Assembly: GCA_048625195.1 (NCBI GenBank)
Contig: JBMCRE010000001.1
Coordinates: 5,396 to 69,395, forward strand
DNA length: 64,000 bases
Source of the DNA: Nanobdellota archaeon
GTDB lineage: Archaea; Nanobdellota; Nanobdellia; Woesearchaeales; UBA583
Reading direction: 5' to 3'
The notes beneath the pieces are model-generated. The model was not told the origin of the DNA, did no database searches, and saw nothing but the letters and a program-made list of their open reading frames with translations. Position numbers and translations under genes: made by a program. This document shows, in pieces, positions 1 through 64,000 of this stretch (positions within the stretch are counted from its first letter, which is position 1; every line of letters starts with the position of its first letter).

Positions 1-1304
1 TGTGAAGGTGCTTTGAATTTTTTAGTGTTTATAGAAAAAGAAAACATTTTTAAAAATTCAATCCATTTATTTATTTCTCTTATATTTTCAACATTAATTG
101 TAGTTCCGTTTTTTAGTTGTACATATTTTCTACTTTTTAACATTAGTTGTTTTACAAATTCTAAATCAAAATATTCATCTCCTATTTTAAATTTTAATGT
201 AAATTCTAATAAATTTAATTTTTTATCTAAATTAGTGTCTAAAATAAAACTTGCTTTATCATTTTTCAATTTTAATTCTTGACCATGTTTGTAATTAATT
301 TCTAATAATTTTTGAGCATTTGGTAATACTTTATTGACAAAATTATTTAATTGAAAAATAGGAAGTACGATTTTAAATGGTCCTTTTATATATCTTCTAT
401 ATGTAATTAGACTATTTTTAAAAATATCTTCGAATATGTCTTCACTAAGCTCTTCATTGCTAACATATTTAATTAATTCATTGTTCTCTTTTATGATTTT
501 TATCAAACTAGTTTTGTCTAACCAGTCTTTAGTATCTAAATATTTATAATCATCTATCTTGTATGTTTTATTCCCAATTTTATATTTTAATTCTACAACA
601 ATAAAATGATTAGTTTTATCTACTTCTAAAATATTTTTTGCAACCTTTTCTTTTATATTTAGTTGTTGTAAATTTTTAATGTCTTGTGATATTATAGTAT
701 TATGTTCTTTTTCTAGAGTATTTAGATATTTTTTCTCAAATTCAAAAAAAAAATCAATTGAAATATTATAAGATTTCAATAAAAGATTTTGGTAAAAATT
801 TGAGTCTAGTAAATTTGAAAGTTTATATATTTTATTTTCGTTTTTTTTATATATAAATGCTTTATCTAAACCAAATATAAAGTTTTTATCATCGTGTAAA
901 ATAAATTGTATTTCTCCATGTTTATCAATTTTTAATTCAATTTTTAACTTATAATTTTTATTTAAGAATTGAACATGTTTTTTATTATACAATATTTTGA
1001 ATGAACTATTGGTTAAATGTGCAAAAAAAAAATCAAAATCGTTTAATACCTGATAATATGCTTGAGTTTGTGAGAGTTTATGTATAATATAATTTAACAT
1101 AGTGTGGTCGTCTTTAGATAGAAAATTTTCATTTTCATTTAATTGTAATATAGATTGTATTTCAATACAATTTAATCTTTCATTGTTAATTGAACAAAAG
1201 AAATATAACTTGTTTTCTATATGTTCAAAGTTATAAACTAGTTTGTTAAATTTTTTTATTGACTCTTTTATGTTTTTGTATTTATTTGTTGATATATTTG
1301 ACAT
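1..1304 (-). CDS. Hypothetical protein, 3' end beyond window start (>=434 aa; ATG at 1304..1302)
   Basis: Minus-strand frame from the ATG at 1304 stays open to position 1. I checked several 60-nt blocks for in-frame TTA/CTA/TCA on the plus strand and found none, which is very unlikely by chance in this AT-rich DNA. It is absent from the ORF track, presumably because no stop lies inside the window. K/N/I-rich composition like the neighbouring genes. No recognisable domain. Confidence 0.45.
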   Translation of the reverse strand, partial: MSNISTNKYKNIKESIKKFNKLVYNFEHIENKLYFFCSINNERLNCIEIQSILQLNENENFLSKDDHTMLNYIIHKLSQTQAYYQVLNDFDFFFAHLTNSSFKILYNKKHVQFLNKNYKLKIELKIDKHGEIQFILHDDKNFIFGLDKAFIYKKNENKIYKLSNLLDSNFYQNLLLKSYNISIDFFFEFEKKYLNTLEKEHNTIISQDIKNLQQLNIKEKVAKNILEVDKTNHFIVVELKYKIGNKTYKIDDYKYLDTKDWLDKTSLIKIIKENNELIKYVSNEELSEDIFEDIFKNSLITYRRYIKGPFKIVLPIFQLNNFVNKVLPNAQKLLEINYKHGQELKLKNDKASFILDTNLDKKLNLLEFTLKFKIGDEYFDLEFVKQLMLKSRKYVQLKNGTTINVENIREINKWIEFLKMFSFSINTKKFKAPS

Positions 1305-1501
1305 TTTATTTTTAAAATTATATAATTTCTATATTATTGTAGGTAACTATATTGACACTAATTAATACGCATTTATAAGTTTTGGGTAGAAAAAAATAAA
1401 TTTCTTAGTACTTATTTTCAAATATTATAAAAAAAATATTGAGAAATAAATTATGATAACAATGTACATTAATATGATAAATAATTATGAGAATAAAAAA
1501 G

Positions 1502-3373
1502 TTATTTTAAAATAGCTTTTATTCTACGAACTCCTGAAGAGCTACTTTGTTCTTTAATAATTTTAAAAGTGCCTAAGTCTTTTATATTATCAACATGAGG
1601 ACCACCACAAATTTCTTTGGAATAATTTCCAATTTTATAAATAGATACTTTTTGAGGATATCTTTCCCAGAAATCTGCAATAACACCACTTTTTTTGGCA
1701 TCTTCTTTGTCCATTTCATGTTTTTCAACTTTTGCTCCTTGTTGAATTGCATTATTTATCCACTCTTCGATTTTTATTTTTTCTTCATTAGTTAAAGCTC
1801 TATCAAAGTTAAAATCAAATCTTAATCTTTTATCTGTAATATTTGATCCTTTTTGTCTTATTTGGTTTGATTTTAAAACTTTTTGTATTGCAGATAATAG
1901 TAAATGTGTTGCCGTGTGATATTTTTTATTGATTAAAGAGCTGTCTGCAAGACCTGCTTTGAATTTTTTTTCTGATCCAATTCTTGATAATTCTTGATGT
2001 TTTTTTAATTCTTTTTTAAAATCATTTTCAATATTTTCATGGATTTTAATGTTTTTTTCTTTTGCAACTTCTAATGTAATTTCTTTTGGATATCCATAGG
2101 TTTGTAGTAAGTTAAAAACTTCAATTCCAGTTAATTCTTTATTAATTAATTTTTCAATTTCTTTTTCTCCTTTAATTAAGGTTTTTTGAAATTTTTTTTC
2201 TTCTTGTTCTAATTGTTCTAGTATTTTACTTTTATTATCTAATAATTCAATATAAGTATTTTTATATGTTGCAATTACAGTTTTAGCAAGTTGTTTTGTG
2301 AAATTTTCTTTAATACCTAATTTATATCCGAATCTTATTGCTCTTCTAATTAATCTTCTTGTGAAGTAGCCTTGATCTTTATTTGATGGACAAACACCAT
2401 CTGCAATTAAAAATGTAGACGCACGAATATGATCCATTATTATTCTAAATAATCTTGTATCTGAATCATTTATGCCATATTTTTTTTTAGATAATTCTTC
2501 TAATTTTTTTCTTGTGAGTTCAAATAAATCGCCCATAAAAACATCAGGATTATCTATTACAGCAACTGATAATCTTTCTAGTCCACCGCCAAAATCTATA
2601 TTCTTACCACTTAACTCTTCAAAACCATCTTTGGTTTTTTTATATTGCATAAAAACATTATTTCCAATTTCTAAAAATCTACCACAATCACATGCAGGGT
2701 GACATGGACTATTTTTATATTTTGAATTTTCATGAAGTTTTAAATGTGCTCCAAAATCCCAAAACATTTCTGAGTCGGGTCCGCCTGGCTCTCCAATTGG
2801 CATATTTTCTGGGACTCCTGCTCTTGACCACCAATTTTCTTTTTCATTATAATAAAAAATTCTTCCACCTTGCATTCCATTTTTTTCTGCCATATCGACT
2901 GCTTTGGCATCAATTTTGTATTTTTTAAATTCTTTTTGCCAAATTTCAACAGCTTCTTCATCGCGAGGAATTCCAAATTTTTTGTTTCCTCTGTATACTG
3001 AAACATAAATTCTTTTAGGATCAAGATGTAATTCTTTAGTTAAAAATTCAAATATCCAAGTTATTTGTTCTTTTTTAAAATAATCTGCTAATGACCAATT
3101 ACCAAGCATTTCAAAAAAAGTTGTATGTCTATTATCTCCAATAGAGTCATCATCGTCTAATTCTCCTGCACGAAAACATTTTTGAGAATCAACAATACGA
3201 TTTCCCATAGGATGTTTTTCTCCTAATAAATATGGAACCATTGGTTGCATTCCAGAACCAGTAAATAAGGTAGTTGGGTCATTTTCTGGAACAAGAGGAG
3301 CAGACTGGATAATAGCATGTCCTTTGCTTTGAAAAAACTGTAAATATTTTTCTCTTATATCATTTGTTTTCAT
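1502..3373 (-). CDS. alaS: Alanyl-tRNA synthetase, bacterial/eukaryal-type, catalytic + tRNA-recognition + editing domains, no C-Ala domain (623 aa)
   Basis: N-terminus KGH..LVPENDPTTLFTGSGM, then QKCFRAG and RHTTFFEMLGNWS (bacterial-type motif; archaeal type has FEMMAHHAF). Also VFMQYKK, GGGLERL and DH.RASTFLIADGV.PSN. Editing-domain motifs HTATHLL and CGGPHV. Protein ends right after VRRIKAIL. Confidence 0.85.
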   Translation of the reverse strand: MKTNDIREKYLQFFQSKGHAIIQSAPLVPENDPTTLFTGSGMQPMVPYLLGEKHPMGNRIVDSQKCFRAGELDDDDSIGDNRHTTFFEMLGNWSLADYFKKEQITWIFEFLTKELHLDPKRIYVSVYRGNKKFGIPRDEEAVEIWQKEFKKYKIDAKAVDMAEKNGMQGGRIFYYNEKENWWSRAGVPENMPIGEPGGPDSEMFWDFGAHLKLHENSKYKNSPCHPACDCGRFLEIGNNVFMQYKKTKDGFEELSGKNIDFGGGLERLSVAVIDNPDVFMGDLFELTRKKLEELSKKKYGINDSDTRLFRIIMDHIRASTFLIADGVCPSNKDQGYFTRRLIRRAIRFGYKLGIKENFTKQLAKTVIATYKNTYIELLDNKSKILEQLEQEEKKFQKTLIKGEKEIEKLINKELTGIEVFNLLQTYGYPKEITLEVAKEKNIKIHENIENDFKKELKKHQELSRIGSEKKFKAGLADSSLINKKYHTATHLLLSAIQKVLKSNQIRQKGSNITDKRLRFDFNFDRALTNEEKIKIEEWINNAIQQGAKVEKHEMDKEDAKKSGVIADFWERYPQKVSIYKIGNYSKEICGGPHVDNIKDLGTFKIIKEQSSSSGVRRIKAILK

Positions 3374-3509
3374 TATAATAATAAGATAATGTAAAGATTT
3401 TATAAAATTATTGATATTGATTTGATTTTTAAAGAAAATAACATATTTAAATATATTTTATTTGATTTTAATTAGATTAAAGATTTTATTAATTAATTTA
3501 AATTAAGTA

Positions 3510-3695
3510 CTAATATAATTCTAAAATCTCAGCACTAACTGCTGCTTTTCCACCTCTTGGTACAGCAATAAGTTCATTGCAATCTTTGTTTAAACAATAT
3601 ACTTTAGTAGATGCTCTACCAAATATAACCTGTTCGTTACCACATTTATGGCATTTAATTTTAATAAATCCTGATTTTTTTTTGCTATTATCCAT
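3510..3695 (-). CDS. rps27e: Ribosomal protein S27e (C4 zinc ribbon)
   Basis: IKCHKCGNEQVIFGRASTKVYCLNKDCNELIAVPRGGKA matches the S27e CxxC..CxxC / P.GGKA signature. Confidence 0.8.
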   Translation of the reverse strand: MDNSKKKSGFIKIKCHKCGNEQVIFGRASTKVYCLNKDCNELIAVPRGGKAAVSAEILELY

Positions 3696-3696
3696 T

Positions 3697-4098
3697 TTAT
3701 CTGTATGATTTTTGTCTCTTTGATCTTGCTTTTGAATTTCCTGGTTTATACATTTCTTTAAATCTAGTATCTGTTACTAATAGACTTCTATCGTATTCTA
3801 ACATTTTTTTCTTTAAATTGTCATCTTGAGTGATTTCAATTAATGCTTTTGCAATTGCTTGCCTTATAGCATCTACTTGTGAATTTTGACCTCCACCTAA
3901 TACATTAACTTTTATGTCATATTTGTTTTGAGAATCTGCTAATATTAGTGGTTCGTTAAGTTTTAATTGTAATAAGTTATTACTAACATAAGAGTTATGT
4001 TTTTGATTGTTAATATAAAATTCTCCTTTTCCTTTTTTTAAAACTGCTCTTGCAACTGCTGTTTTTCTTCTTCCTGTTTTTAATACTGCCTTTACCAT
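3697..4098 (-). CDS. rps9: Ribosomal protein S9 (uS9)
   Basis: GGGQNSQVDAIRQAIAKAL core and C-terminal ...KPGNSKARSKRQKSYR tail. Position after L13 as in archaeal operons. Confidence 0.85.
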   Translation of the reverse strand: MVKAVLKTGRRKTAVARAVLKKGKGEFYINNQKHNSYVSNNLLQLKLNEPLILADSQNKYDIKVNVLGGGQNSQVDAIRQAIAKALIEITQDDNLKKKMLEYDRSLLVTDTRFKEMYKPGNSKARSKRQKSYR

Positions 4099-4099
4099 T

Positions 4100-4552
4100 T
4101 TATTTTGACTTATTGTATCCTAATTTTTGACTGATATCTCCAACTTTAGTATAATAAAATACTGAATCATTATTTATTTTCACATTATCAAAATTTGCTT
4201 TTTGAGCATTAATTAGTGTACTAGGAGTTGAGTTATAACATTTGAGTCTTTTAAATGCTTCTGCACCTCTTTTATTTTTGTAAGGAAGCATATTTCGAAA
4301 TGCTCTTTTTACAATATCAGCAGGGCTTCTTGAATAATAAGGTCCTTGTTTGATAACTTTATTTGTTAATTTATTTTTATATTTTTCAAATAAATAATTT
4401 TTTCTTCCTAGTATAACAATATCTTTACAATTTACAATTTTGATATTTTCTCCTAATAGTAATTTTTTTGATATTTCACTTGCTAGTCTGCCTAGTATTA
4501 GATCTGTACCATCTATGATTGTTATATTTTCATCTTTAATTTCTTTTTTCAT
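4100..4552 (-). CDS. rpl13: Ribosomal protein L13 (uL13)
   Basis: IIDGTDLILGRLASEISKKLLLGENIKIVNCKDIVILG is the L13 N-terminal signature. Confidence 0.85.
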   Translation of the reverse strand: MKKEIKDENITIIDGTDLILGRLASEISKKLLLGENIKIVNCKDIVILGRKNYLFEKYKNKLTNKVIKQGPYYSRSPADIVKRAFRNMLPYKNKRGAEAFKRLKCYNSTPSTLINAQKANFDNVKINNDSVFYYTKVGDISQKLGYNKSK

Positions 4553-4563
4553 TTTTAATACCT

Positions 4564-5157
4564 CTACAATTGTTCCTCTAATTTTGTTATTTTGTCTATG
4601 ATTATCTCAATTGCCTTATTATATATTACTTTTGGCTCTAATTGCCCAAAAGGTTCTATAATTAATTCTAGTTTGTCATCTGTTTCTTGTAGATAAGAAT
4701 GTGCTGGTGACCATTTTGCATGTTCTTTTCCTTGTCCTAATATTGCTCTTAAATTTAAATCTAATTGATGATTTTTAAAAAGTTTAGTAATAGGAATTTC
4801 ATTATCTACTGGAACAATTTGAGGATCATCAGATTTTATAGAACAAGAATAAACAAATCCTGGTTCATTTTGTTTTAATGACATCTTAACCTCGCACATT
4901 GCACAGCCTACTCCACCACAACTACATTGACTTTTGAAATTATAGCTTTGAATATCTGTAGTTAATGGAATTAATCCTAACCTTTGTGCAATAGTTTCAT
5001 CATAAAGAGGAGATTCATTTTTAATAACTTCTACTTCTTCAATTGCAATTGTTGGAACTTCTTCTAATATAATTCTTCGAATTGAATTTACAATAGTATT
5101 GTATCCTTTTTCAAATGTAATAAATGCTTTGTTATTTTTTTGAGTGAATTCGACCAT
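4564..5157 (-). CDS. rpoD: DNA-directed RNA polymerase subunit D (Rpo3)
   Basis: Position between S11 and L13 as in the archaeal S13-S4-S11-RpoD operon. Cys cluster CSCGGVGCAMCEV typical of the archaeal Rpo3 Fe-S module. N-terminal dimerisation-domain similarity. Confidence 0.8.
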   Translation of the reverse strand: MVEFTQKNNKAFITFEKGYNTIVNSIRRIILEEVPTIAIEEVEVIKNESPLYDETIAQRLGLIPLTTDIQSYNFKSQCSCGGVGCAMCEVKMSLKQNEPGFVYSCSIKSDDPQIVPVDNEIPITKLFKNHQLDLNLRAILGQGKEHAKWSPAHSYLQETDDKLELIIEPFGQLEPKVIYNKAIEIIIDKITKLEEQL

Positions 5158-5165
5158 TTTGGATT

Positions 5166-5603
5166 TTAAACTCTTCTACCTCTTCTACCTGATTTTTTTC
5201 TACAACTATCATGTGGTACTGGTGTTACATCTTCAATTCTTCCTAACTTTATACCATTTCTTGTAAGCATTCTAATTGCAGCTTGAGCTCCTGGACCAGG
5301 TGTCATTGGTCCATTGTGTCCACCAACACCTCTTAATTTGACATATAAGGCATTAATGTTTGATTTTTTACATCCTTCTGCAATCTCTTTTGCAGCTGCC
5401 ATAGCTACATTAGGTGTTGCTCTTAGTCTGTCTGACTTGGAAACCATACCACCTGTGACTTTTACAAGCGTTTCTGAACCAGTTATGTCTGTAACATGAA
5501 GATGAGTATTGTTATATGACGAATAAATATGTATAATCCCCCAGTTTAATATATTTTCTTTATTTTCTTGTTTTTGTTCTTCTTTTTGTGCCATTTTATT
5601 CAA
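5166..5603 (-). CDS. rps11: Ribosomal protein S11 (uS11)
   Basis: [18 protein letters not shown]...[16 protein letters not shown]...[23 protein letters not shown]. The true start is probably the second Met (5594), which removes the 8-nt overlap with S4. Confidence 0.85.
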
Positions 5604-6231
5604 TTACCTCAGAAATTTCTTCATCATCAAGTTTAGCTTCTTTTTTGTCAAAATCTTCTTCTTTTTTGTTTAGAGGAATTTTTTCCATTTCTTCAACTTC
5701 AACCATACCACCACTTGCTAAAACCCTTTCAGGATGACTTTCATTATTTAGAGAAGATTCATTTTTAAATTTAATTAGAGGTTCTTCTAATAGTGAGACT
5801 GTATATGAGGGTGAATTTACACATTGATTCCCAACTAGAACATGTCCATGTACAATAAATTGTCTTGATTGTGCTGGAGTTCTTGCCATTTTGTTTTTAT
5901 ATAAGATATTAGATAATCTTCTATCTAAAATATCTCTTATTTGAATATCTAAAACTTCATCTAGAGATTGGGCGCTTGGGTCTAAAAAGCCTAGAGTTTT
6001 TAATTTTTCAATGAATTGTTTTGCTTCATCACTTTGTTTGGTTTGTATATTAGTATTTAACGATTTTGCAATTTTTTTGTAATTAGATAATTTTAATTCT
6101 ACTTTTCTTATAGCTTTTTTATTCTTTAACGAATAGTCATTCATTAAAATTGATTCGTCTTCAATAGTTTTTTTATCCCATCTTTTTTTATGAGATATGA
6201 ATTTTTTCCTATGTTTTTTTGCTAATCCCAT
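5596..6231 (-). CDS. rps4: Ribosomal protein S4 (uS4, archaeal S4P type), with an acidic C-terminal tail
   Basis: [41 protein letters not shown] (S4 RNA-binding domain). N-terminus MG.AKKHRKK like archaeal S4. C-terminal ~40 aa E/D/K-rich extension. Confidence 0.85.
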
Positions 6232-6233
6232 TT

Positions 6234-6737
6234 TTATTTGTTACCATTTAGTTTTTTTGATTTCATGGCTGCATACATTTTATTTTTTCTAAAGTTTGAC
6301 TTTGTTCTTTGACCTCTTAGAGTAACTCCAGCTTTTCTTCTTTGAGATTTATATGTTTTAAGCTTTGCAAATCTTCTTGTATTTTGTAATAATAAGAAGT
6401 CTATATCTTTAGATACATAGTGCAGATCTTCTCCAGTTTCTAATTCTTTTCTATTGTTTAATAACCATGTAGGTATTCCTACTTTTTTTGGATTACTTAA
6501 AAAAGATTCAATTTTTTCTACTTCTTCATCTGTTAGAGTATATATCTTTCTAGTTTTGTCAAATTTTAAAACATTACATAAAGCATTTGATAACATTACA
6601 TTAACGCCTTTAATTTGTGTAAAACCATACAGTAATGAATAAGTACCTTTAATGTCAGTATTAATAATTCTTATTTGTTCTACTTGTGATTCTTGAGTTT
6701 TAGCCATCTTGCTAATTATAGAAAAATCAAAAAGCAT
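6234..6737 (-). CDS. rps13: Ribosomal protein S13 (uS13)
   Basis: VRIINTDIKGTYSLLYGFTQIKGVN...KFDKTRKIYTLTDEEVEKI. First gene of the minus-strand r-protein/RpoD operon. Confidence 0.85.
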   Translation of the reverse strand: MLFDFSIISKMAKTQESQVEQIRIINTDIKGTYSLLYGFTQIKGVNVMLSNALCNVLKFDKTRKIYTLTDEEVEKIESFLSNPKKVGIPTWLLNNRKELETGEDLHYVSKDIDFLLLQNTRRFAKLKTYKSQRRKAGVTLRGQRTKSNFRKNKMYAAMKSKKLNGNK

Positions 6738-6760
6738 TTATAAAGATTTGCTAGTCTATT

Positions 6761-6770
6761 CCTTTATATA
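6761..6770 (-). promoter_or_regulatory. Putative archaeal TATA box (tatataaagg on the minus strand) 24-33 nt upstream of the S13 ATG; implies a leaderless or near-leaderless operon transcript
   Basis: The only TATA-like element at the expected -26/-30 spacing relative to the first operon codon. No Shine-Dalgarno-like sequence. Confidence 0.3.
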
Positions 6771-7082
6771 CTGTTTGTTACTACTACTAGTGTATTTGAA
6801 TCAATATAAAACTTAAATCATTTATCTTTGTTAATATTTAATTTTACAAATCTTTTTATGATATAGTAATGGTTTTTATAATAATAATAAGTGTTGTAAT
6901 AAATGTTTTCATATAATTATATAACTACATAATTTAGTAATAAAAAATGAAAAATGAAAATGTTTAAAAACTTCACATTAAATTTTATTCTTATTAATAC
7001 TTTATTAATATTTATATATTAATTAGATTTTATATATTAATATTAATTAAATTAATTATTAATAACTTGTGAAATTATACAA

Positions 7083-7721
7083 ATGAAAGAATCTGATGAG
7101 AAAAATTTTAATAATAAAAAAAATTATTACAAAAATAATGATAATGTATCTAATCAAAATTTTCGTAAAATAAGTAATAAATTTGATTTTCAAAATAAAT
7201 ATTTTTATATTCTATTTAGATATTTATTATTAATATTTTTAATATTTTTTTTTCAAACTGATTTTTTTAATAATATATTAATTGTAATTTTTACATTTAT
7301 ATCTTATTTTCTTTTAAAGAATGTTACACAAGTTGAATTATTAGAAAATTCCTTATTAATTAATAATGAGTATTTATTTTTGATAGTGGAGGAATGTATT
7401 GCACCTAGTGCTTATATATTTATTAGTTTAATATTTTTATCGATTCCAATTGAGATGAAAAATATCTTTAACATTTTAATCAGGTCAATTATATTATTTT
7501 CTTTTATTAATTTTATAAGGATTTTTCTTTTGATGTTAACACATATATACTATGGTGTTATTTTATTTGAAAAACTGCATATGATATTTTATGAAATAGT
7601 GAGTGGAATTATATTATTTTTTATTATAATTTATTATTTAAAAAAAGAAAAAATTAGAAAAAAATATCCTTTTATTTCAGATATTCAAAGGTTAATTTTT
7701 TCTTTTAGGAAAAAAGATTAA
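7083..7721 (+). CDS. Polytopic membrane protein with exosortase/archaeosortase-like motifs (alternatively CPBP/Abi-like)
   Basis: About 6 predicted TM helices. LIVEECIAPSAY resembles the exosortase active-site Cys region (..EACSG..S). INFIRIFLL resembles the conserved N-x-x-R-I helix. FEKLH could alternatively be the CPBP F-x-x-x-H motif. N/K-rich N-terminal tail. Confidence 0.35.
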   Translation: MKESDEKNFNNKKNYYKNNDNVSNQNFRKISNKFDFQNKYFYILFRYLLLIFLIFFFQTDFFNNILIVIFTFISYFLLKNVTQVELLENSLLINNEYLFLIVEECIAPSAYIFISLIFLSIPIEMKNIFNILIRSIILFSFINFIRIFLLMLTHIYYGVILFEKLHMIFYEIVSGIILFFIIIYYLKKEKIRKKYPFISDIQRLIFSFRKKD

Positions 7722-7752
7722 TTTTATAATTTATTAAATAATTGTTATATTA

Positions 7753-8163
7753 ATGGATGAGAATTTAAATTATCAAGAACGAGAATTATATATGCAAGAA
7801 TTAATGGATAATTATAATAATCCTAGAAATTTTGGAGTAATCAAAGATGATTGTTTTATTATTAAGAAAAAAAATACAACTTGTGGAGATTCATTTGATT
7901 TATATGTTCAATTAAATAATAGTAATTTAATAAAAGATATTAAATTTAATGGAGAAGGATGTGCAATTTCTACTGCTTCTTTTTCATTATTAACTCAAAA
8001 AATAAAAGGATTAAAAATTGAAGATGTAAAAAAGATAAATGAGAAAGATATAAAAAAAATGATAGGAATACCTATTAGTTATTCGCGACTTAATTGTGCA
8101 ATGTTGTCATTTAATGCTTTACAAGAATTTATTGATAAATATAATTTAAGAGATAACAAATAA
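7753..8163 (+). CDS. Fe-S cluster assembly scaffold, SufU/IscU (NifU N-terminal) family
   Basis: NYNNPRNFG, then CGD (first Cys), then NGEGCAISTASFSLLTQ (GxGCAISxAS SufU signature), then LNCAMLSFNAL third Cys. Confidence 0.7.
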   Translation: MDENLNYQERELYMQELMDNYNNPRNFGVIKDDCFIIKKKNTTCGDSFDLYVQLNNSNLIKDIKFNGEGCAISTASFSLLTQKIKGLKIEDVKKINEKDIKKMIGIPISYSRLNCAMLSFNALQEFIDKYNLRDNK

Positions 8164-8205
8164 TCTGTTTAGTATTATGTTGTAAATTGTTATATTATTA
8201 AATAT

Positions 8206-8700
8206 TCAAGGATATAAATCAGTTTTGTACGATGTCATTCCTCTTGGCATGGTAAATTTTATAGGAACATTAGTGTTTTTCTTAATATATCTGGTATTTA
8301 TTATTACATAATCATTTTCATTGATTTCATATCCTAGAGGTAATTGAAATTTTAATTCAATTACATCATCTGTATTTATATAGTTTTGTTTGAATTTTTT
8401 TCCTTTGTTGCTATAATTATAAGTGTAAGTATTTTGATCTAGTGTATTACCTGCTTTATAAGTGATAGTTTGAATTTTAGATGTTTGTAATTCAATTATT
8501 ATATCTTCAAAAAAAATTTCTACTGAGTCTTTATCTAATCTTGCCATAATACTAATATTATCTTGGCCTCCATCTATCTTGCCATTTTGAGTACCTACAA
8601 CATATACCCCAAATATTTCAAAATCACTTGAAAATTGATTATTCACTTGTTTTTTCGCATTTAGACCATCTTGTACTAAAATAAAACCAAATTCAATCAT
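8206..8700 (-). CDS. Hypothetical protein; possibly the body of a class III-signal surface protein separated from its signal peptide by a frameshift in a T6 run
   Basis: 164-aa ORF with no motif. Immediately upstream (8783..8706) is a 26-aa peptide MIKSKKAGHDSLILFMVALILSVFIF ending in TAA. One extra T in the TTTTTT run would fuse the two in frame. Confidence 0.4.
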   Translation of the reverse strand: MIEFGFILVQDGLNAKKQVNNQFSSDFEIFGVYVVGTQNGKIDGGQDNISIMARLDKDSVEIFFEDIIIELQTSKIQTITYKAGNTLDQNTYTYNYSNKGKKFKQNYINTDDVIELKFQLPLGYEINENDYVIINTRYIKKNTNVPIKFTMPRGMTSYKTDLYP

Positions 8701-8702
8701 TG

Positions 8703-8783
8703 TTAAAAAATAAAGACTGACAAAATTAAAGCAACCATAAATAGAATTAAACTATCATGACCTGCTTTTTTAGATTTAATCAT
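8703..8783 (-). pseudogene. 26-aa signal-peptide-like mini-ORF (MIKSKKAGHDSLILFMVALILSVFIF*); likely a detached N-terminus of the 8206..8700 gene (frameshift or phase variation)
   Basis: Read directly from the sequence. KKA + hydrophobic stretch is identical in style to the N-termini of the 11226, 8925 and 33259 genes. The stop lies 2 nt before the ATG at 8700. Confidence 0.3.
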
Positions 8784-8924
8784 AATTTTTTTAAAAATTG
8801 TTATTATTAACCTAATTTGTATTAATTAATTAGAAGTTACATGCTTATTATTATCATAAAAAATATAAAAAGTATAAGCTGGTATTTTTAATTAATTAAA
8901 ATTTCAATATTATAAAAATCAAGT

Positions 8925-11210
8925 TTAATTCCTTGAGTAAGTTGCACTATGTTTAACATCATTATATTCATTATTTTTGTTACCATACATGTCTATTGGT
9001 ATGATATTTTTATATGTTATAGTTTCCATGTTTGTTGTAAGAACTAATAAATTACCGTCTTTTCCAACTATTTTTTGTATTGTTTTTGGTTGTTTATCAT
9101 TATATGTAATTACTAATTCTCCTTCTAATTCAAGTATATTATTATCACTATTAATTTCATTCCAATTTAAATATAATTTTTCATTTCCATTTTCATTTTT
9201 TTTTCTAATTCCATTTACTTTTATAGAGTTATATGGATGTGGAGGTTTTTTATCTTTTATAGTAATTGCAGAAAATTTTGCAGGTTGAATTATATTATCT
9301 GTGTTATCTTTTATTAATTGATAAAATGTCAAATCATCATTAACTATCTTTTTAAAATTCCACTGTTTTTTTAGTGGTTTTATTAATCCATGTTTTTGAT
9401 TATTCATAGGTATGATGTAGATGTCATAATCTTTTTCGTTTTCTAAAATTAAATTATTAGTAAAAGTTTGTGATTCAATTATATGATTATATTTATTATC
9501 ATTTTGAATTTTAACATCAGATGTTACAATAAGATTAATATCTTGAGGTTCTTTTAGACTATCTGAACCATCATAATAATGACATTTATTAGATGTTGTA
9601 TCAATACATTGTTCACTGATTAATTCTCCTTTTTCTAAGATATATAAATCATAATGATTAAAAGAAGGATCTTCATAATCTTCAATATTTAAAATTAATG
9701 TGTTTTGATATCCTTCTTCTTCTCCTGTTATAGTATTATGATTATTTATTGTTATTGGGGATGGGCCAAATAAGTTTTGAGGAATTATTTTTTTAGTTTT
9801 TCCTTCAATATTTTCTACATTATAATTTAAATTTTGATCTGTTGCAAAAACATAAACAAAAATAGGTTTTTCTTCTAATAATTCAAATGTTTCTGTATCT
9901 TTATTGTATATTTGAGATAACTTTATTTTTTTAATCTCTTTATCATTGGCGTCTTTTATAAATGTTTTATCACTAGTGGTAATTAAAGTAATTGGTTTAT
10001 TAAAATCTTTAGAAAAAAAGTATTGATTATTATTTTCACTAATACCTGTATTTTCAAAGTCGGTTGGGATTTTATTTTTTCGTAATAAGTTAGTAATTTG
10101 ATCATAATTACTACTAGATTTATCAAAAAAGTTTTCATAAGAGTATAATATTACATAACTTTTGACTTTATCATAAAATCTAGGTTTTTCAATATGTAAT
10201 TCTATTGTTTTATCTAAACCTTGAAAGTGATTCAAGTTAAAATTTAAATAACTATATGGAATATTGTCTTTTAGAATAACACCAAAATTTAATTCCTCTA
10301 TATTGTTATTATTGCTAACTATAAAATTTAATCCATAATAATTGTCACTTTGTATGTCTAAATATTTTATTTCTAAATTATATTCTTGTAAAATTTTATC
10401 ATGAAAATTATTTAAATAATTCTCAGTTATATTTGTTATACATTTTAATTCGGTATTTTCATTGTTTTCTAAACATTTAGGTATTTCTTCTTCAATTTTG
10501 GTTGATAATTGTGGAATTAAATTATTTAATCCAATTAACAATTGTGGATATAAACCTAATGTGTGATTTGTATTGTAATTTAATTCTAAGTTTAAATCTC
10601 CTATTTTCGTTTGTTCTTTATAAGATGTTTTTATTTGTAAATCAATAGAATCAATCTCTTTGTCATAGTCTATATTAATTATTGGATTGCTATTGATATT
10701 TTGTTCTTTTAATCCATTTTGTAGATTTGTAAAAAGTCTATCTTCTAAAAAATATTTATATTTTTCTATAAATTCATCATTAAATTTAGCAGAGCAATTA
10801 CTATAATGGCTGTCATTATTTTGCATATTTACATCAAGGTTTTTTTCATTGTACCATAATTCTATTCCTTGTATTTTACAACCTAAATAATTACTATCAT
10901 CTCCTCCTTGAGTCCTTTTTGATAAATCATTTAGACTTAATCCTAAAGTTTTTGCAAAATCTTTTTTAGCAGTGTTTATTGTTTTAATGGTTTCTTCTTT
11001 TTTGTAAAAATTTTCAGCAGGAATTTTTGCATTAATATTGTCTACAACTAGTATGGTAGTATTATAATCTAAATCTTTTTTTGTAACATTAACAGGTAAG
11101 ATTAAAGTTAAGATTAGAAATATAAATAAAATCAAAATTACAGGAGTTATCATTGTTAAAAATCCAATTGCTTTTTTATTGTGAATCTTGTGATTAATTG
11201 TTGTTTTCAT
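8925..11210 (-). CDS. Large (761 aa) N-terminally anchored surface protein with class III-like signal (NKKA|IGFLTMITPVILILF...)
   Basis: Single N-terminal hydrophobic segment preceded by KK-A. The remainder is N/Y/T/D-rich and has several Cys pairs (extracellular-like). Tightly packed (15 nt) after the 183-aa pilin-like gene. Confidence 0.5.
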   Translation of the reverse strand: MKTTINHKIHNKKAIGFLTMITPVILILFIFLILTLILPVNVTKKDLDYNTTILVVDNINAKIPAENFYKKEETIKTINTAKKDFAKTLGLSLNDLSKRTQGGDDSNYLGCKIQGIELWYNEKNLDVNMQNNDSHYSNCSAKFNDEFIEKYKYFLEDRLFTNLQNGLKEQNINSNPIINIDYDKEIDSIDLQIKTSYKEQTKIGDLNLELNYNTNHTLGLYPQLLIGLNNLIPQLSTKIEEEIPKCLENNENTELKCITNITENYLNNFHDKILQEYNLEIKYLDIQSDNYYGLNFIVSNNNNIEELNFGVILKDNIPYSYLNFNLNHFQGLDKTIELHIEKPRFYDKVKSYVILYSYENFFDKSSSNYDQITNLLRKNKIPTDFENTGISENNNQYFFSKDFNKPITLITTSDKTFIKDANDKEIKKIKLSQIYNKDTETFELLEEKPIFVYVFATDQNLNYNVENIEGKTKKIIPQNLFGPSPITINNHNTITGEEEGYQNTLILNIEDYEDPSFNHYDLYILEKGELISEQCIDTTSNKCHYYDGSDSLKEPQDINLIVTSDVKIQNDNKYNHIIESQTFTNNLILENEKDYDIYIIPMNNQKHGLIKPLKKQWNFKKIVNDDLTFYQLIKDNTDNIIQPAKFSAITIKDKKPPHPYNSIKVNGIRKKNENGNEKLYLNWNEINSDNNILELEGELVITYNDKQPKTIQKIVGKDGNLLVLTTNMETITYKNIIPIDMYGNKNNEYNDVKHSATYSRN

Positions 11211-11225
11211 TTTGATTATAATAGA

Positions 11226-11777
11226 TTAGTATTGTTTGAATTTTATATATGCTTTTTTATTATCATTATTAGTTTTTAGGTAAAAAAAATAATTGTTTCT
11301 TCTTATTGATGCATCTAGATTTGAGTATTGCTCTATATCATCATAATATATTAATAATAATTTGTCTTTATTGATTTCATCAGATGAGAATCTTTGATAA
11401 TAATCAACTGGAGATAAATCTTGTGTATCTTGTAAATAAGCATATTTTTGTAGATAATTTTCACGTATTTTATTAACAATTGCTTCACTTTCTTCTGTGT
11501 TAATTGCAATGAGATCCTTAACAAAAAAAGTTTGATTTTCATCTAAATTTAATTCTAACAAGTCCTTTTTCTCTATTTTAGTCATTAAAAATGAATGGAC
11601 AAAGACAGCAGGAAATTGATAATTTAATTCAGGAGCATATTCATTAAACTGTTGTTTGCTATCTAATGATAAGTTATATACAAAATATGAAATAATACCC
11701 ACACAAACAATTGCAATAATTGCAATTATAAATTCAACGTCCATTCCAAAAGCTTTTTTGTTTTTTTTAATTTTCAT
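11226..11777 (-). CDS. Pilin-like protein with class III (prepilin-type) signal peptide (MKIKKNKKA|FGMDVEFIIAIIAIV...)
   Basis: Basic n-region, a K-A cleavage-site-like motif, an acidic residue early in the hydrophobic h-region (DVEF), then a ~150-aa soluble domain. 6 nt downstream of the 572-aa gene. Confidence 0.45.
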   Translation of the reverse strand: MKIKKNKKAFGMDVEFIIAIIAIVCVGIISYFVYNLSLDSKQQFNEYAPELNYQFPAVFVHSFLMTKIEKKDLLELNLDENQTFFVKDLIAINTEESEAIVNKIRENYLQKYAYLQDTQDLSPVDYYQRFSSDEINKDKLLLIYYDDIEQYSNLDASIRRNNYFFYLKTNNDNKKAYIKFKQY

Positions 11778-11783
11778 TTTGGC

Positions 11784-13502
11784 TCAATATTGCATTAATC
11801 CATGTGTTTTTTTATATATAGAATAAAGTTTCCATACATCATCTATATTGTCGATTTTTATTTTTTTATGTTTATGAGCTTTTGAAGATGATATTGGTTG
11901 TTCTTTTCTTTGTGGTAAATTAAATTGAGGCATGAGTGGTTTAAATAATTCATAAAACCCTTTGAAAGGTCCTAAAAACATAGTCATATCTATATCTTCT
12001 TTAGAATATTTGTTTTGATTATTACTGTAAGTAGTATTTTGATTATTGCTGAAGTTAAGGTTTTCTTTGTTATCAAAATAATTAGTATAATATAATAATT
12101 CTTCTTTTATTGTTGTTAGCTCTGAGATAAAATTTTCTAATAAATCTAAATTTTCATCTTTGATTTGTTGTCTGTAACTTGCAATTTCAAATAAGTTCCA
12201 ACAAAAACCTTTAAATTTTATTGAGTTTTTCATCCAAGGTACTTGTTGTATACCTTGTTGAGATTGTATTGCTTCTGTTCTTCTAATTTGATTAAATTCT
12301 AATTGTATACATGAAAATTTTGATAAATCATCTTTGTCTAATAATTTTTGTTGTAAATTTTGAAATTCTTTATGAGTGATTTCTTTCTTGTCGCTTGGAT
12401 AAAATATGTATTTTCCTTGATTTTCTCCTGCAATAAAACCACTTTTTCCTTTGAATTTTCCTTGAAATATTTCTTTCTCTATATATAATCCATATTTTGT
12501 AAATTCTAAGGCATTAAATTTATATCCTCCTCTTTCAAATCCTTTTATTCCTAAAGTTTTAACATACCATATTGAGGAATCAAATAATGAAACTAAGTCT
12601 GGATGCTCTGCTTCAAACCCTCTATGTAAATTATCATACCCAAGGCGTTCAGTTCGTTTTTTTATTTCCATTAATAAAGGTTTCATTATATTGATATGCA
12701 TTTGAATTGTGGAATACATTTGTTTTAGACTTGTAACTTTTATTTTGAATGTTGTTTGAGTATCTTTTATAGCTGAAGGTAGCCAATAATAAAATCTATA
12801 CATCATTCTTGCGGCAGCTTCTTTTGCATCTTTTGTAATATCTATTGAATAAATATTTTCATCGAGTTGTTCTTTTAATGTTTTATTAGTTTGAAATGGG
12901 TCGTCTAGAGATGTTCCAAAAAATAATTGTGGAAGTAATGTAAAATCTAGTCCTTGTTCGGCTGAAGATCTTTGCATTTGCCATAGTCTTCCTCCATCTA
13001 CTTCATTTACCCATTTATCTTTTAGATGCGAGATTGCTTCATTTCTTTCATCTCTTGCTTTTTTTAATTCTTTATTGTCATTATTTGTCCCTTTAGACTT
13101 TAATTCTTGAACAATTTTATCATTTTGAGTAACTTGGTTTATCCATTTATAATAAAAATCTGCCTGTTTAACTTCCTTGAGTAATGGGAATAAATGAACT
13201 TTTATTAGTTGAATTATTTGATTCAAATTTTCTTGAAATGCTCTGATGGTTCCTCCCTTTATTTGTCTAAGCTGCATTCCCAGTTGAGAATTTTCTGTAA
13301 AATGATGGTAATCTTCTAATTTTAACGTTGTATATCCTTTTCCTGTATAATATGCAAAATTAAAAAACCAATAATAACTTTCTGTTATGTCTTCGTTATA
13401 ACCTTCAAATCTGATTTCTTTATCAATAACAGCATTACTTCTAGTGGCATTTTTTATCATTTCATCTGCCTTACTTTGAAAATTTAAAGAATCATCATAC
13501 AT
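11784..13502 (-). CDS. Hypothetical cytoplasmic protein (572 aa), first gene of the surface-protein operon
   Basis: No TM or signal. No Walker motif (GKGYTT is not a P-loop). No recognisable domain. Co-directional and tightly linked with 11226 and 8925. Confidence 0.45.
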   Translation of the reverse strand: MYDDSLNFQSKADEMIKNATRSNAVIDKEIRFEGYNEDITESYYWFFNFAYYTGKGYTTLKLEDYHHFTENSQLGMQLRQIKGGTIRAFQENLNQIIQLIKVHLFPLLKEVKQADFYYKWINQVTQNDKIVQELKSKGTNNDNKELKKARDERNEAISHLKDKWVNEVDGGRLWQMQRSSAEQGLDFTLLPQLFFGTSLDDPFQTNKTLKEQLDENIYSIDITKDAKEAAARMMYRFYYWLPSAIKDTQTTFKIKVTSLKQMYSTIQMHINIMKPLLMEIKKRTERLGYDNLHRGFEAEHPDLVSLFDSSIWYVKTLGIKGFERGGYKFNALEFTKYGLYIEKEIFQGKFKGKSGFIAGENQGKYIFYPSDKKEITHKEFQNLQQKLLDKDDLSKFSCIQLEFNQIRRTEAIQSQQGIQQVPWMKNSIKFKGFCWNLFEIASYRQQIKDENLDLLENFISELTTIKEELLYYTNYFDNKENLNFSNNQNTTYSNNQNKYSKEDIDMTMFLGPFKGFYELFKPLMPQFNLPQRKEQPISSSKAHKHKKIKIDNIDDVWKLYSIYKKTHGLMQY

Positions 13503-13619
13503 TTTATATTATATTTAGATTATTTAGTATTTTAGTAGTTTAGTTTTAACTATTAAGGAGTATTTTTTATAATTTAAAAAAGTGGTTAATTTTATAAAAA
13601 CAACTTTTTTAATTTTTTT

Positions 13620-14441
13620 ATGAGTTTTAATATTTTTACAGATGGTGCATCAAGAGGAAATCCAGGAAAAGCTGGAATTGGTATTGTTATATATAAAAAT
13701 GATAAATGTATAGAAGAAATTAGTGATTTTATTGGTAATAAAACTAATAATGAAGCAGAGTATTTTGCAATAATTAGAGCATTAGAAAAATTATTAGAAT
13801 TAAATAGTAATAATAAAGCAAATTTGTTTAGTGATTCCGAATTATTAATTAAACAAATTAATGGGATTTATAAGGTTAAATCAAAAAATCTTATTGAATT
13901 AAATAACAAAGTAAGATTATTATTAAAAAAATTAGATGTGAATTTTGTGTGGATACCAAGAGAAGAAAATAAAATAGCTGATTTATTAGCAAATAAAGGA
14001 ATTGATATTAATAAAAGTAGTAATAAAGGCAATGTAAGTCAATTTGATAGATTTAAAAATAAACTTAATAATCAAGATTCAATCTTAAATGAATTATTAA
14101 TTGATAAATCTTTTTTTGGAAAAATTAATTGTTTTAAAATTCAATTGAATAATAATTTAGAAGTTTATTTTCATATGGGTTTATTAAAAAATAATAAGTG
14201 GGATTGGAAAAAAGTTAAAATGTCTGATGTTGAACTTGGACAAATAATTCATTTATTAAAGCATAATGAAGGTAAAGTAGCTTTTTTTCATAAATTTAAT
14301 CAAAATAAAACTCAAATTTGGTGTAATAAAGCTATTGATAGGTTTTCTATAAAAATTGATGAATATTCTAAGAATTTTACGATAGGAGAGTTTGAAGCTT
14401 TAAATATTATTATTGAAGAATGTATTAGAAGAAGGATTTGA
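13620..14441 (+). CDS. rnhA: Ribonuclease HI with ~140-aa C-terminal extension
   Basis: DGASRGNPGKAGIGIVI (first catalytic Asp), TNNEAEYFAIIRAL (catalytic Glu), SDSELLIKQINGIYK (catalytic Asp), WIPREENKIADLLAN (catalytic Asp). The extra C-terminal domain has no known motif. Confidence 0.8.
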   Translation: MSFNIFTDGASRGNPGKAGIGIVIYKNDKCIEEISDFIGNKTNNEAEYFAIIRALEKLLELNSNNKANLFSDSELLIKQINGIYKVKSKNLIELNNKVRLLLKKLDVNFVWIPREENKIADLLANKGIDINKSSNKGNVSQFDRFKNKLNNQDSILNELLIDKSFFGKINCFKIQLNNNLEVYFHMGLLKNNKWDWKKVKMSDVELGQIIHLLKHNEGKVAFFHKFNQNKTQIWCNKAIDRFSIKIDEYSKNFTIGEFEALNIIIEECIRRRI

Positions 14442-14523
14442 AGTCAGAAAAAATATAAAAAGTTTAAAAAGGCAATAATTATTAAAGAACTGAAGAGATT
14501 TTTGTCTTTTAATCTTTTAAATT

Positions 14524-15027
14524 TTATTTTATTTCGATATAATTTTGATTTTTCTTTTTATGTTTTTTAGAAAATAAATTTATATTTTTAATTTTTTCTT
14601 TTAATGAAATTTTGTTTTTAATTTTTAATTCAAGATTGTTTTTTTTTGAAGGGGTGATTTTATGTATAGTATGTTTGAGGTTTCTTTTTGATTTTTCTTT
14701 GTATTTTTTGATTTTTTGATTTTCAATATAATTACTAATTTTTCTTACAATAAAACTTCTATTATATACTATATATAAACCTACTGTAAATGAAAATACA
14801 GCTGTTATTATCATATTTACAAATTTAGAAAATATCATTAAAGTTACAAAATATATCAATACTATAGCTAAAACACTAATTAGATATAATGTGATATTTA
14901 ACCGAAGATAATGTGTATTATCTAAAAAAAAATCAATTTTTTTTTTAGCTTTATTTTTTCTTCTCATAAAAATGATGAAAACTTGTTTGTTTTTAAACAT
15001 TTCGTATTGTTGGTATATGCACATCAA
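14524..15027 (-). CDS. Small membrane protein (2 TM), K-rich tail, hypothetical
   Basis: Hydrophobic helices LISVLAIVLIYFVTLMIF and ITAVFSFTVGLYIVY. No motif. The start is probably a downstream Met. Confidence 0.3.
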   Translation of the reverse strand: MMCIYQQYEMFKNKQVFIIFMRRKNKAKKKIDFFLDNTHYLRLNITLYLISVLAIVLIYFVTLMIFSKFVNMIITAVFSFTVGLYIVYNRSFIVRKISNYIENQKIKKYKEKSKRNLKHTIHKITPSKKNNLELKIKNKISLKEKIKNINLFSKKHKKKNQNYIEIK

Positions 15028-15039
15028 TTATTTAAAAAT

Positions 15040-15702
15040 TTAAAAATATTGTCTTATAATGTTTTCTAATAACATAGAATATTGATAAGGACTAGGGTTG
15101 TTTGAAGTATCAAAATTAAATAAAATTCCTTGTTTTGTTGTATTTTGAGCATATTGTATTTTTTCTTTTTTTTCTTTAAAAGTTAATTGGAAACTTGATT
15201 TTTGTTTAAATTCATGTTTTGAAGTTTGTTCTTGTCTTGCTCTTTGATATTGTACCTCTTTAGATACAGACATTAATAGTACATTATTTTGTGTGATTTG
15301 ATATAAATTATTTTCTGCTAAAAGAGCAGCTTCTAATAAGATTAATCCGTTTTGTATTTGGTTTACATTATGTTGTATTATATTTTTACAATTTTTTTCC
15401 ATGAATTTATTATAAAGTGTTGATTTATATTCGTCGTTAAAAATTAATTTTTGTAATTTTGTTGTGTTTATTGAACTGTCTGCAAGTAAAAGATTTGAAC
15501 GAAATAAATCTACAAGTTCTTCTCTTATGTGTAAATATTCTTTATTAGAGCTTAAAATTTGTGACCCTAATTCGTCATACGATATATGTAATGCTTGTAA
15601 TTTATATTTATTAGTTGCAATATTAACTAAAATTTTTGATGCATAACTTTTTCCTGAATATTTCTCTCCAGTGATACCAAGTAAGATTTTATTATTGAAC
15701 AT
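15040..15702 (-). CDS. P-loop nucleoside/nucleotide kinase-like protein (dephospho-CoA kinase / CoaE-like N-terminus)
   Basis: ILLGITGEKYSGKSYASKIL is a GxTGxxxSGKS Walker A at the extreme N-terminus, as in CoaE/uridine kinase-like enzymes. The rest is unassigned. Confidence 0.4.
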   Translation of the reverse strand: MFNNKILLGITGEKYSGKSYASKILVNIATNKYKLQALHISYDELGSQILSSNKEYLHIREELVDLFRSNLLLADSSINTTKLQKLIFNDEYKSTLYNKFMEKNCKNIIQHNVNQIQNGLILLEAALLAENNLYQITQNNVLLMSVSKEVQYQRARQEQTSKHEFKQKSSFQLTFKEKKEKIQYAQNTTKQGILFNFDTSNNPSPYQYSMLLENIIRQYF

Positions 15703-15989
15703 TTTTTATTGTTTTGGTAATGTATTTAATTTTAATTATCTGTTTTGAAGATTTATATCTTAATAATTAAATATATAAATTATATAAATGTATAATTAAT
15801 AAGGATTTAGATAATTTATATTATAGTATTTAAGTTTTCTTATCCTTTATTAAAACTTATTAAAAATTAAATTTTGTTTTAATTTATAAATTTAACTCAG
15901 CATTGTAAATACTATAGGAATACGACAACTATTAACTACTTTAAAATTATTGCTAATTCATATAAGAAATAGATTTATGTTTAAAATAT

Positions 15990-18900
15990 ATGAATAACAC
16001 TAGAGATGATTTTGCAAAGAAGAATAAGGGAAAACATAAAGAAAAACATCACGTTGAAATAAATAAAAAAGATGATGATTCTTTGAAAGTTAACAAGAAT
16101 ATGAACATTCTTGAAGAGAGTTTAGATATGACTAAAAAACTTAAATTAGAAATCAAAAAAATACATAGTTCTAAAGAACAGTTGAAAAAACATTTAGAAT
16201 CTTTACAAAAAAGAATAGATAAACATGAAATTTCTAAAAATATTAGTAATAAAAATGTTGATAAAGAGGATATTTCTTCAAACGTTTTATCTCATCTAAA
16301 ACAAGAGATTGAAAAGGATTTTGAACCTATTTTTGAAAAATATGATATTAATTTTGCAAAAGAAAATATTTTAAATGAAGTTAATGATACTATTGAATCT
16401 CAATTTCAAAAACTAAAGTCACAAATTGATTCTTCTAATTTTAAAGAAAAAAGATATAATACACAAAAGCTTTCTGATTTAGAAGCTAGAGTATTAGAAT
16501 CATTGAGTGAAAATAAAAAATTAAATGAAGAAATTAAAAAAATTCAAAAATCTGCAAAAAATTTAAAATTATCTCAAGAAATTGAAACAAAAATTTATGA
16601 AGTAGTTTCTAAGTTTAATAAAAAGTATTTTAAGATGCTTGATGCTAATACTATTGAAGTTGAAGAAATCAAACAAGATACTCTAAAAATTGATAAACAA
16701 ATCTCTAAAGTAAAAAAAGTGTTACAAGAAGAGTTTAAAGAAAAAAATACTGACATTGCATCTATACGATCAAAAATTACAAATTTAGAGAAAGACAATG
16801 AATCTATAAAAAAACTACTCGAACGATATGAAAATGATTTATACAATAAATCAAACCAAGAGTTTGTTAAAATAGAGAGTAAAATTCAAAAAGCATTTGA
16901 AAAAAAGTTGACTAATTATAGTGAAAAATTAAATGAGAATTTGTCAAATAAAATATTTGATTCTTTAGAAGAATTAAAAAAATTAAAATTAAATATTGAG
17001 AAACAAACTGATAAAATTAAAACTGATTTTTTAAATCAAAAAAATTCTCAAGAGGATTTTTTAATAACTAAATATAATCAAATTATAGATAATATAGAGT
17101 ATACAAAGAATAAAATTGCAGATGAGAATAAAAAAGAACTTTCATTGATTAGAGATGATGTTTTAAATCGAATAAAAGATGATGTTAAAAATAAAATTGA
17201 AAAACTAATTTTAAAATATAAGGATGAAAAATTAAATTTTGAGAATGAATTAAATTCATATAAAAATGAGCTTGAAAAGACATCTCGAAAATCTATTAAC
17301 GATATTTTAAAGAAAACTCAAGAATTAAAATTTTCAAAACAAGATATTGATAAATTTGTTGATAATATAAAAGAAGAGGTAGTAGAGCAAAATAAGAAAT
17401 TTGAAGAATTCAAAAATAATTTAATGCTTGAAAATAAAGAAAATAAATCTAACTTAATTGATGAAATTTCTAAAAAAGAGGCAAAAAGTAAGGCAGAAAT
17501 TAATGATTTAATTAATAGTACTAAAGAAGAGATTTCTTCACAAATTGTATCTAATAATGAATTTTTAAACAAAATAAATGTTGATAATAAAAAGAATAAA
17601 GAAGAAATATTTGAACAAATAGATTCTAAATTTTTAAAAACAAACGAACAATATAATCAAGAATTTAACTCTCAAATGCTTTTATTTAATAGAAAAATTG
17701 AAGAAAAAGAACAAGAATTTGAAAATAAATTGCAAGAAATTGAAAATCAAGAAAATAAAATTATTGAAGAATTGAATGAATATAAAACCAATCTTGGAGA
17801 ACTAACTAAAAATTATATTGATCAATTAGATAAAGAATTACAAAATTTAAAAAGAACTGAAGCTAATTTCGAAGATGAAGTTCATGCTTATTCAATAAAA
17901 ATTGATGAATTAACTAAAATCAAAAAATTAGAATTAACTGATCATACTCAAGAGTTACAAAAAGAGTTAAAATATATTTTAGAGGAACAAAAAAATAAAT
18001 TTGAAGTTAATGAAAATAATTTTAAAGAAATTTTTAGAGAAAAAATAAATAATTTAAATGATACAATTAATCATAGATTAGATAAAATAGAAAAAACAAT
18101 TTATGATAAAAGTTTAGAAAAAATTGAAAAAAAAATATCTAAAGAACTTGAAATTTTTAAAACCTATGAGCAAACAATTGAATTAAAAGAATCAGAATTA
18201 AGCAAAAAAATTGATTCAATAAATGATGAACATGAACTTATTATGGCTGACATAGAAGTTGCTAAAAATACTTTAAAAGATAAGATAGAAGAAAAACTAA
18301 ATCAAACAGATAAAGAAATAAAAAATAAGTTTTTAGATTATGATTCGGATTTTTCTAATTTTAAACATTTAATTGTTGATGAAATTGAGGACTTTATAAA
18401 AGAGATTGATACTAAATTTATAAACTATGACTCATCATTGCAAAAATTTAAGACAGCTATTATAGATGAAGTTGAAGGTTTTGTTAAACAAATTCATCAA
18501 GATACAACAAGTAAAACTCAAAAAGTAGAAAGTACAATGACAAAGCTTAACTTTACAAATACTCAAATTAATGAGACATTTTCAAAATTGAAAAACTTTG
18601 AAGAAATTTTTAATAATCAAATTGACGGATTAAAATTACAAATAAAAAATAATGAAGAGAAGATAAATCAATTAAATTTAGATACTGCAAAAGAATATTC
18701 AAATAAAAATATTTTGTATGATATTTCAGTTCCAAAAATGTCTAACAATCAGGATGATATTAATAGTGAAATAGAAAAATTAAGACTTGAAATTCAAAAT
18801 AATAAAAAAAAGATTAATAATATCGATTCAAATTATTATGTAGATAATTATCAAAATAGAGGTGATTCGAATTTAGAATCTTTAGGATTTGATATTAAGA

Positions 18901-19250
18901 CTTATGACAAAAAAGAGTCAGAAGAGTTATATAAATATGAGGATAAATTGTCTGATTTACAAAAGAATGTAAATATGCAAATTAATGAATTGAAATTAAT
19001 TGTTGATCAAACTAAAAAACAAGTTGAATCTTTTAGCTATGATAAAATTAATACTTATATACATAAAAACAAGGTGTATGATTTAGTTCATAATATGCAA
19101 GAGTATGAAGAACAGTTGGTAGCATTAATTGAAAATTTACAATCTAAAGGAGCAAGTGACGAATATATTAAAATAGCTTTAACCAATAAAGGACATCCAA
19201 GATTTTATGTTAAATTTGTAATGGAAAATTTATATGAACTTTTTAATTAA
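15990..19250 (+). CDS. Giant coiled-coil protein (1086 aa) with a short globular C-terminus
   Basis: Nearly the entire sequence is K/E/N/L/I heptad-like coiled coil with no Walker motifs (so not SMC/Rad50). The last ~60 aa (..KGHPRFYVKFVMENLYELFN) are non-repetitive. Two antisense track ORFs inside it are artefacts. Confidence 0.6.
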   Translation: MNNTRDDFAKKNKGKHKEKHHVEINKKDDDSLKVNKNMNILEESLDMTKKLKLEIKKIHSSKEQLKKHLESLQKRIDKHEISKNISNKNVDKEDISSNVLSHLKQEIEKDFEPIFEKYDINFAKENILNEVNDTIESQFQKLKSQIDSSNFKEKRYNTQKLSDLEARVLESLSENKKLNEEIKKIQKSAKNLKLSQEIETKIYEVVSKFNKKYFKMLDANTIEVEEIKQDTLKIDKQISKVKKVLQEEFKEKNTDIASIRSKITNLEKDNESIKKLLERYENDLYNKSNQEFVKIESKIQKAFEKKLTNYSEKLNENLSNKIFDSLEELKKLKLNIEKQTDKIKTDFLNQKNSQEDFLITKYNQIIDNIEYTKNKIADENKKELSLIRDDVLNRIKDDVKNKIEKLILKYKDEKLNFENELNSYKNELEKTSRKSINDILKKTQELKFSKQDIDKFVDNIKEEVVEQNKKFEEFKNNLMLENKENKSNLIDEISKKEAKSKAEINDLINSTKEEISSQIVSNNEFLNKINVDNKKNKEEIFEQIDSKFLKTNEQYNQEFNSQMLLFNRKIEEKEQEFENKLQEIENQENKIIEELNEYKTNLGELTKNYIDQLDKELQNLKRTEANFEDEVHAYSIKIDELTKIKKLELTDHTQELQKELKYILEEQKNKFEVNENNFKEIFREKINNLNDTINHRLDKIEKTIYDKSLEKIEKKISKELEIFKTYEQTIELKESELSKKIDSINDEHELIMADIEVAKNTLKDKIEEKLNQTDKEIKNKFLDYDSDFSNFKHLIVDEIEDFIKEIDTKFINYDSSLQKFKTAIIDEVEGFVKQIHQDTTSKTQKVESTMTKLNFTNTQINETFSKLKNFEEIFNNQIDGLKLQIKNNEEKINQLNLDTAKEYSNKNILYDISVPKMSNNQDDINSEIEKLRLEIQNNKKKINNIDSNYYVDNYQNRGDSNLESLGFDIKTYDKKESEELYKYEDKLSDLQKNVNMQINELKLIVDQTKKQVESFSYDKINTYIHKNKVYDLVHNMQEYEEQLVALIENLQSKGASDEYIKIALTNKGHPRFYVKFVMENLYELFN

Positions 19251-19278
19251 TTTATAATTTTTTAACTTTTATCTAATT

Positions 19279-19941
19279 TTACTTGGATTTTTGATCCCAA
19301 CTGTTAAAATATACCATGTTTTTTGTTGGTATTTTTTTTACTGTTGGGTTCTCTAAAGGATATCCTATTGGAATAATTGCATCTATATTTAAGTGAGGAG
19401 GAACATTGAAAATGGATTTTAAAACGTTATTGTCACCACATTCTACCCAGCATGCACCTAAATTGTAAAAGTGAGTAGTCATTATGATATTTTCAATTAA
19501 TGCTGCGGTATTTTGAATAGAATATGTTTTTCCATATTCTGGATATACATTAATTATTTCATTATCATCTCTTACTATAACTAAACAATATGGTGCATCT
19601 GATATCCAATATTGCTGTAGAGCTGCTTGTGCAGCTTTATATTTAGTTTCTTGATTGTCTACAACTATTATTTTTGTGTTTTGTATATTACCTGCACACG
19701 GAGCATTTAGTCCAGATTCTATGATTGTATGAATTATTTTGTAATCAATTTGTTTGTTTGAAAATTTTCTAATACTTCTTCTTGTTTTGAATTTTTCAAT
19801 ACATTGTTCTTCAAAAGATTTTTTTAATTTCTCATTTTCTTGTCTTAGTTGTTTTATTTCTTCTTTTGCTGTTATCGAATTAGATTTTTTACTAAATATG
19901 TTTTGGGGTTTTAATAGTATTTTTTGTATTTTTTCTTTCAT
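19279..19941 (-). CDS. Nitroreductase-family (FMN-dependent NAD(P)H oxidoreductase) protein with ~55-aa N-terminal coiled-coil extension
   Basis: RRSIRKFSNKQIDYKIIHTIIESGLNAPCAGNIQNTKIIVV matches the nitroreductase N-terminal FMN-binding region. C-terminal ..IIPIGYP. Confidence 0.7.
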   Translation of the reverse strand: MKEKIQKILLKPQNIFSKKSNSITAKEEIKQLRQENEKLKKSFEEQCIEKFKTRRSIRKFSNKQIDYKIIHTIIESGLNAPCAGNIQNTKIIVVDNQETKYKAAQAALQQYWISDAPYCLVIVRDDNEIINVYPEYGKTYSIQNTAALIENIIMTTHFYNLGACWVECGDNNVLKSIFNVPPHLNIDAIIPIGYPLENPTVKKIPTKNMVYFNSWDQKSK

Positions 19942-20481
19942 AAATATAATAATTATAATGAAAGTTTATAAATTTTTTTAATAAAAAATATAATATTTTT
20001 AGTTTTTAATAATAGTATCTTTTCTTTTTTCGATTATTACATAAATAAATTTAAAAATACTTTATATTTTTAAAAGAATAATGGATAAAGAAAACAAAGA
20101 GGGAATTTCAAATTATATTGAAAAAAATATGAATTTCACAGATTTTTTTTATCTTCTTTTTTAATTATATCAATTGCTTTTTAGTACAAAAATGGTATAG
20201 GGATTTTATTTTATGATGATTTAAATAACATTGGCACTATAATTGAAAATGATATTTCAATTGCTTTGTTTGTATTCTAAAGGCATTTATAACCGAAGAT
20301 TATTCAAAAACCGCTTTAAAAAGAGCAAATCTTGATGATTTAAAGCCAAAAATGAGTAATTTGAAGTAATATTTTTATATTGTTTTATCTAAATTGAATA
20401 AAAATATTTATTTTATAAAATAATTTTATATTTAATTTTCTAACCACTTTTTTTATAAATAAGTTTGGATTATTTGTTTGT

Positions 20482-22230
20482 ATGAATAAGACAAGTAATA
20501 AGCTTTTTTTCGAAGAGTTGATAAACAAAATACATAATAATAATATTTCATCTGCAAAAGAATTAAATTTATTAAAGATAAAACTTGCTAAAAAATATAA
20601 AATTAATAAAGTTGTTAAAAATTCTCAAATAATTGGATTTGCAGATAAGGAAACAAGGGAAAAATTAATCAATTTATTGAATATCAAACCTATTAGAGAT
20701 ATTTCTGGAGTAAATGTTGTTGCTTTATTTACAAAACCACATAATTGTCCTCATGGTAGATGTGTTTATTGTCCTGGTGGATTAAAGTCAGAATTTGGTG
20801 ATACACCACAAAGTTATACTGGATTTGAACCTGCAGCACTTCGAGCAATTAGAAATAATTATGATCCTTATTTTCAAGTTTTTAATAGATTAGAACATTA
20901 TGTAATAAATGGCAAAATTCCTGATAAGTTAGAATTAATTTTTATGGGAGGAACTTTTCCTGTTTTAGATAAGAACTATAGAGATAATTTTGTCTATTAT
21001 GTATATAAAGCTATTAATGATTTTAGTGAAGAATTTTTATATTTAGATGAAAATAATAAGAAGCAAGTTGATTTTAAAAAGTTCAATATTTTTTTTGAAA
21101 CAGATAAAGATTTAAATTCTAAAGAAAGAGAAAAAAATATATTAGAGAAATTTGAACAATTAAAATATAACAATAATAATGATAGTTGTGATAATTATAA
21201 AGATGAAATAAAAAAAGTTCAATATGCTTTAATTCGCCCAATTGGTTTAACTATTGAAACAAGACCAGATGAGACATTAAAGAAAAGTTGTTTAGAGATG
21301 TTAAATTATGGATGTACTAGATTTGAGATAGGTGTGCAATCTTTAAATGATGAAGTATTGAAAAAAAATAATAGAGGTCATGGTTTGAAAGAAATCAAGG
21401 AATCTTTTGAAATTTTAAAAGATATGTGTTTTAAAATTAATGTGCATATGATGATTGGTCTTGCTTTTTCTGATATTGCCAAAGATAAAAAGTCTTTAAT
21501 TGATTTGTTTAAAGATAGGAGTTTTAGGCCAGATATGATAAAAATATATCCTTGTTTAGTTGTTAGAGGTACTAAACTTTATGATATGTATAAATTAGGA
21601 CAATATACTCCGATTAAAACACAAAAAGCTAGTGAAATAATCTCTAAGAGTTTTAAATATTTTCCAAGATATGTTAGGGTTATGAGAGTTCAAAGGGATA
21701 TTCCAACTCAAAATGTAGTAGCAGGAGTTTTAAACTCAAACTTGAGAGATTATGTTGATGCAAAATTAAAAAACGAAAATATAATCTCTATTGATATTCG
21801 TTCACGAGAAATAGGCCATAGGTTGTTAAAAGGATATAATATAGGTGATTTTAAAATTAAAGTAACAAAGTATGATTCTTCAGGAGGAATAGATTTTTTT
21901 ATAGAGTCAGTTGATAATCAGGATACTTTGATGGGATTTGTTAGGTTAAGATTTCCAGGGGAATATGGTTATATTGATGAAATAAGTGAAGGAAGTGCCC
22001 TAATTAGGGAATTGCATATTTATGGATCAACAGTTAGTGTAGGAAATTGTGGAGATGTAAAAGATTTTCAACATAAAGGTTGGGGAAAAAAATTATTGCA
22101 AAAAGCTGAGGATATTGCTAAAGAACACGGCTTTGAAAAAATGGTAGTAATTTCAGGAGTAGGTGTTAGGGAATATTATCAAAAACTGGGTTATCATCTT
22201 GAAAAATATTATATGGTAAAAAAAATATAA
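20482..22230 (+). CDS. elp3: Elp3 homolog (radical-SAM + GNAT; tRNA wobble uridine carboxymethylation)
   Basis: Radical SAM cluster motif CPHGRCVYCPGG. Central Elp3 core (IETRPD, RFEIGVQS). C-terminal GNAT domain HKGWGKKLLQKAE..GVG. Confidence 0.9.
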   Translation: MNKTSNKLFFEELINKIHNNNISSAKELNLLKIKLAKKYKINKVVKNSQIIGFADKETREKLINLLNIKPIRDISGVNVVALFTKPHNCPHGRCVYCPGGLKSEFGDTPQSYTGFEPAALRAIRNNYDPYFQVFNRLEHYVINGKIPDKLELIFMGGTFPVLDKNYRDNFVYYVYKAINDFSEEFLYLDENNKKQVDFKKFNIFFETDKDLNSKEREKNILEKFEQLKYNNNNDSCDNYKDEIKKVQYALIRPIGLTIETRPDETLKKSCLEMLNYGCTRFEIGVQSLNDEVLKKNNRGHGLKEIKESFEILKDMCFKINVHMMIGLAFSDIAKDKKSLIDLFKDRSFRPDMIKIYPCLVVRGTKLYDMYKLGQYTPIKTQKASEIISKSFKYFPRYVRVMRVQRDIPTQNVVAGVLNSNLRDYVDAKLKNENIISIDIRSREIGHRLLKGYNIGDFKIKVTKYDSSGGIDFFIESVDNQDTLMGFVRLRFPGEYGYIDEISEGSALIRELHIYGSTVSVGNCGDVKDFQHKGWGKKLLQKAEDIAKEHGFEKMVVISGVGVREYYQKLGYHLEKYYMVKKI

Positions 22231-22325
22231 AATAACTAATACTAAAATAAAAAAGAATATTTTTCCATTATTTAGCAATTTTAGTGTAATTATAATAACA
22301 TTTTTTCTTGTTTTCTTTTTTATGT

Positions 22326-23039
22326 TTAATTAAATTTAGTTTTTTTTAGTGGATTAAGAATATTAAAAATTGCATTTAAGAGTATTTTGAAAAATTTTGT
22401 TTTTGTTAGAGGATGTTTTATAACTATTGTTTTGTTTTGTTTGATTGCATTAATGATATCTTTTTTATTATTTGAAGAGTTAATTAATGTGTATACATTT
22501 CCTTGAAAATTTAGATTATGTACATCACAATTTCCTACAAGTGGTTTATTATATTTTTGTGCCATCTTTATTGTCTTTTTGTTTAAATTAAAATTTTTTA
22601 AGTAAAAAAAAGAAATTTCGTAGGCATCAAATAATGTTTTATATTTTTTTATATTGTCTTTTAGGCAACTTGAATGAATAAAATATGGGTGTGGTGCAAT
22701 TATTAACATTTGAGGATTATTGTTTTTAAGTGTTTGTAATTGATTTAAAGATTTTATCTTTTCAACTTCTTCTTTAGGAGCATTATAAATTAATACATGT
22801 TGTTTATTGATTGTTTTTTCAATTCCTTCAATTAATGTGATTCCTTTTGTTTTTGCGTATTTTATAGCATTATTGTCATCGAAATTTTTATCATGACAAG
22901 TAATACCAATGACATGATATCCTCTTTTATACATTTCATCTATAATTTGTTTATTAGTATATCGAATTGAAGTGTCCTTAGGGTCTAAATTGGTATGAAT
23001 GTGTAATTCTGTTTTTAATTGTGCTTGAGTGTTCAACAT
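22326..23039 (-). CDS. PHP-domain metal-dependent phosphoesterase
   Basis: ELHIHTNLD (PHP motif I HxH) and GITCHD (motif II), with further His/Asp positions (APHPYF, GNCDVHNL). Confidence 0.6.
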   Translation of the reverse strand: MLNTQAQLKTELHIHTNLDPKDTSIRYTNKQIIDEMYKRGYHVIGITCHDKNFDDNNAIKYAKTKGITLIEGIEKTINKQHVLIYNAPKEEVEKIKSLNQLQTLKNNNPQMLIIAPHPYFIHSSCLKDNIKKYKTLFDAYEISFFYLKNFNLNKKTIKMAQKYNKPLVGNCDVHNLNFQGNVYTLINSSNNKKDIINAIKQNKTIVIKHPLTKTKFFKILLNAIFNILNPLKKTKFN

Positions 23040-23140
23040 ACTTTATTAAATATAAATTTATTTATATGCGTTTTTAAAATAAATATTTGACATTAATGTT
23101 ATAACAAACTTTTATAAATAATCTTATTTTATATAGATAT

Positions 23141-23302
23141 ATGAATAATAATTTAAAAAAATTTGGTATTATGTTGATTTTATTATCAATTTTTTTGACA
23201 ATTCCTTATTTATTTACAAAAAATATTGGACTCTCTGTTCTTATAGCATTAATTGCTTTAGTTGTTGTGAAATGAGAAGAGATTAAGAGCTTTAGGGCTT
23301 AA
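23141..23302 (+). CDS. Possible small membrane/Cys-rich peptide (53 aa, MNNNLKKFGIMLILLSIFLTIPYLFTKKYWTLCSYSINCFSCCEMRRIKSFRA) running into the tandem repeat
   Basis: Read from the sequence. The frame depends on an A7 homopolymer (23218-23224). With A6 it would instead be a 44-aa purely hydrophobic peptide ending at 23276. Speculative. Confidence 0.2.
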
Positions 23303-23488
23303 GAGACTAAGAGCTTAAGGGACTAAGTGATTAAGAGATTAAGAGTTTTAGGGCTTAAGAGACTAAGAGCTTAAGGGACTAAGTGATTAAGAGATTAAGA
23401 GTTTTAGGGCTTAAGAGACTAAGAGCTTAAGGGACTAAGTGATTAAGAGATTAAGACTTTTAGGGCTTAAGAGACTAAGAGCTTAAAG
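23281..23488. repeat. Tandem repeat: 56-bp unit x ~3.7 copies, each unit being 7 degenerate 8-bp sub-repeats (AAGRGNNT: tagggctt/aagagact/aagagctt/aagggact/aagtgatt/aagagatt/aagagttt)
   Basis: tagggcttaagagactaagag... recurs at 23293, 23349, 23405 and 23461 (exact 56-nt spacing). Stops occur in all six frames, so it is noncoding. GC-richer than its surroundings. No unique spacers, so it is not CRISPR. Confidence 0.85.
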
Positions 23489-23999
23489 AAGTGTTAGCTT
23501 TTTAGCTCTTCATCACTTGAACTATATAAATTAATATTCATTGAATATGTAATTTATTTTTTTATTAGAGTGTAAATATCTTAATATTAAATGAATTTGC
23601 ATAACTATGTCTATTATTATTGCAAAATAAAATAATAATATTTGTATGTTTTGTTTTAATATAAATAATAAAAACATGCATACAAAAAACATGCTATAAA
23701 CTAAGATTAGTTTGTTCTGATAGTCTTTTAGAGATTTATATTTATATTTTCCTACTTTATACATATATTTATTTAAAAATTATTTTATTTATAAATTTAA
23801 TTACGTTTTTGTAATATGTGTATTTTATTTGACCGATTTTATACATTCATAATTTTTAGAAGTAACAACAAGTTTTAATTTAAAAATAATATCTCAATAG
23901 ATTTTTTGATGTAAAATGTTTTTTGTGTATATTTCTCAATCAAAATAATAATAATTATAATGAGTTTAACTTACTTTAACTTGACTTTACCTAAAAAGA

Positions 24000-24680
24000 T
24001 TATATTTGTCGGTTTAACAAGGTAATAGGATATACCACATTTTTTCCAGACATTCGTTCTATTTTAATATTCTGCTCAAGTTCTAATTCTTTTAAATAAT
24101 TATAAAAAGTAGCTTTTGAACAGTATCTATAATGATCTACGAATAAAAATTTTAATTCACTTAGATACATCCCATTTTCAGATATCATAGTTGTTAATTT
24201 TTGTTTTAGTATCTCTCTTTTGTTTGCTTTTGCTTTAAATGCTAAGAGTGCTTCATATGGATCTTTGATATGACTACTTTGGGTTTTTTTATTTTTATTT
24301 GATAAATTCGTTTGCATGTTTTCGTTTTCATTACTAACGTTATTGGAGTTTGTAATTACTTCATGCTGTGTTTGTTTTGGAGTATTAGTAGATATGTTTT
24401 CGTTTTTATTGGTTTGAGGAATATTGTGTTTATTTGATTGAAAATCCTTTATATAATCTATTGCTATTTTTAAACCATTTAATTCGCCTTTTAGTTCAGA
24501 AATATTATAATTAAGGTTATCTATTTTGTTTCTTAATTGAGAATTTTCTTCATTGATTTTATATAAATTGTTTTTTAATTGAAAATTTTCATCTTTTAGA
24601 GTTTCTATATCAAGTTTGCATTTTGCAAAACCTTTTTTGATTATATCTCTGATGTCATCCATATTATTATTTAATTTCAC
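24000..24680 (-). CDS. Coiled-coil protein with C-terminal winged-helix domain (putative DNA-binding regulator)
   Basis: N-terminal ~90 aa heptad-rich (LKDENFQLKNNLYKINEENSQLRNKIDNL...). C-terminus ..MYLSELKFLFVDHYRYCSKATFYNYLKELELEQNIKIERMSGKNVVYPITL looks wHTH-like. Confidence 0.4.
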   Translation of the reverse strand: MKLNNNMDDIRDIIKKGFAKCKLDIETLKDENFQLKNNLYKINEENSQLRNKIDNLNYNISELKGELNGLKIAIDYIKDFQSNKHNIPQTNKNENISTNTPKQTQHEVITNSNNVSNENENMQTNLSNKNKKTQSSHIKDPYEALLAFKAKANKREILKQKLTTMISENGMYLSELKFLFVDHYRYCSKATFYNYLKELELEQNIKIERMSGKNVVYPITLLNRQI

Positions 24681-25113
24681 TTATTTATATAATTTATGTT
24701 TTTAAAGAGTAGTTGTTATTTGAAAAATTGTACTTTATTAGGTTTAAATATATTTGTCAAAGAGTATATAATTATGTTAAATAATAAATATATTTAAAAA
24801 AAAATGTCACTAACCAAGATGTGCTAACAAAATTTATAACTAAAACTATTTTTAGATATTCTATAATGGAAAAAGTAGAAATAAAAAAAATATCTATTAA
24901 AGATCAAGAAGAAGAAAAAATTAAAAATCAAAAATTTGTTGAATCTATGCTTAGAAGAATGAATCAAAAAAAATATACTTAAAGTTTTTACTATGTTTTA
25001 TTTTATATTGTACTTATTTTATTGATAATTCCTTAAATTATTAGTTTTATTTTGTTTGTAAAAGCTATTTTTTAGTAATAAAATTTATAAAGCGTTTTTA
25101 ATTATCTTTATTT

Positions 25114-25434
25114 ATGAAAATTCCTAAACAAATAAAGAGGTATTGTCCTAGTTGCAAAAAACATACTTCTCAAAAAGTTAAAAATGAAAAAAATAGAGGA
25201 AAGAGTAAAACTCATCCTTTAACAAGATTTTCAAAAGTAAGGCAAGAACTTAGAGGTATTGGTATTGGTAGAGGAAATCAAGGAAGAATGAGTAGAGGAG
25301 CTATGAATTCTTGGAAAAGATTTAACAAGAAACATTCTAAGAAAACTGATTTTAGATATAAATGTATGGAGTGCAATAAAACTAATGTATCTGCTAGTTC
25401 TGGAATTAGATCTAAAAAAATTTCTGTTGAGTAA
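25114..25434 (+). CDS. rpl44e: Ribosomal protein L44e (eL42)
   Basis: KQIKRYCPSCKKHTSQKV...KCMECNK zinc ribbon plus basic K/R-rich middle, as in L44e. Confidence 0.85.
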   Translation: MKIPKQIKRYCPSCKKHTSQKVKNEKNRGKSKTHPLTRFSKVRQELRGIGIGRGNQGRMSRGAMNSWKRFNKKHSKKTDFRYKCMECNKTNVSASSGIRSKKISVE

Positions 25435-25499
25435 ATATTATAATTTTTTATTAATTATAGTTTTTATAATTTTTTAAGTTATATATTATTATTTTTTAA

Positions 25500-27272
25500 A
25501 TGGTACGGCTAGCAGTTATAAATAAGGAAAAGTGTAAACCTAATGTTTGTAGTTGGGAGTGTGCTAAATCGTGTCCTGTGAATATGACAGGTTCAGAATG
25601 TATATATGAAGGTCCTGATAAGAAATCAAGGATTGATGAGATATTATGTACAGGATGTGGAATTTGTCCTAAACAGTGTCCTTTTTCCGCTATTACTATT
25701 ATTAATTTACCTGAAGCTTTAAATAAAGATCCTATACATCAATATGGTGAAAATGGTTTTAGAATATTTGATTTACCAATAATTCAAGAAGGCAAAATCA
25801 CAGGAATTTTAGGTAGAAATGGAATAGGAAAATCTACAGTAATTAATGTTTTAGCAAATACTTTGTATGCTAATTTTGGAGATAATTCTAAGTTAGAAGA
25901 TAAAAAAAATAAAGAAGAGTATTTTAAACAATTAAGTAGTTTATTTAAAGGTAGTTTACTTCAAAATTATTTTTTAAGATTAGAAAAAGGAGAAATTAAA
26001 ATTTCTTATAAACCTCAACAAATAATTAATATTCCTAAATTGTTTAAAGGAAAAGTAAAAGATTTATTTTTAAAGGTAAATAGTGATATAAAAAAAATTG
26101 ATAAAATAACTCAAAAATTAGGAATTGAACAGGTTTTAGATAGAGATATAAGTGTATTATCAGGTGGAGAGTTACAAAGAGTTGCAATAAGTGCTTGTTT
26201 GTTAAAGGATAGTTCTAATTTTTATGTTTTTGATGAAATTACTAATTATTTGGATATTTATCAAAGATTGAATACTTCTAGGTTGATTAAAGAGAGTGTT
26301 GAAAAAAAAACTGCTTTGGTGGTTGAACATGATTTAGTTGTTTTAGATTTTTTAGTAGATTATATCCATATTATGTACGGACAACCTGGTGCTTATGGAA
26401 CAATGACTGGTGTTAAAACATCAAAGGTAGGAATTAATGATTATTTAGAAGGGTTTTCTAAGGAAGAAAATGTGAGATTTAGAGATAAGCCTATTACTTT
26501 TGAAAAGGAAAGTGCAGGGGAGGCAAAAAGAGTTGCAATTCTTGCTAATTGGGAAGATAAAAGTATTTGCTTGGGGGATTTTAAATTAGATATAAAAGGA
26601 GATAATATTAAAAAAGGAGAAATTATTGGAGTTATTGGAAGAAATGCATTAGGTAAATCTACTTTTATAGAACATGTTGCAAAAAATGGTTTTGAAGATG
26701 AGAAAGTTGTTATTTCTTATAAACCACAGTTAATACCAAAAAGTGAAAATACTGTTTATGAAGAATTATGTCAATTTGGTAATTTTACAGATAATTTTTA
26801 TGAAGTATATGTATTAACTCCTTTAAATATTTATAATATATTAGAAAAAAAAGTTGATAATTTATCAGGTGGAGAATTGCAAAGATATGCTATTGCTAAG
26901 TGTTTATTAGAAGATGCTAATTTGTATTTAATTGATGAGCCAACTGCTTTTTTAGATGTTGAAGATAGGCTGAAAATATCTAAGATGATAAAAAATTTTA
27001 TGACATTAAAAGAGAAAAGTTCTTTTATTATTGATCATGATCTTGTATTTTTAGATTATTTATCAGATAAATTACAGGTTTTTATAGGAGAACCTTCTAT
27101 TTATGGAGTAGCAAATAAAACTGAATCTATGAGAGATGGTATGAATCGTTTTTTAAAGGAGTTAAATGTTACATTTAGAAGAGATGAAAATAATAAAAGA
27201 CCTAGAGTAAATAAACCTGGTAGTGTTAAAGATTCTAATCAAAGAAGAATTGGTGAATATTATTATGTGTGA
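25500..27272 (+). CDS. abcE1: ABCE1 / RNase L inhibitor (ribosome recycling ATPase): twin 4Fe-4S domain + two ABC cassettes
   Basis: CKPNVCSWECAKSCPV and CTGCGICPKQCP ferredoxin motifs. Two Walker A (GRNGIGKST, GRNALGKST). Two ABC signatures (LSGGELQR x2). Walker B DE(I/P). Confidence 0.9.
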   Translation: MVRLAVINKEKCKPNVCSWECAKSCPVNMTGSECIYEGPDKKSRIDEILCTGCGICPKQCPFSAITIINLPEALNKDPIHQYGENGFRIFDLPIIQEGKITGILGRNGIGKSTVINVLANTLYANFGDNSKLEDKKNKEEYFKQLSSLFKGSLLQNYFLRLEKGEIKISYKPQQIINIPKLFKGKVKDLFLKVNSDIKKIDKITQKLGIEQVLDRDISVLSGGELQRVAISACLLKDSSNFYVFDEITNYLDIYQRLNTSRLIKESVEKKTALVVEHDLVVLDFLVDYIHIMYGQPGAYGTMTGVKTSKVGINDYLEGFSKEENVRFRDKPITFEKESAGEAKRVAILANWEDKSICLGDFKLDIKGDNIKKGEIIGVIGRNALGKSTFIEHVAKNGFEDEKVVISYKPQLIPKSENTVYEELCQFGNFTDNFYEVYVLTPLNIYNILEKKVDNLSGGELQRYAIAKCLLEDANLYLIDEPTAFLDVEDRLKISKMIKNFMTLKEKSSFIIDHDLVFLDYLSDKLQVFIGEPSIYGVANKTESMRDGMNRFLKELNVTFRRDENNKRPRVNKPGSVKDSNQRRIGEYYYV

Positions 27273-27431
27273 ATCGATTTTTAATTCATTCTAATTCAAA
27301 ATCTTTAATAAATTGTTTAATAAAACTATATTTATTTAGATAGTTAAAACCTTTATCAGTTAGAGAAATAGGGTTTAGATATCAAGTGCTGAAGGGCTGT
27401 TTCTTAATTTATTAAATTCTTTGTCTCTTGT

Positions 27432-27746
27432 TTATCTATAATTTAAAATTAAATATATGATAATGATTGATATAATTAATAAAATAATTACATTTTTTAA
27501 ATCTTTGAATGTATAATTCGTAAAAACAAGAATTAATGTTATAGTTAATGTCATAAGAAAAACTCCTAAAAGGAGTAAATATGTTGTATATGCATAATTA
27601 TTAATTTTTTTTATGTTTTCAACTTGTTCATTATTTTGATTAATATTATTATTTTGATTAGTAGTGTTATTCTGAGAATAAATAGATATTATTGTTGTTA
27701 GTAATATTAAAAATAATAAACTTATATTTATTATATTTTTTTTCAT
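27432..27746 (-). CDS. Small secreted/membrane protein (N-terminal signal, N/Q-rich linker, C-terminal TM), hypothetical
   Basis: MKKNIINISLLFLILLTTIISIYS then NQNNNINQNNEQ then two hydrophobic helices. Confidence 0.3.
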   Translation of the reverse strand: MKKNIINISLLFLILLTTIISIYSQNNTTNQNNNINQNNEQVENIKKINNYAYTTYLLLLGVFLMTLTITLILVFTNYTFKDLKNVIILLIISIIIIYLILNYR

Positions 27747-27887
27747 ATATTTTTATATTTATTATTATATTTAAAGTTTTGTAATTTTATAATATGTATG
27801 ATAAATAATTTTATTTTAAATTGTTTAATATGTTTTAAAAATAATAGTATTTGTTCTGTTTTATATGTTTAAAAAAAATTATAAATT

Positions 27888-28259
27888 TTAAATAAATACA
27901 CCAAATAGTGCACCTTCTTGACCAGGTCTTGAAGTTATTCTAACATCGCCTTTTTGAGTTCTTACAATACAACCTTTAGAAATAATATTTCGTCTTGTCC
28001 AATTTATATTTGCAGGATTATTAACAACACTTAATATTTTTAATTTAATAGTTTTATCGTTTTGATTGACACAAACATTTTCTCCTACAAGTAAAGATTT
28101 TTTAATATTTCCACCTCTTGTTCTCTTTATTTTAACTCGTTGTTTTCCAATGTTAGTTAATGCACTAACACCTGCTAATTCCATAGCTCTTTTTTTTCTT
28201 ATATTATTATATTTTGTTCCTGAAACTTTTCTTTTAGATCTAAATTGTGAATTTGCCAT
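27888..28259 (-). CDS. rps8e: Ribosomal protein S8e
   Basis: MANSQFRSKRKVSGTKYNNIRKKRAMELAG parallels the S8e N-terminus (MA..QGRS.RK.SGG.Y...RKKRK.ELG). Confidence 0.85.
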   Translation of the reverse strand: MANSQFRSKRKVSGTKYNNIRKKRAMELAGVSALTNIGKQRVKIKRTRGGNIKKSLLVGENVCVNQNDKTIKLKILSVVNNPANINWTRRNIISKGCIVRTQKGDVRITSRPGQEGALFGVFI

Positions 28260-28260
28260 T

Positions 28261-28839
28261 TTATCTTAACCTCCCTGAGTTTGCTTTTAATGATGGTCTT
28301 GCTTTTTCGCTACCAATACCTTTTTTGTGTAATCCTCTTGATTTTTTTCCTGCAGAAGTTAATCCTCTGTCTGCTCTTCTTGTGTGTTTATTAGAAATTA
28401 ACCAATTGATTTTATTATCTGAATAAATTTGTGGATGATATACATCTACTAATATTATTTCATAAAAATAACTTTTTTCATCTTGGCCAATCCAGTATGA
28501 ATTTATAACTTCTAAATTAGGATATTTTTTTTGTGCTTTTTCTTCACATATCCATTGATAGCTTTTAGATTGTGTTATCTTAGTGGATAAATTTCCTCCA
28601 TCTCTTCCTTTTTTAATTTGAGGATTTCTTTTTCCACCTCTTTTAACTCTTACTCTTGCAATTACAAAACCTTGTTTTGCTCTGTATCCTAGAGCTCTTG
28701 CTCTGTCTATTCTTGTTGGATGTTCAACTCTTTCTATAGAGTTACCTTTTCTCCATTCTACAAGTTTTTCTTTATATGAATTTCCAAGATTTTTTCTTGG
28801 TTGTTTCCATGCTTCTTTTATATATTTTAAATAACCCAT
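28261..28839 (-). CDS. rpl15e: Ribosomal protein L15e
   Basis: MGYLKYIKEAWKQPRK...LVEWRK matches the L15e N-terminus (MGAYKYIQELWRKKQSD). Basic throughout. Confidence 0.85.
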   Translation of the reverse strand: MGYLKYIKEAWKQPRKNLGNSYKEKLVEWRKGNSIERVEHPTRIDRARALGYRAKQGFVIARVRVKRGGKRNPQIKKGRDGGNLSTKITQSKSYQWICEEKAQKKYPNLEVINSYWIGQDEKSYFYEIILVDVYHPQIYSDNKINWLISNKHTRRADRGLTSAGKKSRGLHKKGIGSEKARPSLKANSGRLR

Positions 28840-29195
28840 TTTTAATTTAAAATTGATATTCTTTTTTTAGATTTATAAGTTTTGTATTTATATCTAAATT
28901 TTGATTCGTTAGAACCAAATTATAAAATATTAACTAAAAACCCGCATCAGTTTTATTTTTATTACATCATCGCCGATTTTTTTAGATTAATATAGTAAGT
29001 ATAAATTTGTTTTGTTTTAAAAAGATTACTATGTTTAATTGGTTGTACAATCAGATGTCATATATTACTAGTCTAAAAAAAATATTTAATTTGTTTAATT
29101 TTAATTGATATTTTATTAAAAATTTAAATAAAGAATTGTTTTAAAAAGCTTAAATAAAATAAATTAAAAAATTAACTTTTTTAAAATTAATACAA

Positions 29196-29211
29196 ATATA
29201 TATATATATAT
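29196..29211. repeat. (AT)8 microsatellite in the intergenic region
   Basis: atatatatatatatat, read directly. Confidence 0.6.
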
Positions 29212-29229
29212 TATTTCTGTTTTAGATTA

Positions 29230-29640
29230 ATGGAGTTTGAATTATTAAATCTTAAGAGCGAATTCTTAAGAGAATTAATTAATGAAATCCAAAGAGTTGA
29301 GATTACTCTATGGGATTGTTTGAAATATAACAATAAAAAAGAAATTCCTAATAAATTAGATTATATGCAAAAGTTAATATTAGATTCTTTAAAAATATTA
29401 AATGAAAGTTCAGTGGAAGTTGCACTTTTTTATTTAGGAAAAACTCAAAATGCATGTTTAATTGAAAAAGAATTAAAGAAATTATATATTATTATAGAAA
29501 AACAAAAAGAAAGTTTAACAGAAATAGAAAACATACCAGAAAATAAAATAATTTTAATATTAGATGCAAATAAATCTAACCCTATGGAATTTTCACAAAG
29601 TTCACAAAAAATTAGTTATATGTTAAGTTTATTTGAATAA
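29230..29640 (+). CDS. Hypothetical protein (136 aa)
   Basis: ORF with native composition and no recognisable motif. Confidence 0.3.
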   Translation: MEFELLNLKSEFLRELINEIQRVEITLWDCLKYNNKKEIPNKLDYMQKLILDSLKILNESSVEVALFYLGKTQNACLIEKELKKLYIIIEKQKESLTEIENIPENKIILILDANKSNPMEFSQSSQKISYMLSLFE

Positions 29641-29727
29641 TGCATTATTATTTTAAAATCGTCATTCCTTTTTATTATTGAACAATAATAATAAAAGATT
29701 ATATATAAAAAATTATAAGTATAAAAT

Positions 29728-30333
29728 ATGTATATAGGTAATTCAATAATAGATGGTTTAAAAATCTTAGGTTTCGATAAAGAAACCATAAAAAAGGTAT
29801 CAAGAGAAAAAAGTTTAGAAGAGATATTCCTAAGTACTCTGTTTCTAAATTATATCATAGTTTTAGTAATTTTTATGATAACTGTGATTTTAGGAGGTAA
29901 TATTCAATTAAACAATAAAGATTTAAATATGTCTGTTTTTTTTGGACTTTTAATGATATATCCTTTCGCATATAATGTGATTATATATATGGTATATGGC
30001 TTGTTTGGTTTTATGTCAGAACTATTAAATTCCACAAAAAAAATTAAACCTTTAGTTTCAGTTGGTTTTCATACTGCAATAGTGTATACTTTAGTTTTTT
30101 ATATTATAGGTTTAATTACAACATTTGATTATGTATATGGGTTGTTTTTATTTGCATTGTTTGTAGTATATTTCTTATTGACAATGTTTTTGTCTTTAAT
30201 GACAATCTATAATTTTTCTACTCAACAAGCATTAATGGTTTTAATTATACCACTTTTAATATGTGTAGGAGCATTGTTGTTATTAATAATGTTTGTTGAT
30301 TTGAAAACAATAATTAGTTTTTTTTTAACATAA
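29728..30333 (+). CDS. Polytopic membrane protein (4-5 TM), hypothetical (Yip1-like topology)
   Basis: Soluble N-terminal ~35 aa followed by several hydrophobic helices. Confidence 0.4.
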   Translation: MYIGNSIIDGLKILGFDKETIKKVSREKSLEEIFLSTLFLNYIIVLVIFMITVILGGNIQLNNKDLNMSVFFGLLMIYPFAYNVIIYMVYGLFGFMSELLNSTKKIKPLVSVGFHTAIVYTLVFYIIGLITTFDYVYGLFLFALFVVYFLLTMFLSLMTIYNFSTQQALMVLIIPLLICVGALLLLIMFVDLKTIISFFLT

Positions 30334-30356
30334 AAACTTAATATATTTTTTGAAAA

Positions 30357-31169
30357 TTATTTATGGAGATTTAAATATTCTTCTTCCATATCATGTAAAT
30401 CACCTGGAATTATAATACAAATTGGTTCTTTGAAATTTTTATGTTTATCTATTTTAATTAATCCCTCAATATTATCATATAAAATTTCTTCATCTTGAAA
30501 GCCTAATCTTGAACAAATAATAGCAGAAGTATCTTTGTTGATGATTTGTGCATCTTTTTCTTCGATTTCTTCGTTTTCTAACATAATTTTTGGGATTTTT
30601 AAAAGAAATTCTAAAGCATCACTTGCTTTTAAATATTTTTGGTTAGATTTATATGAAATATCATTTGAAGGATTTAGGTCTAATAAAAATAATGAATGTG
30701 CACCTGTCTTAAAATTATCATAAAAAGTTAAAAATGGGGTTCGAGGCATAAATTTTTCGCTAAAAAATGGAATAGATGTAATCTTTCCAAATTTATAAAA
30801 TTGTAATCCTGTTTTTCCAATAAAGTTTGCAATTGACACATTATGATAAATTTTTGACTTAACATTCATTTTTTCTGCTCTTAAGAGTAAATCAGTATGT
30901 GTTGTTGCAATAAGAGGATCACCGATAACTAATAGAGAGATATCTTCTTTTTTTGAGGGATTTAATATTTCATCTTCTATTTTTGTTTCAATTAAATCTC
31001 TATTTGATATTATAATTTTTTTATTTAGATATGTTTCTAATTCTTCTATGGGAGTTTCATAAAAACATGTGTAATATTCTAAATAAACCTTTGAACTATT
31101 TTTTATAACATCAAGCATTTCTGTGTTAATGTGTTCTTTTTTTGTTCCTATACCTATTAAATGTAACAT
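30357..31169 (-). CDS. dph5: Diphthine synthase (Dph5/DphB), EF-2 diphthamide biosynthesis methyltransferase
   Basis: MLHLIGIGT...VYLEYYT...LLVIGDPLIATTHTDLLLRA...SIANFIGKTGLQFYKFGKITSIPF is the tetrapyrrole-methylase-fold Dph5 signature. Confidence 0.85.
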   Translation of the reverse strand: MLHLIGIGTKKEHINTEMLDVIKNSSKVYLEYYTCFYETPIEELETYLNKKIIISNRDLIETKIEDEILNPSKKEDISLLVIGDPLIATTHTDLLLRAEKMNVKSKIYHNVSIANFIGKTGLQFYKFGKITSIPFFSEKFMPRTPFLTFYDNFKTGAHSLFLLDLNPSNDISYKSNQKYLKASDALEFLLKIPKIMLENEEIEEKDAQIINKDTSAIICSRLGFQDEEILYDNIEGLIKIDKHKNFKEPICIIIPGDLHDMEEEYLNLHK

Positions 31170-31267
31170 ATAATTTAAAGATTACAATATATTTATAAGT
31201 TTTATTTATTAGTAATAAATTAAAAAAAATTAATAAATTTGAAATTTGTAATATATATAATTATTTT

Positions 31268-33265
31268 TTAATTAAATATTGGATCATAACTCTTATCTTT
31301 TTTAGCTAAGTTTTGAACATATTCAAAAAAGTCTAAATAATCATCTTCTTGTATTTGATAAATAGAACCAGGAATAACAAATTGTACTTTGTTTCCTAAA
31401 TTAACATTAGGAGTCCAGTTTTCTTTTTCATAAAATCCTCTTAATTCATTATTTGAGTCCATATAAAAAATACTTAAATTATATTTAACATTGTTTAAAT
31501 CTAAAAATTCTAATTTATCCATAAATCCTTCATCTGTTGGCCAGAATACTGTACTTTCAAAATCATGTTTTTTATTTTCTAAAGTTAAGTAAATAGAACC
31601 ATCTGACTTATCTAATACTCGTTTTCCTGAACCTGTTTCTCTATATTTTATTAAAAAAGTGCTTGCACTAACTTGAAATGTTTTTTTAGGAATTAATTGT
31701 AATTCTATGTCGTTATCTCCATAAAACACTTCTCTTCCCAGCAAACTATCATCAGTATCTATTCTTTTTTCTGTTGTATGATAACCACTTTTTTGAGCAA
31801 TAATTTGTCCTTGAGTACAATAAGGAAAGTTAGTTTGTAATCTTGCATGGGATTGATAATTAGGTTTTTTAATAGTTCCCATATCACATTTTACATTAAT
31901 ACATTTATAACTTATGTTAACATTTGATAAATAATTATCATTAGTGTCTCTTGCAGTTACATATAAAGGATATTTTTTACTTTGATTTGAACAATAATTA
32001 TCTTGATTAAATGTTGAAGGTTCAGGTAATAATATATTTTTTCCTGTATCTTTGGGTTCATTATTTTTAATTTTGACTCTTAGAGGAAATTGAAAAAAGT
32101 ATTGATTTCCATTTTCATTATAATCTGTTAATTTAATAATTAAATCATAATCCATCTCGTATAGATGATGATATACTTGAATACAAGGAATTGGAATCTG
32201 TGTTCCTAAATCTACCTCCATCAACATTGATTTTACTATGTTCCCTGAACTAGGAGTAACTTCAAAGGTTCTAAAAGAATCCCTTTGAAAAAAACCATCT
32301 CTATTATTTACTTGAGTTGATGGTAATAAAACATTTACATCATAATTTTCAAAAGTTTTTTTTGGATTAATTAAAGGAAATGTATAGAAGTTATCATAAT
32401 ATGCTCTACCTTCCTTACTAGTATATTCATCATTAAAAGTTAAATCATATAGCTCTTTTTTTGGATAAGTTCCTATAAATTGCAAATATTTGAAATTATT
32501 ATTATTTAGATTTATAACATTGTTTTTTATTTGAGGAACAGTCCATATCCTTCTTCCACAACTAAATGTCATTCCTTCTGTTGGAACAGAGTCTTGTGAA
32601 GAATAATCATTTGCACTTCTAATTTGATCTAAAGTTAATTCTTCAAATAAATATGTTTGAGATTCTAAATTGTATATCTCAACTGCAAGTTTGTATAAGT
32701 CTCCTAATCTTAAGTTTGGAATATTTATATTAAATTCTGAAACAGTAATAAAATTTTCATCTTTATATTCTTTTATTTTTATAGGATAATTAGTCTCTAT
32801 CATAACATTGTGATCGTTGATTGAGGTATCTACAAAAAAATCACCATCATGTGTTATCATATAAAATTCTTCTAAAGTTTTTAAGTTATGAGTAATACAG
32901 CTTAAGCTTTCTGAGGTTATATATTCTTCTAATTCATTTTCCATAAAAGCAATAGTTGGGATATCACCTCTTTGAGTATCCCAGTTAGGAATTTTAAAAC
33001 CAAAATCTGTATGTGCACGAGGATCTTTATCTATAAATATGGGTATATTAATATAACCACCTTGTGTACCTAATAAGAAAAGCCCCCTTTGAGATGCAGA
33101 CTCTATACAGTCTTCTACAATTTGAGAAACTTCATTTTTCATTTTATCATCTTTAGATTGCCATAATGAAAAATCATCTGTCATAAAAAAGAACATTGTA
33201 ATAATAATTAACACTATTCCTATAATTATAAAAATACTAATTTGGTTTTTTTGATTTTTTAACAT
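31268..33265 (-). CDS. Large (665 aa) N-terminally anchored surface protein, class III-like signal (MLKNQKNQ|ISIFIIIGIVLII...)
   Basis: Single N-terminal TM. The body is Y/N/D/T-rich with several Cys (CIT.., CGRR, CIQV, CSNQ, CINVKC, YCTQG). Overlaps by 7 nt with the upstream 133-aa pilin-like gene. Confidence 0.5.
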   Translation of the reverse strand: MLKNQKNQISIFIIIGIVLIIITMFFFMTDDFSLWQSKDDKMKNEVSQIVEDCIESASQRGLFLLGTQGGYINIPIFIDKDPRAHTDFGFKIPNWDTQRGDIPTIAFMENELEEYITSESLSCITHNLKTLEEFYMITHDGDFFVDTSINDHNVMIETNYPIKIKEYKDENFITVSEFNINIPNLRLGDLYKLAVEIYNLESQTYLFEELTLDQIRSANDYSSQDSVPTEGMTFSCGRRIWTVPQIKNNVINLNNNNFKYLQFIGTYPKKELYDLTFNDEYTSKEGRAYYDNFYTFPLINPKKTFENYDVNVLLPSTQVNNRDGFFQRDSFRTFEVTPSSGNIVKSMLMEVDLGTQIPIPCIQVYHHLYEMDYDLIIKLTDYNENGNQYFFQFPLRVKIKNNEPKDTGKNILLPEPSTFNQDNYCSNQSKKYPLYVTARDTNDNYLSNVNISYKCINVKCDMGTIKKPNYQSHARLQTNFPYCTQGQIIAQKSGYHTTEKRIDTDDSLLGREVFYGDNDIELQLIPKKTFQVSASTFLIKYRETGSGKRVLDKSDGSIYLTLENKKHDFESTVFWPTDEGFMDKLEFLDLNNVKYNLSIFYMDSNNELRGFYEKENWTPNVNLGNKVQFVIPGSIYQIQEDDYLDFFEYVQNLAKKDKSYDPIFN

Positions 33266-33660
33266 TTCATTAACCTCAATGAATTTATTTGTACTGACTT
33301 ACCATAACATAAAAATTTATTACCTTGCAAATCTTGATAATAAGGATATAAGACGAATTTAGGGTTATCATTAACGCTGAAACTCATACCATCTGTTTTA
33401 GTTGCAGGAATACTAAAAAGTTTATTATTCTCGATGTTAGTTTGAAAGCTCATTACACTATTTCCCTTATTTCTTATTTCAATATATACTGAATTATCTC
33501 TTAAACAATTTTTTGTTACTTCAAAATCATAATCTTTACAATTAGGATGATCTTCTTTGAAAAATGTTGCTAATGTACTTAAAATTAAAGTTGTCATTAA
33601 TAAAGATATAATAACAATAATAACAAAATATGTAGCTAAGGCTTTCTTGTTTGTTTTCAT
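33259..33660 (-). CDS. Pilin-like protein with class III-type signal peptide (MKTNKKA|LATYFVIIVIISLLMTTLIL...)
   Basis: Basic n-region + KKA + 25-aa hydrophobic stretch, then a ~100-aa domain with 4 Cys. Confidence 0.45.
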   Translation of the reverse strand: MKTNKKALATYFVIIVIISLLMTTLILSTLATFFKEDHPNCKDYDFEVTKNCLRDNSVYIEIRNKGNSVMSFQTNIENNKLFSIPATKTDGMSFSVNDNPKFVLYPYYQDLQGNKFLCYGKSVQINSLRLMKC

Positions 33661-33825
33661 AAAATTAAAATCAAACTAATATTTTATAAATATATGTATT
33701 TTTCAAGGAGTAATAATATTTTTAATTGTTAAAATTTTAATAGTTTATTTATATTGTATCTTGTTTTTATATACACTATCTTGAAACTACAAAATTTTAT
33801 AAATGTTAAATAATAAAAATAAAAT

Positions 33826-34437
33826 ATGTTTGAAATTGAATTATTAGATTTGATAAATAAAGCCAAGAAGACACAAGATAATTATGAACTTAACAATATT
33901 AAAGATTCTATATCTAATTTAATTTTTCAAAATAATGATGAGTTTAATAAATTTATTTCTAAGAATGATATTGATATGCAAACACAAGAATTTTTAAAAT
34001 CTTGTATAAAAAAAACATATAAAAATGATGAAAATAAATTTAGTGATTCAAAAAGTGATTTAGATAATATTAAAAATTATTATATGAGTTGGTTAGAGCA
34101 TTATAATAAAAATAATAATGTAGTTGATGATAATTGTAATATGGTAATTGATGAAATAATAAATTTTTATGTTTTGAATCGTTTTAATGTCATTTTAAGT
34201 ATCTTGAAAATCGTTGAAACACAAGATTATGAAGCTTTTAAATGGCATTTAAAAAATAAATTGAGATTATATTTTTCCAATCAAATAAGAAACTATATTA
34301 AATCTAGTAATTATCAAAATTTGAATTTTTTTAAAAAAATTAGGAAAAAAAATGCAATACATTATTTAATTTCTGCTATTAGTAAATATGAATTTGATAT
34401 TAAATTAATTAATGAGGTATTAGAAAATGAGTATTGA
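33826..34437 (+). CDS. Hypothetical protein (203 aa), divergent from the pilin-like pair
   Basis: No motif. Overlaps the next gene by 11 nt (operon). Confidence 0.35.
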   Translation: MFEIELLDLINKAKKTQDNYELNNIKDSISNLIFQNNDEFNKFISKNDIDMQTQEFLKSCIKKTYKNDENKFSDSKSDLDNIKNYYMSWLEHYNKNNNVVDDNCNMVIDEIINFYVLNRFNVILSILKIVETQDYEAFKWHLKNKLRLYFSNQIRNYIKSSNYQNLNFFKKIRKKNAIHYLISAISKYEFDIKLINEVLENEY

Positions 34438-36070
34438 AAATAAAATTAGTAGTATGGAAAAAAAATTAAATAAAATTGATGAACATTCTAGTACAAGACC
34501 TGTTAGTAAAAATGAACCTGTTGAGGCAACTAGTGGTTTTTTTAAAGTAATAGAATTAATTTTATATCCTTTTCTTTTGTTTTATATTTTTTTAAAAGTA
34601 GGATTTATAGGAGTAGACTGGATTGGTTCTTTAATTGCTAATAGTTTATCTTTTTTACAAGTTAAAAGTGTTTTTGGTATCTTTTCTGGAGATTTTTATT
34701 TAGGAATGATTGTTTTGGTTATATTATTTTTTATTTATTTCAATATTTTTGCTTTGTTTCCTTTAACATATTTTTTGACTATAAGAAGTGAACCTTTAGA
34801 TAAAATATATAAACAAATAAAAGTTGAGTTAATTATTGTTGTTTGTTTAATGATTCCTTTATTTCTTGCAATGTCTTATGGTTTAGTAATAGGTGATGAT
34901 GGAAGTATGAAAGAAGATACTAGAAAATTTAATATTAATCTTAATGAAAAAATTGAAAATTTAAAAAGTGGTCCTTTATGTTATTTATTTAATAGTCCTA
35001 TTGACTGTATGCAAAACCAAGAAACGACTACTGCTAAAAAAACAACAAGAGCAGAGTATAATGTTTATTTTAAAACTCCAGATTATAACTATGTTCAAAA
35101 TTTAGAGAAATTTAAACAAAGACCATATTATTTAAATTATGAGATTAAAGCAAAGGGAAGTCCTTTATATTTAGATAAAATTGAGTGTTATGCAAATAGG
35201 GTAGATGATAAAAACTTGCTGTATAGAGAATCTTTAGAAAATAGAAAAATTGAGACTAATCAACGTTTACCTGTAAGTGATATAAAATGTGATTTAAATG
35301 AATTAACTATTGATGGTAAAATTGATGAAGACTTTAAATTAATTACATTGTTATATTATGAAATTGAAAGTCAATATACTCAATCTTTTTATGTTTATAA
35401 TGTTGATAAATATATTGAAACTAATTATGGTAACAGTGATGGGTTAAATATAATTGATATTGAAGAAGAAATAAGGAAAAAACTTAATATTGAAAGTCCT
35501 ATTAAATCAAATAATTATTTTGATTTAAAAGTTTATACTTCTCCTAAATTACCTTTTTTTGTTGGAAAAGATTATGATGATAATAATATATATATGAGTT
35601 TTACTTTTACTAAGGATAGTGTTTATGATAAAGTATTAAATAATACTTTAATAAATTACTCTTTACCTAACTTTGTTGAAATGAATTGTGATGATACAAA
35701 TTGCAATGAGAACATTGAAAATCTTATTACATCATATAATGAGGAGTCTAATATAGAGTTAAATCTACTCTTGAAAGATAATATAATTGAACGAGAAGCA
35801 TTATCAGATAAAATTAATTTTAATATTAAAAGTAATTTAGTGAAAAAAAATGTTATTTCTTTAGTAATTAATAATCCTGATTATGTCGAAGAAGAAGAAA
35901 ACAATAAAAGTGATGTTAATCTCAACATTAATGATTTTGAAAATGAAAATATTTCTGATGAAAGCGATAATAACTTAGAAGTAGATGAGAAGGATGACAA
36001 TATTGTTACCAATCAAGAAAATAATAATGATTCACAATACTTTCAAGAAGATGATTTTAGAGGAAGGTGA
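34427..36070 (+). CDS. Membrane protein (4 TM) with large extracytoplasmic domain and acidic C-terminal tail
   Basis: Hydrophobic helices at residues ~40-150, then a Y/N/D-rich domain, then EEEENNKSD...DE-rich tail. Confidence 0.45.
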   Translation: MSIENKISSMEKKLNKIDEHSSTRPVSKNEPVEATSGFFKVIELILYPFLLFYIFLKVGFIGVDWIGSLIANSLSFLQVKSVFGIFSGDFYLGMIVLVILFFIYFNIFALFPLTYFLTIRSEPLDKIYKQIKVELIIVVCLMIPLFLAMSYGLVIGDDGSMKEDTRKFNINLNEKIENLKSGPLCYLFNSPIDCMQNQETTTAKKTTRAEYNVYFKTPDYNYVQNLEKFKQRPYYLNYEIKAKGSPLYLDKIECYANRVDDKNLLYRESLENRKIETNQRLPVSDIKCDLNELTIDGKIDEDFKLITLLYYEIESQYTQSFYVYNVDKYIETNYGNSDGLNIIDIEEEIRKKLNIESPIKSNNYFDLKVYTSPKLPFFVGKDYDDNNIYMSFTFTKDSVYDKVLNNTLINYSLPNFVEMNCDDTNCNENIENLITSYNEESNIELNLLLKDNIIEREALSDKINFNIKSNLVKKNVISLVINNPDYVEEEENNKSDVNLNINDFENENISDESDNNLEVDEKDDNIVTNQENNNDSQYFQEDDFRGR

Positions 36071-36176
36071 ATATAATTAATTTGTAAAATGTTAAATAAT
36101 CAACGAGTTTAAAAATATAAGTAAAGTTTTTAAAAGAATTAATATCTTTTTTACTAATAGTAAAATTATTTTTTTA

Positions 36177-36257
36177 GTGGGGTTTGCTAAGTGGTCAAAG
36201 GCGCTCGGCTCAAGACCGAGTCCGAAAGGTTCAAGGGTTCGAATCCCTTACCCCACA
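36177..36257 (+). tRNA. tRNA-Leu (anticodon CAA), 81 nt, short type-II variable arm, CCA not encoded
   Basis: Cloverleaf folded by hand. Acceptor GTGGGGT/ACCCCAC. Anticodon stem CTCGG/CCGAG with loop CTCAAGA (U33-CAA-G37). Variable region TCCGAAAGGTTC. T-arm AAGGG-TTCGAAT-CCCTT. Discriminator A. Confidence 0.75.
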
Positions 36258-36430
36258 CTATATGTGTATAAAAAATTCTTAAATAGTCAAAAACTATGTT
36301 TGTTGATACCTTTTTTGTTTACAAAAAAGAAGTTAATTACCCCAAATATATTTATTGAATTATATATGTTATATGTGTGTAGCATTTAAATACATAAGTT
36401 TTATTAATGTGTGTATAATATCTTTATTAA

Positions 36431-36733
36431 ATGCAAAAAAATAACAAATATGATTTATCTTTTAAAAAAAAAGTAGAATTTAATATTTTATTTGAGTCTT
36501 TAATTGGAAAAGAAATAGAGATTATCGATTCAACTAATAAAAATTTAATAGGAATAAAAGGTATATTGATTTATGAAAGTTTTAATTTGCTTTATGTAGA
36601 CACTAATGGAATTGTGAAGAAAATACTAAAAAATGTTGTTGTATTAAAAATTAAATATGAAAATCAATATCTTAAGGTAAATGGGGAAGTTTTAAAAGGA
36701 ACTTTGATCACGAGGTTAAAAAAGATAAAATAA
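36431..36733 (+). CDS. rnp1: RNase P protein subunit Rpp29 (Rnp1/Pop4)
   Basis: LIGKEIEIIDSTNKNLIGIKGILIYESFNLLYVD...LKVNGEVLKG matches the Rpp29 Sm-like core (LIGLEVEVVESTNPSLVGLKGRVVDETKNML.I...V.GRLL.GRPE). Confidence 0.75.
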   Translation: MQKNNKYDLSFKKKVEFNILFESLIGKEIEIIDSTNKNLIGIKGILIYESFNLLYVDTNGIVKKILKNVVVLKIKYENQYLKVNGEVLKGTLITRLKKIK

Positions 36734-36798
36734 AGTTATAATTGCACTTAATCATAACATTTTTAAATATATATTTCTTAAGTATATAGTTATATAAT

Positions 36799-37347
36799 TT
36801 GAAATTCTATAAAAATTATGCAAATGGTATTAAAATGGAAAGAACAGATAAGACAAATTCAATTTTAAGACAGTTTAAGAAAAAAAGTAAAAGAGTCATA
36901 AATAAAGATTTTTTTACAGAATTTTTTTATTTAAATCGGCATCGAAGAGCAATAGAGTTTCTTTTTAATCAAGATGAGTTGATTTTAGAAGAATTTTTAA
37001 AAAAATTTTTGCCTTTAGAATTTCAAGATTTTGTTGAATTAAAATTATTAAATGATTCTGAAGAAGAAATTAGAACATGGTATTATGATAATGAAAATCT
37101 TGTTTTGGTATTAAAAATTAATTGGGGATTTAGAAAAGAAGAAATTTCGATAGATGTAGATATTGAAAATTTTTGTGTTACATCAATTAATGAAGAAGGA
37201 TTTGTATTTAAACAAATTGATTACTATTTATTAAATGAATTTATTATTAGTTTTATAACAAATCAGGCAAATAATTTGTCGAAAACTTTTGAAAATATTG
37301 TAGATAATAAAAAGAAACAAAATATTGATTCTAAATCTCAAAAATAA
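36799..37347 (+). CDS. Hypothetical protein (182 aa)
   Basis: ORF with native composition and no motif. Confidence 0.35.
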   Translation: MKFYKNYANGIKMERTDKTNSILRQFKKKSKRVINKDFFTEFFYLNRHRRAIEFLFNQDELILEEFLKKFLPLEFQDFVELKLLNDSEEEIRTWYYDNENLVLVLKINWGFRKEEISIDVDIENFCVTSINEEGFVFKQIDYYLLNEFIISFITNQANNLSKTFENIVDNKKKQNIDSKSQK

Positions 37348-37454
37348 ATAGTTAAAAATATTTCTTTGTTAAGAGTAATAATAAAATAATATATGTCTAT
37401 AATATATTTATCATAATAAAATAGTTGTTGGTTTTAAATTTGATTTTTTGTTAT

Positions 37455-38591
37455 TTAAAGATTTATAACTATTTCATTATTTTTATAATCTAATTTTGCT
37501 ATTAATTTAGATAGTTGTGGATTATTTTTGATAGTTTGTTGTACATCTTCCCATCCTTTTTCTTTTCCTGCTTTGTTTATAGATTTTAACAAGTCATCAA
37601 TTGTTGAATAGTTCTTATAAATTTTTTCTCCTATTTCTTTGTATTTTTCATAATCTTGTAATATTTGTTTTTTTTGTTCTTTTTGAGTTTCTAATCTGTG
37701 TTGTAACCTTTCAAGTTCTTTATGTAAATTTTCTTCGTATTTATCTTTTTTTATTTGGAATTGTTTGTAATAATTTTTAATAGTTTCATTAAAATTAGAT
37801 TTCTTTTTTTGTTCTAGATTTATACTATTAAATTTGAAGGGTAAGAAATCATAAATTTTATTATCTTTATATACTTGATAAGCAGTTATTTTTTTGTTTT
37901 TAATATCACTTAAAGTTTTACAAATATTTTGTATTTCTTTTGTGTCTAATTTGATTATTTCTTTATTTTTATCTATATTTGAAAGGTTACACACTTCTTC
38001 GGCATATTTTCCTCCCATTCCAAATTTAATTGCTAAAAATTTTACAAGGTTTAAATCTGAAGTTGAAATCTCTTCTCTTAATATTTTAGTATTTATATTA
38101 TGAATGTTTAATTTTTTTTGCGGTGGAAGTTCATATACATTATTTACCATTAAAGCTCTATCTTTAAATTTTTTCTTATATAATGAATTTTTTATGTTAA
38201 AGTTTTCATCACAAATAATTATATTGCCATTTGCAAATAATTCCATAATTAAATAAAAAGATTCTATTTTTTCATCTTGATTTTTTTTGTCTATTTTAAA
38301 TGTTAAAATTCTTTCACCTTCTATTTGTTTTATTTCTCTTATATATCCATTCTTTAAATGCTTTCTTAAAAATATTATAAAATTAGGAGGAAATGAACCA
38401 TCAGTTTTTTTATTTCCAATATAGATGTATTTTGATACTTTATTTGTTAAAAATATATTTCCAAGAGTTTTTATGTAAATTTTGAGGTAAAATGTATCAT
38501 CTTCAAAATAAAAATTATCTATTCTTTGATTCTCTAATATTTGTAATTCTTTTGTTAAAAAGTATAAATCCATTGAAGATATTTGTTTCAT
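37455..38591 (-). CDS. NFACT-family protein (Rqc2/NEMF/FbpA homolog; ribosome quality control), short form
   Basis: N-terminus MDLYFLTKELQ.L...RIDNFYFEDDTFYLKIY...FPPNFIIFLRKHLKNGYIREIKQIEGERILTFKI...FYLIMELFANGNIIICD matches the NFACT-N domain. Followed by a coiled coil. At 378 aa it lacks the long C-terminal NFACT-R/C region. Confidence 0.65.
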   Translation of the reverse strand: MKQISSMDLYFLTKELQILENQRIDNFYFEDDTFYLKIYIKTLGNIFLTNKVSKYIYIGNKKTDGSFPPNFIIFLRKHLKNGYIREIKQIEGERILTFKIDKKNQDEKIESFYLIMELFANGNIIICDENFNIKNSLYKKKFKDRALMVNNVYELPPQKKLNIHNINTKILREEISTSDLNLVKFLAIKFGMGGKYAEEVCNLSNIDKNKEIIKLDTKEIQNICKTLSDIKNKKITAYQVYKDNKIYDFLPFKFNSINLEQKKKSNFNETIKNYYKQFQIKKDKYEENLHKELERLQHRLETQKEQKKQILQDYEKYKEIGEKIYKNYSTIDDLLKSINKAGKEKGWEDVQQTIKNNPQLSKLIAKLDYKNNEIVINL

Positions 38592-38726
38592 AAATATTAA
38601 AGTATAATTAAATTTATAATATTTTGTTTTAAGTTTGGTTAAATAAAATTATTTATAATGTTGTATTTATAAAAATAAAAAACTTTTTAATAAAAGGATA
38701 ATATTATATATAATATTTAAATTAAA

Positions 38727-39974
38727 ATGAAAAAAGAATATGAAATATTAAAAGGAACTAAAGATAGTATACCTTCAAAGCAAATTAAAATTAATTTTGT
38801 ACTTGATGTTATAAGAGAACAATTTGAAAAATATGGATTTAGACCATTTGATACACCCATTATTGAATATTTAGAAACTCTTACTAATAAATATGATGAT
38901 GATGCCGAAATTGTTCAAGAAATTTTTAAGTTGAGTGATAGAGGGGATAGGAAATTGGGTTTAAGATATGATTTAACTGTTCCTCTTTGTAGATATATAT
39001 CTATAACAAAACAATTAAAGAAACCTTTTAGAAGATATCAAATAGGTAAGGTTTTTAGAGATGGTCCAATCAAGCTAGGTAGAGATAGAGAATTTATTCA
39101 ATGTGATGGAGATGTTATAGGTATTAATGGTAGAGAGATTGAAGCAGAACTTATGATTTTATTCTATGAGACATACACTAAATTGAAAATTAATGCAGTT
39201 ATTGAATTGAATAATAATAAAATATTGAGAGGAGCTTTTTTACAAGAAGGGTTTAAAGATGAAGATCTTGAAAGTTTAATTTTAAGTGTTGATAAATTAA
39301 AAAAAATAGGTTATGATAATGTTTTAAAGGAAATTAAAACAAAAGGGTTTGATGAACAAAAGATTAGAAAATCGTTAGAGATTCTTGGTTGTAAAAAAAT
39401 AATTGAAATTAAAAAGTTAGCAAAAAATAAAATTTTAAAAGAAGGTATTGATGAGTTAGAACAATTAATTTCTTTGATAAAACCTTTTGTAGATTATAGA
39501 ATTAATTTTTCTATGTCAAGAGGGTTAAATATTTATACAGGAAATATTTGGGAAGCATATATGAAAGATGAAAAAATATTGTCTTCTATTGGTTCTGGAG
39601 GACGATATGATAATGTAATTGGTGAGTTTCAAGGAACTGGTGATGTAGTTGATGCAGTTGGTATATCTTTTGGGTTAGTTCCTATTTTAAATGGATTAGA
39701 TGATGATAAGATTATTGAGAAAGAAACTTTAACTGATTTATTAGTTATGCCTCTTGATTCTAACTGTGTAATTAAATGCTTTGAGTTAGTAAAGAAGTTA
39801 AGAGAAAATAAAAATGTTGAGTTGTTTTATGGAAACAAAGTTAAACAAGCGTTTAGTTATGCTGAATCTTTAAAGATTAAAGAAATTGCTTTTATTGGTG
39901 AAAAGGAAATAGAAAATAAGAAGTTTAAAATAAAAAATATTCAAACTGGTGTTGAAAGAGAATATGAAATGTGA
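38727..39974 (+). CDS. hisS: Histidyl-tRNA synthetase
   Basis: LKGTKDSIP (G.RD motif). FRRYQIGKVFRDGPIKLGRDREFIQCDGDVIG (class II motif 2). GGRYD (motif 3). C-terminal anticodon-binding domain. Confidence 0.9.
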   Translation: MKKEYEILKGTKDSIPSKQIKINFVLDVIREQFEKYGFRPFDTPIIEYLETLTNKYDDDAEIVQEIFKLSDRGDRKLGLRYDLTVPLCRYISITKQLKKPFRRYQIGKVFRDGPIKLGRDREFIQCDGDVIGINGREIEAELMILFYETYTKLKINAVIELNNNKILRGAFLQEGFKDEDLESLILSVDKLKKIGYDNVLKEIKTKGFDEQKIRKSLEILGCKKIIEIKKLAKNKILKEGIDELEQLISLIKPFVDYRINFSMSRGLNIYTGNIWEAYMKDEKILSSIGSGGRYDNVIGEFQGTGDVVDAVGISFGLVPILNGLDDDKIIEKETLTDLLVMPLDSNCVIKCFELVKKLRENKNVELFYGNKVKQAFSYAESLKIKEIAFIGEKEIENKKFKIKNIQTGVEREYEM

Positions 39975-40330
39975 ATATTTACTCTTTATTAATTATCATT
40001 GTTACCATATTTCTATTAAATTCTTATATTTTAAAATAATTTTTTGTTGGTTTTTAAATAATGTTTCATACTCCTGAGCTACTTTTATTCTTAAGTTAAG
40101 GTATTTTTGGTAAATTTATTGATTTGGAATTTATAGCTATTGATATTTCTTTTTTTATAAATTATTTTATAGTTTATAAATTATAAATATTAGTATATAA
40201 AAATTATAATAAATCCTACGCTATACTTGTAGAATATCAATTGATTTAAACTGTATTATAAAAATGAATTAAATTTTAATTTTTGTTTTTATAATTGCAA
40301 AATTAAGTATTATAATAATAATTATTATTA

Positions 40331-41899
40331 TTAATTCTTTGCAACTTCTACAATAGGTTTTCTTCTTGAATTTGTCTCAAAACTCTCAATAATGATATCT
40401 GCCTCTTCTTGGTTTGCAGTTATAAAAGAAAATTTATCACAAACTTTTATATCTTGTAGAGATGTTAATTTACTATTTGTATTTCTTTCTAAAAATTTAA
40501 TTAAACTTTTTTCATTGATTTTATCAATTTGTCCTTTTGCAATAAATAGTCTAACATTTTTATTAGATGTTTTATTTTTCTTAGTTGTATTATTTTTATC
40601 TGAGATATTATTATTCTTATTTTCAAGCTTTTCTAACAATGCATTAATTATTTTTGATGAATCATGTTGCTCTAATAGTTTTTTAGTTAATTGTGTATAT
40701 TGATTAGAACTATTTTTTAAAATTATATTTTCAATTTCTTCATTAAATCTTTTTTCTTTTTTTATATCTAATTCTTTTTGAGATGGTAAATTGCTTTTTT
40801 GAAGTTTTACTTTTAATGTTTTTTCTATTAATGAAATTTTTCTACTTTCTGCTGGAGTTACTAAGGATATTGCCTTTCCTTTATTGCCTGCTCTTCCTGT
40901 TCTACCAACTCTATGAGTATATGTTTCAATATCATCTGGTAAGTTGTAATTAATTATATGAGATAAATTCTCAACATCTATTCCTCTTGCAGCAACATCT
41001 GTTGCAACTAGTATGTTTAATCTTTGTTCTTTAAATTTTTTTAATATTCTTTCTCTTTTATTTTGCATTATATCACCATGAATAAAGTCAACATTATGCT
41101 TAGTTTTTCTTAGAGCAGATGCTACTTTTTCAACATCAACTTTTGTTCTACAAAAAATAATACCATAAAAAAAATTATCTATATCTATAATTGTGCTTAA
41201 AGTGTCAAATTTATCTGACTGTTTTGCAACATAAAAACTATGTTCAATTAAATTGTTAATTTTTTGTTCATTTGCAATTTCAATGATTTTTTGATTTTTC
41301 ATATATTTTTTAGATAAAGTTTTTATTCTTTGAGGCATTGTAGCTGAAAATAAATATACTTTTTTTTCTTTTGCTGATGATTTTAATACAAATTCTATAT
41401 CTTCAATAAATCCCATTTTAAGCATTTCGTCTGCTTCATCTAAAATGAAATACTTTGCATCGTTTAAAATTAATTTTTTTCTTTTTAATAAATCAACAAC
41501 TCTTCCTGGAGTTCCAACTACAATGTCTATACCTCTTTCTAAGGATCTGATTTGATTAGTAATGGGAGAACCTCCATAAACTGTTAAAATTTTTAGTTTT
41601 TTTTTTGCACTAAATATTTCTAATTCTGAAGAGACTTGCAAAGCAAGTTCTCTGGTAGGGGCTAATATGATTGCTTTTGGAATTTTATTTTTTGCATTTA
41701 TTAAATCTATTAAGGGTAATCCAAATGCACCTGTTTTTCCTGTGCCGGTTTGAGCTATTCCTATTATATCATATTTTTGTTCAAAAATAATTGGTATTAT
41801 TTTCTCTTGTACTTGTGTGGGTATTTTAAAGCCTTTTTGTGATATTACGCTTAAAGTTTCTTTACTTAAATTTAAATTTTCAAATTTTATTTGTTCCAT
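40331..41899 (-). CDS. DEAD-box ATP-dependent RNA helicase with C-terminal DbpA-like RNA-binding extension
   Basis: Q-motif region, AQTGTGKT, PTRELA, DEAD, SAT, HRVGRTGRAG. C-terminal ~70 aa RRM-like fold (VRLFIAKGQIDK...). Confidence 0.9.
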   Translation of the reverse strand: MEQIKFENLNLSKETLSVISQKGFKIPTQVQEKIIPIIFEQKYDIIGIAQTGTGKTGAFGLPLIDLINAKNKIPKAIILAPTRELALQVSSELEIFSAKKKLKILTVYGGSPITNQIRSLERGIDIVVGTPGRVVDLLKRKKLILNDAKYFILDEADEMLKMGFIEDIEFVLKSSAKEKKVYLFSATMPQRIKTLSKKYMKNQKIIEIANEQKINNLIEHSFYVAKQSDKFDTLSTIIDIDNFFYGIIFCRTKVDVEKVASALRKTKHNVDFIHGDIMQNKRERILKKFKEQRLNILVATDVAARGIDVENLSHIINYNLPDDIETYTHRVGRTGRAGNKGKAISLVTPAESRKISLIEKTLKVKLQKSNLPSQKELDIKKEKRFNEEIENIILKNSSNQYTQLTKKLLEQHDSSKIINALLEKLENKNNNISDKNNTTKKNKTSNKNVRLFIAKGQIDKINEKSLIKFLERNTNSKLTSLQDIKVCDKFSFITANQEEADIIIESFETNSRRKPIVEVAKN

Positions 41900-42212
41900 A
41901 TTTTATTTTATATTTTTATAAGAATTAATCAATAAAAGTTAAAAGTGATGTTCTTATTTTGATAAACTCTATATAAGAGAATATTATTGACTTTTTAAAA
42001 GTTTATATAATAAATTTTGTAAAATCTAATAATTTACTGTTGTAATTATTCTAGAATTAAGTTTTAAAGTGTTTAATGTTATAAATTTAACGTTTTTTAC
42101 TTTTAACTTGATATTTAATTTTAGAAATTGTCGTATTTTCTTTTATCTTAAATTATTTACAATTTTAATACTTTATTATTGTTATTTCTATGTTAGAATT
42201 CTTTAACATGCT

Positions 42213-42356
42213 TTAATTGTTTTTTGATTTTTTAAAACATTCACTACAAAATAATTTTTTGCCTTCTATTGGTAAAAATGGTACTTGAGTGTCTGCTCCA
42301 CATTGAGTGCATTTAGCTTTGTAATATGTATTTTGTGAATTGTTATATTTATCCAT
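42213..42356 (-). CDS. Small C4 zinc-ribbon protein (47 aa: MDKYNNSQNTYYKAKCTQCGADTQVPFLPIEGKKLFCSECFKKSKNN), not in the ORF track
   Basis: Found by reverse-complement reading. CxxC-x17-CxxC. Sits in a 570-nt gap between the helicase and histone genes. Confidence 0.4.
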   Translation of the reverse strand: MDKYNNSQNTYYKAKCTQCGADTQVPFLPIEGKKLFCSECFKKSKNN

Positions 42357-42477
42357 TTTTTTGTTTTTAGTTAATATTAATTAAATATTTCTTTTTATAT
42401 GTTGTATTGTAAATATATTTTAATATTAGTTACTTATAAATTTTTATTTTTAATATTTTTAAAAAAATAAAAAAAAT

Positions 42478-42831
42478 TTATAAATCTCTTGCAGAAATTG
42501 TTTTTCTGTTATTTGCTTGAGCTCTTTTTTCTGCTTGTTTAATCATATCAATTAATACTTCATTTAAATGACTTGCAAAATCACCTGAAATATTCATTCC
42601 AGAAACAATATCTTTTACTTTTGATTTTACAATTAACATAACTTTTGAGTTTGTTTTTCCAATGAAAACATCTTTTCCTTGAATAGTTTTTCTATTGTTT
42701 GATTCTGCTCTTTTAGATGCTTTTTCTACTAATGCTACTGCAGCTTCGTTTAGTTCAGCTGTAAAGTCACCTGAAACATTAACATCTTTTACTACTTCTT
42801 TAATTTTTGATTTTACTACAATCATTTCCAT
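42478..42831 (-). CDS. Tandem histone-fold (pseudodimeric) protein
   Basis: Two ~57-aa repeats (..VKSKIKEVVKDVNVSGDFTAELNEAAVALVEKASKRAESNNRKTIQGKDV and ..VKSKVKDIVSGMNISGDFASHLNEVLIDMIKQAEKRAQANNRKTISARDL). A long alpha2 followed by N.RKTI..(K/R)D mirrors the archaeal histone ..GRKTIKAEDI L2/alpha3 signature. Confidence 0.5.
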   Translation of the reverse strand: MEMIVVKSKIKEVVKDVNVSGDFTAELNEAAVALVEKASKRAESNNRKTIQGKDVFIGKTNSKVMLIVKSKVKDIVSGMNISGDFASHLNEVLIDMIKQAEKRAQANNRKTISARDL

Positions 42832-42947
42832 TTTTTATTTTATTTTAAGGTATTATTACCTGTACTTTAAATTCAAAATGCTGTATTTATAAAACTTTCG
42901 AGTAAATTGCAAATAAAAAGCAATAAATGGAGCTAAAACTGTCTTTT

Positions 42948-43628
42948 TTATGATTTTTCACCTTTATCAAAACCATTGAGTAAATCGTTTAATACAGCTT
43001 TTATATTATTAACTTTAATTACTCCTGATGCAACTAAAATACCTTTTGCTCCTAATTGTATAGCTATTTTTACATCATTTTGATTTTTGATTCCTGCACC
43101 TACTAAAAGAGGTATTGAACCTGCTTGTTTTACTGATTTTATGATTAATTCTGGGTTTGCAGTTGTGATAGAGATGTCTCCTCCAATTAATTCTTTTGGT
43201 TCTACTGCTATAAAATCAGGATTATATTGAGATATTTTTTTAATTACTTTGTGATTTCGTGCACATAAACAAACTTCTAAATCTGCACGCTTTGCAAATT
43301 CTACTCTACTTTTGATTTCTTTATAATTATAAGTTAAATTATGTTCGCTATGGTTTATTAGTGTTCCACTAACTAGACAATCTTTTAAAGCCAAAGGAAC
43401 TATATATCCTGTATGTGCTCCAAAATCCATATTATCAATATGTTGAGAATATGTCTTAACACCTACCTTACTAACCTCTCTTAGATCGATATATGAAGGA
43501 CATAAGATTATTTCTACTCCTAAGTTTTGAGCTTTTTTTTCTAGTTGTTTGCATATTCGTGCAATTTTTATAGCATTACTTCCTAATGATTCTTTATATG
43601 TTTTTAAGTTAATTATTAATTTATACAT
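42948..43628 (-). CDS. tpiA: Triosephosphate isomerase, archaeal type (~225 aa)
   Basis: LIINLKTYKES, GTLINHSEH, DFIAVEPKELIGGDISITTANPELI, LLVGAGIKNQNDVKIAIQLGAKGILVASGVIK aligns almost residue-for-residue with archaeal TIM. Confidence 0.85.
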   Translation of the reverse strand: MYKLIINLKTYKESLGSNAIKIARICKQLEKKAQNLGVEIILCPSYIDLREVSKVGVKTYSQHIDNMDFGAHTGYIVPLALKDCLVSGTLINHSEHNLTYNYKEIKSRVEFAKRADLEVCLCARNHKVIKKISQYNPDFIAVEPKELIGGDISITTANPELIIKSVKQAGSIPLLVGAGIKNQNDVKIAIQLGAKGILVASGVIKVNNIKAVLNDLLNGFDKGEKS

Positions 43629-44022
43629 GATTATAGTAAAATTTTATTACTATATAAAAATTTGTAATTACAATATAAAAATTATTATTATTTGTTGATA
43701 TGTAAATTTTTGTTTAAATCTATTTATCCCTTTGTTACTACTGAATTGTTTATATTTATTTTTGTGAGTATTTAAATTTTAATTTTTAGTTAATTTTTTA
43801 TATTAAGTAAATAGATGATTTTATAATTAAAATAATGTTAAATTGCTAAATTTGTAAAAAAACAAGTTGGTTAAATTCTTAGAATACAAGTATTAGTTAA
43901 TATCTTTTGCTTTTAATTATTTTATTTATTAAATTATATTCTAATATTTTGGTAATTGATTTTAAAAGTTATTGAATTTTTAAAATTATCTTAATAGATT
44001 AAACTAACTATGAATCATTTTA

Positions 44023-44976
44023 TTAGATAAAAACACTTGTTAAATAAATAAAATATAATATTAACATAATGATTGCGTGTCTTTTTGTTATCTTTTTTTT
44101 CTTTAAATAAAAAATAAAAATTATAACTGAAGTAATTAAGAAGAAAATACTTAAATAATAAGATGAATTTTGAAAAGAAAATTTATGTATAAGGGTTGAA
44201 AAACCAACTATTAATAATATATTGGATATATTACTTCCAATAATATTTCCTATTGCAATATCAAATTCTTTTTTTTTTGCACTTGTATATGTAACTACTG
44301 CCTCAGGTAGAGAAGTTGCAAAAGCAAGTGTTGTTAGAGTTAAATATTCTATAGGTATAGTTAATAATAATCCTAATTGTTCTATAGAATATATAACACC
44401 TTTTGCAGATAAATTCAGTACTATTATACTTATTAATAAAATGATTAATAATATTATTGTAGATTTTTTTTTTGTTTTAGTTTTTATTTCATTAACTTCT
44501 TGAATTATTTTATCTTTCTTGTTATTTTTAATTGTTCTATATATATAATATATGTAAATGATTATTAAAATGAATCCTATTATTTGATATATTTGATTTG
44601 CTATAGTAATGTATGATAAAATTAGTGTTGAGAGTATTAAAATGTAGATATCATATTTTTTAAAATTAATTTTTAAATTTTTAGAAAATAAAATTAAAAT
44701 TGGAAATACTAAAAGAATATTAGCTATATTACTTCCAATTACTGTTCCAAAAACAAAAGCAGATGGTTCAATAATTGTAAAAGTTGCAATTATTACAGTT
44801 ATTAATTCTGGAAATGATGTTCCTATTGCAACAATGGTAATTCCAATGATAAATTTATTTAAACCTATTTTTTCTCCTAATTGTGATGAACTTGAAATAA
44901 AGTAATCAGAAGATTTAATTAAAAAATAAAAACTCAAACACATTAAAAAAATATAAAGAGATAAAATTAATATCAT
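44023..44976 (-). CDS. Ca2+/cation antiporter, CaCA family (YrbG/NCX-like)
   Basis: Two alpha-repeats: GTSFPELITVIIATF....GTVIGSNIANILLV and ATSLPEAVVTYTSAKKKEFDIAIGNIIGSNISNILL. 10 TM. Confidence 0.8.
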   Translation of the reverse strand: MILILSLYIFLMCLSFYFLIKSSDYFISSSSQLGEKIGLNKFIIGITIVAIGTSFPELITVIIATFTIIEPSAFVFGTVIGSNIANILLVFPILILFSKNLKINFKKYDIYILILSTLILSYITIANQIYQIIGFILIIIYIYYIYRTIKNNKKDKIIQEVNEIKTKTKKKSTIILLIILLISIIVLNLSAKGVIYSIEQLGLLLTIPIEYLTLTTLAFATSLPEAVVTYTSAKKKEFDIAIGNIIGSNISNILLIVGFSTLIHKFSFQNSSYYLSIFFLITSVIIFIFYLKKKKITKRHAIIMLILYFIYLTSVFI

Positions 44977-45048
44977 AATAGGTATAGTTTGAAATTGTTT
45001 TTAAAAGTTTTGATATAATAAAATAAAAATAAAAATAATATGGTAAAA

Positions 45049-45801
45049 CTATGGTTGCCAAGGACCAGGTGCAATAACAGTTGTTGGTGTTTCCATTTGA
45101 TTAGTTACAGTACTTGCACCACCGTGTCCACTACTTGAACCACTAGAGATATTTTTCTCAATTATGGTTTTCTTACTTGATGAATCACTTTTACCTGCAC
45201 TGTATCCTAATATTGAAGTCCATAATGCAATAGATGTTGCATCTGATGCTTTTGCAGAAATAAGAGTATCTTCAATACCTTTAATTGCTGCATAGGTTCT
45301 AACTTGAGTTGCTAAAACAGGCATACTATTTTGATATTGTTCCACTAAACTTAAAGCTGCATTATATTTTGATTCCCAAGAGTGATTAGGACTAGTAATA
45401 ACGCTATTGTTTAAGGCTTTAACTGGTTGTCCCATCATTGCATTTGCTTGAACTAATTCAATAACTGTATCTAAACCTTGTTTATAACCTGCGATTTCTT
45501 GAGTTGGTATGTTTTCACTTTCTGGAACTTTATATCCATTTCTGATTAATCCTTCCCAGAAATCTTTAAAGTATTGCATTGCTTTGTTTTCTTTTTCTTT
45601 TGGAACTACTTGATAATCACTTTTTCTTAAATTGTATGCTTGGTTACCAACAATATTTTGTGTATGTTGTGTTTGTGATAACATAGAATCTCTTATTGCT
45701 TTATTTGATGTTTGTATTGTTGCACCTTTATTTCCACATCCTGTACCCATAGATAAAGCTGCAAGTAATAATCCTGTACCTATTAATGTTGATTTTTTCA
45801 T
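45049..45801 (-). CDS. Secreted lipoprotein-like protein, compositionally atypical (A/G/Q/S/T-rich)
   Basis: MKKSTLIGTGLLLAALSMGTGC, a lipobox-like signal with Cys. C-terminal S/G-rich tail. Visibly higher GC than its neighbours. Its ATG overlaps the stop of the upstream gene (ATGA). Confidence 0.5.
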   Translation of the reverse strand: MKKSTLIGTGLLLAALSMGTGCGNKGATIQTSNKAIRDSMLSQTQHTQNIVGNQAYNLRKSDYQVVPKEKENKAMQYFKDFWEGLIRNGYKVPESENIPTQEIAGYKQGLDTVIELVQANAMMGQPVKALNNSVITSPNHSWESKYNAALSLVEQYQNSMPVLATQVRTYAAIKGIEDTLISAKASDATSIALWTSILGYSAGKSDSSSKKTIIEKNISSGSSSGHGGASTVTNQMETPTTVIAPGPWQP

Positions 45802-47063
45802 TCTTTATTCCCTCCTAATTCTTGATTTATAATACTATAAACTTGATTTTCATATTCTGATAAATTTTGGTCTACTCTTTGATTTAATATTGCTTGACCT
45901 GTTTTAATACCATTATCGGTTAAATCATGTTGTGTTCCGTCATATCCTGTAATACTACCTTGTAAAATAGTATTAATTGGTAAAACTATTCTTGCTAATG
46001 CGTTGTCTGCTAAAAAGCCTCTTAATTGATCTCTTTCAATAAAAGCTGAAACATCTACTAAATAACCATTACCTAAGTTTTGATTTTCATAAAAATGTCT
46101 TGCAACAGATTCATGAATTGCATGATATGTTATTGCATCATGTAGTAAAGCTGGTGTTAGTTCTTCTCTTTGATCTTCATATAAAATTTCCTTTCCCAAT
46201 ATATTTTCTAAGTCTGAAAGTTTTATTGCAGAAATTCCTACATTCTCATGTGTCATTCCGTTTAAATTTGCATCATGTATTGCTTTCATATATGAATTAA
46301 CCAACTGAGTTTGTCCTTTACCATTTGGTCTATATAGTCCTGTAGTAATAAAATCTAAAAAAACTGATTCTGGTTTTACTTTATTTGCTTTATTAAATAG
46401 TAATTCATCTTGGTGTATAACTGTAGAGTCATATACTGAAAAATTGTTGTTGTCGTTTTTTTCTATTTTGGATATATGACCATTAAAATTTTGTGGAAAA
46501 TATAAAATATCTCCTTGAAATTGTCTAGTAGATGTTTTTGTAGATTGTTTTGGAATAGTTTGAGGTGTTTTTTTTGATTTTTCTGAAATTTCAGTTTCTA
46601 ATTTGGATTCTTTTGATGTTTCTTGAACTCCTGGTATTACTCCTATTTGATTTGTTTGGGGGTTATAAACTAATCTGTTATTACCTACTACTGGAAAATT
46701 ATTATGCCCTTCTCTAAAAGGATTTTTTGCTGTTGCAAAGTTATTAGATTCTTGTAGAGAGAGTTTTCCATCTTTATTTCCTCTAAATTTATCAATTAAA
46801 TATTCTATATCAATATTTGATTTATATGCGCTATGTGCATCAGAGCCTTTTTTAACAGTAAATGGAATAGTTATTTTATCTTGTATGTTTTCATGAAATA
46901 CTGGTTGTTTTTCAACTACTTGTTGAGTAGTTTTTTGGGGTTCTTGAAAAACTGATGCAATCTCTTTTCCACTTGCTCCTGACCATGCTTGCAATGCAGG
47001 AAAGATTGTTAATGCTCCTGCGAGTCCTAATGTTGCAATTTTTTTTTTTAATTTATTTACCAT
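45798..47063 (-). CDS. Secreted protein (421 aa) with signal peptide; same atypical composition
   Basis: MVNKLKKKIATLGLAGALTIFPALQAWSGAS, a Sec signal with an A-x-S-like cleavage site. No TM afterwards. Q/G/T/V-rich. Translationally coupled to the lipoprotein gene. Confidence 0.5.
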   Translation of the reverse strand: MVNKLKKKIATLGLAGALTIFPALQAWSGASGKEIASVFQEPQKTTQQVVEKQPVFHENIQDKITIPFTVKKGSDAHSAYKSNIDIEYLIDKFRGNKDGKLSLQESNNFATAKNPFREGHNNFPVVGNNRLVYNPQTNQIGVIPGVQETSKESKLETEISEKSKKTPQTIPKQSTKTSTRQFQGDILYFPQNFNGHISKIEKNDNNNFSVYDSTVIHQDELLFNKANKVKPESVFLDFITTGLYRPNGKGQTQLVNSYMKAIHDANLNGMTHENVGISAIKLSDLENILGKEILYEDQREELTPALLHDAITYHAIHESVARHFYENQNLGNGYLVDVSAFIERDQLRGFLADNALARIVLPINTILQGSITGYDGTQHDLTDNGIKTGQAILNQRVDQNLSEYENQVYSIINQELGGNKE

Positions 47064-47132
47064 TTTTTTTAATAATAATATTATTATATCTTTTTATTTA
47101 TAAACTTTTTGCTTGTCTTCACTAATAAATAA

Positions 47133-47978
47133 TTAATTTTTATTTATGATTTCTTTAAAGTCTTTTTCTAATGTCAAAAGCATTGCATATCCTTTATCAT
47201 TAGTAGGTTTAAATGTTGATTTTAATTGATTAACATAACTAGATAATCCTTTTTTATCTGTATTTTTTGAAAAATATGAGTCTACTGCAAGTTCAAATAA
47301 TGTTTGAATATTCATATTGTTAGGAGATGTATCTTCTTTGTGATATGCTGTAATAATTTTATCAAATGCCTCACCTAAAGGCATTGAAGTATTAAATAAC
47401 GATACTTGATTTGTTTTTGTATTATAAGTTAGAGTTTCATTTTTACTGCTAATTAAAACTGGATATTTAATAGGAGTTCCATTATAGTCTTGCATAGATT
47501 TTCTATCTAAAAAATGATTTTGTTTATTTAATCTTGATTCTAAACTGCTTATTGCTTCACTTGTTTTGTTTTCAATATTTTTAATCGAATTTGACAAATT
47601 AGCTTCCAAAGATTCAAATCGTTGAGAATCTAATTGACTTTGTACTACTTGAGGCGCATGAAATTCATTTTGCATATCTTTTATTTGTTTAGATTGAGAG
47701 ATATTTAATAATAAAAAATATCCTATAGATGAATATATTAATACTTCTTTTAAAGGAATGTTAGAAAAATTAATATTAGGAATTTTAACATTAGATATAT
47801 AATCTTTCCATTTAAAAAATGATGGTAATTGAAATTGTGACTTTGAAGTATTTATGTTTTGACTATTAGACTCTTCCTCTTTATAAGTAATTGCTGGAGA
47901 TTCTAATGCAGCTTTTATCTTTCTTAACTTTCTTTGTTCTTTAGTTTCTGGGTTAACTTTAAATATATTTAATTCCAT
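47133..47978 (-). CDS. Membrane-anchored protein (type II topology); paralog of the 48162..48830 C-terminal domain
   Basis: TM VLIYSSIGYFLLLNIS at ~aa 80. The C-terminal region (..NIQTLFELAVDSYFSKNTDKKGLSSYVNQL..GYAMLL) aligns with the C-terminus of the divergent 48162 gene (..NTYTLFQLMALGLDNKNISHKELDLYLSKL..GFDAYQNL). Confidence 0.45.
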   Translation of the reverse strand: MELNIFKVNPETKEQRKLRKIKAALESPAITYKEEESNSQNINTSKSQFQLPSFFKWKDYISNVKIPNINFSNIPLKEVLIYSSIGYFLLLNISQSKQIKDMQNEFHAPQVVQSQLDSQRFESLEANLSNSIKNIENKTSEAISSLESRLNKQNHFLDRKSMQDYNGTPIKYPVLISSKNETLTYNTKTNQVSLFNTSMPLGEAFDKIITAYHKEDTSPNNMNIQTLFELAVDSYFSKNTDKKGLSSYVNQLKSTFKPTNDKGYAMLLTLEKDFKEIINKN

Positions 47979-48161
47979 TTTTTATTTATTATATACTTAT
48001 TATTAATATTTATTTATAAATCTTTTCTTATTTTTCACTGTTTAGTAATTAAATTTAATTACAATAAGTGGTAGTGATGAGTTGTTTTTATTTGTAACTA
48101 CTGCCAAGGTGTTACTTTCGATAGGTTTATAAATTACTAATTATTAATAATCTTAAAGAAA

Positions 48162-48830
48162 ATGGGAATTATTAATGAAAACACTGTGAATAAATATAAT
48201 AATGCATTTAATGGAAATTCTAAAGCACAATTAATCAAAAAAGGTTTAATATATGGATTAAGTCTACTTGTTTTAAGTGGAGGAATGTATGGTATTAATA
48301 AAAATAAAAATAATATATCATCAAATTCTAGTCAAGTTGAATTCCTTAAACAACGACAAAATGTACACAAACACAATTTAGAATCTCTAATTGATGATAT
48401 TCAAACTAATGTTGATAATATAGTAGAACAATCTTCTCAACCTCAAAGTTATCTGGAGAAATATCTTGTAGACAATAAAAACAGGTCTAATTATAACTTT
48501 GACATATTTATAGATGATGACTCTCAAAAATTATTAATGACTTATGATAAAAATAATAATCTTATTAAAATAGGTGAAAAAAGCATAAAATTAGATGAAT
48601 TTTTAAATCTTTCATTAGATAATTATTTAAAAAGTGCTCAAAATCAAACTCCTGGAGAGAAAAATACATATACTTTATTTCAATTAATGGCTTTAGGATT
48701 GGATAATAAAAATATCTCTCATAAAGAATTAGATCTATATTTATCAAAACTAGATCAAATATATAAAAAAAACAGCGATAATGGTTTTGATGCTTATCAA
48801 AATTTAAAATTTCAATTAAATAATTTATAA
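48162..48830 (+). CDS. Membrane-anchored protein (N-terminal TM), paralog of 47133..47978
   Basis: TM LIYGLSLLVLSGGMYGI. Shared C-terminal domain as described for the 47133..47978 gene. Divergently transcribed from its paralog. Confidence 0.45.
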   Translation: MGIINENTVNKYNNAFNGNSKAQLIKKGLIYGLSLLVLSGGMYGINKNKNNISSNSSQVEFLKQRQNVHKHNLESLIDDIQTNVDNIVEQSSQPQSYLEKYLVDNKNRSNYNFDIFIDDDSQKLLMTYDKNNNLIKIGEKSIKLDEFLNLSLDNYLKSAQNQTPGEKNTYTLFQLMALGLDNKNISHKELDLYLSKLDQIYKKNSDNGFDAYQNLKFQLNNL

Positions 48831-49050
48831 TTATTATGATTATATATTAAAAAAATATATTAAAATCATCTTTATTTTATCTTATTATAAGTTTCTTAAC
48901 TCCTTATTAATAATAATTAATCATTTTAAATCTGTTCAATATTATATTATATAATGGTGTTTAAGAATAGAGTATAATCTTAAATATATATAAAAATGTA
49001 GGAATTATTATTTAATTTGGAATTTAAATAATAATTAGAATTTATAAAAA

Positions 49051-50370
49051 ATGGGAGATAATTTAAATAAAATTAATTTAGAACATGTAACTAAAGTTGA
49101 AGGTCATGCAGAGGTAGATATTTCTATAAAAAATGGTAAAGTTGAAAAAGCTAATGTTCATAGTGTTGAAGGAGCTAGATATTTTGAAGGATTGATTAGA
49201 GGAAGAAAATATGATGAAGTAACTTTGATTACATCGAGAATTTGTGGAATTTGCTCTTGTGGGCATACTGTGTGCTCAATAAAAGCAATTGAAAATGCTT
49301 TTTCTATAAAAGTAAGTAGACAGACTGAATTATTAAGAGAGCTAATAACTATTGGAGAGAGAATTCGTTCTCATGCATCTCATATTTATTTTTTTTGTTT
49401 ACCTGATTATTTAGGATATTCTTCTGCAATTGATATGGCAAATAAGTATGCATCACAAATAAAAGATGCTATGGATATTGTGCGAGTTGGTAATAATCTT
49501 ATTAAATTAATTGGAGGAAGAGATATGCATCCATTTGTAAGTGTCCCAGGAGGATTTACAAAAATACATTCCCAAGAGGAATTTATTAATATAAAAGAAG
49601 AACTTAAAAATATAATACCTGCAATAAAAAGGACAATTACATTATTTGCAAGTTTAAATGTTCCAAAGTATAAAAAAAAAGATACTATATTTTTATCATT
49701 AGATAATCATAGGTCTTATCCTTTGCATACTGGGGATATAATTACTAATAGTAAAATTAAATTTAAACAAAAAGATTATAAAAATTTCATTAAAGAGACA
49801 TTTCATAAGGGTTCAACTGCTAAATTTGCAACAATTCAAGGCAAAGAATATACTACTGGTGCACTTGCAAGAATAAATAATTCTTATGGTAAATTATCTA
49901 AAGATACTAAAGATATGATTAAAAGATTAAATTTGAATTTTCCATCAACTAATTTATTTGATCAAAATTTAGCTCAAGCATTAGAAATTTTACATTGGAC
50001 TCAAAGAGGAATTGAAATATTAGAAAAAAATAATTTTAAAAGTGAAGATAAACAAGATATTAAATTGCAAAAAGATGTAAAAGAGTATCGAGGTATTGCT
50101 GCAATTGAAGTACCAAGAGGAATTTTATTTCATGATTATACTTTTGATGAAAAAGGTATTTTAATTAATGCTAATATTATTACTCCAACTGTTCAAAATT
50201 TACCTGATATGGAAGTTAATGTTCAAAATTATTTAAATCAAGTTTTAGAAAATGAACCTAATAAAAAAAAGAAAGAATTGGTTTTAGAAATTGAAAAAAT
50301 GATTAGAGCTTTTGATCCTTGTTTTAGTTGTTCAACTCATTTTTTAAAAGTTAATTGGAAAAATAAATAA
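49051..50370 (+). CDS. [NiFe]-hydrogenase large subunit, group 3-like (FrhA/MvhA-type termini); no small subunit adjacent
   Basis: N-terminal VEGHAEV...RICGICSCGH (L1 Ni-binding CxxC). C-terminal DPCFSCSTH (L2 DPCxxCxxH, which defines groups 1-3 rather than group 4). Confidence 0.8.
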   Translation: MGDNLNKINLEHVTKVEGHAEVDISIKNGKVEKANVHSVEGARYFEGLIRGRKYDEVTLITSRICGICSCGHTVCSIKAIENAFSIKVSRQTELLRELITIGERIRSHASHIYFFCLPDYLGYSSAIDMANKYASQIKDAMDIVRVGNNLIKLIGGRDMHPFVSVPGGFTKIHSQEEFINIKEELKNIIPAIKRTITLFASLNVPKYKKKDTIFLSLDNHRSYPLHTGDIITNSKIKFKQKDYKNFIKETFHKGSTAKFATIQGKEYTTGALARINNSYGKLSKDTKDMIKRLNLNFPSTNLFDQNLAQALEILHWTQRGIEILEKNNFKSEDKQDIKLQKDVKEYRGIAAIEVPRGILFHDYTFDEKGILINANIITPTVQNLPDMEVNVQNYLNQVLENEPNKKKKELVLEIEKMIRAFDPCFSCSTHFLKVNWKNK

Positions 50371-50429
50371 AATTGATATTTGTTTTGTTTTTTTAATAAA
50401 TAAATATTATTTGTTTATTTTAATTATAA

Positions 50430-50837
50430 TTAATTTTCTATATTATCTAAAGTTTTACTCCAAAGTTTATGAATGTTACAATATGCTCTTACTTGCAATA
50501 TTTGAGAATTTATTGGAATTATAAATTCTGCTTTTGGTTTTTGATTTGGATTTAATTGTTTTTTTAATGTAATGTCATTATCTGTTATAACTTCTATCCA
50601 TTCAATATAATGTTTTTCTTCCATTGGATGCATAGTTTCACCTATTTGAATATAAATTATATCATCTTGGATTTTAATAAATGGGACGTGTTTTTCTTTT
50701 GATGTATTTATTGTATTTTCTTCTTGAATTTGCATTGGCTGATTACAACATACTAATTCTCCTTCTCCTGTATTTAATATTTTTACAATGTTTCCACAAA
50801 CTTCACATTTATATATTTCATTTAATTTAGTTGCCAT
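50430..50837 (-). CDS. dfx: Desulfoferrodoxin (2Fe superoxide reductase); the track ORF extends to 50885 but the real start is most likely MATKLNEIYK..
   Basis: EIYKCEVCGNIV...GELVCCNQPM (desulforedoxin FeS4 centre). KEKHVP..I......HPM...H.IEWI and C..H.LW (SOR centre). Near-collinear with Desulfovibrio Dfx. Confidence 0.85.
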   Translation of the reverse strand: MATKLNEIYKCEVCGNIVKILNTGEGELVCCNQPMQIQEENTINTSKEKHVPFIKIQDDIIYIQIGETMHPMEEKHYIEWIEVITDNDITLKKQLNPNQKPKAEFIIPINSQILQVRAYCNIHKLWSKTLDNIEN

Positions 50838-50927
50838 ATTATTATTTAAGATATTCATTATTATAAATTTAATTGTTTTACTCAATTTAATTTAGGTTTT
50901 TTGTGATTTTTTTTTTATTTTTTTCAG

Positions 50928-52121
50928 TTGTTAAGTGCGTTTATAAAAAATGATTTATTATATCTATGTATTATGGAAGAAAAATTTTCACCATTAACAT
51001 TTTTAGCATCGTTAGGAGCTGGTGGTATTGCAATAATGCCTTTTGTATTAATGCAATATACATTAGAACATGGAAAAGGTTTAATTACAAGAAGTAAATT
51101 ATGGGATTTAGTAAATACTTTAAATTTAAATTCATATTATTATTTTGGATTAGAATTCGTTATGATATTGTTTACTATTATTCATTTTGTACTTACAATC
51201 TTTTTTGGATATAAATTATTTAAGTGGATGCAAACTAAAGATTATTTATTATTAGTTTCAAATCCTTTAACAAATGCTACTCTTTTAGCACCTTTAATTT
51301 CTATATTAATGACAATGAATGTTTTTATTGGTCCTATTAGATATTTTTTACCAATAATGTATAATAATTTTCAAAGTTTGTTTTTACCTGCAATGATTTT
51401 TTGGAGTATATTATTTGTTTTTATAATGTATGTAGAGGTTAATTTATTAAGTATATCTTTTAAAAAAGGTTTTGATATTGAAAAGATAAATTTTGGTTGG
51501 CTGTTGCATCCATTTTTATTAGGAATGCTTAGTGTTGTAGGTTCTGGGATTGCAGCTATGAGTCAGGATTTTCTGATTGCCAATATTGCAGCTTTTATGA
51601 CTTTAATTTCTGTTAGTATGGGAGTATTTTTATTATTAGTTAAAATGATAGTTTTATTTACAAGACATTTTAGTCTAAAAGGTTTACCTGAAAAGAATTT
51701 TTTGCCAAGTTTTTTAATTGTTATACCAAATATTACTCTATATGCAATTACAGCATTTAGATTAGGACATTTTTTAGAAACACATCAAGGATTTCATTTA
51801 GGACCTTATTTTTATTTAGTAATAGGATTTTTCTTTGCATTTGAAATTTGGTATTTTTTATTTGGATTAACATTATTAGTTGATTATTTTAAGAAACATC
51901 ATTTTAAAGATTTTTATATAACTCAATGGGGTTTGATTTGTCCAGTAGTTGCATTTGGTGTTTTAGGTTCGTTTGCATATAAAATTTTATTGCCTTATAA
52001 AATATTTTATATTATATTAGTTTTAACAATGTTAATTGCAATAATTTTATATTTTGAATTATTATTAAAACATTTTAAATGTTTAAATAGTAAATCTAAA
52101 AAAATTAATTGTCAAATTTAG
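50928..52121 (+). CDS. Polytopic membrane protein (~10 TM), putative transporter (TDT/TehA-like topology)
   Basis: Ten hydrophobic segments. No diagnostic motif recognised. The start may be the internal MEEKF. Confidence 0.35.
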   Translation: MLSAFIKNDLLYLCIMEEKFSPLTFLASLGAGGIAIMPFVLMQYTLEHGKGLITRSKLWDLVNTLNLNSYYYFGLEFVMILFTIIHFVLTIFFGYKLFKWMQTKDYLLLVSNPLTNATLLAPLISILMTMNVFIGPIRYFLPIMYNNFQSLFLPAMIFWSILFVFIMYVEVNLLSISFKKGFDIEKINFGWLLHPFLLGMLSVVGSGIAAMSQDFLIANIAAFMTLISVSMGVFLLLVKMIVLFTRHFSLKGLPEKNFLPSFLIVIPNITLYAITAFRLGHFLETHQGFHLGPYFYLVIGFFFAFEIWYFLFGLTLLVDYFKKHHFKDFYITQWGLICPVVAFGVLGSFAYKILLPYKIFYIILVLTMLIAIILYFELLLKHFKCLNSKSKKINCQI

Positions 52122-52193
52122 TTTTATAACTGAATTTGTTTTAACAATTATTGACTAAAGTTTATAAATTACGAAATTCTTATATATATTATT

Positions 52194-52535
52194 ATGGATG
52201 CGTTAATAATGAGTTATTTAGTAGTATTAATTATATTTATTGTGTCAGCATTACCTTTACATTTTGCTGTTAAATTTGTAGGTGGTAAAACCTATTTTTT
52301 AAAAAGTTTAGTAATTGTTATTTTAACTGGGTTTATTGCCTCTGCTATTACTATATTTTTTCCATTTGCAAATTTAATTATATTTTTGGTTCTAATATGG
52401 ATATATCATGAAGTGTTTAGACTAAAATGGATAAAAGCATTTTTAGTATTAATATTACAAGCTATATTTATGTTTATATTAGCTGTAATATTAGTATTTT
52501 TCTTTAGTTTTAATTTATTATTTAATTTTTTTTAA
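52194..52535 (+). CDS. Small membrane protein (3-4 TM), hypothetical
   Basis: Almost entirely hydrophobic. Confidence 0.3.
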   Translation: MDALIMSYLVVLIIFIVSALPLHFAVKFVGGKTYFLKSLVIVILTGFIASAITIFFPFANLIIFLVLIWIYHEVFRLKWIKAFLVLILQAIFMFILAVILVFFFSFNLLFNFF

Positions 52536-52618
52536 TTAGATTTTTAGTTTAGTTTAGTTATTTTTTCTTTTTTATATTATTATTATTATTATTTTTTATA
52601 TTTATTTTTATTTAATAT

Positions 52619-53476
52619 TTATTCAATTATAATAACTATTAAATATCCTAGAATCATAAATAAAACTATTAATAGAGTATTTATTATATTGAAGTTTGTA
52701 GATAAAATTATTGTTTTTATTGGTGTTGATAAAGCTCCTAATACTAAACCTAATAAAAAAAATAATGTTTTACATTTATCTTTTTTAAATAAATAATCTA
52801 TTACTCTTGATATTGTTATTGCTCCTAATATTGCCCCTATTGCAAAACTTAAAATTATTTTGTATTCTTTGATAATATTATGTAGAGCACCATAAACTAT
52901 ATTGTATAAACCAAGTATATATAATATAAATGAACCTGATATTCCCGGTAAAAACATTGCAGAAATTGCTAAAAATCCTCCAAAAGTTATATATATTAAT
53001 GATGCAGAACTTAAATTGGTTGTATTAAAAAAAATAAAAGATAAACCTATTAAAAAACCAATAAACCCTATTAAATAATTATTAAAACTATAATTTTTTA
53101 ATTCTTTTTTGATAAAAATTGTAGATGCAAAAATTAATCCAACAAAAAATGATAATATTAAACTTTGATAATATTCTAATAAATATAATATTAATTTTGA
53201 AATTAAAAAAATAGCACTAAATATCCCTAAAAATAATATTAATAAAAAATCTATGTTTAATTTAAAGAAGTCTTTTTTAAAATTTTTAAAATCTCCTTTG
53301 AATAGTTTGAGATTCATATAAAAAAAATCTTTATTTGTGAGATTTTTTATTGAAGAGATAAATTTTTCATATATACCAGTAATAAATGCGATTGTTCCTC
53401 CACTTATACCAGGTATTACATCACAAGTTCCCATTGCAAAACCTTTTAAATATACTTTTAAATAATTTTTATTCAT
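52619..53476 (-). CDS. DUF368 (COG2035)-family membrane protein
   Basis: Duplicated P-G-I-S-G-(G/S) motifs, DVIPGISGGTIAFITGIYE and FLPGISGSFILYILGLY, each at the start of a 4-TM half. Confidence 0.5.
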   Translation of the reverse strand: MNKNYLKVYLKGFAMGTCDVIPGISGGTIAFITGIYEKFISSIKNLTNKDFFYMNLKLFKGDFKNFKKDFFKLNIDFLLILFLGIFSAIFLISKLILYLLEYYQSLILSFFVGLIFASTIFIKKELKNYSFNNYLIGFIGFLIGLSFIFFNTTNLSSASLIYITFGGFLAISAMFLPGISGSFILYILGLYNIVYGALHNIIKEYKIILSFAIGAILGAITISRVIDYLFKKDKCKTLFFLLGLVLGALSTPIKTIILSTNFNIINTLLIVLFMILGYLIVIIIE

Positions 53477-53477
53477 T

Positions 53478-54509
53478 TTATATGTTTATAATGATTAAGT
53501 TGTCAATCTCTTTTGCGAATTTGAATAGTCCTTTTGGACAGTTTTCAATAAAAAATATTTTTGGTTTTTGAGATGAGGTGTAATATTTTATGATTTGGTT
53601 TTGATTTGGTTTTTTATAAAAGAAATAACAATCTATCTCGATTAATATTTTTGAGAGTTGTAAATTTGTTTTATAATAAATACCCTTATCATCTTTTTGC
53701 TTACTCTCTATTGTTAAATAATTTTCTTTTAAAAAATTCTCAATAAAATTTTCTTTTTGGTTTTTTTGCATTTTAATGTTTAATTCTTTCTGATTTTTTG
53801 AATTTTGATATGTATTATTATTGTTTTGATTGTTATTAGTTGAATTAAAGTTGTTTGATGTGTTATAATTTGAATTATTATTTAATTGATTAGATTGATT
53901 GCTTAGTTCTTGCTTGATATTTGAATTAAATGTTTGCTGATTGGATTGATTATTGTTGTGATTATTGTTATAGTTTTGATTGTTATTATTATTAGATTGT
54001 TGTTGGGTAGTTGTTGATTTATTGATTTGTTGTTGGTTTTTGTTTTTTTGTGTATTAGATTTGGGATTTAATGCTTCTAATATTTGTGACTTTGTATCAT
54101 CTAAATTTCTTTGATACCAAACCCAAAATTTGAAATTTTTATTATTATTGGTAAGTTCTAATTGGTATGCAAAATCTTTTATATTTCCTATTGCTAATCG
54201 TTCCTGAATCGTCAAACTATTGTCATTAACTATTTGTTTTTCTTTTAGTTTATGAAAGATTTCTTTTTCATTTTTAGAAAGATGTTTCTCGCCTAACTCT
54301 ATTAAAACTGAGGATTGTTTTGGATCATAATAATATGGTGTAGAAGATAATTTTAAATAAGTTATCTTAATTAATTTCTCTTTTGCAAGTTCTGATAGAG
54401 CAGCCGATGCTATTGTTGTTGTTGTATCAAAAACTTGTGCAACAGATGAAGGAATAACAGCTTTTTCTTGTTTTATATATCTTAAAAGATTATCTTTAGT
54501 TAGTATCAT
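53478..54509 (-). CDS. Tandem winged-helix protein with long N/Q-rich low-complexity linker (TFE/TFIIE-alpha-like wH?)
   Basis: Two wH-like units ending in aromatic wings (..ITYLKLSSTPYYYDP.. and ..NFKFWVWYQRNLDD..), reminiscent of the TFE ..GWIYYYW.. wing. Then ~120 aa of NNNQNN repeats, then a C-terminal domain. Confidence 0.35.
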   Translation of the reverse strand: MILTKDNLLRYIKQEKAVIPSSVAQVFDTTTTIASAALSELAKEKLIKITYLKLSSTPYYYDPKQSSVLIELGEKHLSKNEKEIFHKLKEKQIVNDNSLTIQERLAIGNIKDFAYQLELTNNNKNFKFWVWYQRNLDDTKSQILEALNPKSNTQKNKNQQQINKSTTTQQQSNNNNNQNYNNNHNNNQSNQQTFNSNIKQELSNQSNQLNNNSNYNTSNNFNSTNNNQNNNNTYQNSKNQKELNIKMQKNQKENFIENFLKENYLTIESKQKDDKGIYYKTNLQLSKILIEIDCYFFYKKPNQNQIIKYYTSSQKPKIFFIENCPKGLFKFAKEIDNLIIINI

Positions 54510-54777
54510 AGTTATATTAATTTATTTGATTTTTTTAAACTTTGCTATAAGATGAACAGTGATAAAAAAATGAAATTAAAGAATTTTAATAAAATATATT
54601 AAGAAAAATTTAATTTTTAAGAACTTATAAATTTTATTTTATTGAATTAATACTATTAATGATGTTTAATAATGATAAATCGGATTATGCACCTAAAAAT
54701 GCACTTGAATTAAAACAAATATTCTCAATAATTTAATTAATAAAAATATTTTTAAATACTAAAAACATATAGATATT

Positions 54778-56871
54778 ATGAGAATTAAAGAGAAAGAATA
54801 TTTTGATAAGAGTAAAAAATTGTTAGAAATAGATAAAAAAAATATACAAAAACCTGATGCAGAAAGTATTATTAATGATTTAAAAAATGTAATAAGATAT
54901 CATGACTGGAGATATTATGTAAAAAATGATCCTATTATCTCCGATAAAGAATATGATGAACTTTTTGATTTGTTAAAAAATATAGAATCGAAGTGGCATG
55001 ATTTAAGAGATAAGAATTCACCAACTCAAAGAATATCTGAAAAAATTACTGATGAATTTAAAAGTGTTGAACATTTAAAACCTATGTTATCATTAGATAA
55101 TTCGTATGATAAAAATGATATCAAGGATTTTTATAAAAGAGTTAAAAGAAATCTTTCAAAAAAGGATATTAAATATTCTTTGGAACCTAAACTAGATGGT
55201 AGTGGAATCTCTATAATTTATGAAAATGATAATCTTATAAGAGGAGCAACTCGTGGAAATGGAATAAGAGGTGATGATGTTACAGGAAATATAAAGACAA
55301 TAAAAACTATCCCACTAATTGCTAAATTTGACAACGAAGGAATTAAAAAAATAGAAATAAGGGGTGAAGTTTTACTTAGTAAAAAAAGGTTTAATGAAAT
55401 TAATAAGCAACGTAGAAAGAATTCGAAAAATCTTTTTGCAAATCCAAGGAATGCAGCTGCAGGAACAATAAGATTACAAGATCCTAAAGAAGTTTCTAAG
55501 AGAGAACTTGAAATAATTGTATATCAAATAACTACTGCTCTTGATAAAAATGAAAAAGAATTACTTGGAAAAGATATTAAAAGTCAACAAGAAAGCATTA
55601 AACTTCTTAAAAGATTAGGTTTTAAAACTTTGCTTGACGAGACAGAAATCGGAAGAGATATAGATGATATATTAAAATATTCGAAAGAATGGAACAATAA
55701 AAGAGACAATTATCCTTATGAAGTTGATGGTCTTGTAATAAAGATTGATAATATACAATTTCATGAGAAATTAGGTTTTACTTCTAGACATCCAAAATGG
55801 GCTATTGCACATAAGTTTGAAGCAAAGCAAGCTACTACAGAAATAACAGAAGTGATATTTAATGTAGGAAGAAGTGGTATTGTAACTCCTGTTGCAAAAC
55901 TTGATCCTGTTAATATTGGAGGTGTTAATATTTCATCTGTGTCTTTGATTAATGAAGATTTTATAAATGAAAAAGATATACGAGAGAAAGATCAAATACT
56001 TATTGAGAGAGCAGGAGATGTTATACCTTATGTTGTAAAATCTATAAAAGATGCAAGAAAAAAAGATTCAGAAAGGATAAAGTTTCCACAAAAATGTCCT
56101 TCATGTAATCATAAAATAAAAAGAATAGATGATGAAGTTTATTGGAGATGTTTCAATTCTCAATGTCCAGCACAAATAAAAGAGAAAATTAGACACTTTT
56201 CATCTAAAGAATGTATGGATATTAAAGGTCTTAGTGAAAAGACTATAAATAAATTGTATGAGACTGGTGATTTGAGGAATATTGCTGACATATATAGATT
56301 TGATTATGAAAAACTAAAAAGTTATCCAAGATTTGCTAAAAAATCTATTAATAACATTAAGAAAGCTATTGAAGATTCAAAAAGTAGAGATTTATATTGT
56401 CTAATAAATGGATTAGGTATACCACTTATTGGAAAGAATCATTCAAGAATACTTTCATTAAATGTTGATAGCATCGATGATATTATTAAACTAAAAATTA
56501 ATGATATGATAAAATTCGAGGATTTTGGAATTATAACTACTAAAAGTGTTTACAATTTTTTCAAAGAAGAAAGTAACTTAAAAATTATATCAGAATTGAA
56601 AAAATTAGGAGTTAATACTAAAAATAAAAAAAGTACCAAATCTGACAAATTAAAAGATAAAACTTTTGTGTTTACAGGTTCACTTGATGATTATACCAGA
56701 GAAGAAGCACAAAATATTGTTGAAGAACTAGGGGGAAGAGCAACATCATCTATTAGCTCAAATACCGATTTTCTTATTGTTGGAAAAAATGTAGGTTCTA
56801 AATATAATGAAGCTAAAAAGTATGATGTAAAAATTATTAATGAAAAAGAGTTCAAAAAACTTATTAGTTAA
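54778..56871 (+). CDS. ligA: NAD+-dependent DNA ligase (LigA): adenylation, OB, Zn-finger, HhH, BRCT
   Basis: EPKLDGSGISIIY (KxDG adenylation site). CPSCNHKIKRIDDEVYWRCFNSQC (Zn finger). HhH repeats. C-terminal BRCT (KTFVFTGSLDDYTREEAQNIVEELGGRATSSISSNTDFLIVG). Confidence 0.9.
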   Translation: MRIKEKEYFDKSKKLLEIDKKNIQKPDAESIINDLKNVIRYHDWRYYVKNDPIISDKEYDELFDLLKNIESKWHDLRDKNSPTQRISEKITDEFKSVEHLKPMLSLDNSYDKNDIKDFYKRVKRNLSKKDIKYSLEPKLDGSGISIIYENDNLIRGATRGNGIRGDDVTGNIKTIKTIPLIAKFDNEGIKKIEIRGEVLLSKKRFNEINKQRRKNSKNLFANPRNAAAGTIRLQDPKEVSKRELEIIVYQITTALDKNEKELLGKDIKSQQESIKLLKRLGFKTLLDETEIGRDIDDILKYSKEWNNKRDNYPYEVDGLVIKIDNIQFHEKLGFTSRHPKWAIAHKFEAKQATTEITEVIFNVGRSGIVTPVAKLDPVNIGGVNISSVSLINEDFINEKDIREKDQILIERAGDVIPYVVKSIKDARKKDSERIKFPQKCPSCNHKIKRIDDEVYWRCFNSQCPAQIKEKIRHFSSKECMDIKGLSEKTINKLYETGDLRNIADIYRFDYEKLKSYPRFAKKSINNIKKAIEDSKSRDLYCLINGLGIPLIGKNHSRILSLNVDSIDDIIKLKINDMIKFEDFGIITTKSVYNFFKEESNLKIISELKKLGVNTKNKKSTKSDKLKDKTFVFTGSLDDYTREEAQNIVEELGGRATSSISSNTDFLIVGKNVGSKYNEAKKYDVKIINEKEFKKLIS

Positions 56872-56880
56872 TAAAGATAT

Positions 56881-58602
56881 TTATTTTTTGTTTTTAAAAT
56901 GTTTTATGAAATCTTTATAGGGAAGCGTGTTTATGACATCGTTTTTTGTTAGCCAGCCTCTTCTTGCTTGAGAAATTCCGTATTTTATAAAATTGAGATT
57001 AGAGATATTATGAGTATCAGTATTTATAACAAATTTTGCACCACATTCCTTTGCAAATTTTATATTTATATCGTTGAGGTCTAACCTTTTAGGGTTTGAG
57101 TTTATTTCTAAACATTTGTTATTTTTTGCGATTTCTTTGTATATTTTTTTTGAGTCAAATTCTATTTCTGCTCTTTTTCCAATTATTCTACAAAGAGGAT
57201 GACCTAATATGTCTAAATTCTCATTATTAATTGCATTTAGTATACGATTTGTCATATCTTTTTTTGATAGTTTAAATTTTTTATGAATTGAACATATCTT
57301 AATATCAAGTTTCTGTAAAGTATCATCATCATAATCAAGACTTCCATCTTCGAGAATATCTATCTCGGAACTTTTCAATATTTTCATTTGTGAATTTTTT
57401 TGCAATTTATCTATCTCTTTTATTTCCTTTTTTAGTTCATTTTTGCTCAATCCTGATGCTATAATTGCAGATTTAGAATGATCACTAATTGCAATATATT
57501 CATATCCTTTTTCTTGTGTAGCATCAACAATTTCTTTTATTGTGTTATTACCATCTGTCAATTTACTATGGATATGAAGGTCTCCTTTTATATCTTTTAG
57601 TTTAATTAGTTTTGGAATCTGATTCTTCTTTGCAGTTTCTATTTCACCTTTGTTTTCTCTTAATTCAGGAGGTATCCATTGCATTTTTAACTTATTATAA
57701 ATATCCTCCTCTTTTTCACCTGCAATTTTTTTGTTTTTTTTGTTGTATAGACCATATTCTGATAATTTATATCCTTTTTTCTGAGCGATTTTACGCAATT
57801 CTATATTGTGCTCTTTACTTCCAGTGAAATACTGCATTGCTGCACCAAAACTTTTCTTATCTATTAATCTTAAATCTATTTGAATATTGTTTTTTAAAAT
57901 TATTGTGCTTTTAGATTTTCCTTTTGATATTATATCTGATATATCATCCATATTTGTAAAAACATCTATCACTTTCTGGGGTTCTTTTGAGAATGCGAGT
58001 ATGTCAATGTCTCCGATTGTCTCTTTTTGTCTTCTAAGAGAACCTGCATAAATTATCTTATCAATTGGGGATTTAGCTTTCAATTTTTCAATGATTTCTT
58101 CTGCAATGGGCATCGCTTCTGATATAAGCATTCGCTCGGATACTTTTTCATATCTTTGAATAGATTTCTTTATATTATCCTGAGTCTTCTGACCAAATCT
58201 TTCGAGTTCTTTTATCTTATCTTGTTCTATTGCTTCTTTTAAGTCTTTAATGTTTGATATTTTTAATTCTTCTTGAAGCTCTTTTATCTTTTTAGGTCCT
58301 AATCCTTCAATTTTCATGAGTAAAGATTGTGATAAAGGAATTTGCTTGAAAAGTTCTTCAAATTCTTTTACTTTTCCATTTAAAATATATTCTTCAAGAT
58401 GTTTTGCTATTGATTCACCTACTCCAGGGAGTTTCTTTAATGCATTTATTCCTTTTTTCTCATAAAGTTTAGTAATATTATGGTTTAGATTTTCTATGCT
58501 ATTTGCAGCTGTTCTATACGCAATAGGTTTCCATTCAACCCCTTTTATTTCGTATGCGTTAGCAACATTGTTTAATATCTCTATTAATTCTTTGTTTATC
58601 AT
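56881..58602 (-). CDS. polX: DNA polymerase X family with C-terminal PHP 3'-5' exonuclease/phosphoesterase domain (PolX)
   Basis: N-terminal HhH (GVGESIAKHL, LGPKKIKEL). Pol-beta nucleotidyltransferase GSLRRQKETIGDIDIL. PHP motifs GDLHIHSKLTDG and AISDHS. Confidence 0.85.
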   Translation of the reverse strand: MINKELIEILNNVANAYEIKGVEWKPIAYRTAANSIENLNHNITKLYEKKGINALKKLPGVGESIAKHLEEYILNGKVKEFEELFKQIPLSQSLLMKIEGLGPKKIKELQEELKISNIKDLKEAIEQDKIKELERFGQKTQDNIKKSIQRYEKVSERMLISEAMPIAEEIIEKLKAKSPIDKIIYAGSLRRQKETIGDIDILAFSKEPQKVIDVFTNMDDISDIISKGKSKSTIILKNNIQIDLRLIDKKSFGAAMQYFTGSKEHNIELRKIAQKKGYKLSEYGLYNKKNKKIAGEKEEDIYNKLKMQWIPPELRENKGEIETAKKNQIPKLIKLKDIKGDLHIHSKLTDGNNTIKEIVDATQEKGYEYIAISDHSKSAIIASGLSKNELKKEIKEIDKLQKNSQMKILKSSEIDILEDGSLDYDDDTLQKLDIKICSIHKKFKLSKKDMTNRILNAINNENLDILGHPLCRIIGKRAEIEFDSKKIYKEIAKNNKCLEINSNPKRLDLNDINIKFAKECGAKFVINTDTHNISNLNFIKYGISQARRGWLTKNDVINTLPYKDFIKHFKNKK

Positions 58603-58677
58603 AATATCTTATGGTGTTTATATTATAAAAATTTATTGATTATAACTTATTTTACAATATATTCTTAAATATTTTGT

Positions 58678-60219
58678 TTATTTTTTAGATTCAATAATAT
58701 AATTTTCTTCAAGTTCTTTGCTAAAATTTAAATTACCTGTTCCTGAAGGTAGTATGTATGCATAAATATTATCAATATCTATTCGTAAACCATTATCTAA
58801 TCTAAACATTAAAGCAGGTCCAATTAAACTATTAATATATTTAGAAAAACGATTAACAATAACTGAATCATATTTAATTCCTGCATATAAATTAAGTTCT
58901 TCAATTGCTTTTTTAACAGGCATTTTTTCATACCCTGAATAATAATTACCATAAACCATATGTTCAAAAGATTCACAAATTCTAATTATCCTTGATAAAC
59001 TTGGAATCTGTTTTTTAGAAATTCTAGGATATCCTAAACCATTCCAATCGCAGTGATGATGCAAAACAATATTTGAGCATCCAGCAAGCCATGGAGATTT
59101 TGATATTATATCATTAGCTGTGTTTGGATGTTGTTGAATTTTGTACAAATCTTTTGTACTAAGATTAGTTTTTTGAAGCATATCTTTTGTAATTTGTAAA
59201 CTTGCATAACCAATATCCTTATACATTATTGATTTAAAAAGTAAATCTTTATCTGTTGGTGCTAAATCTATTTTATGGGCAAAATCCATTGCAATTTTTA
59301 TCAACCTTTTATTATGATGCCACATTTGAGGTACTTTCTTGTATATAGATTTTTTATAAAATTGAAGAAATTTATTTAATATGTTTGAATGATTTATTGA
59401 TTTATTTTTATAAAGTTTAAATTCTGCTCTCATGATAACAGAATCAGAATTCTCAAAAGATGTTTCTTGCATATCATATCCCAAAGATACACTCAGAGGA
59501 TAATTTATTTTTGAAGATGTTTTTTTTATAATTTTTGAAATTTCTTGACATTTATCTTCAAGAGTTTTTTTTGTGGGTTTTCTTACAAGAGCTATGAACT
59601 CATCAGCTTTTTCTCCTCTTCGACCTACATAATCGCTTTTCCTAAAAGAGTTTTTCATTATTTCTGCAAAAAGTTTTATTAGATAATCACCAAATGAATG
59701 ACTAAAAACATCGTTAGCAAGTTTCAAATAATCAATATCTGCAAATATAATACCAAACTTTTCGTTTCTAAGATTTTCTAAATGAAAAATTTGCTCATTA
59801 ATATATTTCATATTATATAATCCTGTAAAAGAATCGTTTAAACCTTTGTATTTTGATATATCATTTACAATAATTAAAACACCAGTTGGCTCATTTTTTT
59901 CATCTTTGATAAGTTTTCCTGATACTTCCTGAACTTTAGGATTTTTAATATCAAAATTATTGATATGCTCAATTGTAATTGGAACATCTGATCTTTTAAC
60001 ATCTTTTATAACACAATCACAAACTTCATCAAATGGTTTAAAGCAACTTAATTCTATACCTTCACGTCTTTCATTAGTATAGATAATTTCACCTGTTTCA
60101 TGATTAAGAAAATAAAAAATATTTGGAAAATTATCTAATAAATTTCTTAATTGATTAAGTTCATCAGATGTATTTTTAAGTTTCTGTTCAAGATTATTAA
60201 ATATGTTATTTTTATCCAA
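58678..60219 (-). CDS. PAS - degenerate GGDEF - HD-GYP domain protein (c-di-GMP-type signalling architecture)
   Basis: N-terminal PAS-like fold. GGDEF-domain core FTGLYNMKYINEQ...FGIIFADIDYLKLANDVFSHSFGDYLIKL...RRGEKADEF, where the GG(D/E)EF site is replaced by GEKADEF. HD-GYP domain ..YKDIGY.. (HD becomes KD) and HHHCDWNGLGYP (HHExxDGxGYP). Confidence 0.7.
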   Translation of the reverse strand: MDKNNIFNNLEQKLKNTSDELNQLRNLLDNFPNIFYFLNHETGEIIYTNERREGIELSCFKPFDEVCDCVIKDVKRSDVPITIEHINNFDIKNPKVQEVSGKLIKDEKNEPTGVLIIVNDISKYKGLNDSFTGLYNMKYINEQIFHLENLRNEKFGIIFADIDYLKLANDVFSHSFGDYLIKLFAEIMKNSFRKSDYVGRRGEKADEFIALVRKPTKKTLEDKCQEISKIIKKTSSKINYPLSVSLGYDMQETSFENSDSVIMRAEFKLYKNKSINHSNILNKFLQFYKKSIYKKVPQMWHHNKRLIKIAMDFAHKIDLAPTDKDLLFKSIMYKDIGYASLQITKDMLQKTNLSTKDLYKIQQHPNTANDIISKSPWLAGCSNIVLHHHCDWNGLGYPRISKKQIPSLSRIIRICESFEHMVYGNYYSGYEKMPVKKAIEELNLYAGIKYDSVIVNRFSKYINSLIGPALMFRLDNGLRIDIDNIYAYILPSGTGNLNFSKELEENYIIESKK

Positions 60220-60313
60220 TTTTAACTTCTAAGTGTTTTTTATTATTCATAAGGTTTTTTGTTTTAAAAATAATAACTTTGAAAATTCAATAATTTTATA
60301 AAGTATTTTTAAA

Positions 60314-60495
60314 AAGCTTAAATTTTAAGATTTAATAGATTTCGTATTATAAAATTAATATTTTTTTGAAACTTTGAATGTATAGAGAACTTTGAAAAAC
60401 TCAATAGTTTTTAATAAATATCTTTGGAAAGCTTAAATTTAAAGGTTTCATAGATTCGAATTTATTAAATCAGTACTTTTTCAAAGTTCTCTATA
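60314..60495. repeat. Composite intergenic repeat: ~35-nt direct repeats (60314-60348 and 60429-60463), each followed by one arm of a 20-nt near-perfect inverted repeat (60381-60400 tatagagaactttgaaaaac and 60476-60495 ctttttcaaagttctctata)
   Basis: Read directly from the sequence. 19/20 complementarity between the arms. 75-nt spacer. Lies in a ~600-nt divergent intergenic region. Confidence 0.55.
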
Positions 60496-60895
60496 TTAAA
60501 ATAGGTTCAAAATTAATAAAAATCTTTGTATTTTAAATATTAAAGTTCATTATAATAATATTGACTTTTTTAATGAAGATAAAGTTTTGTTTCTAAATTA
60601 AAGATAATAATACAATTAACTAGAAAAAAATTTAATAAATTAATTAAATAATGATGACATTAATGACTTATTTAGAAAATTAGAAGTAATTCATAATCAA
60701 GATGAAAATTATAAAGAAACATTAGAACAAGTATCTTGGAATAAATTATTAGATTTTAATGAAGAATATAATACAAAAAGCTGGTATTCTTTTAAATAAA
60801 ATTATTATTTTATATTTTTGTTTATTTTATTTCATTTTATTTTATTTTTTAAAATTAATAGAAATCTTTTTAAATTCAAACTACTAATTTTATAT

Positions 60896-61309
60896 ATGGT
60901 TGAAGAAACATTATTTGAAAAAATTATAAAAGGTGAAATTCCTTCATATAAAATTTATGAAGATGAAAAACATTATGCGTTTTTAGATATTTCTCCTTTT
61001 GAAAAAGGTCATACATTAGTTGTGCCTAAGAAACCTTATAAGACTATTTTTGATATGCCTCAAAGTGAATATTTAGAGTTAATGAAAGTTGTATATAAAA
61101 TCTCACTTCATTACGAAAAAGTATTAGGTTGTGGTATAAATATTTGGAATAATAATAAAAATATCGCTAATCAACTTATATATCATGTTCATGTGCATAT
61201 TATTCCAAGACTTGAGAATAAGGCTGCATATGCACTAGAAAATGGAACAAAATATGGTAATGAAAAAGAGGCGAAAAATACTGCTTTAAAACTTGCTTTA
61301 AAGGAATAG
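60896..61309 (+). CDS. HIT-family (histidine triad) nucleotide hydrolase; start moved to MVEETLF (the track ORF starts at 60818 in a hydrophobic leader)
   Basis: LFEKIIKGEIPSYKIYEDEKHYAFLDISPFEKGHTLVVPKK and the histidine triad HVHVHIIPR. Confidence 0.8.
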   Translation: MVEETLFEKIIKGEIPSYKIYEDEKHYAFLDISPFEKGHTLVVPKKPYKTIFDMPQSEYLELMKVVYKISLHYEKVLGCGINIWNNNKNIANQLIYHVHVHIIPRLENKAAYALENGTKYGNEKEAKNTALKLALKE

Positions 61310-61312
61310 AAA

Positions 61313-61636
61313 ATGGTAGAATTTTGTAAAAATTGTGATGCGATAATTATAGGAAAAAAAGGAGAAGAAGTTAAATGTAGTGCTTGTGGAGAAGTTCAAA
61401 AAACTCAAAGTTCATTATCTTTAAATATAAAAGTTGAACCTAAAAAACAAGAAAAAGAGGTTTTAGATAAAAATACATCTGAGGGGGAAATTCATCCAGT
61501 TATTCAGGCAGAATGTCCAAAATGTCATTTTAAAGAAGCTTATTATTGGACAAAACAAACAAGAGCTGGTGACGAACCAGAAACTATGTTTTTTAAATGT
61601 GTAAAATGTAAACATCAATGGAGAGAATATAGATAA
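61313..61636 (+). CDS. tfs: Transcription factor S (TFS/TFIIS C-terminal-type; RNA polymerase subunit M-like)
   Basis: N-terminal Zn ribbon FCKNCDAII...CSACGEV. C-terminal TFIIS-type ribbon CPKCHFKEAYYWTKQTRAGDEPETMFFKCVKCKHQW with the acidic DE hairpin. Confidence 0.85.
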   Translation: MVEFCKNCDAIIIGKKGEEVKCSACGEVQKTQSSLSLNIKVEPKKQEKEVLDKNTSEGEIHPVIQAECPKCHFKEAYYWTKQTRAGDEPETMFFKCVKCKHQWREYR

Positions 61637-61665
61637 TATTTAATATTCTTTGAAATTGTCAAATA

Positions 61666-61902
61666 TTAATAATATTTAAATAATAATATACAAATAATTG
61701 ATATAAATATAAATAAAATTCCTTGAATATAGAATCTGTCATAAAATAAAAACATTGAAGTTAAAATAAAAATAAGAGATGCTGCTAAACAAAGATATTT
61801 AAACAATTTATATAAGTAATTAAAAATTATTTTTTCAAAAGGTGTTGATGATAAATCTTTATTCTCATCTTTAATTAATTCAAGCATTGTTTTTTTTGTC
61901 AT
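61666..61902 (-). CDS. Small membrane protein (2 TM), hypothetical
   Basis: Two C-terminal hydrophobic helices. Nothing else. Confidence 0.25.
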   Translation of the reverse strand: MTKKTMLELIKDENKDLSSTPFEKIIFNYLYKLFKYLCLAASLIFILTSMFLFYDRFYIQGILFIFISIICILLFKYY

Positions 61903-62006
61903 ATATTTTAATTAGAAAATTATGTTAATAAACTTTTGCGTTTTTGTTGTATTTTGAGATAAATTTTAAAATATTGAAAAATATTTTTGTGTTAATATTT
62001 TTCTAA

Positions 62007-63878
62007 CTATTTTTTCTTATTGTTCTTTTTATCTTCTTTATCTTTTTCTTTTGCTTGAGTATCTACTACTTCTTCTTCTTTATTCTTATTGTCTGATTTT
62101 GTTTCTTTTGTTTGATTTGCTTGGTCTTCTTGAGCTTGTTTTTGATACATTTCTACAAAAATTTCTTGAGCTTTTTTATTTATCTCATCCATTTTTGTCT
62201 TAATTTTTTCTACATCTCTTTTTTCTGCTTTAAGCATTTCTTCAAGCTCTTTAATTAAATCCATAACTGGACTTACTTTTTTTTGATCAACTTTATCTTT
62301 ATTTTCTTCTAAAGTTTTTTTAGTTTGATATACTATTTGTTCTGCTTGATTTACTGTTTCAATTTCTTCTTTTCTTTTTTTATCTTCATCAGCATTTTTC
62401 TCAGCTTCTTCTTGCATTCTTTTAATTTCTTCTTCAGATAAATTAGATGTTGCAACTATTTTAATTGACTGTTCTTTTCCTGTTCCTTTGTCTTTTGCAG
62501 ATACATTTACAATTCCATTTGCATCTATATCAAAAGTAACTTCTATTTGTGGCACCCCTCTTGGAGCAGGAGGAATTCCTGTTAAATCGAATCTTCCTAT
62601 TTCTTTGTTATCATTAAACATTGCTCTTTCTCCTTGACCAATTCTAATTGTTACAGCATTTTGATTATCTTGAGCAGTTGAAAATACTTGTGATTTTTTA
62701 CTTGGAATTGTTGTATTTTTATCAATTAATTTTGTAAATACTCCTCCTAGAGTTTCAATACCTAAAGATAGAGGTGTTACATCTAATAATAAAACGTCTT
62801 TAACATCTCCTGCTAAAATACCTCCTTGAATTGATGCTCCCATAGCAACTGCTTCATCTGGGTTTACTGATTTATCAGGGTCTTTGTTTGTAATGCTTTT
62901 AACCATATCTTGAACTGCTGGTATTCTTGTAGAACCACCTACTAATATGATTTTATTAATTTCTGATTCTTTTAATTTAGAATCTTTTATTGCTTGATTA
63001 GTTGTTTTTCTTAATTTTTCTAATATATCATCAATTAATTCATTAAATTTCGCTCGTGTGATTTTCATATCTAAGTGTTTAGGACCATTAGCATCTGCTG
63101 TAATAAATGGTTCTGAAATTTGAGTTTCAAGTCTTGAAGATAATTCTATTTTTGCTTTTTCTGCTGCATTTTTTACTCTTTGAGCAGATTGTGCATCATT
63201 TCTTAGATCTATACCATGTTCTGATTTAAATTCTTTTGCAATATAATCAATTAATAGTTTATCAATATTATCTCCACCTAAATGATTATCTCCTGATGTA
63301 GATTTTACTTCAAAAACACCATCATCTAATTCTAAAATTGAAACATCAAATGTTCCTCCACCAAAATCAAAAACAAGTACATTTTGTGTTTCTTCTTTTG
63401 CAATTCCATAGGCAAGTGATGCAGCAGTTGGTTCGTTAATAATTCTTTCAACTTCAAATCCTGCAATTTTACCTGCATCTTTAGTTGCTTGTCTTTGAGC
63501 ATCGCTAAAATATGCTGGAACTGTAATTACTGCTTTTTTAACTTCTTGTCCTAAATAACTTTCTGCATCTTTTTTTAATTTTTGTAAAATAATTGCTGAA
63601 ATCTCTTGAGGTGTATATTCTTTATTATGAATTTTTACCTTATAATCTTCACCCATATGAGTTTTAATTGATGCAACTGTTTCATTTGGTTTTACAATTG
63701 CTTGTTTTTTTGCAGGTTCTCCTACAATTCTTTCTCCTGACGCATTAATATGAACTACTGAAGGTGTAGTTCTTGTACCTTCACTATTTGGAATTACAGT
63801 TGAAGTACCGTTTTCCATAATAGACATACATGAATTTGTAGTTCCTAAATCTATTCCTAAAATTTTTTCTTTTCCCAT
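62007..63878 (-). CDS. dnaK: Chaperone DnaK (Hsp70)
   Basis: [38 protein letters not shown]. Full nucleotide-binding + substrate-binding + lid domains. K/E-rich C-terminal tail. Confidence 0.95.
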
Positions 63879-63892
63879 TTTTCTTATTTTTT

Positions 63893-63905
63893 TTTATATT
63901 TTAAG
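63893..63905 (-). promoter_or_regulatory. Putative TATA box (ttaaaatataaaa on the minus strand) 15-27 nt upstream of the dnaK ATG; leaderless-type promoter
   Basis: AT-rich TATA-like element at the expected spacing. No SD-like sequence. Confidence 0.3.
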
Positions 63906-64000
63906 TTTTTGATAAAAATATTAGTGTTTATTTATTTATAAAGTTTTTGATTTTTTACTTTACACTAAATAATTCATATAAAATAAGGATTTGATAAATT

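What the first reader, a model, noticed from the sequence alone, without database searches (positions are those of the whole stretch)
58678..60219. PAS-GGDEF-HD-GYP protein in an archaeal context, with degenerate catalytic motifs in both c-di-GMP domains
The domain order and motifs are clear: a diguanylate-cyclase fold with ..RRGEKADEF where GG(D/E)EF should be, and an HD-GYP phosphodiesterase fold with HHHCDWNGLGYP. However the HD dyad reads KD (YKDIGY), so both catalytic sites look compromised. c-di-GMP signalling proteins are overwhelmingly bacterial. Finding a composite, probably catalytically inactive version among native-composition archaeal genes suggests either a c-di-GMP receptor or scaffold, or a repurposed sensor. 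The composition is native-like, so it is not a recent transfer.
Basis: partly seen in the sequence, partly recalled or inferred. Interest (0 to 1): 0.62.

Follow-up and report, generated by a model that had tools for sequence, protein, structure and literature searches.

The report
Doubly degenerate archaeal GGDEF–HD-GYP protein
A tiny-genome (DPANN/Nanoarchaeota) archaeon really does carry a bacterial-type cyclic-di-GMP signalling protein, long resident and under selection, but with both of its enzyme centres remodelled, so it probably acts as a nucleotide-binding switch, not as a normal enzyme.

Summary
Window 58678-60219 (-) encodes a 513-aa protein with a divergent PAS-like N-terminus, a GGDEF domain (Pfam 75 bits) and an HD-GYP domain (HD_5 71 bits).

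The contig is archaeal throughout (RpoD, TFS, S8e, L15e, S27e, Rpp29, ABCE1). The gene's GC, GC3 and codon usage match its neighbours.

Among 162 collinear GGDEF-HD-GYP homologues the target is the most divergent; every homologue with a source name or inspected context is bacterial.
- GGDEF hairpin reads G-EK-A-DEF: the insertion occurs in 0/162, and the second Gly is G in 161/162.
- HDxGK reads KDIGY.
- HHE reads HHC, where Glu is in 162/162.
- PmGH E185, R314 and K317 equivalents are Q, N and S.

GTP/Mg-binding residues, the RxxD I-site, four His and one Asp metal ligands and GYP are kept.

The only close relative is a truncated 75%-identical orthologue from another sample. It keeps every HD-GYP oddity, with dN/dS 0.26 and synonymous codon differences at K334 and C390. 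The gene is therefore maintained, and is neither contamination nor decay.

Most likely it is an anciently transferred bacterial enzyme, domesticated as a catalytically impaired, PAS-controlled nucleotide-binding switch. Activity is untested. Archaeal MAG hits to these domains were already reported, so this is a new variant of a known kind.

The parts
58678..60219 (-). Whole gene: 513-aa PAS-like / GGDEF / HD-GYP protein, TTG start, TAA stop. Identical to NCBI MFW6285596.1.
60130..60219 (-). N-terminal helical segment (residues 1-30). Predicted helices 3-14 and 18-30; may be a dimerising coiled coil (inferred).
   Evidence: secondary structure only; pLDDT below 50
59851..60165 (-). Divergent, shortened PAS-like sensor domain (residues 19-123)
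   Evidence: Family-specific profile 25.1 bits against a shuffle maximum of 12.2. Aligns to the PAS of P0071. No Pfam PAS hit. Model pLDDT below 50, with a beta-beta-alpha-beta-beta order.
59380..59841 (-). GGDEF domain (residues 127-280). D161, K166, N169, D170, D178, D206, E207, F208 and K273 are retained.
59632..59643 (-). RxxD inhibitory/c-di-GMP-binding I-site (R193-K-S-D196), five residues upstream of the first Gly
   Evidence: R in 156/162 homologues, D in 153/162
59596..59622 (-). Remodelled active-site hairpin RRG-EK-ADEF (residues 200-208). It carries a two-residue insertion, and the second Gly is Ala.
   Evidence: insertion in 0/162; G in 161/162
59347..59379 (-). End of the long helical stalk joining GGDEF to HD-GYP (residues 281-291; the model's helix spans 258-295)
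58825..59346 (-). HD-GYP domain (residues 292-465)
59314..59334 (-). VPQMWHH (residues 296-302). PmGH D183 is V296, E185 is Q298, and H189 is kept as H302.
   Evidence: PMC4159591
59206..59223 (-). YKDIGY (residues 333-338), in place of xHDIGK. The H-site ligand His is Lys (K334), Asp is kept (D335), and the essential Lys is Tyr (Y338).
   Evidence: The orthologue has the same residues, with K encoded AAG versus AAA.
59026..59061 (-). HHHCDWNGLGYP (residues 387-398). The HH ligands and GYP are kept. The invariant Glu of HHE is Cys (C390).
   Evidence: C encoded TGC versus TGT in the orthologue
58936..58977 (-). CESFEHMVYGNYYS (residues 415-428). PmGH D305 is E416, D308 is E419, and the guanine contacts R314 and K317 are N425 and S428.
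   Evidence: PMC4159591
58681..58821 (-). Clade-specific 47-residue C-terminal tail (residues 467-513), function unknown
   Evidence: Absent from the bacterial homologues. Conserved in the orthologue, dN/dS 0.32. No Pfam hit. pLDDT below 50.

Best explanation
This is a bacterial-type sensor-GGDEF-HD-GYP protein of the family NCBI names 'bifunctional diguanylate cyclase/phosphohydrolase'. An ancestor of a small Nanoarchaeota (DPANN) lineage acquired it long ago by horizontal transfer, and it has been kept under purifying selection while both catalytic centres were remodelled.

Shown:
- The gene is resident on an archaeal contig.
- Its composition is native.
- It has the bacterial family architecture and is the extreme outlier of that family.
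- The odd HD-GYP residues are conserved in a second sample.

Inferred mechanism: the protein works as a dimeric, PAS-controlled nucleotide-binding switch and not as a c-di-GMP turnover enzyme.
- GGDEF half: it keeps the Mg/GTP-binding residues (D161, N169, D178, D206, E207, K273) and the RxxD I-site (R193/D196), so it can probably still bind GTP and/or a cyclic dinucleotide. The lengthened hairpin, with Gly replaced by Ala (G-EK-A-DEF), should prevent or greatly slow condensation of two GTP.
- HD-GYP half: it keeps D335, H364, H388/H389, H302, E416 and GYP. The side of the metal centre nearest the HD motif (the H-site of PmGH) is rebuilt: H221 is K334, E185 is Q298, K225 is Y338 and D183 is V296. 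In PmGH that side forms the nucleophilic hydroxide. The two guanine-contacting residues (R314 to N, K317 to S) are also lost. Canonical c-di-GMP hydrolysis is therefore unlikely.

Output would then be conformational or protein-protein, as in degenerate receptors such as PelD, LapD, DvhD or inactive RpfG-family proteins.
For: Domains and folds.

Archaeal contig. RpoD, uS4, uS13, uS9 and TFS are archaeal equivalogs. S8e, L15e and ABCE1. Elp3 and an archaellin-like protein. S27e, Rpp29 and a histone fold. TFS lies 1.1 kb from the gene.

Native composition.

Bacterial family. 1885 collinear hits at E<=1e-30, all at or below 37% identity. Named neighbours are bacterial. Two unnamed compact homologues sit in bacterial contexts.

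Outlier status. Mean identity 0.309 against 0.462 +/- 0.029. The target violates 8 of 49 columns conserved at 95% or more, against a family mean of 0.88.

Residue counts over 162 homologues:
- EK insertion 0/162
- second Gly G in 161/162
- HD His H in 153/162
- HDxGK Lys K in 143/162
- HHE Glu E in 162/162
- R314 equivalent R in 131/162
- K317 equivalent K or R in 124/162
- 135/162 canonical at all nine core positions

The PmGH paper reports that H221A, K225A and D183A abolish activity, that the M-H hydroxide is the likely nucleophile, and that R314 and K317 bind guanine (PMC4159591).

Selection. Orthologue P0015/L002 is 75% identical and keeps Q298, K334, Y338, C390, E416, N425 and S428. dN/dS is 0.26, and the codons for K334 and C390 differ synonymously.

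Precedents. The degenerate HD-GYP of DvhD is a metal-free c-di-GMP receptor (PMC13090378). PelD is a degenerate GGDEF that binds c-di-GMP at its I-site (PMC4933438). In such tandems one domain is usually inactive (PMC6205966).
Against: - No activity or binding was measured.
- The GGDEF domain keeps all known substrate- and metal-binding side chains. Natural variants of the first Gly (A or S) occur in the family (3 each of 162). A cyclase with an unusual hairpin cannot be excluded.
- Six of the eight PmGH metal ligands are kept or conservatively replaced. Lys at the His position could conceivably substitute for a metal ion.
- Loss of the guanine contacts in HD-GYP argues against that half being a c-di-GMP receptor.
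- No c-di-GMP source, PilZ or EAL gene is present in the window. A receptor would therefore have no known ligand supply.
- The rest of the genome could not be examined.
- Conservation of the GGDEF hairpin could not be tested, because the only orthologue is truncated.
Confidence: 0.5

Rival explanations
1. It is still an enzyme. It could be a non-canonical diguanylate (or other dinucleotide) cyclase, a phosphodiesterase with an altered mono- or binuclear metal centre, or both. On its own it would then form a minimal one-protein second-messenger circuit in this archaeon.
For: - All GTP/Mg-binding residues of GGDEF and the product-inhibition I-site are kept. An I-site is most useful to an active cyclase.
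- D178 is Asp, as in G-specific cyclases. The contrast with Hypr enzymes rests on my own knowledge of Hallberg 2016.
- H302, D335, H364, H388, H389, E416 and GYP are kept.
- Purifying selection is strong, dN/dS 0.23 in the HD-GYP core.
- In PmGH, E185A and D305A retain some activity (PMC4159591).
Against: - The hairpin insertion is unique (0/162) and the second Gly is otherwise G in 161/162.
- The PmGH equivalents of the H-to-K and K-to-Y positions each abolish activity when mutated to Ala.
- The invariant HHE Glu is Cys, and the guanine contacts are lost.
- c-di-GMP has never been detected in an archaeon (PMC8646023, PMC10249747).
Confidence: 0.3
2. Neofunctionalised: it no longer has anything to do with c-di-GMP. 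The two folds would have been recruited for another chemistry or ligand, for example NTP hydrolysis by the GGDEF-like domain or another phosphohydrolase or redox-sensing role for the HD domain. The Cys and Lys would then be new functional residues.
For: - The target violates eight family-invariant columns.
- New residues (K334, C390, Y338) are conserved in the orthologue with synonymous codon changes.
- There is a clade-specific conserved C-terminal tail.
- The guanine contacts in HD-GYP are lost.
- Neighbouring genes include redox enzymes (desulfoferrodoxin, NiFe-hydrogenase-like).
- The GGDEF-like ATPase domain of GdpP/YybT is a precedent, cited in the reference list of PMC8646023.
Against: The guanine-specifying N169 and D178 and the I-site RxxD are retained, which points to continued guanine-nucleotide binding. 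No positive evidence supports any alternative ligand.
Confidence: 0.13
3. A decaying relic of a transferred gene: a non-functional pseudo-enzyme on its way out.
For: Both signature motifs are degenerate. The clade is extremely rare, with two sequences among about 15 billion proteins.
Against: - The 513-codon ORF is intact in a genome of about 22% GC, where stop codons arise easily.
- dN/dS is 0.26 against an orthologue with dS about 0.5.
- 41 of 49 family-conserved columns are still kept.
- Both folds are confidently modelled.
Confidence: 0.04
4. Bacterial contamination or a chimeric assembly: the gene is not really archaeal.
For: - Galperin and colleagues regarded nearly all archaeal MAG hits to GGDEF/HD-GYP as possible contamination (PMC5847659; bioRxiv 10.1101/2021.11.05.467447).
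- The independent Logan contig L001 breaks 204 bp upstream of the gene.
- The immediate neighbours PolX, LigA and DnaK are bacterial-type.
Against: - Archaeal markers lie on both sides within the window: TFS 1.1 kb upstream, and Rpp29, S8e, L15e, ABCE1 and the S13-S4-S11-RpoD-L13-S9-S27e cluster downstream.
- GC, GC3 and codon usage cannot be told apart from the neighbours.
- No bacterial homologue exceeds 37% identity in 1.84 billion representatives. Contamination would give near-identical bacterial hits.
- A second, diverged copy exists in another sample, with the same extreme AT-rich coding.
Confidence: 0.03

Closest known systems
Bacterial sensor-GGDEF-HD-GYP tandem proteins (NCBI 'bifunctional diguanylate cyclase/phosphohydrolase', e.g. 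WP_459168706.1 of Natronospora cellulosivora; compact PAS-GGDEF-HD-GYP proteins such as P0071 and P0020)
   Same: - Collinear architecture: a PAS or other sensor, GGDEF, a helical stalk, then HD-GYP.
- Both Pfam domains are present, at 30-37% identity over residues about 120-465.
- The family-typical RxxD, the D-x-LTGLYN start, HH, GYP and most metal ligands are shared.
   Different: - 135 of 162 family members are canonical at all nine core positions. Members with a degenerate HD dyad still have a canonical GGDEF.
- The target alone has the EK insertion plus Gly-to-Ala, and HHE-to-HHC.
- It also combines KD, loss of the HDxGK Lys and loss of both guanine contacts.
- It adds a 47-residue tail.
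- It is archaeal.
Methanocella arvoryzae RCIX2274 (CAJ37382), REC-PAS-PocR-GGDEF-HD-GYP
   Same: It was the only GGDEF/HD-GYP protein accepted as archaeal, because it comes from a complete genome. It also carries the GGDEF-HD-GYP tandem behind PAS-type sensors (bioRxiv 10.1101/2021.11.05.467447; PMC5847659).
   Different: Its sensor modules differ (REC, PocR) and it comes from a different phylum (a methanogen).
DvhD of Desulfovibrio vulgaris (PDB 9rbz) and other degenerate HD-GYP proteins (Shewanella HnoD, inactive RpfG-family members)
   Same: PAS, helical stalk and HD-GYP with a non-canonical HD dyad. The fold matches at TM about 0.7. DvhD is shown to be a metal-free c-di-GMP receptor that does not hydrolyse c-di-GMP (PMC13090378).
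   Different: DvhD has lost HD (to SQ) and HH (to MN) entirely. The target keeps D, HH, two further His and GYP, so it probably still binds at least one metal. DvhD is a membrane protein without GGDEF.
PelD, and the GTP-sensing degenerate GGDEF of Caulobacter PdeA (the latter from my own knowledge: Christen et al. 2005)
   Same: A degenerate GGDEF signature with retained nucleotide-binding elements. PelD binds c-di-GMP at a conserved RxxD I-site (PMC4933438).
   Different: PelD is GAF-GGDEF and membrane-anchored. PdeA pairs its GGDEF with EAL. In the target the partner domain is a degenerate HD-GYP, and binding is untested.
PmGH (PDB 4mcw), the trinuclear-iron HD-GYP phosphodiesterase
   Same: The same fold. 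H189, D222, H250, H276, H277 and GYP are conserved, and D305 is conservatively Glu.
   Different: H221 is K, E185 is Q, K225 is Y, D183 is V, R314 is N and K317 is S. In PmGH, H221A, K225A and D183A abolish activity (PMC4159591).

Membership tests
GGDEF domain (PF00990 / TIGR00254) | Profile HMM score above the curated cut-off | tested here: met
   75 bits against 23.8; 86 bits against 37.4
GGDEF domain (PF00990 / TIGR00254) | GGDEF/nucleotidyl-cyclase-like fold | tested here: met
   Model pLDDT 71-94 over residues 141-280. Foldseek TM about 0.75 and rmsd about 3 A to 4urg, 4zvh and 5euh.
Active diguanylate cyclase | Intact GG(D/E)EF hairpin | tested here: not met
   G202-E-K-A205-D-E-F. The two-residue insertion is seen in 0/162 homologues. 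The second Gly is Ala, against G in 161/162.
Active diguanylate cyclase | Metal- and GTP-binding residues (PleD D327, N335, D344, E370/E371, K442 equivalents) | tested here: met
   D161, N169, D178, D206/E207 and K273 are all present. The PleD numbering is from my own knowledge.
Active diguanylate cyclase | Synthesis of c-di-GMP from GTP | not testable with these tools
   Needs an enzyme assay
HD-GYP domain (PF13487 HD_5; Galperin HD-GYP) | Profile HMM score above the cut-off, and the fold | tested here: met
   HD_5 71 bits against 27.2. PF01966 HD scores only 16.3 bits, below its cut-off of 22. Foldseek matches 4mcw and 9rbz at TM about 0.7.
HD-GYP domain (PF13487 HD_5; Galperin HD-GYP) | GYP motif and HH pair | tested here: met
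   H388, H389, G396, Y397 and P398
Active HD-GYP phosphodiesterase | HD dyad (PmGH H221/D222) | tested here: not met
   K334-D335. His is found in 153/162 homologues. H221A abolishes PmGH activity (PMC4159591).
Active HD-GYP phosphodiesterase | All seven core metal ligands, plus E185 for the trinuclear subgroup | tested here: not met
   Five are identical (H302, D335, H364, H388, H389). D305 is Glu (E416). H221 is Lys. E185 is Gln.
Active HD-GYP phosphodiesterase | Essential Lys of HDxGK (PmGH K225) and the invariant Glu of HHE | tested here: not met
   Y338, where K is found in 143/162. C390, where E is found in 162/162.
Active HD-GYP phosphodiesterase | Hydrolysis of c-di-GMP | not testable with these tools
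   Needs an enzyme assay with Fe or Mn
PAS domain | Match to a curated PAS profile | tested here: not met
   No Pfam PAS family hits at E<=10 on residues 1-136
PAS domain | Homology to PAS domains at the same position in family members, and a PAS-like order of secondary structure | tested here: met
   Family profile 25.1 bits against shuffles of 1.3 +/- 1.9, with 0/500 reaching it. The aligned region of P0071 is PAS_8/PAS_9/PAS by Pfam. The strand and helix order fits, but pLDDT is below 50.
Degenerate c-di-GMP receptor (PelD / LapD / DvhD type) | Catalytic motif degenerate but a nucleotide-binding site retained (RxxD I-site, or the HD-GYP pocket) | tested here: inconclusive
   The I-site R193xxD196 is retained. 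The HD-GYP guanine contacts, R314 and K317 equivalents, are lost.
Degenerate c-di-GMP receptor (PelD / LapD / DvhD type) | Measured c-di-GMP binding and a downstream partner | not testable with these tools
   No binding data. Synteny is not conserved between the two orthologue contigs.
Genuine archaeal gene (not contamination) | Archaea-specific markers on the same contig on both sides, native composition, no near-identical bacterial sequence | tested here: met
   markers; composition; best bacterial hit 37% identity
c-di-GMP signalling network in this organism | Other GGDEF, EAL, HD-GYP or PilZ genes in the genome | tested here: inconclusive
   None among the 51 ORFs of 120 aa or more, or among 11 of the 12 non-overlapping 60-119 aa ORFs in the 64-kb window. 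The twelfth, 61666-61902 (78 aa), was not scanned. tblastn finds no paralogue. The rest of the genome is not available.

The most novel reading that the evidence does not exclude
A DPANN archaeon uses guanine-based cyclic-dinucleotide signalling. Either this single protein makes and senses c-di-GMP (or a related dinucleotide) through a non-canonical hairpin and a Lys/Cys-modified metal centre, or it lets the symbiont sense c-di-GMP or GTP produced by neighbouring or host cells. Either way it would be the first functional c-di-GMP-type module shown in Archaea.
Probability: 0.12. Interest if true: 0.8.

Novelty: new variant of a known kind. Interest (0 to 1): 0.45.

Why it matters
Whether Archaea have any c-di-GMP machinery is still an open question.
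- Reviews state that the messenger has never been detected in an archaeon (PMC10249747).
- Domain censuses treated nearly all archaeal MAG hits to GGDEF/HD-GYP as possible contamination. They asked for confirmation on archaeal contigs (PMC5847659; bioRxiv 10.1101/2021.11.05.467447; PMC10086821).

This locus gives such a confirmation for one DPANN lineage.
- The gene sits between archaeal information-processing genes.
- It has native codon usage.
- It is far from every bacterial homologue.
- It is conserved in a second sample.

It also shows what happens to a bifunctional bacterial signalling enzyme after long residence in a reduced archaeal genome. Both centres are remodelled in a selected, non-random way: the changes cluster on one side of the HD-GYP metal centre and in the GGDEF hairpin. 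Nucleotide-binding elements are kept.

That makes it a concrete, testable candidate for a repurposed nucleotide sensor. It is also a caution against the automatic 'diguanylate cyclase' annotation it currently carries.

It remains one gene in a two-member clade, with no biochemical data.

Tried and rejected
- Pfam PAS models on the isolated N-terminus gave no hit. phmmer of the N-terminus against the homologues' upstream regions also gave no hit. Only a family profile worked.
- I looked for more orthologues, to see whether the GGDEF hairpin is conserved. I ran two scans of GTDB species genomes, two scans of JGI metagenomes and two word-indexed protein searches. The metagenome scans gave only distant canonical HD-GYPs such as L007. 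Apart from P0015 nothing was found, and P0015 is cut at the contig edge.
- Operon-based inference was rejected. The target is 75 bp upstream of PolX, but the orthologue contig has a different downstream gene.
- The bacterial promoter and terminator scans were uninformative. Counts equalled the shuffle expectation, and the models are not archaeal.
- The upstream repeats are weak in DNA that is 80% AT, so I did not interpret them.
- I considered contamination, chimera and pseudogene, and rejected them. See the rival explanations.
- I considered Hypr-type cGAMP synthase specificity. The specificity position is Asp (D178), as in G-specific enzymes. The contrast with Hypr enzymes rests on my own knowledge, so this is a lead and not a test.
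- The model's N-terminus and C-terminal tail have pLDDT below 50, so I attempted no fold search on them.
- Two Python calls failed for technical reasons and were repeated.
Full report
**1. What is there**

Window 58678-60219 (minus strand) is an intact 513-codon ORF with a TTG start. NCBI holds the identical 513-aa product as MFW6285596.1, 'MAG: diguanylate cyclase [Nanoarchaeota archaeon]', on a 92.5-kb contig. The same gene was assembled independently from run SRR21542054 (L001).

Domain evidence:
- Pfam finds GGDEF at residues 129-275 (75 bits, cut-off 23.8) and HD_5 at 292-453 (71 bits, cut-off 27.2).
- NCBIfam TIGR00254 gives 86 bits.
- An AlphaFold model built on 11 sequences has pLDDT of about 70-94 over both domains. 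Confidence is lower in the GYP loop and the 421-430 loop, and below 50 for residues 1-133 and 467-513.
- Foldseek against the PDB returns GGDEF domains (TM about 0.75, rmsd about 3 A) and the HD-GYP structures PmGH 4mcw and DvhD 9rbz.

**2. The N-terminus**

No Pfam PAS model matches it, even at E<=10. Several lines still point to a PAS-like domain:
- Homologues whose match extends into this region carry a Pfam-recognised PAS there, for example P0071 at residues 28-108.
- I built a profile from the 120 residues preceding GGDEF in 160 homologues. Its consensus is plainly PAS-like.
- That profile matches target residues 19-123 at 25.1 bits. Five hundred shuffles of the target segment gave 1.3 +/- 1.9, with a maximum of 12.2.
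- The predicted order of strands and helices fits a shortened PAS, but the model is not confident there.

I accept 'PAS-like, divergent and shortened'.

**3. Is the context archaeal and the gene native?**

Yes to both. The window encodes the following archaeal markers:
- archaeal-type RpoD, uS4, uS13, uS9 and transcription factor S
- S11 and L13
- S8e, L15e and ABCE1/RLI
- Elp3 and an archaellin-like protein
- S27e, RNase P Rpp29 and a histone-fold protein

TFS lies 1.1 kb upstream of the gene and the other markers lie downstream, so archaeal markers flank it.

The window is 19-29% GC. The gene's GC (0.249, z=0.13), GC3 (0.117, z=-0.29) and codon usage (third closest to the rest among 16 large genes) are typical of the window.

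Several neighbours are bacterial-type: PolX, NAD-dependent LigA, DnaK and a short AlaRS. That is common in DPANN genomes and suggests a transfer-rich neighbourhood.

**4. Relatives**

An exhaustive phmmer search of 1.84 billion representatives gives 1885 proteins at E<=1e-30. In the 150 best hits listed, all but the truncated orthologue P0015 match GGDEF and HD-GYP collinearly, at no more than 37% identity. The hits that carry names are bacterial: Actinomycetota, Halanaerobiales, Spirochaetales, Eubacteriales and Atribacterota. NCBI's name for the family is 'bifunctional diguanylate cyclase/phosphohydrolase'. Two unnamed compact PAS-GGDEF-HD-GYP homologues sit in bacterial contexts, one beside dockerin cellulases and one beside a MacB-MFP efflux system.

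The single close relative is P0015, 75% identical over residues 296-512. It lies on a 1.4-kb contig from another run (SRR29699997). The reading frame is open to the contig edge and still matches the target, so P0015 is a truncated orthologue.

No other member turned up in GTDB species genomes, in JGI metagenomes or in a second indexed search.

Within an alignment of 162 homologues the target is the most divergent sequence. Its mean identity is 0.309 against 0.462 +/- 0.029 for the others. It violates 8 of the 49 columns that are conserved at 95% or more, against a family mean of 0.88. This is an old transfer followed by accelerated change.

**5. The catalytic sites, residue by residue**

*GGDEF.* Retained:
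- D161, K166, N169, D170 and D178
- R200, G202, D206, E207 and F208
- K273
- the I-site R193-x-x-D196

Changed: a two-residue insertion (E203, K204) in the signature hairpin, present in 0 of 162 homologues. The second Gly is Ala, where 161 of 162 have Gly. The model shows a six-residue loop there, with a dip in confidence.

*HD-GYP.* I mapped it on PmGH through the alignment. The PmGH ligand list is confirmed in PMC4159591.

| PmGH residue | Target residue | Count in the 162 homologues |
|---|---|---|
| H189 | H302, kept | H in 154 |
| H221 | K334 | H in 153 |
| D222 | D335, kept | D in 161 |
| H250 | H364, kept | H in 162 |
| H276 / H277 | H388 / H389, kept | H in 153 / 161 |
| D305 | E416 | D in 140, E in 13 |
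| E185 | Q298 | E in 113 |
| K225, of HDxGK | Y338 | K in 143 |
| D183 | V296 | not conserved in this family |
| Glu of HHE | C390 | E in 162 |
| GYP | kept | G 161, Y 161, P 162 |
| R314, guanine contact | N425 | R in 131 |
| K317, guanine contact | S428 | K or R in 124 |

According to the PmGH paper:
- H221 lies at the 'H' metal site.
- E185 bridges the M and H metals.
- K225 hydrogen-bonds E185, D222 and D183.
- The hydroxide bridging M-H is the likely nucleophile.
- H221A, K225A and D183A abolish activity.

The target's changes therefore cluster on one side of the metal centre. They are not scattered.

About 5% of the bacterial family also has a non-His residue at the HD position (Y, R, Q, A, and one K). 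Those proteins keep a canonical GGDEF. In total, 135 of 162 are canonical at all nine core positions. Only the archaeal protein departs in both domains.

**6. Is it maintained?**

Against the orthologue, 231 aligned codons give dN 0.133, dS 0.515 and dN/dS 0.26. The ratio is 0.23 in the HD-GYP core and 0.32 in the tail. Q298, K334, Y338, C390, E416, N425 and S428 are identical in both proteins. K334 (AAG versus AAA) and C390 (TGC versus TGT) are encoded by different synonymous codons. The unusual residues are therefore selected, which excludes decay. The Nei-Gojobori estimate is crude in DNA this AT-rich, but the ratio is far below 1.

**7. Other components**

I scanned the 51 ORFs of 120 aa or more and 11 of the 12 non-overlapping ORFs of 60-119 aa. 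None carries PilZ, EAL, GGDEF or HD-GYP. The unscanned one is a 78-aa ORF at 61666-61902. tblastn finds no paralogue. The rest of the genome is out of reach.

**8. Most likely mechanism**

I think this is a domesticated descendant of a bacterial bifunctional enzyme. It now acts as a PAS-controlled, probably dimeric, nucleotide-binding switch.
- The GGDEF half can probably still bind GTP and/or a cyclic dinucleotide at the I-site. It is unlikely to condense two GTP, because the hairpin that carries the catalytic acidic pair is lengthened and has lost a Gly.
- The HD-GYP half probably binds fewer metals. It lacks the site that generates the nucleophile, so canonical hydrolysis is unlikely.

Precedents exist for each half:
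- PelD, a degenerate GGDEF that binds c-di-GMP at the I-site (PMC4933438)
- DvhD, a degenerate HD-GYP that is a metal-free c-di-GMP receptor (PMC13090378)
- inactive RpfG-family proteins (bioRxiv 10.1101/2021.11.05.467447)
- the general rule that one domain of such tandems is inactive (PMC6205966)

All steps beyond residue mapping are inference. I put this explanation at about 0.5.

The main rival, at 0.3, is that one or both activities survive in non-canonical form. Nearly all binding residues are kept, and selection is strong. A complete change of ligand or chemistry comes next, at about 0.13. Relic status (0.04) and contamination (0.03) are poorly supported.

**9. Comparison with what is known**

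The architecture is a common bacterial one. In Archaea, the only accepted GGDEF/HD-GYP protein was Methanocella arvoryzae CAJ37382, which is also a GGDEF-HD-GYP tandem. Seventy further archaeal HD-GYP ORFs from MAGs were listed as possible contamination. Braun et al. reported more than 300 archaeal BLAST hits to GGDEF, many of them in DPANN and Asgard MAGs. c-di-GMP has not been detected in any archaeon.

The existence of such hits is therefore known, and this very protein is in GenBank with an automatic name. What is new:
- the demonstration that this copy is truly archaeal and long resident
- the conserved remodelling of both sites in one protein
- the clade-specific tail

I rate it a new variant of a known kind, with interest 0.45.

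Noticed in passing
window 60220-60817: The 598-bp AT-rich intergenic region upstream of the gene holds an imperfect 73-nt direct repeat (60294-60366 and 60409-60481, 75% identical). It also holds a 36-nt inverted repeat (60364-60399 and 60477-60512, 81% complementary). The independent Logan contig L001 ends inside this region, at about 60423. These could be regulatory elements, or chance matches in DNA that is 80% AT.
   Followed up: partly
window 58681-58821: The protein has a 47-residue C-terminal tail (GPALMFRLD...IYAYILPSGTGNLNF...ELEE). All 162 bacterial homologues lack it. The orthologue P0015 conserves it (dN/dS 0.32). It has no Pfam hit, and the model's pLDDT there is below 50. Function unknown.
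   Followed up: partly
window 54778-58602, 62007-63878 and 1502-3373: Bacterial-type genes cluster around the target in an otherwise archaeal window. They are PolX with a PHP domain, NAD-dependent DNA ligase LigA, DnaK and a short alanine-tRNA ligase that matches NCBIfam NF002436 far better than the archaeal AlaRS model (667 against 208 bits). PolX has the highest GC3 in the window (0.197). The neighbourhood looks rich in transfers.
   Followed up: partly
window 49051-50370, 50430-50885 and 19279-19941: A NiFe-hydrogenase large-subunit-like ORF (439 aa), a desulfoferrodoxin and a nitroreductase. This is redox equipment in a very reduced, roughly 22% GC DPANN-type genome.
   Followed up: no
window 8925-11210, 11784-13502, 15990-19250, 31268-33265, 34427-36070 and 45798-47063: Six large ORFs (421-1086 aa) have no Pfam match at E<=0.001. 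One lies next to an archaellin/pilin-like ORF (8206-8700). They may be lineage-specific surface or host-interaction proteins.
   Followed up: no
L002 752-1054: On the orthologue's contig the downstream gene is a small ORF with a hydrophobic N-terminus, not PolX as in the window. Synteny around the gene is not conserved, so no operon inference is possible.
   Followed up: yes
window 13620-14441: An RNase H / RVT_3-type domain occupies the first 128 residues of a 273-aa ORF. The C-terminal 145 residues or so are unassigned.
   Followed up: no
P0141, P0038, P0040, P0073, P0081, P0109, P0121, P0159, P0070 (homologues): About 5% of bacterial GGDEF-HD-GYP tandem proteins have a non-His residue in the HD dyad (Y, R, Q, A, K) while keeping a canonical GGDEF. 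This subclass probably comprises cyclases with a regulatory, inactive HD-GYP.
   Followed up: partly
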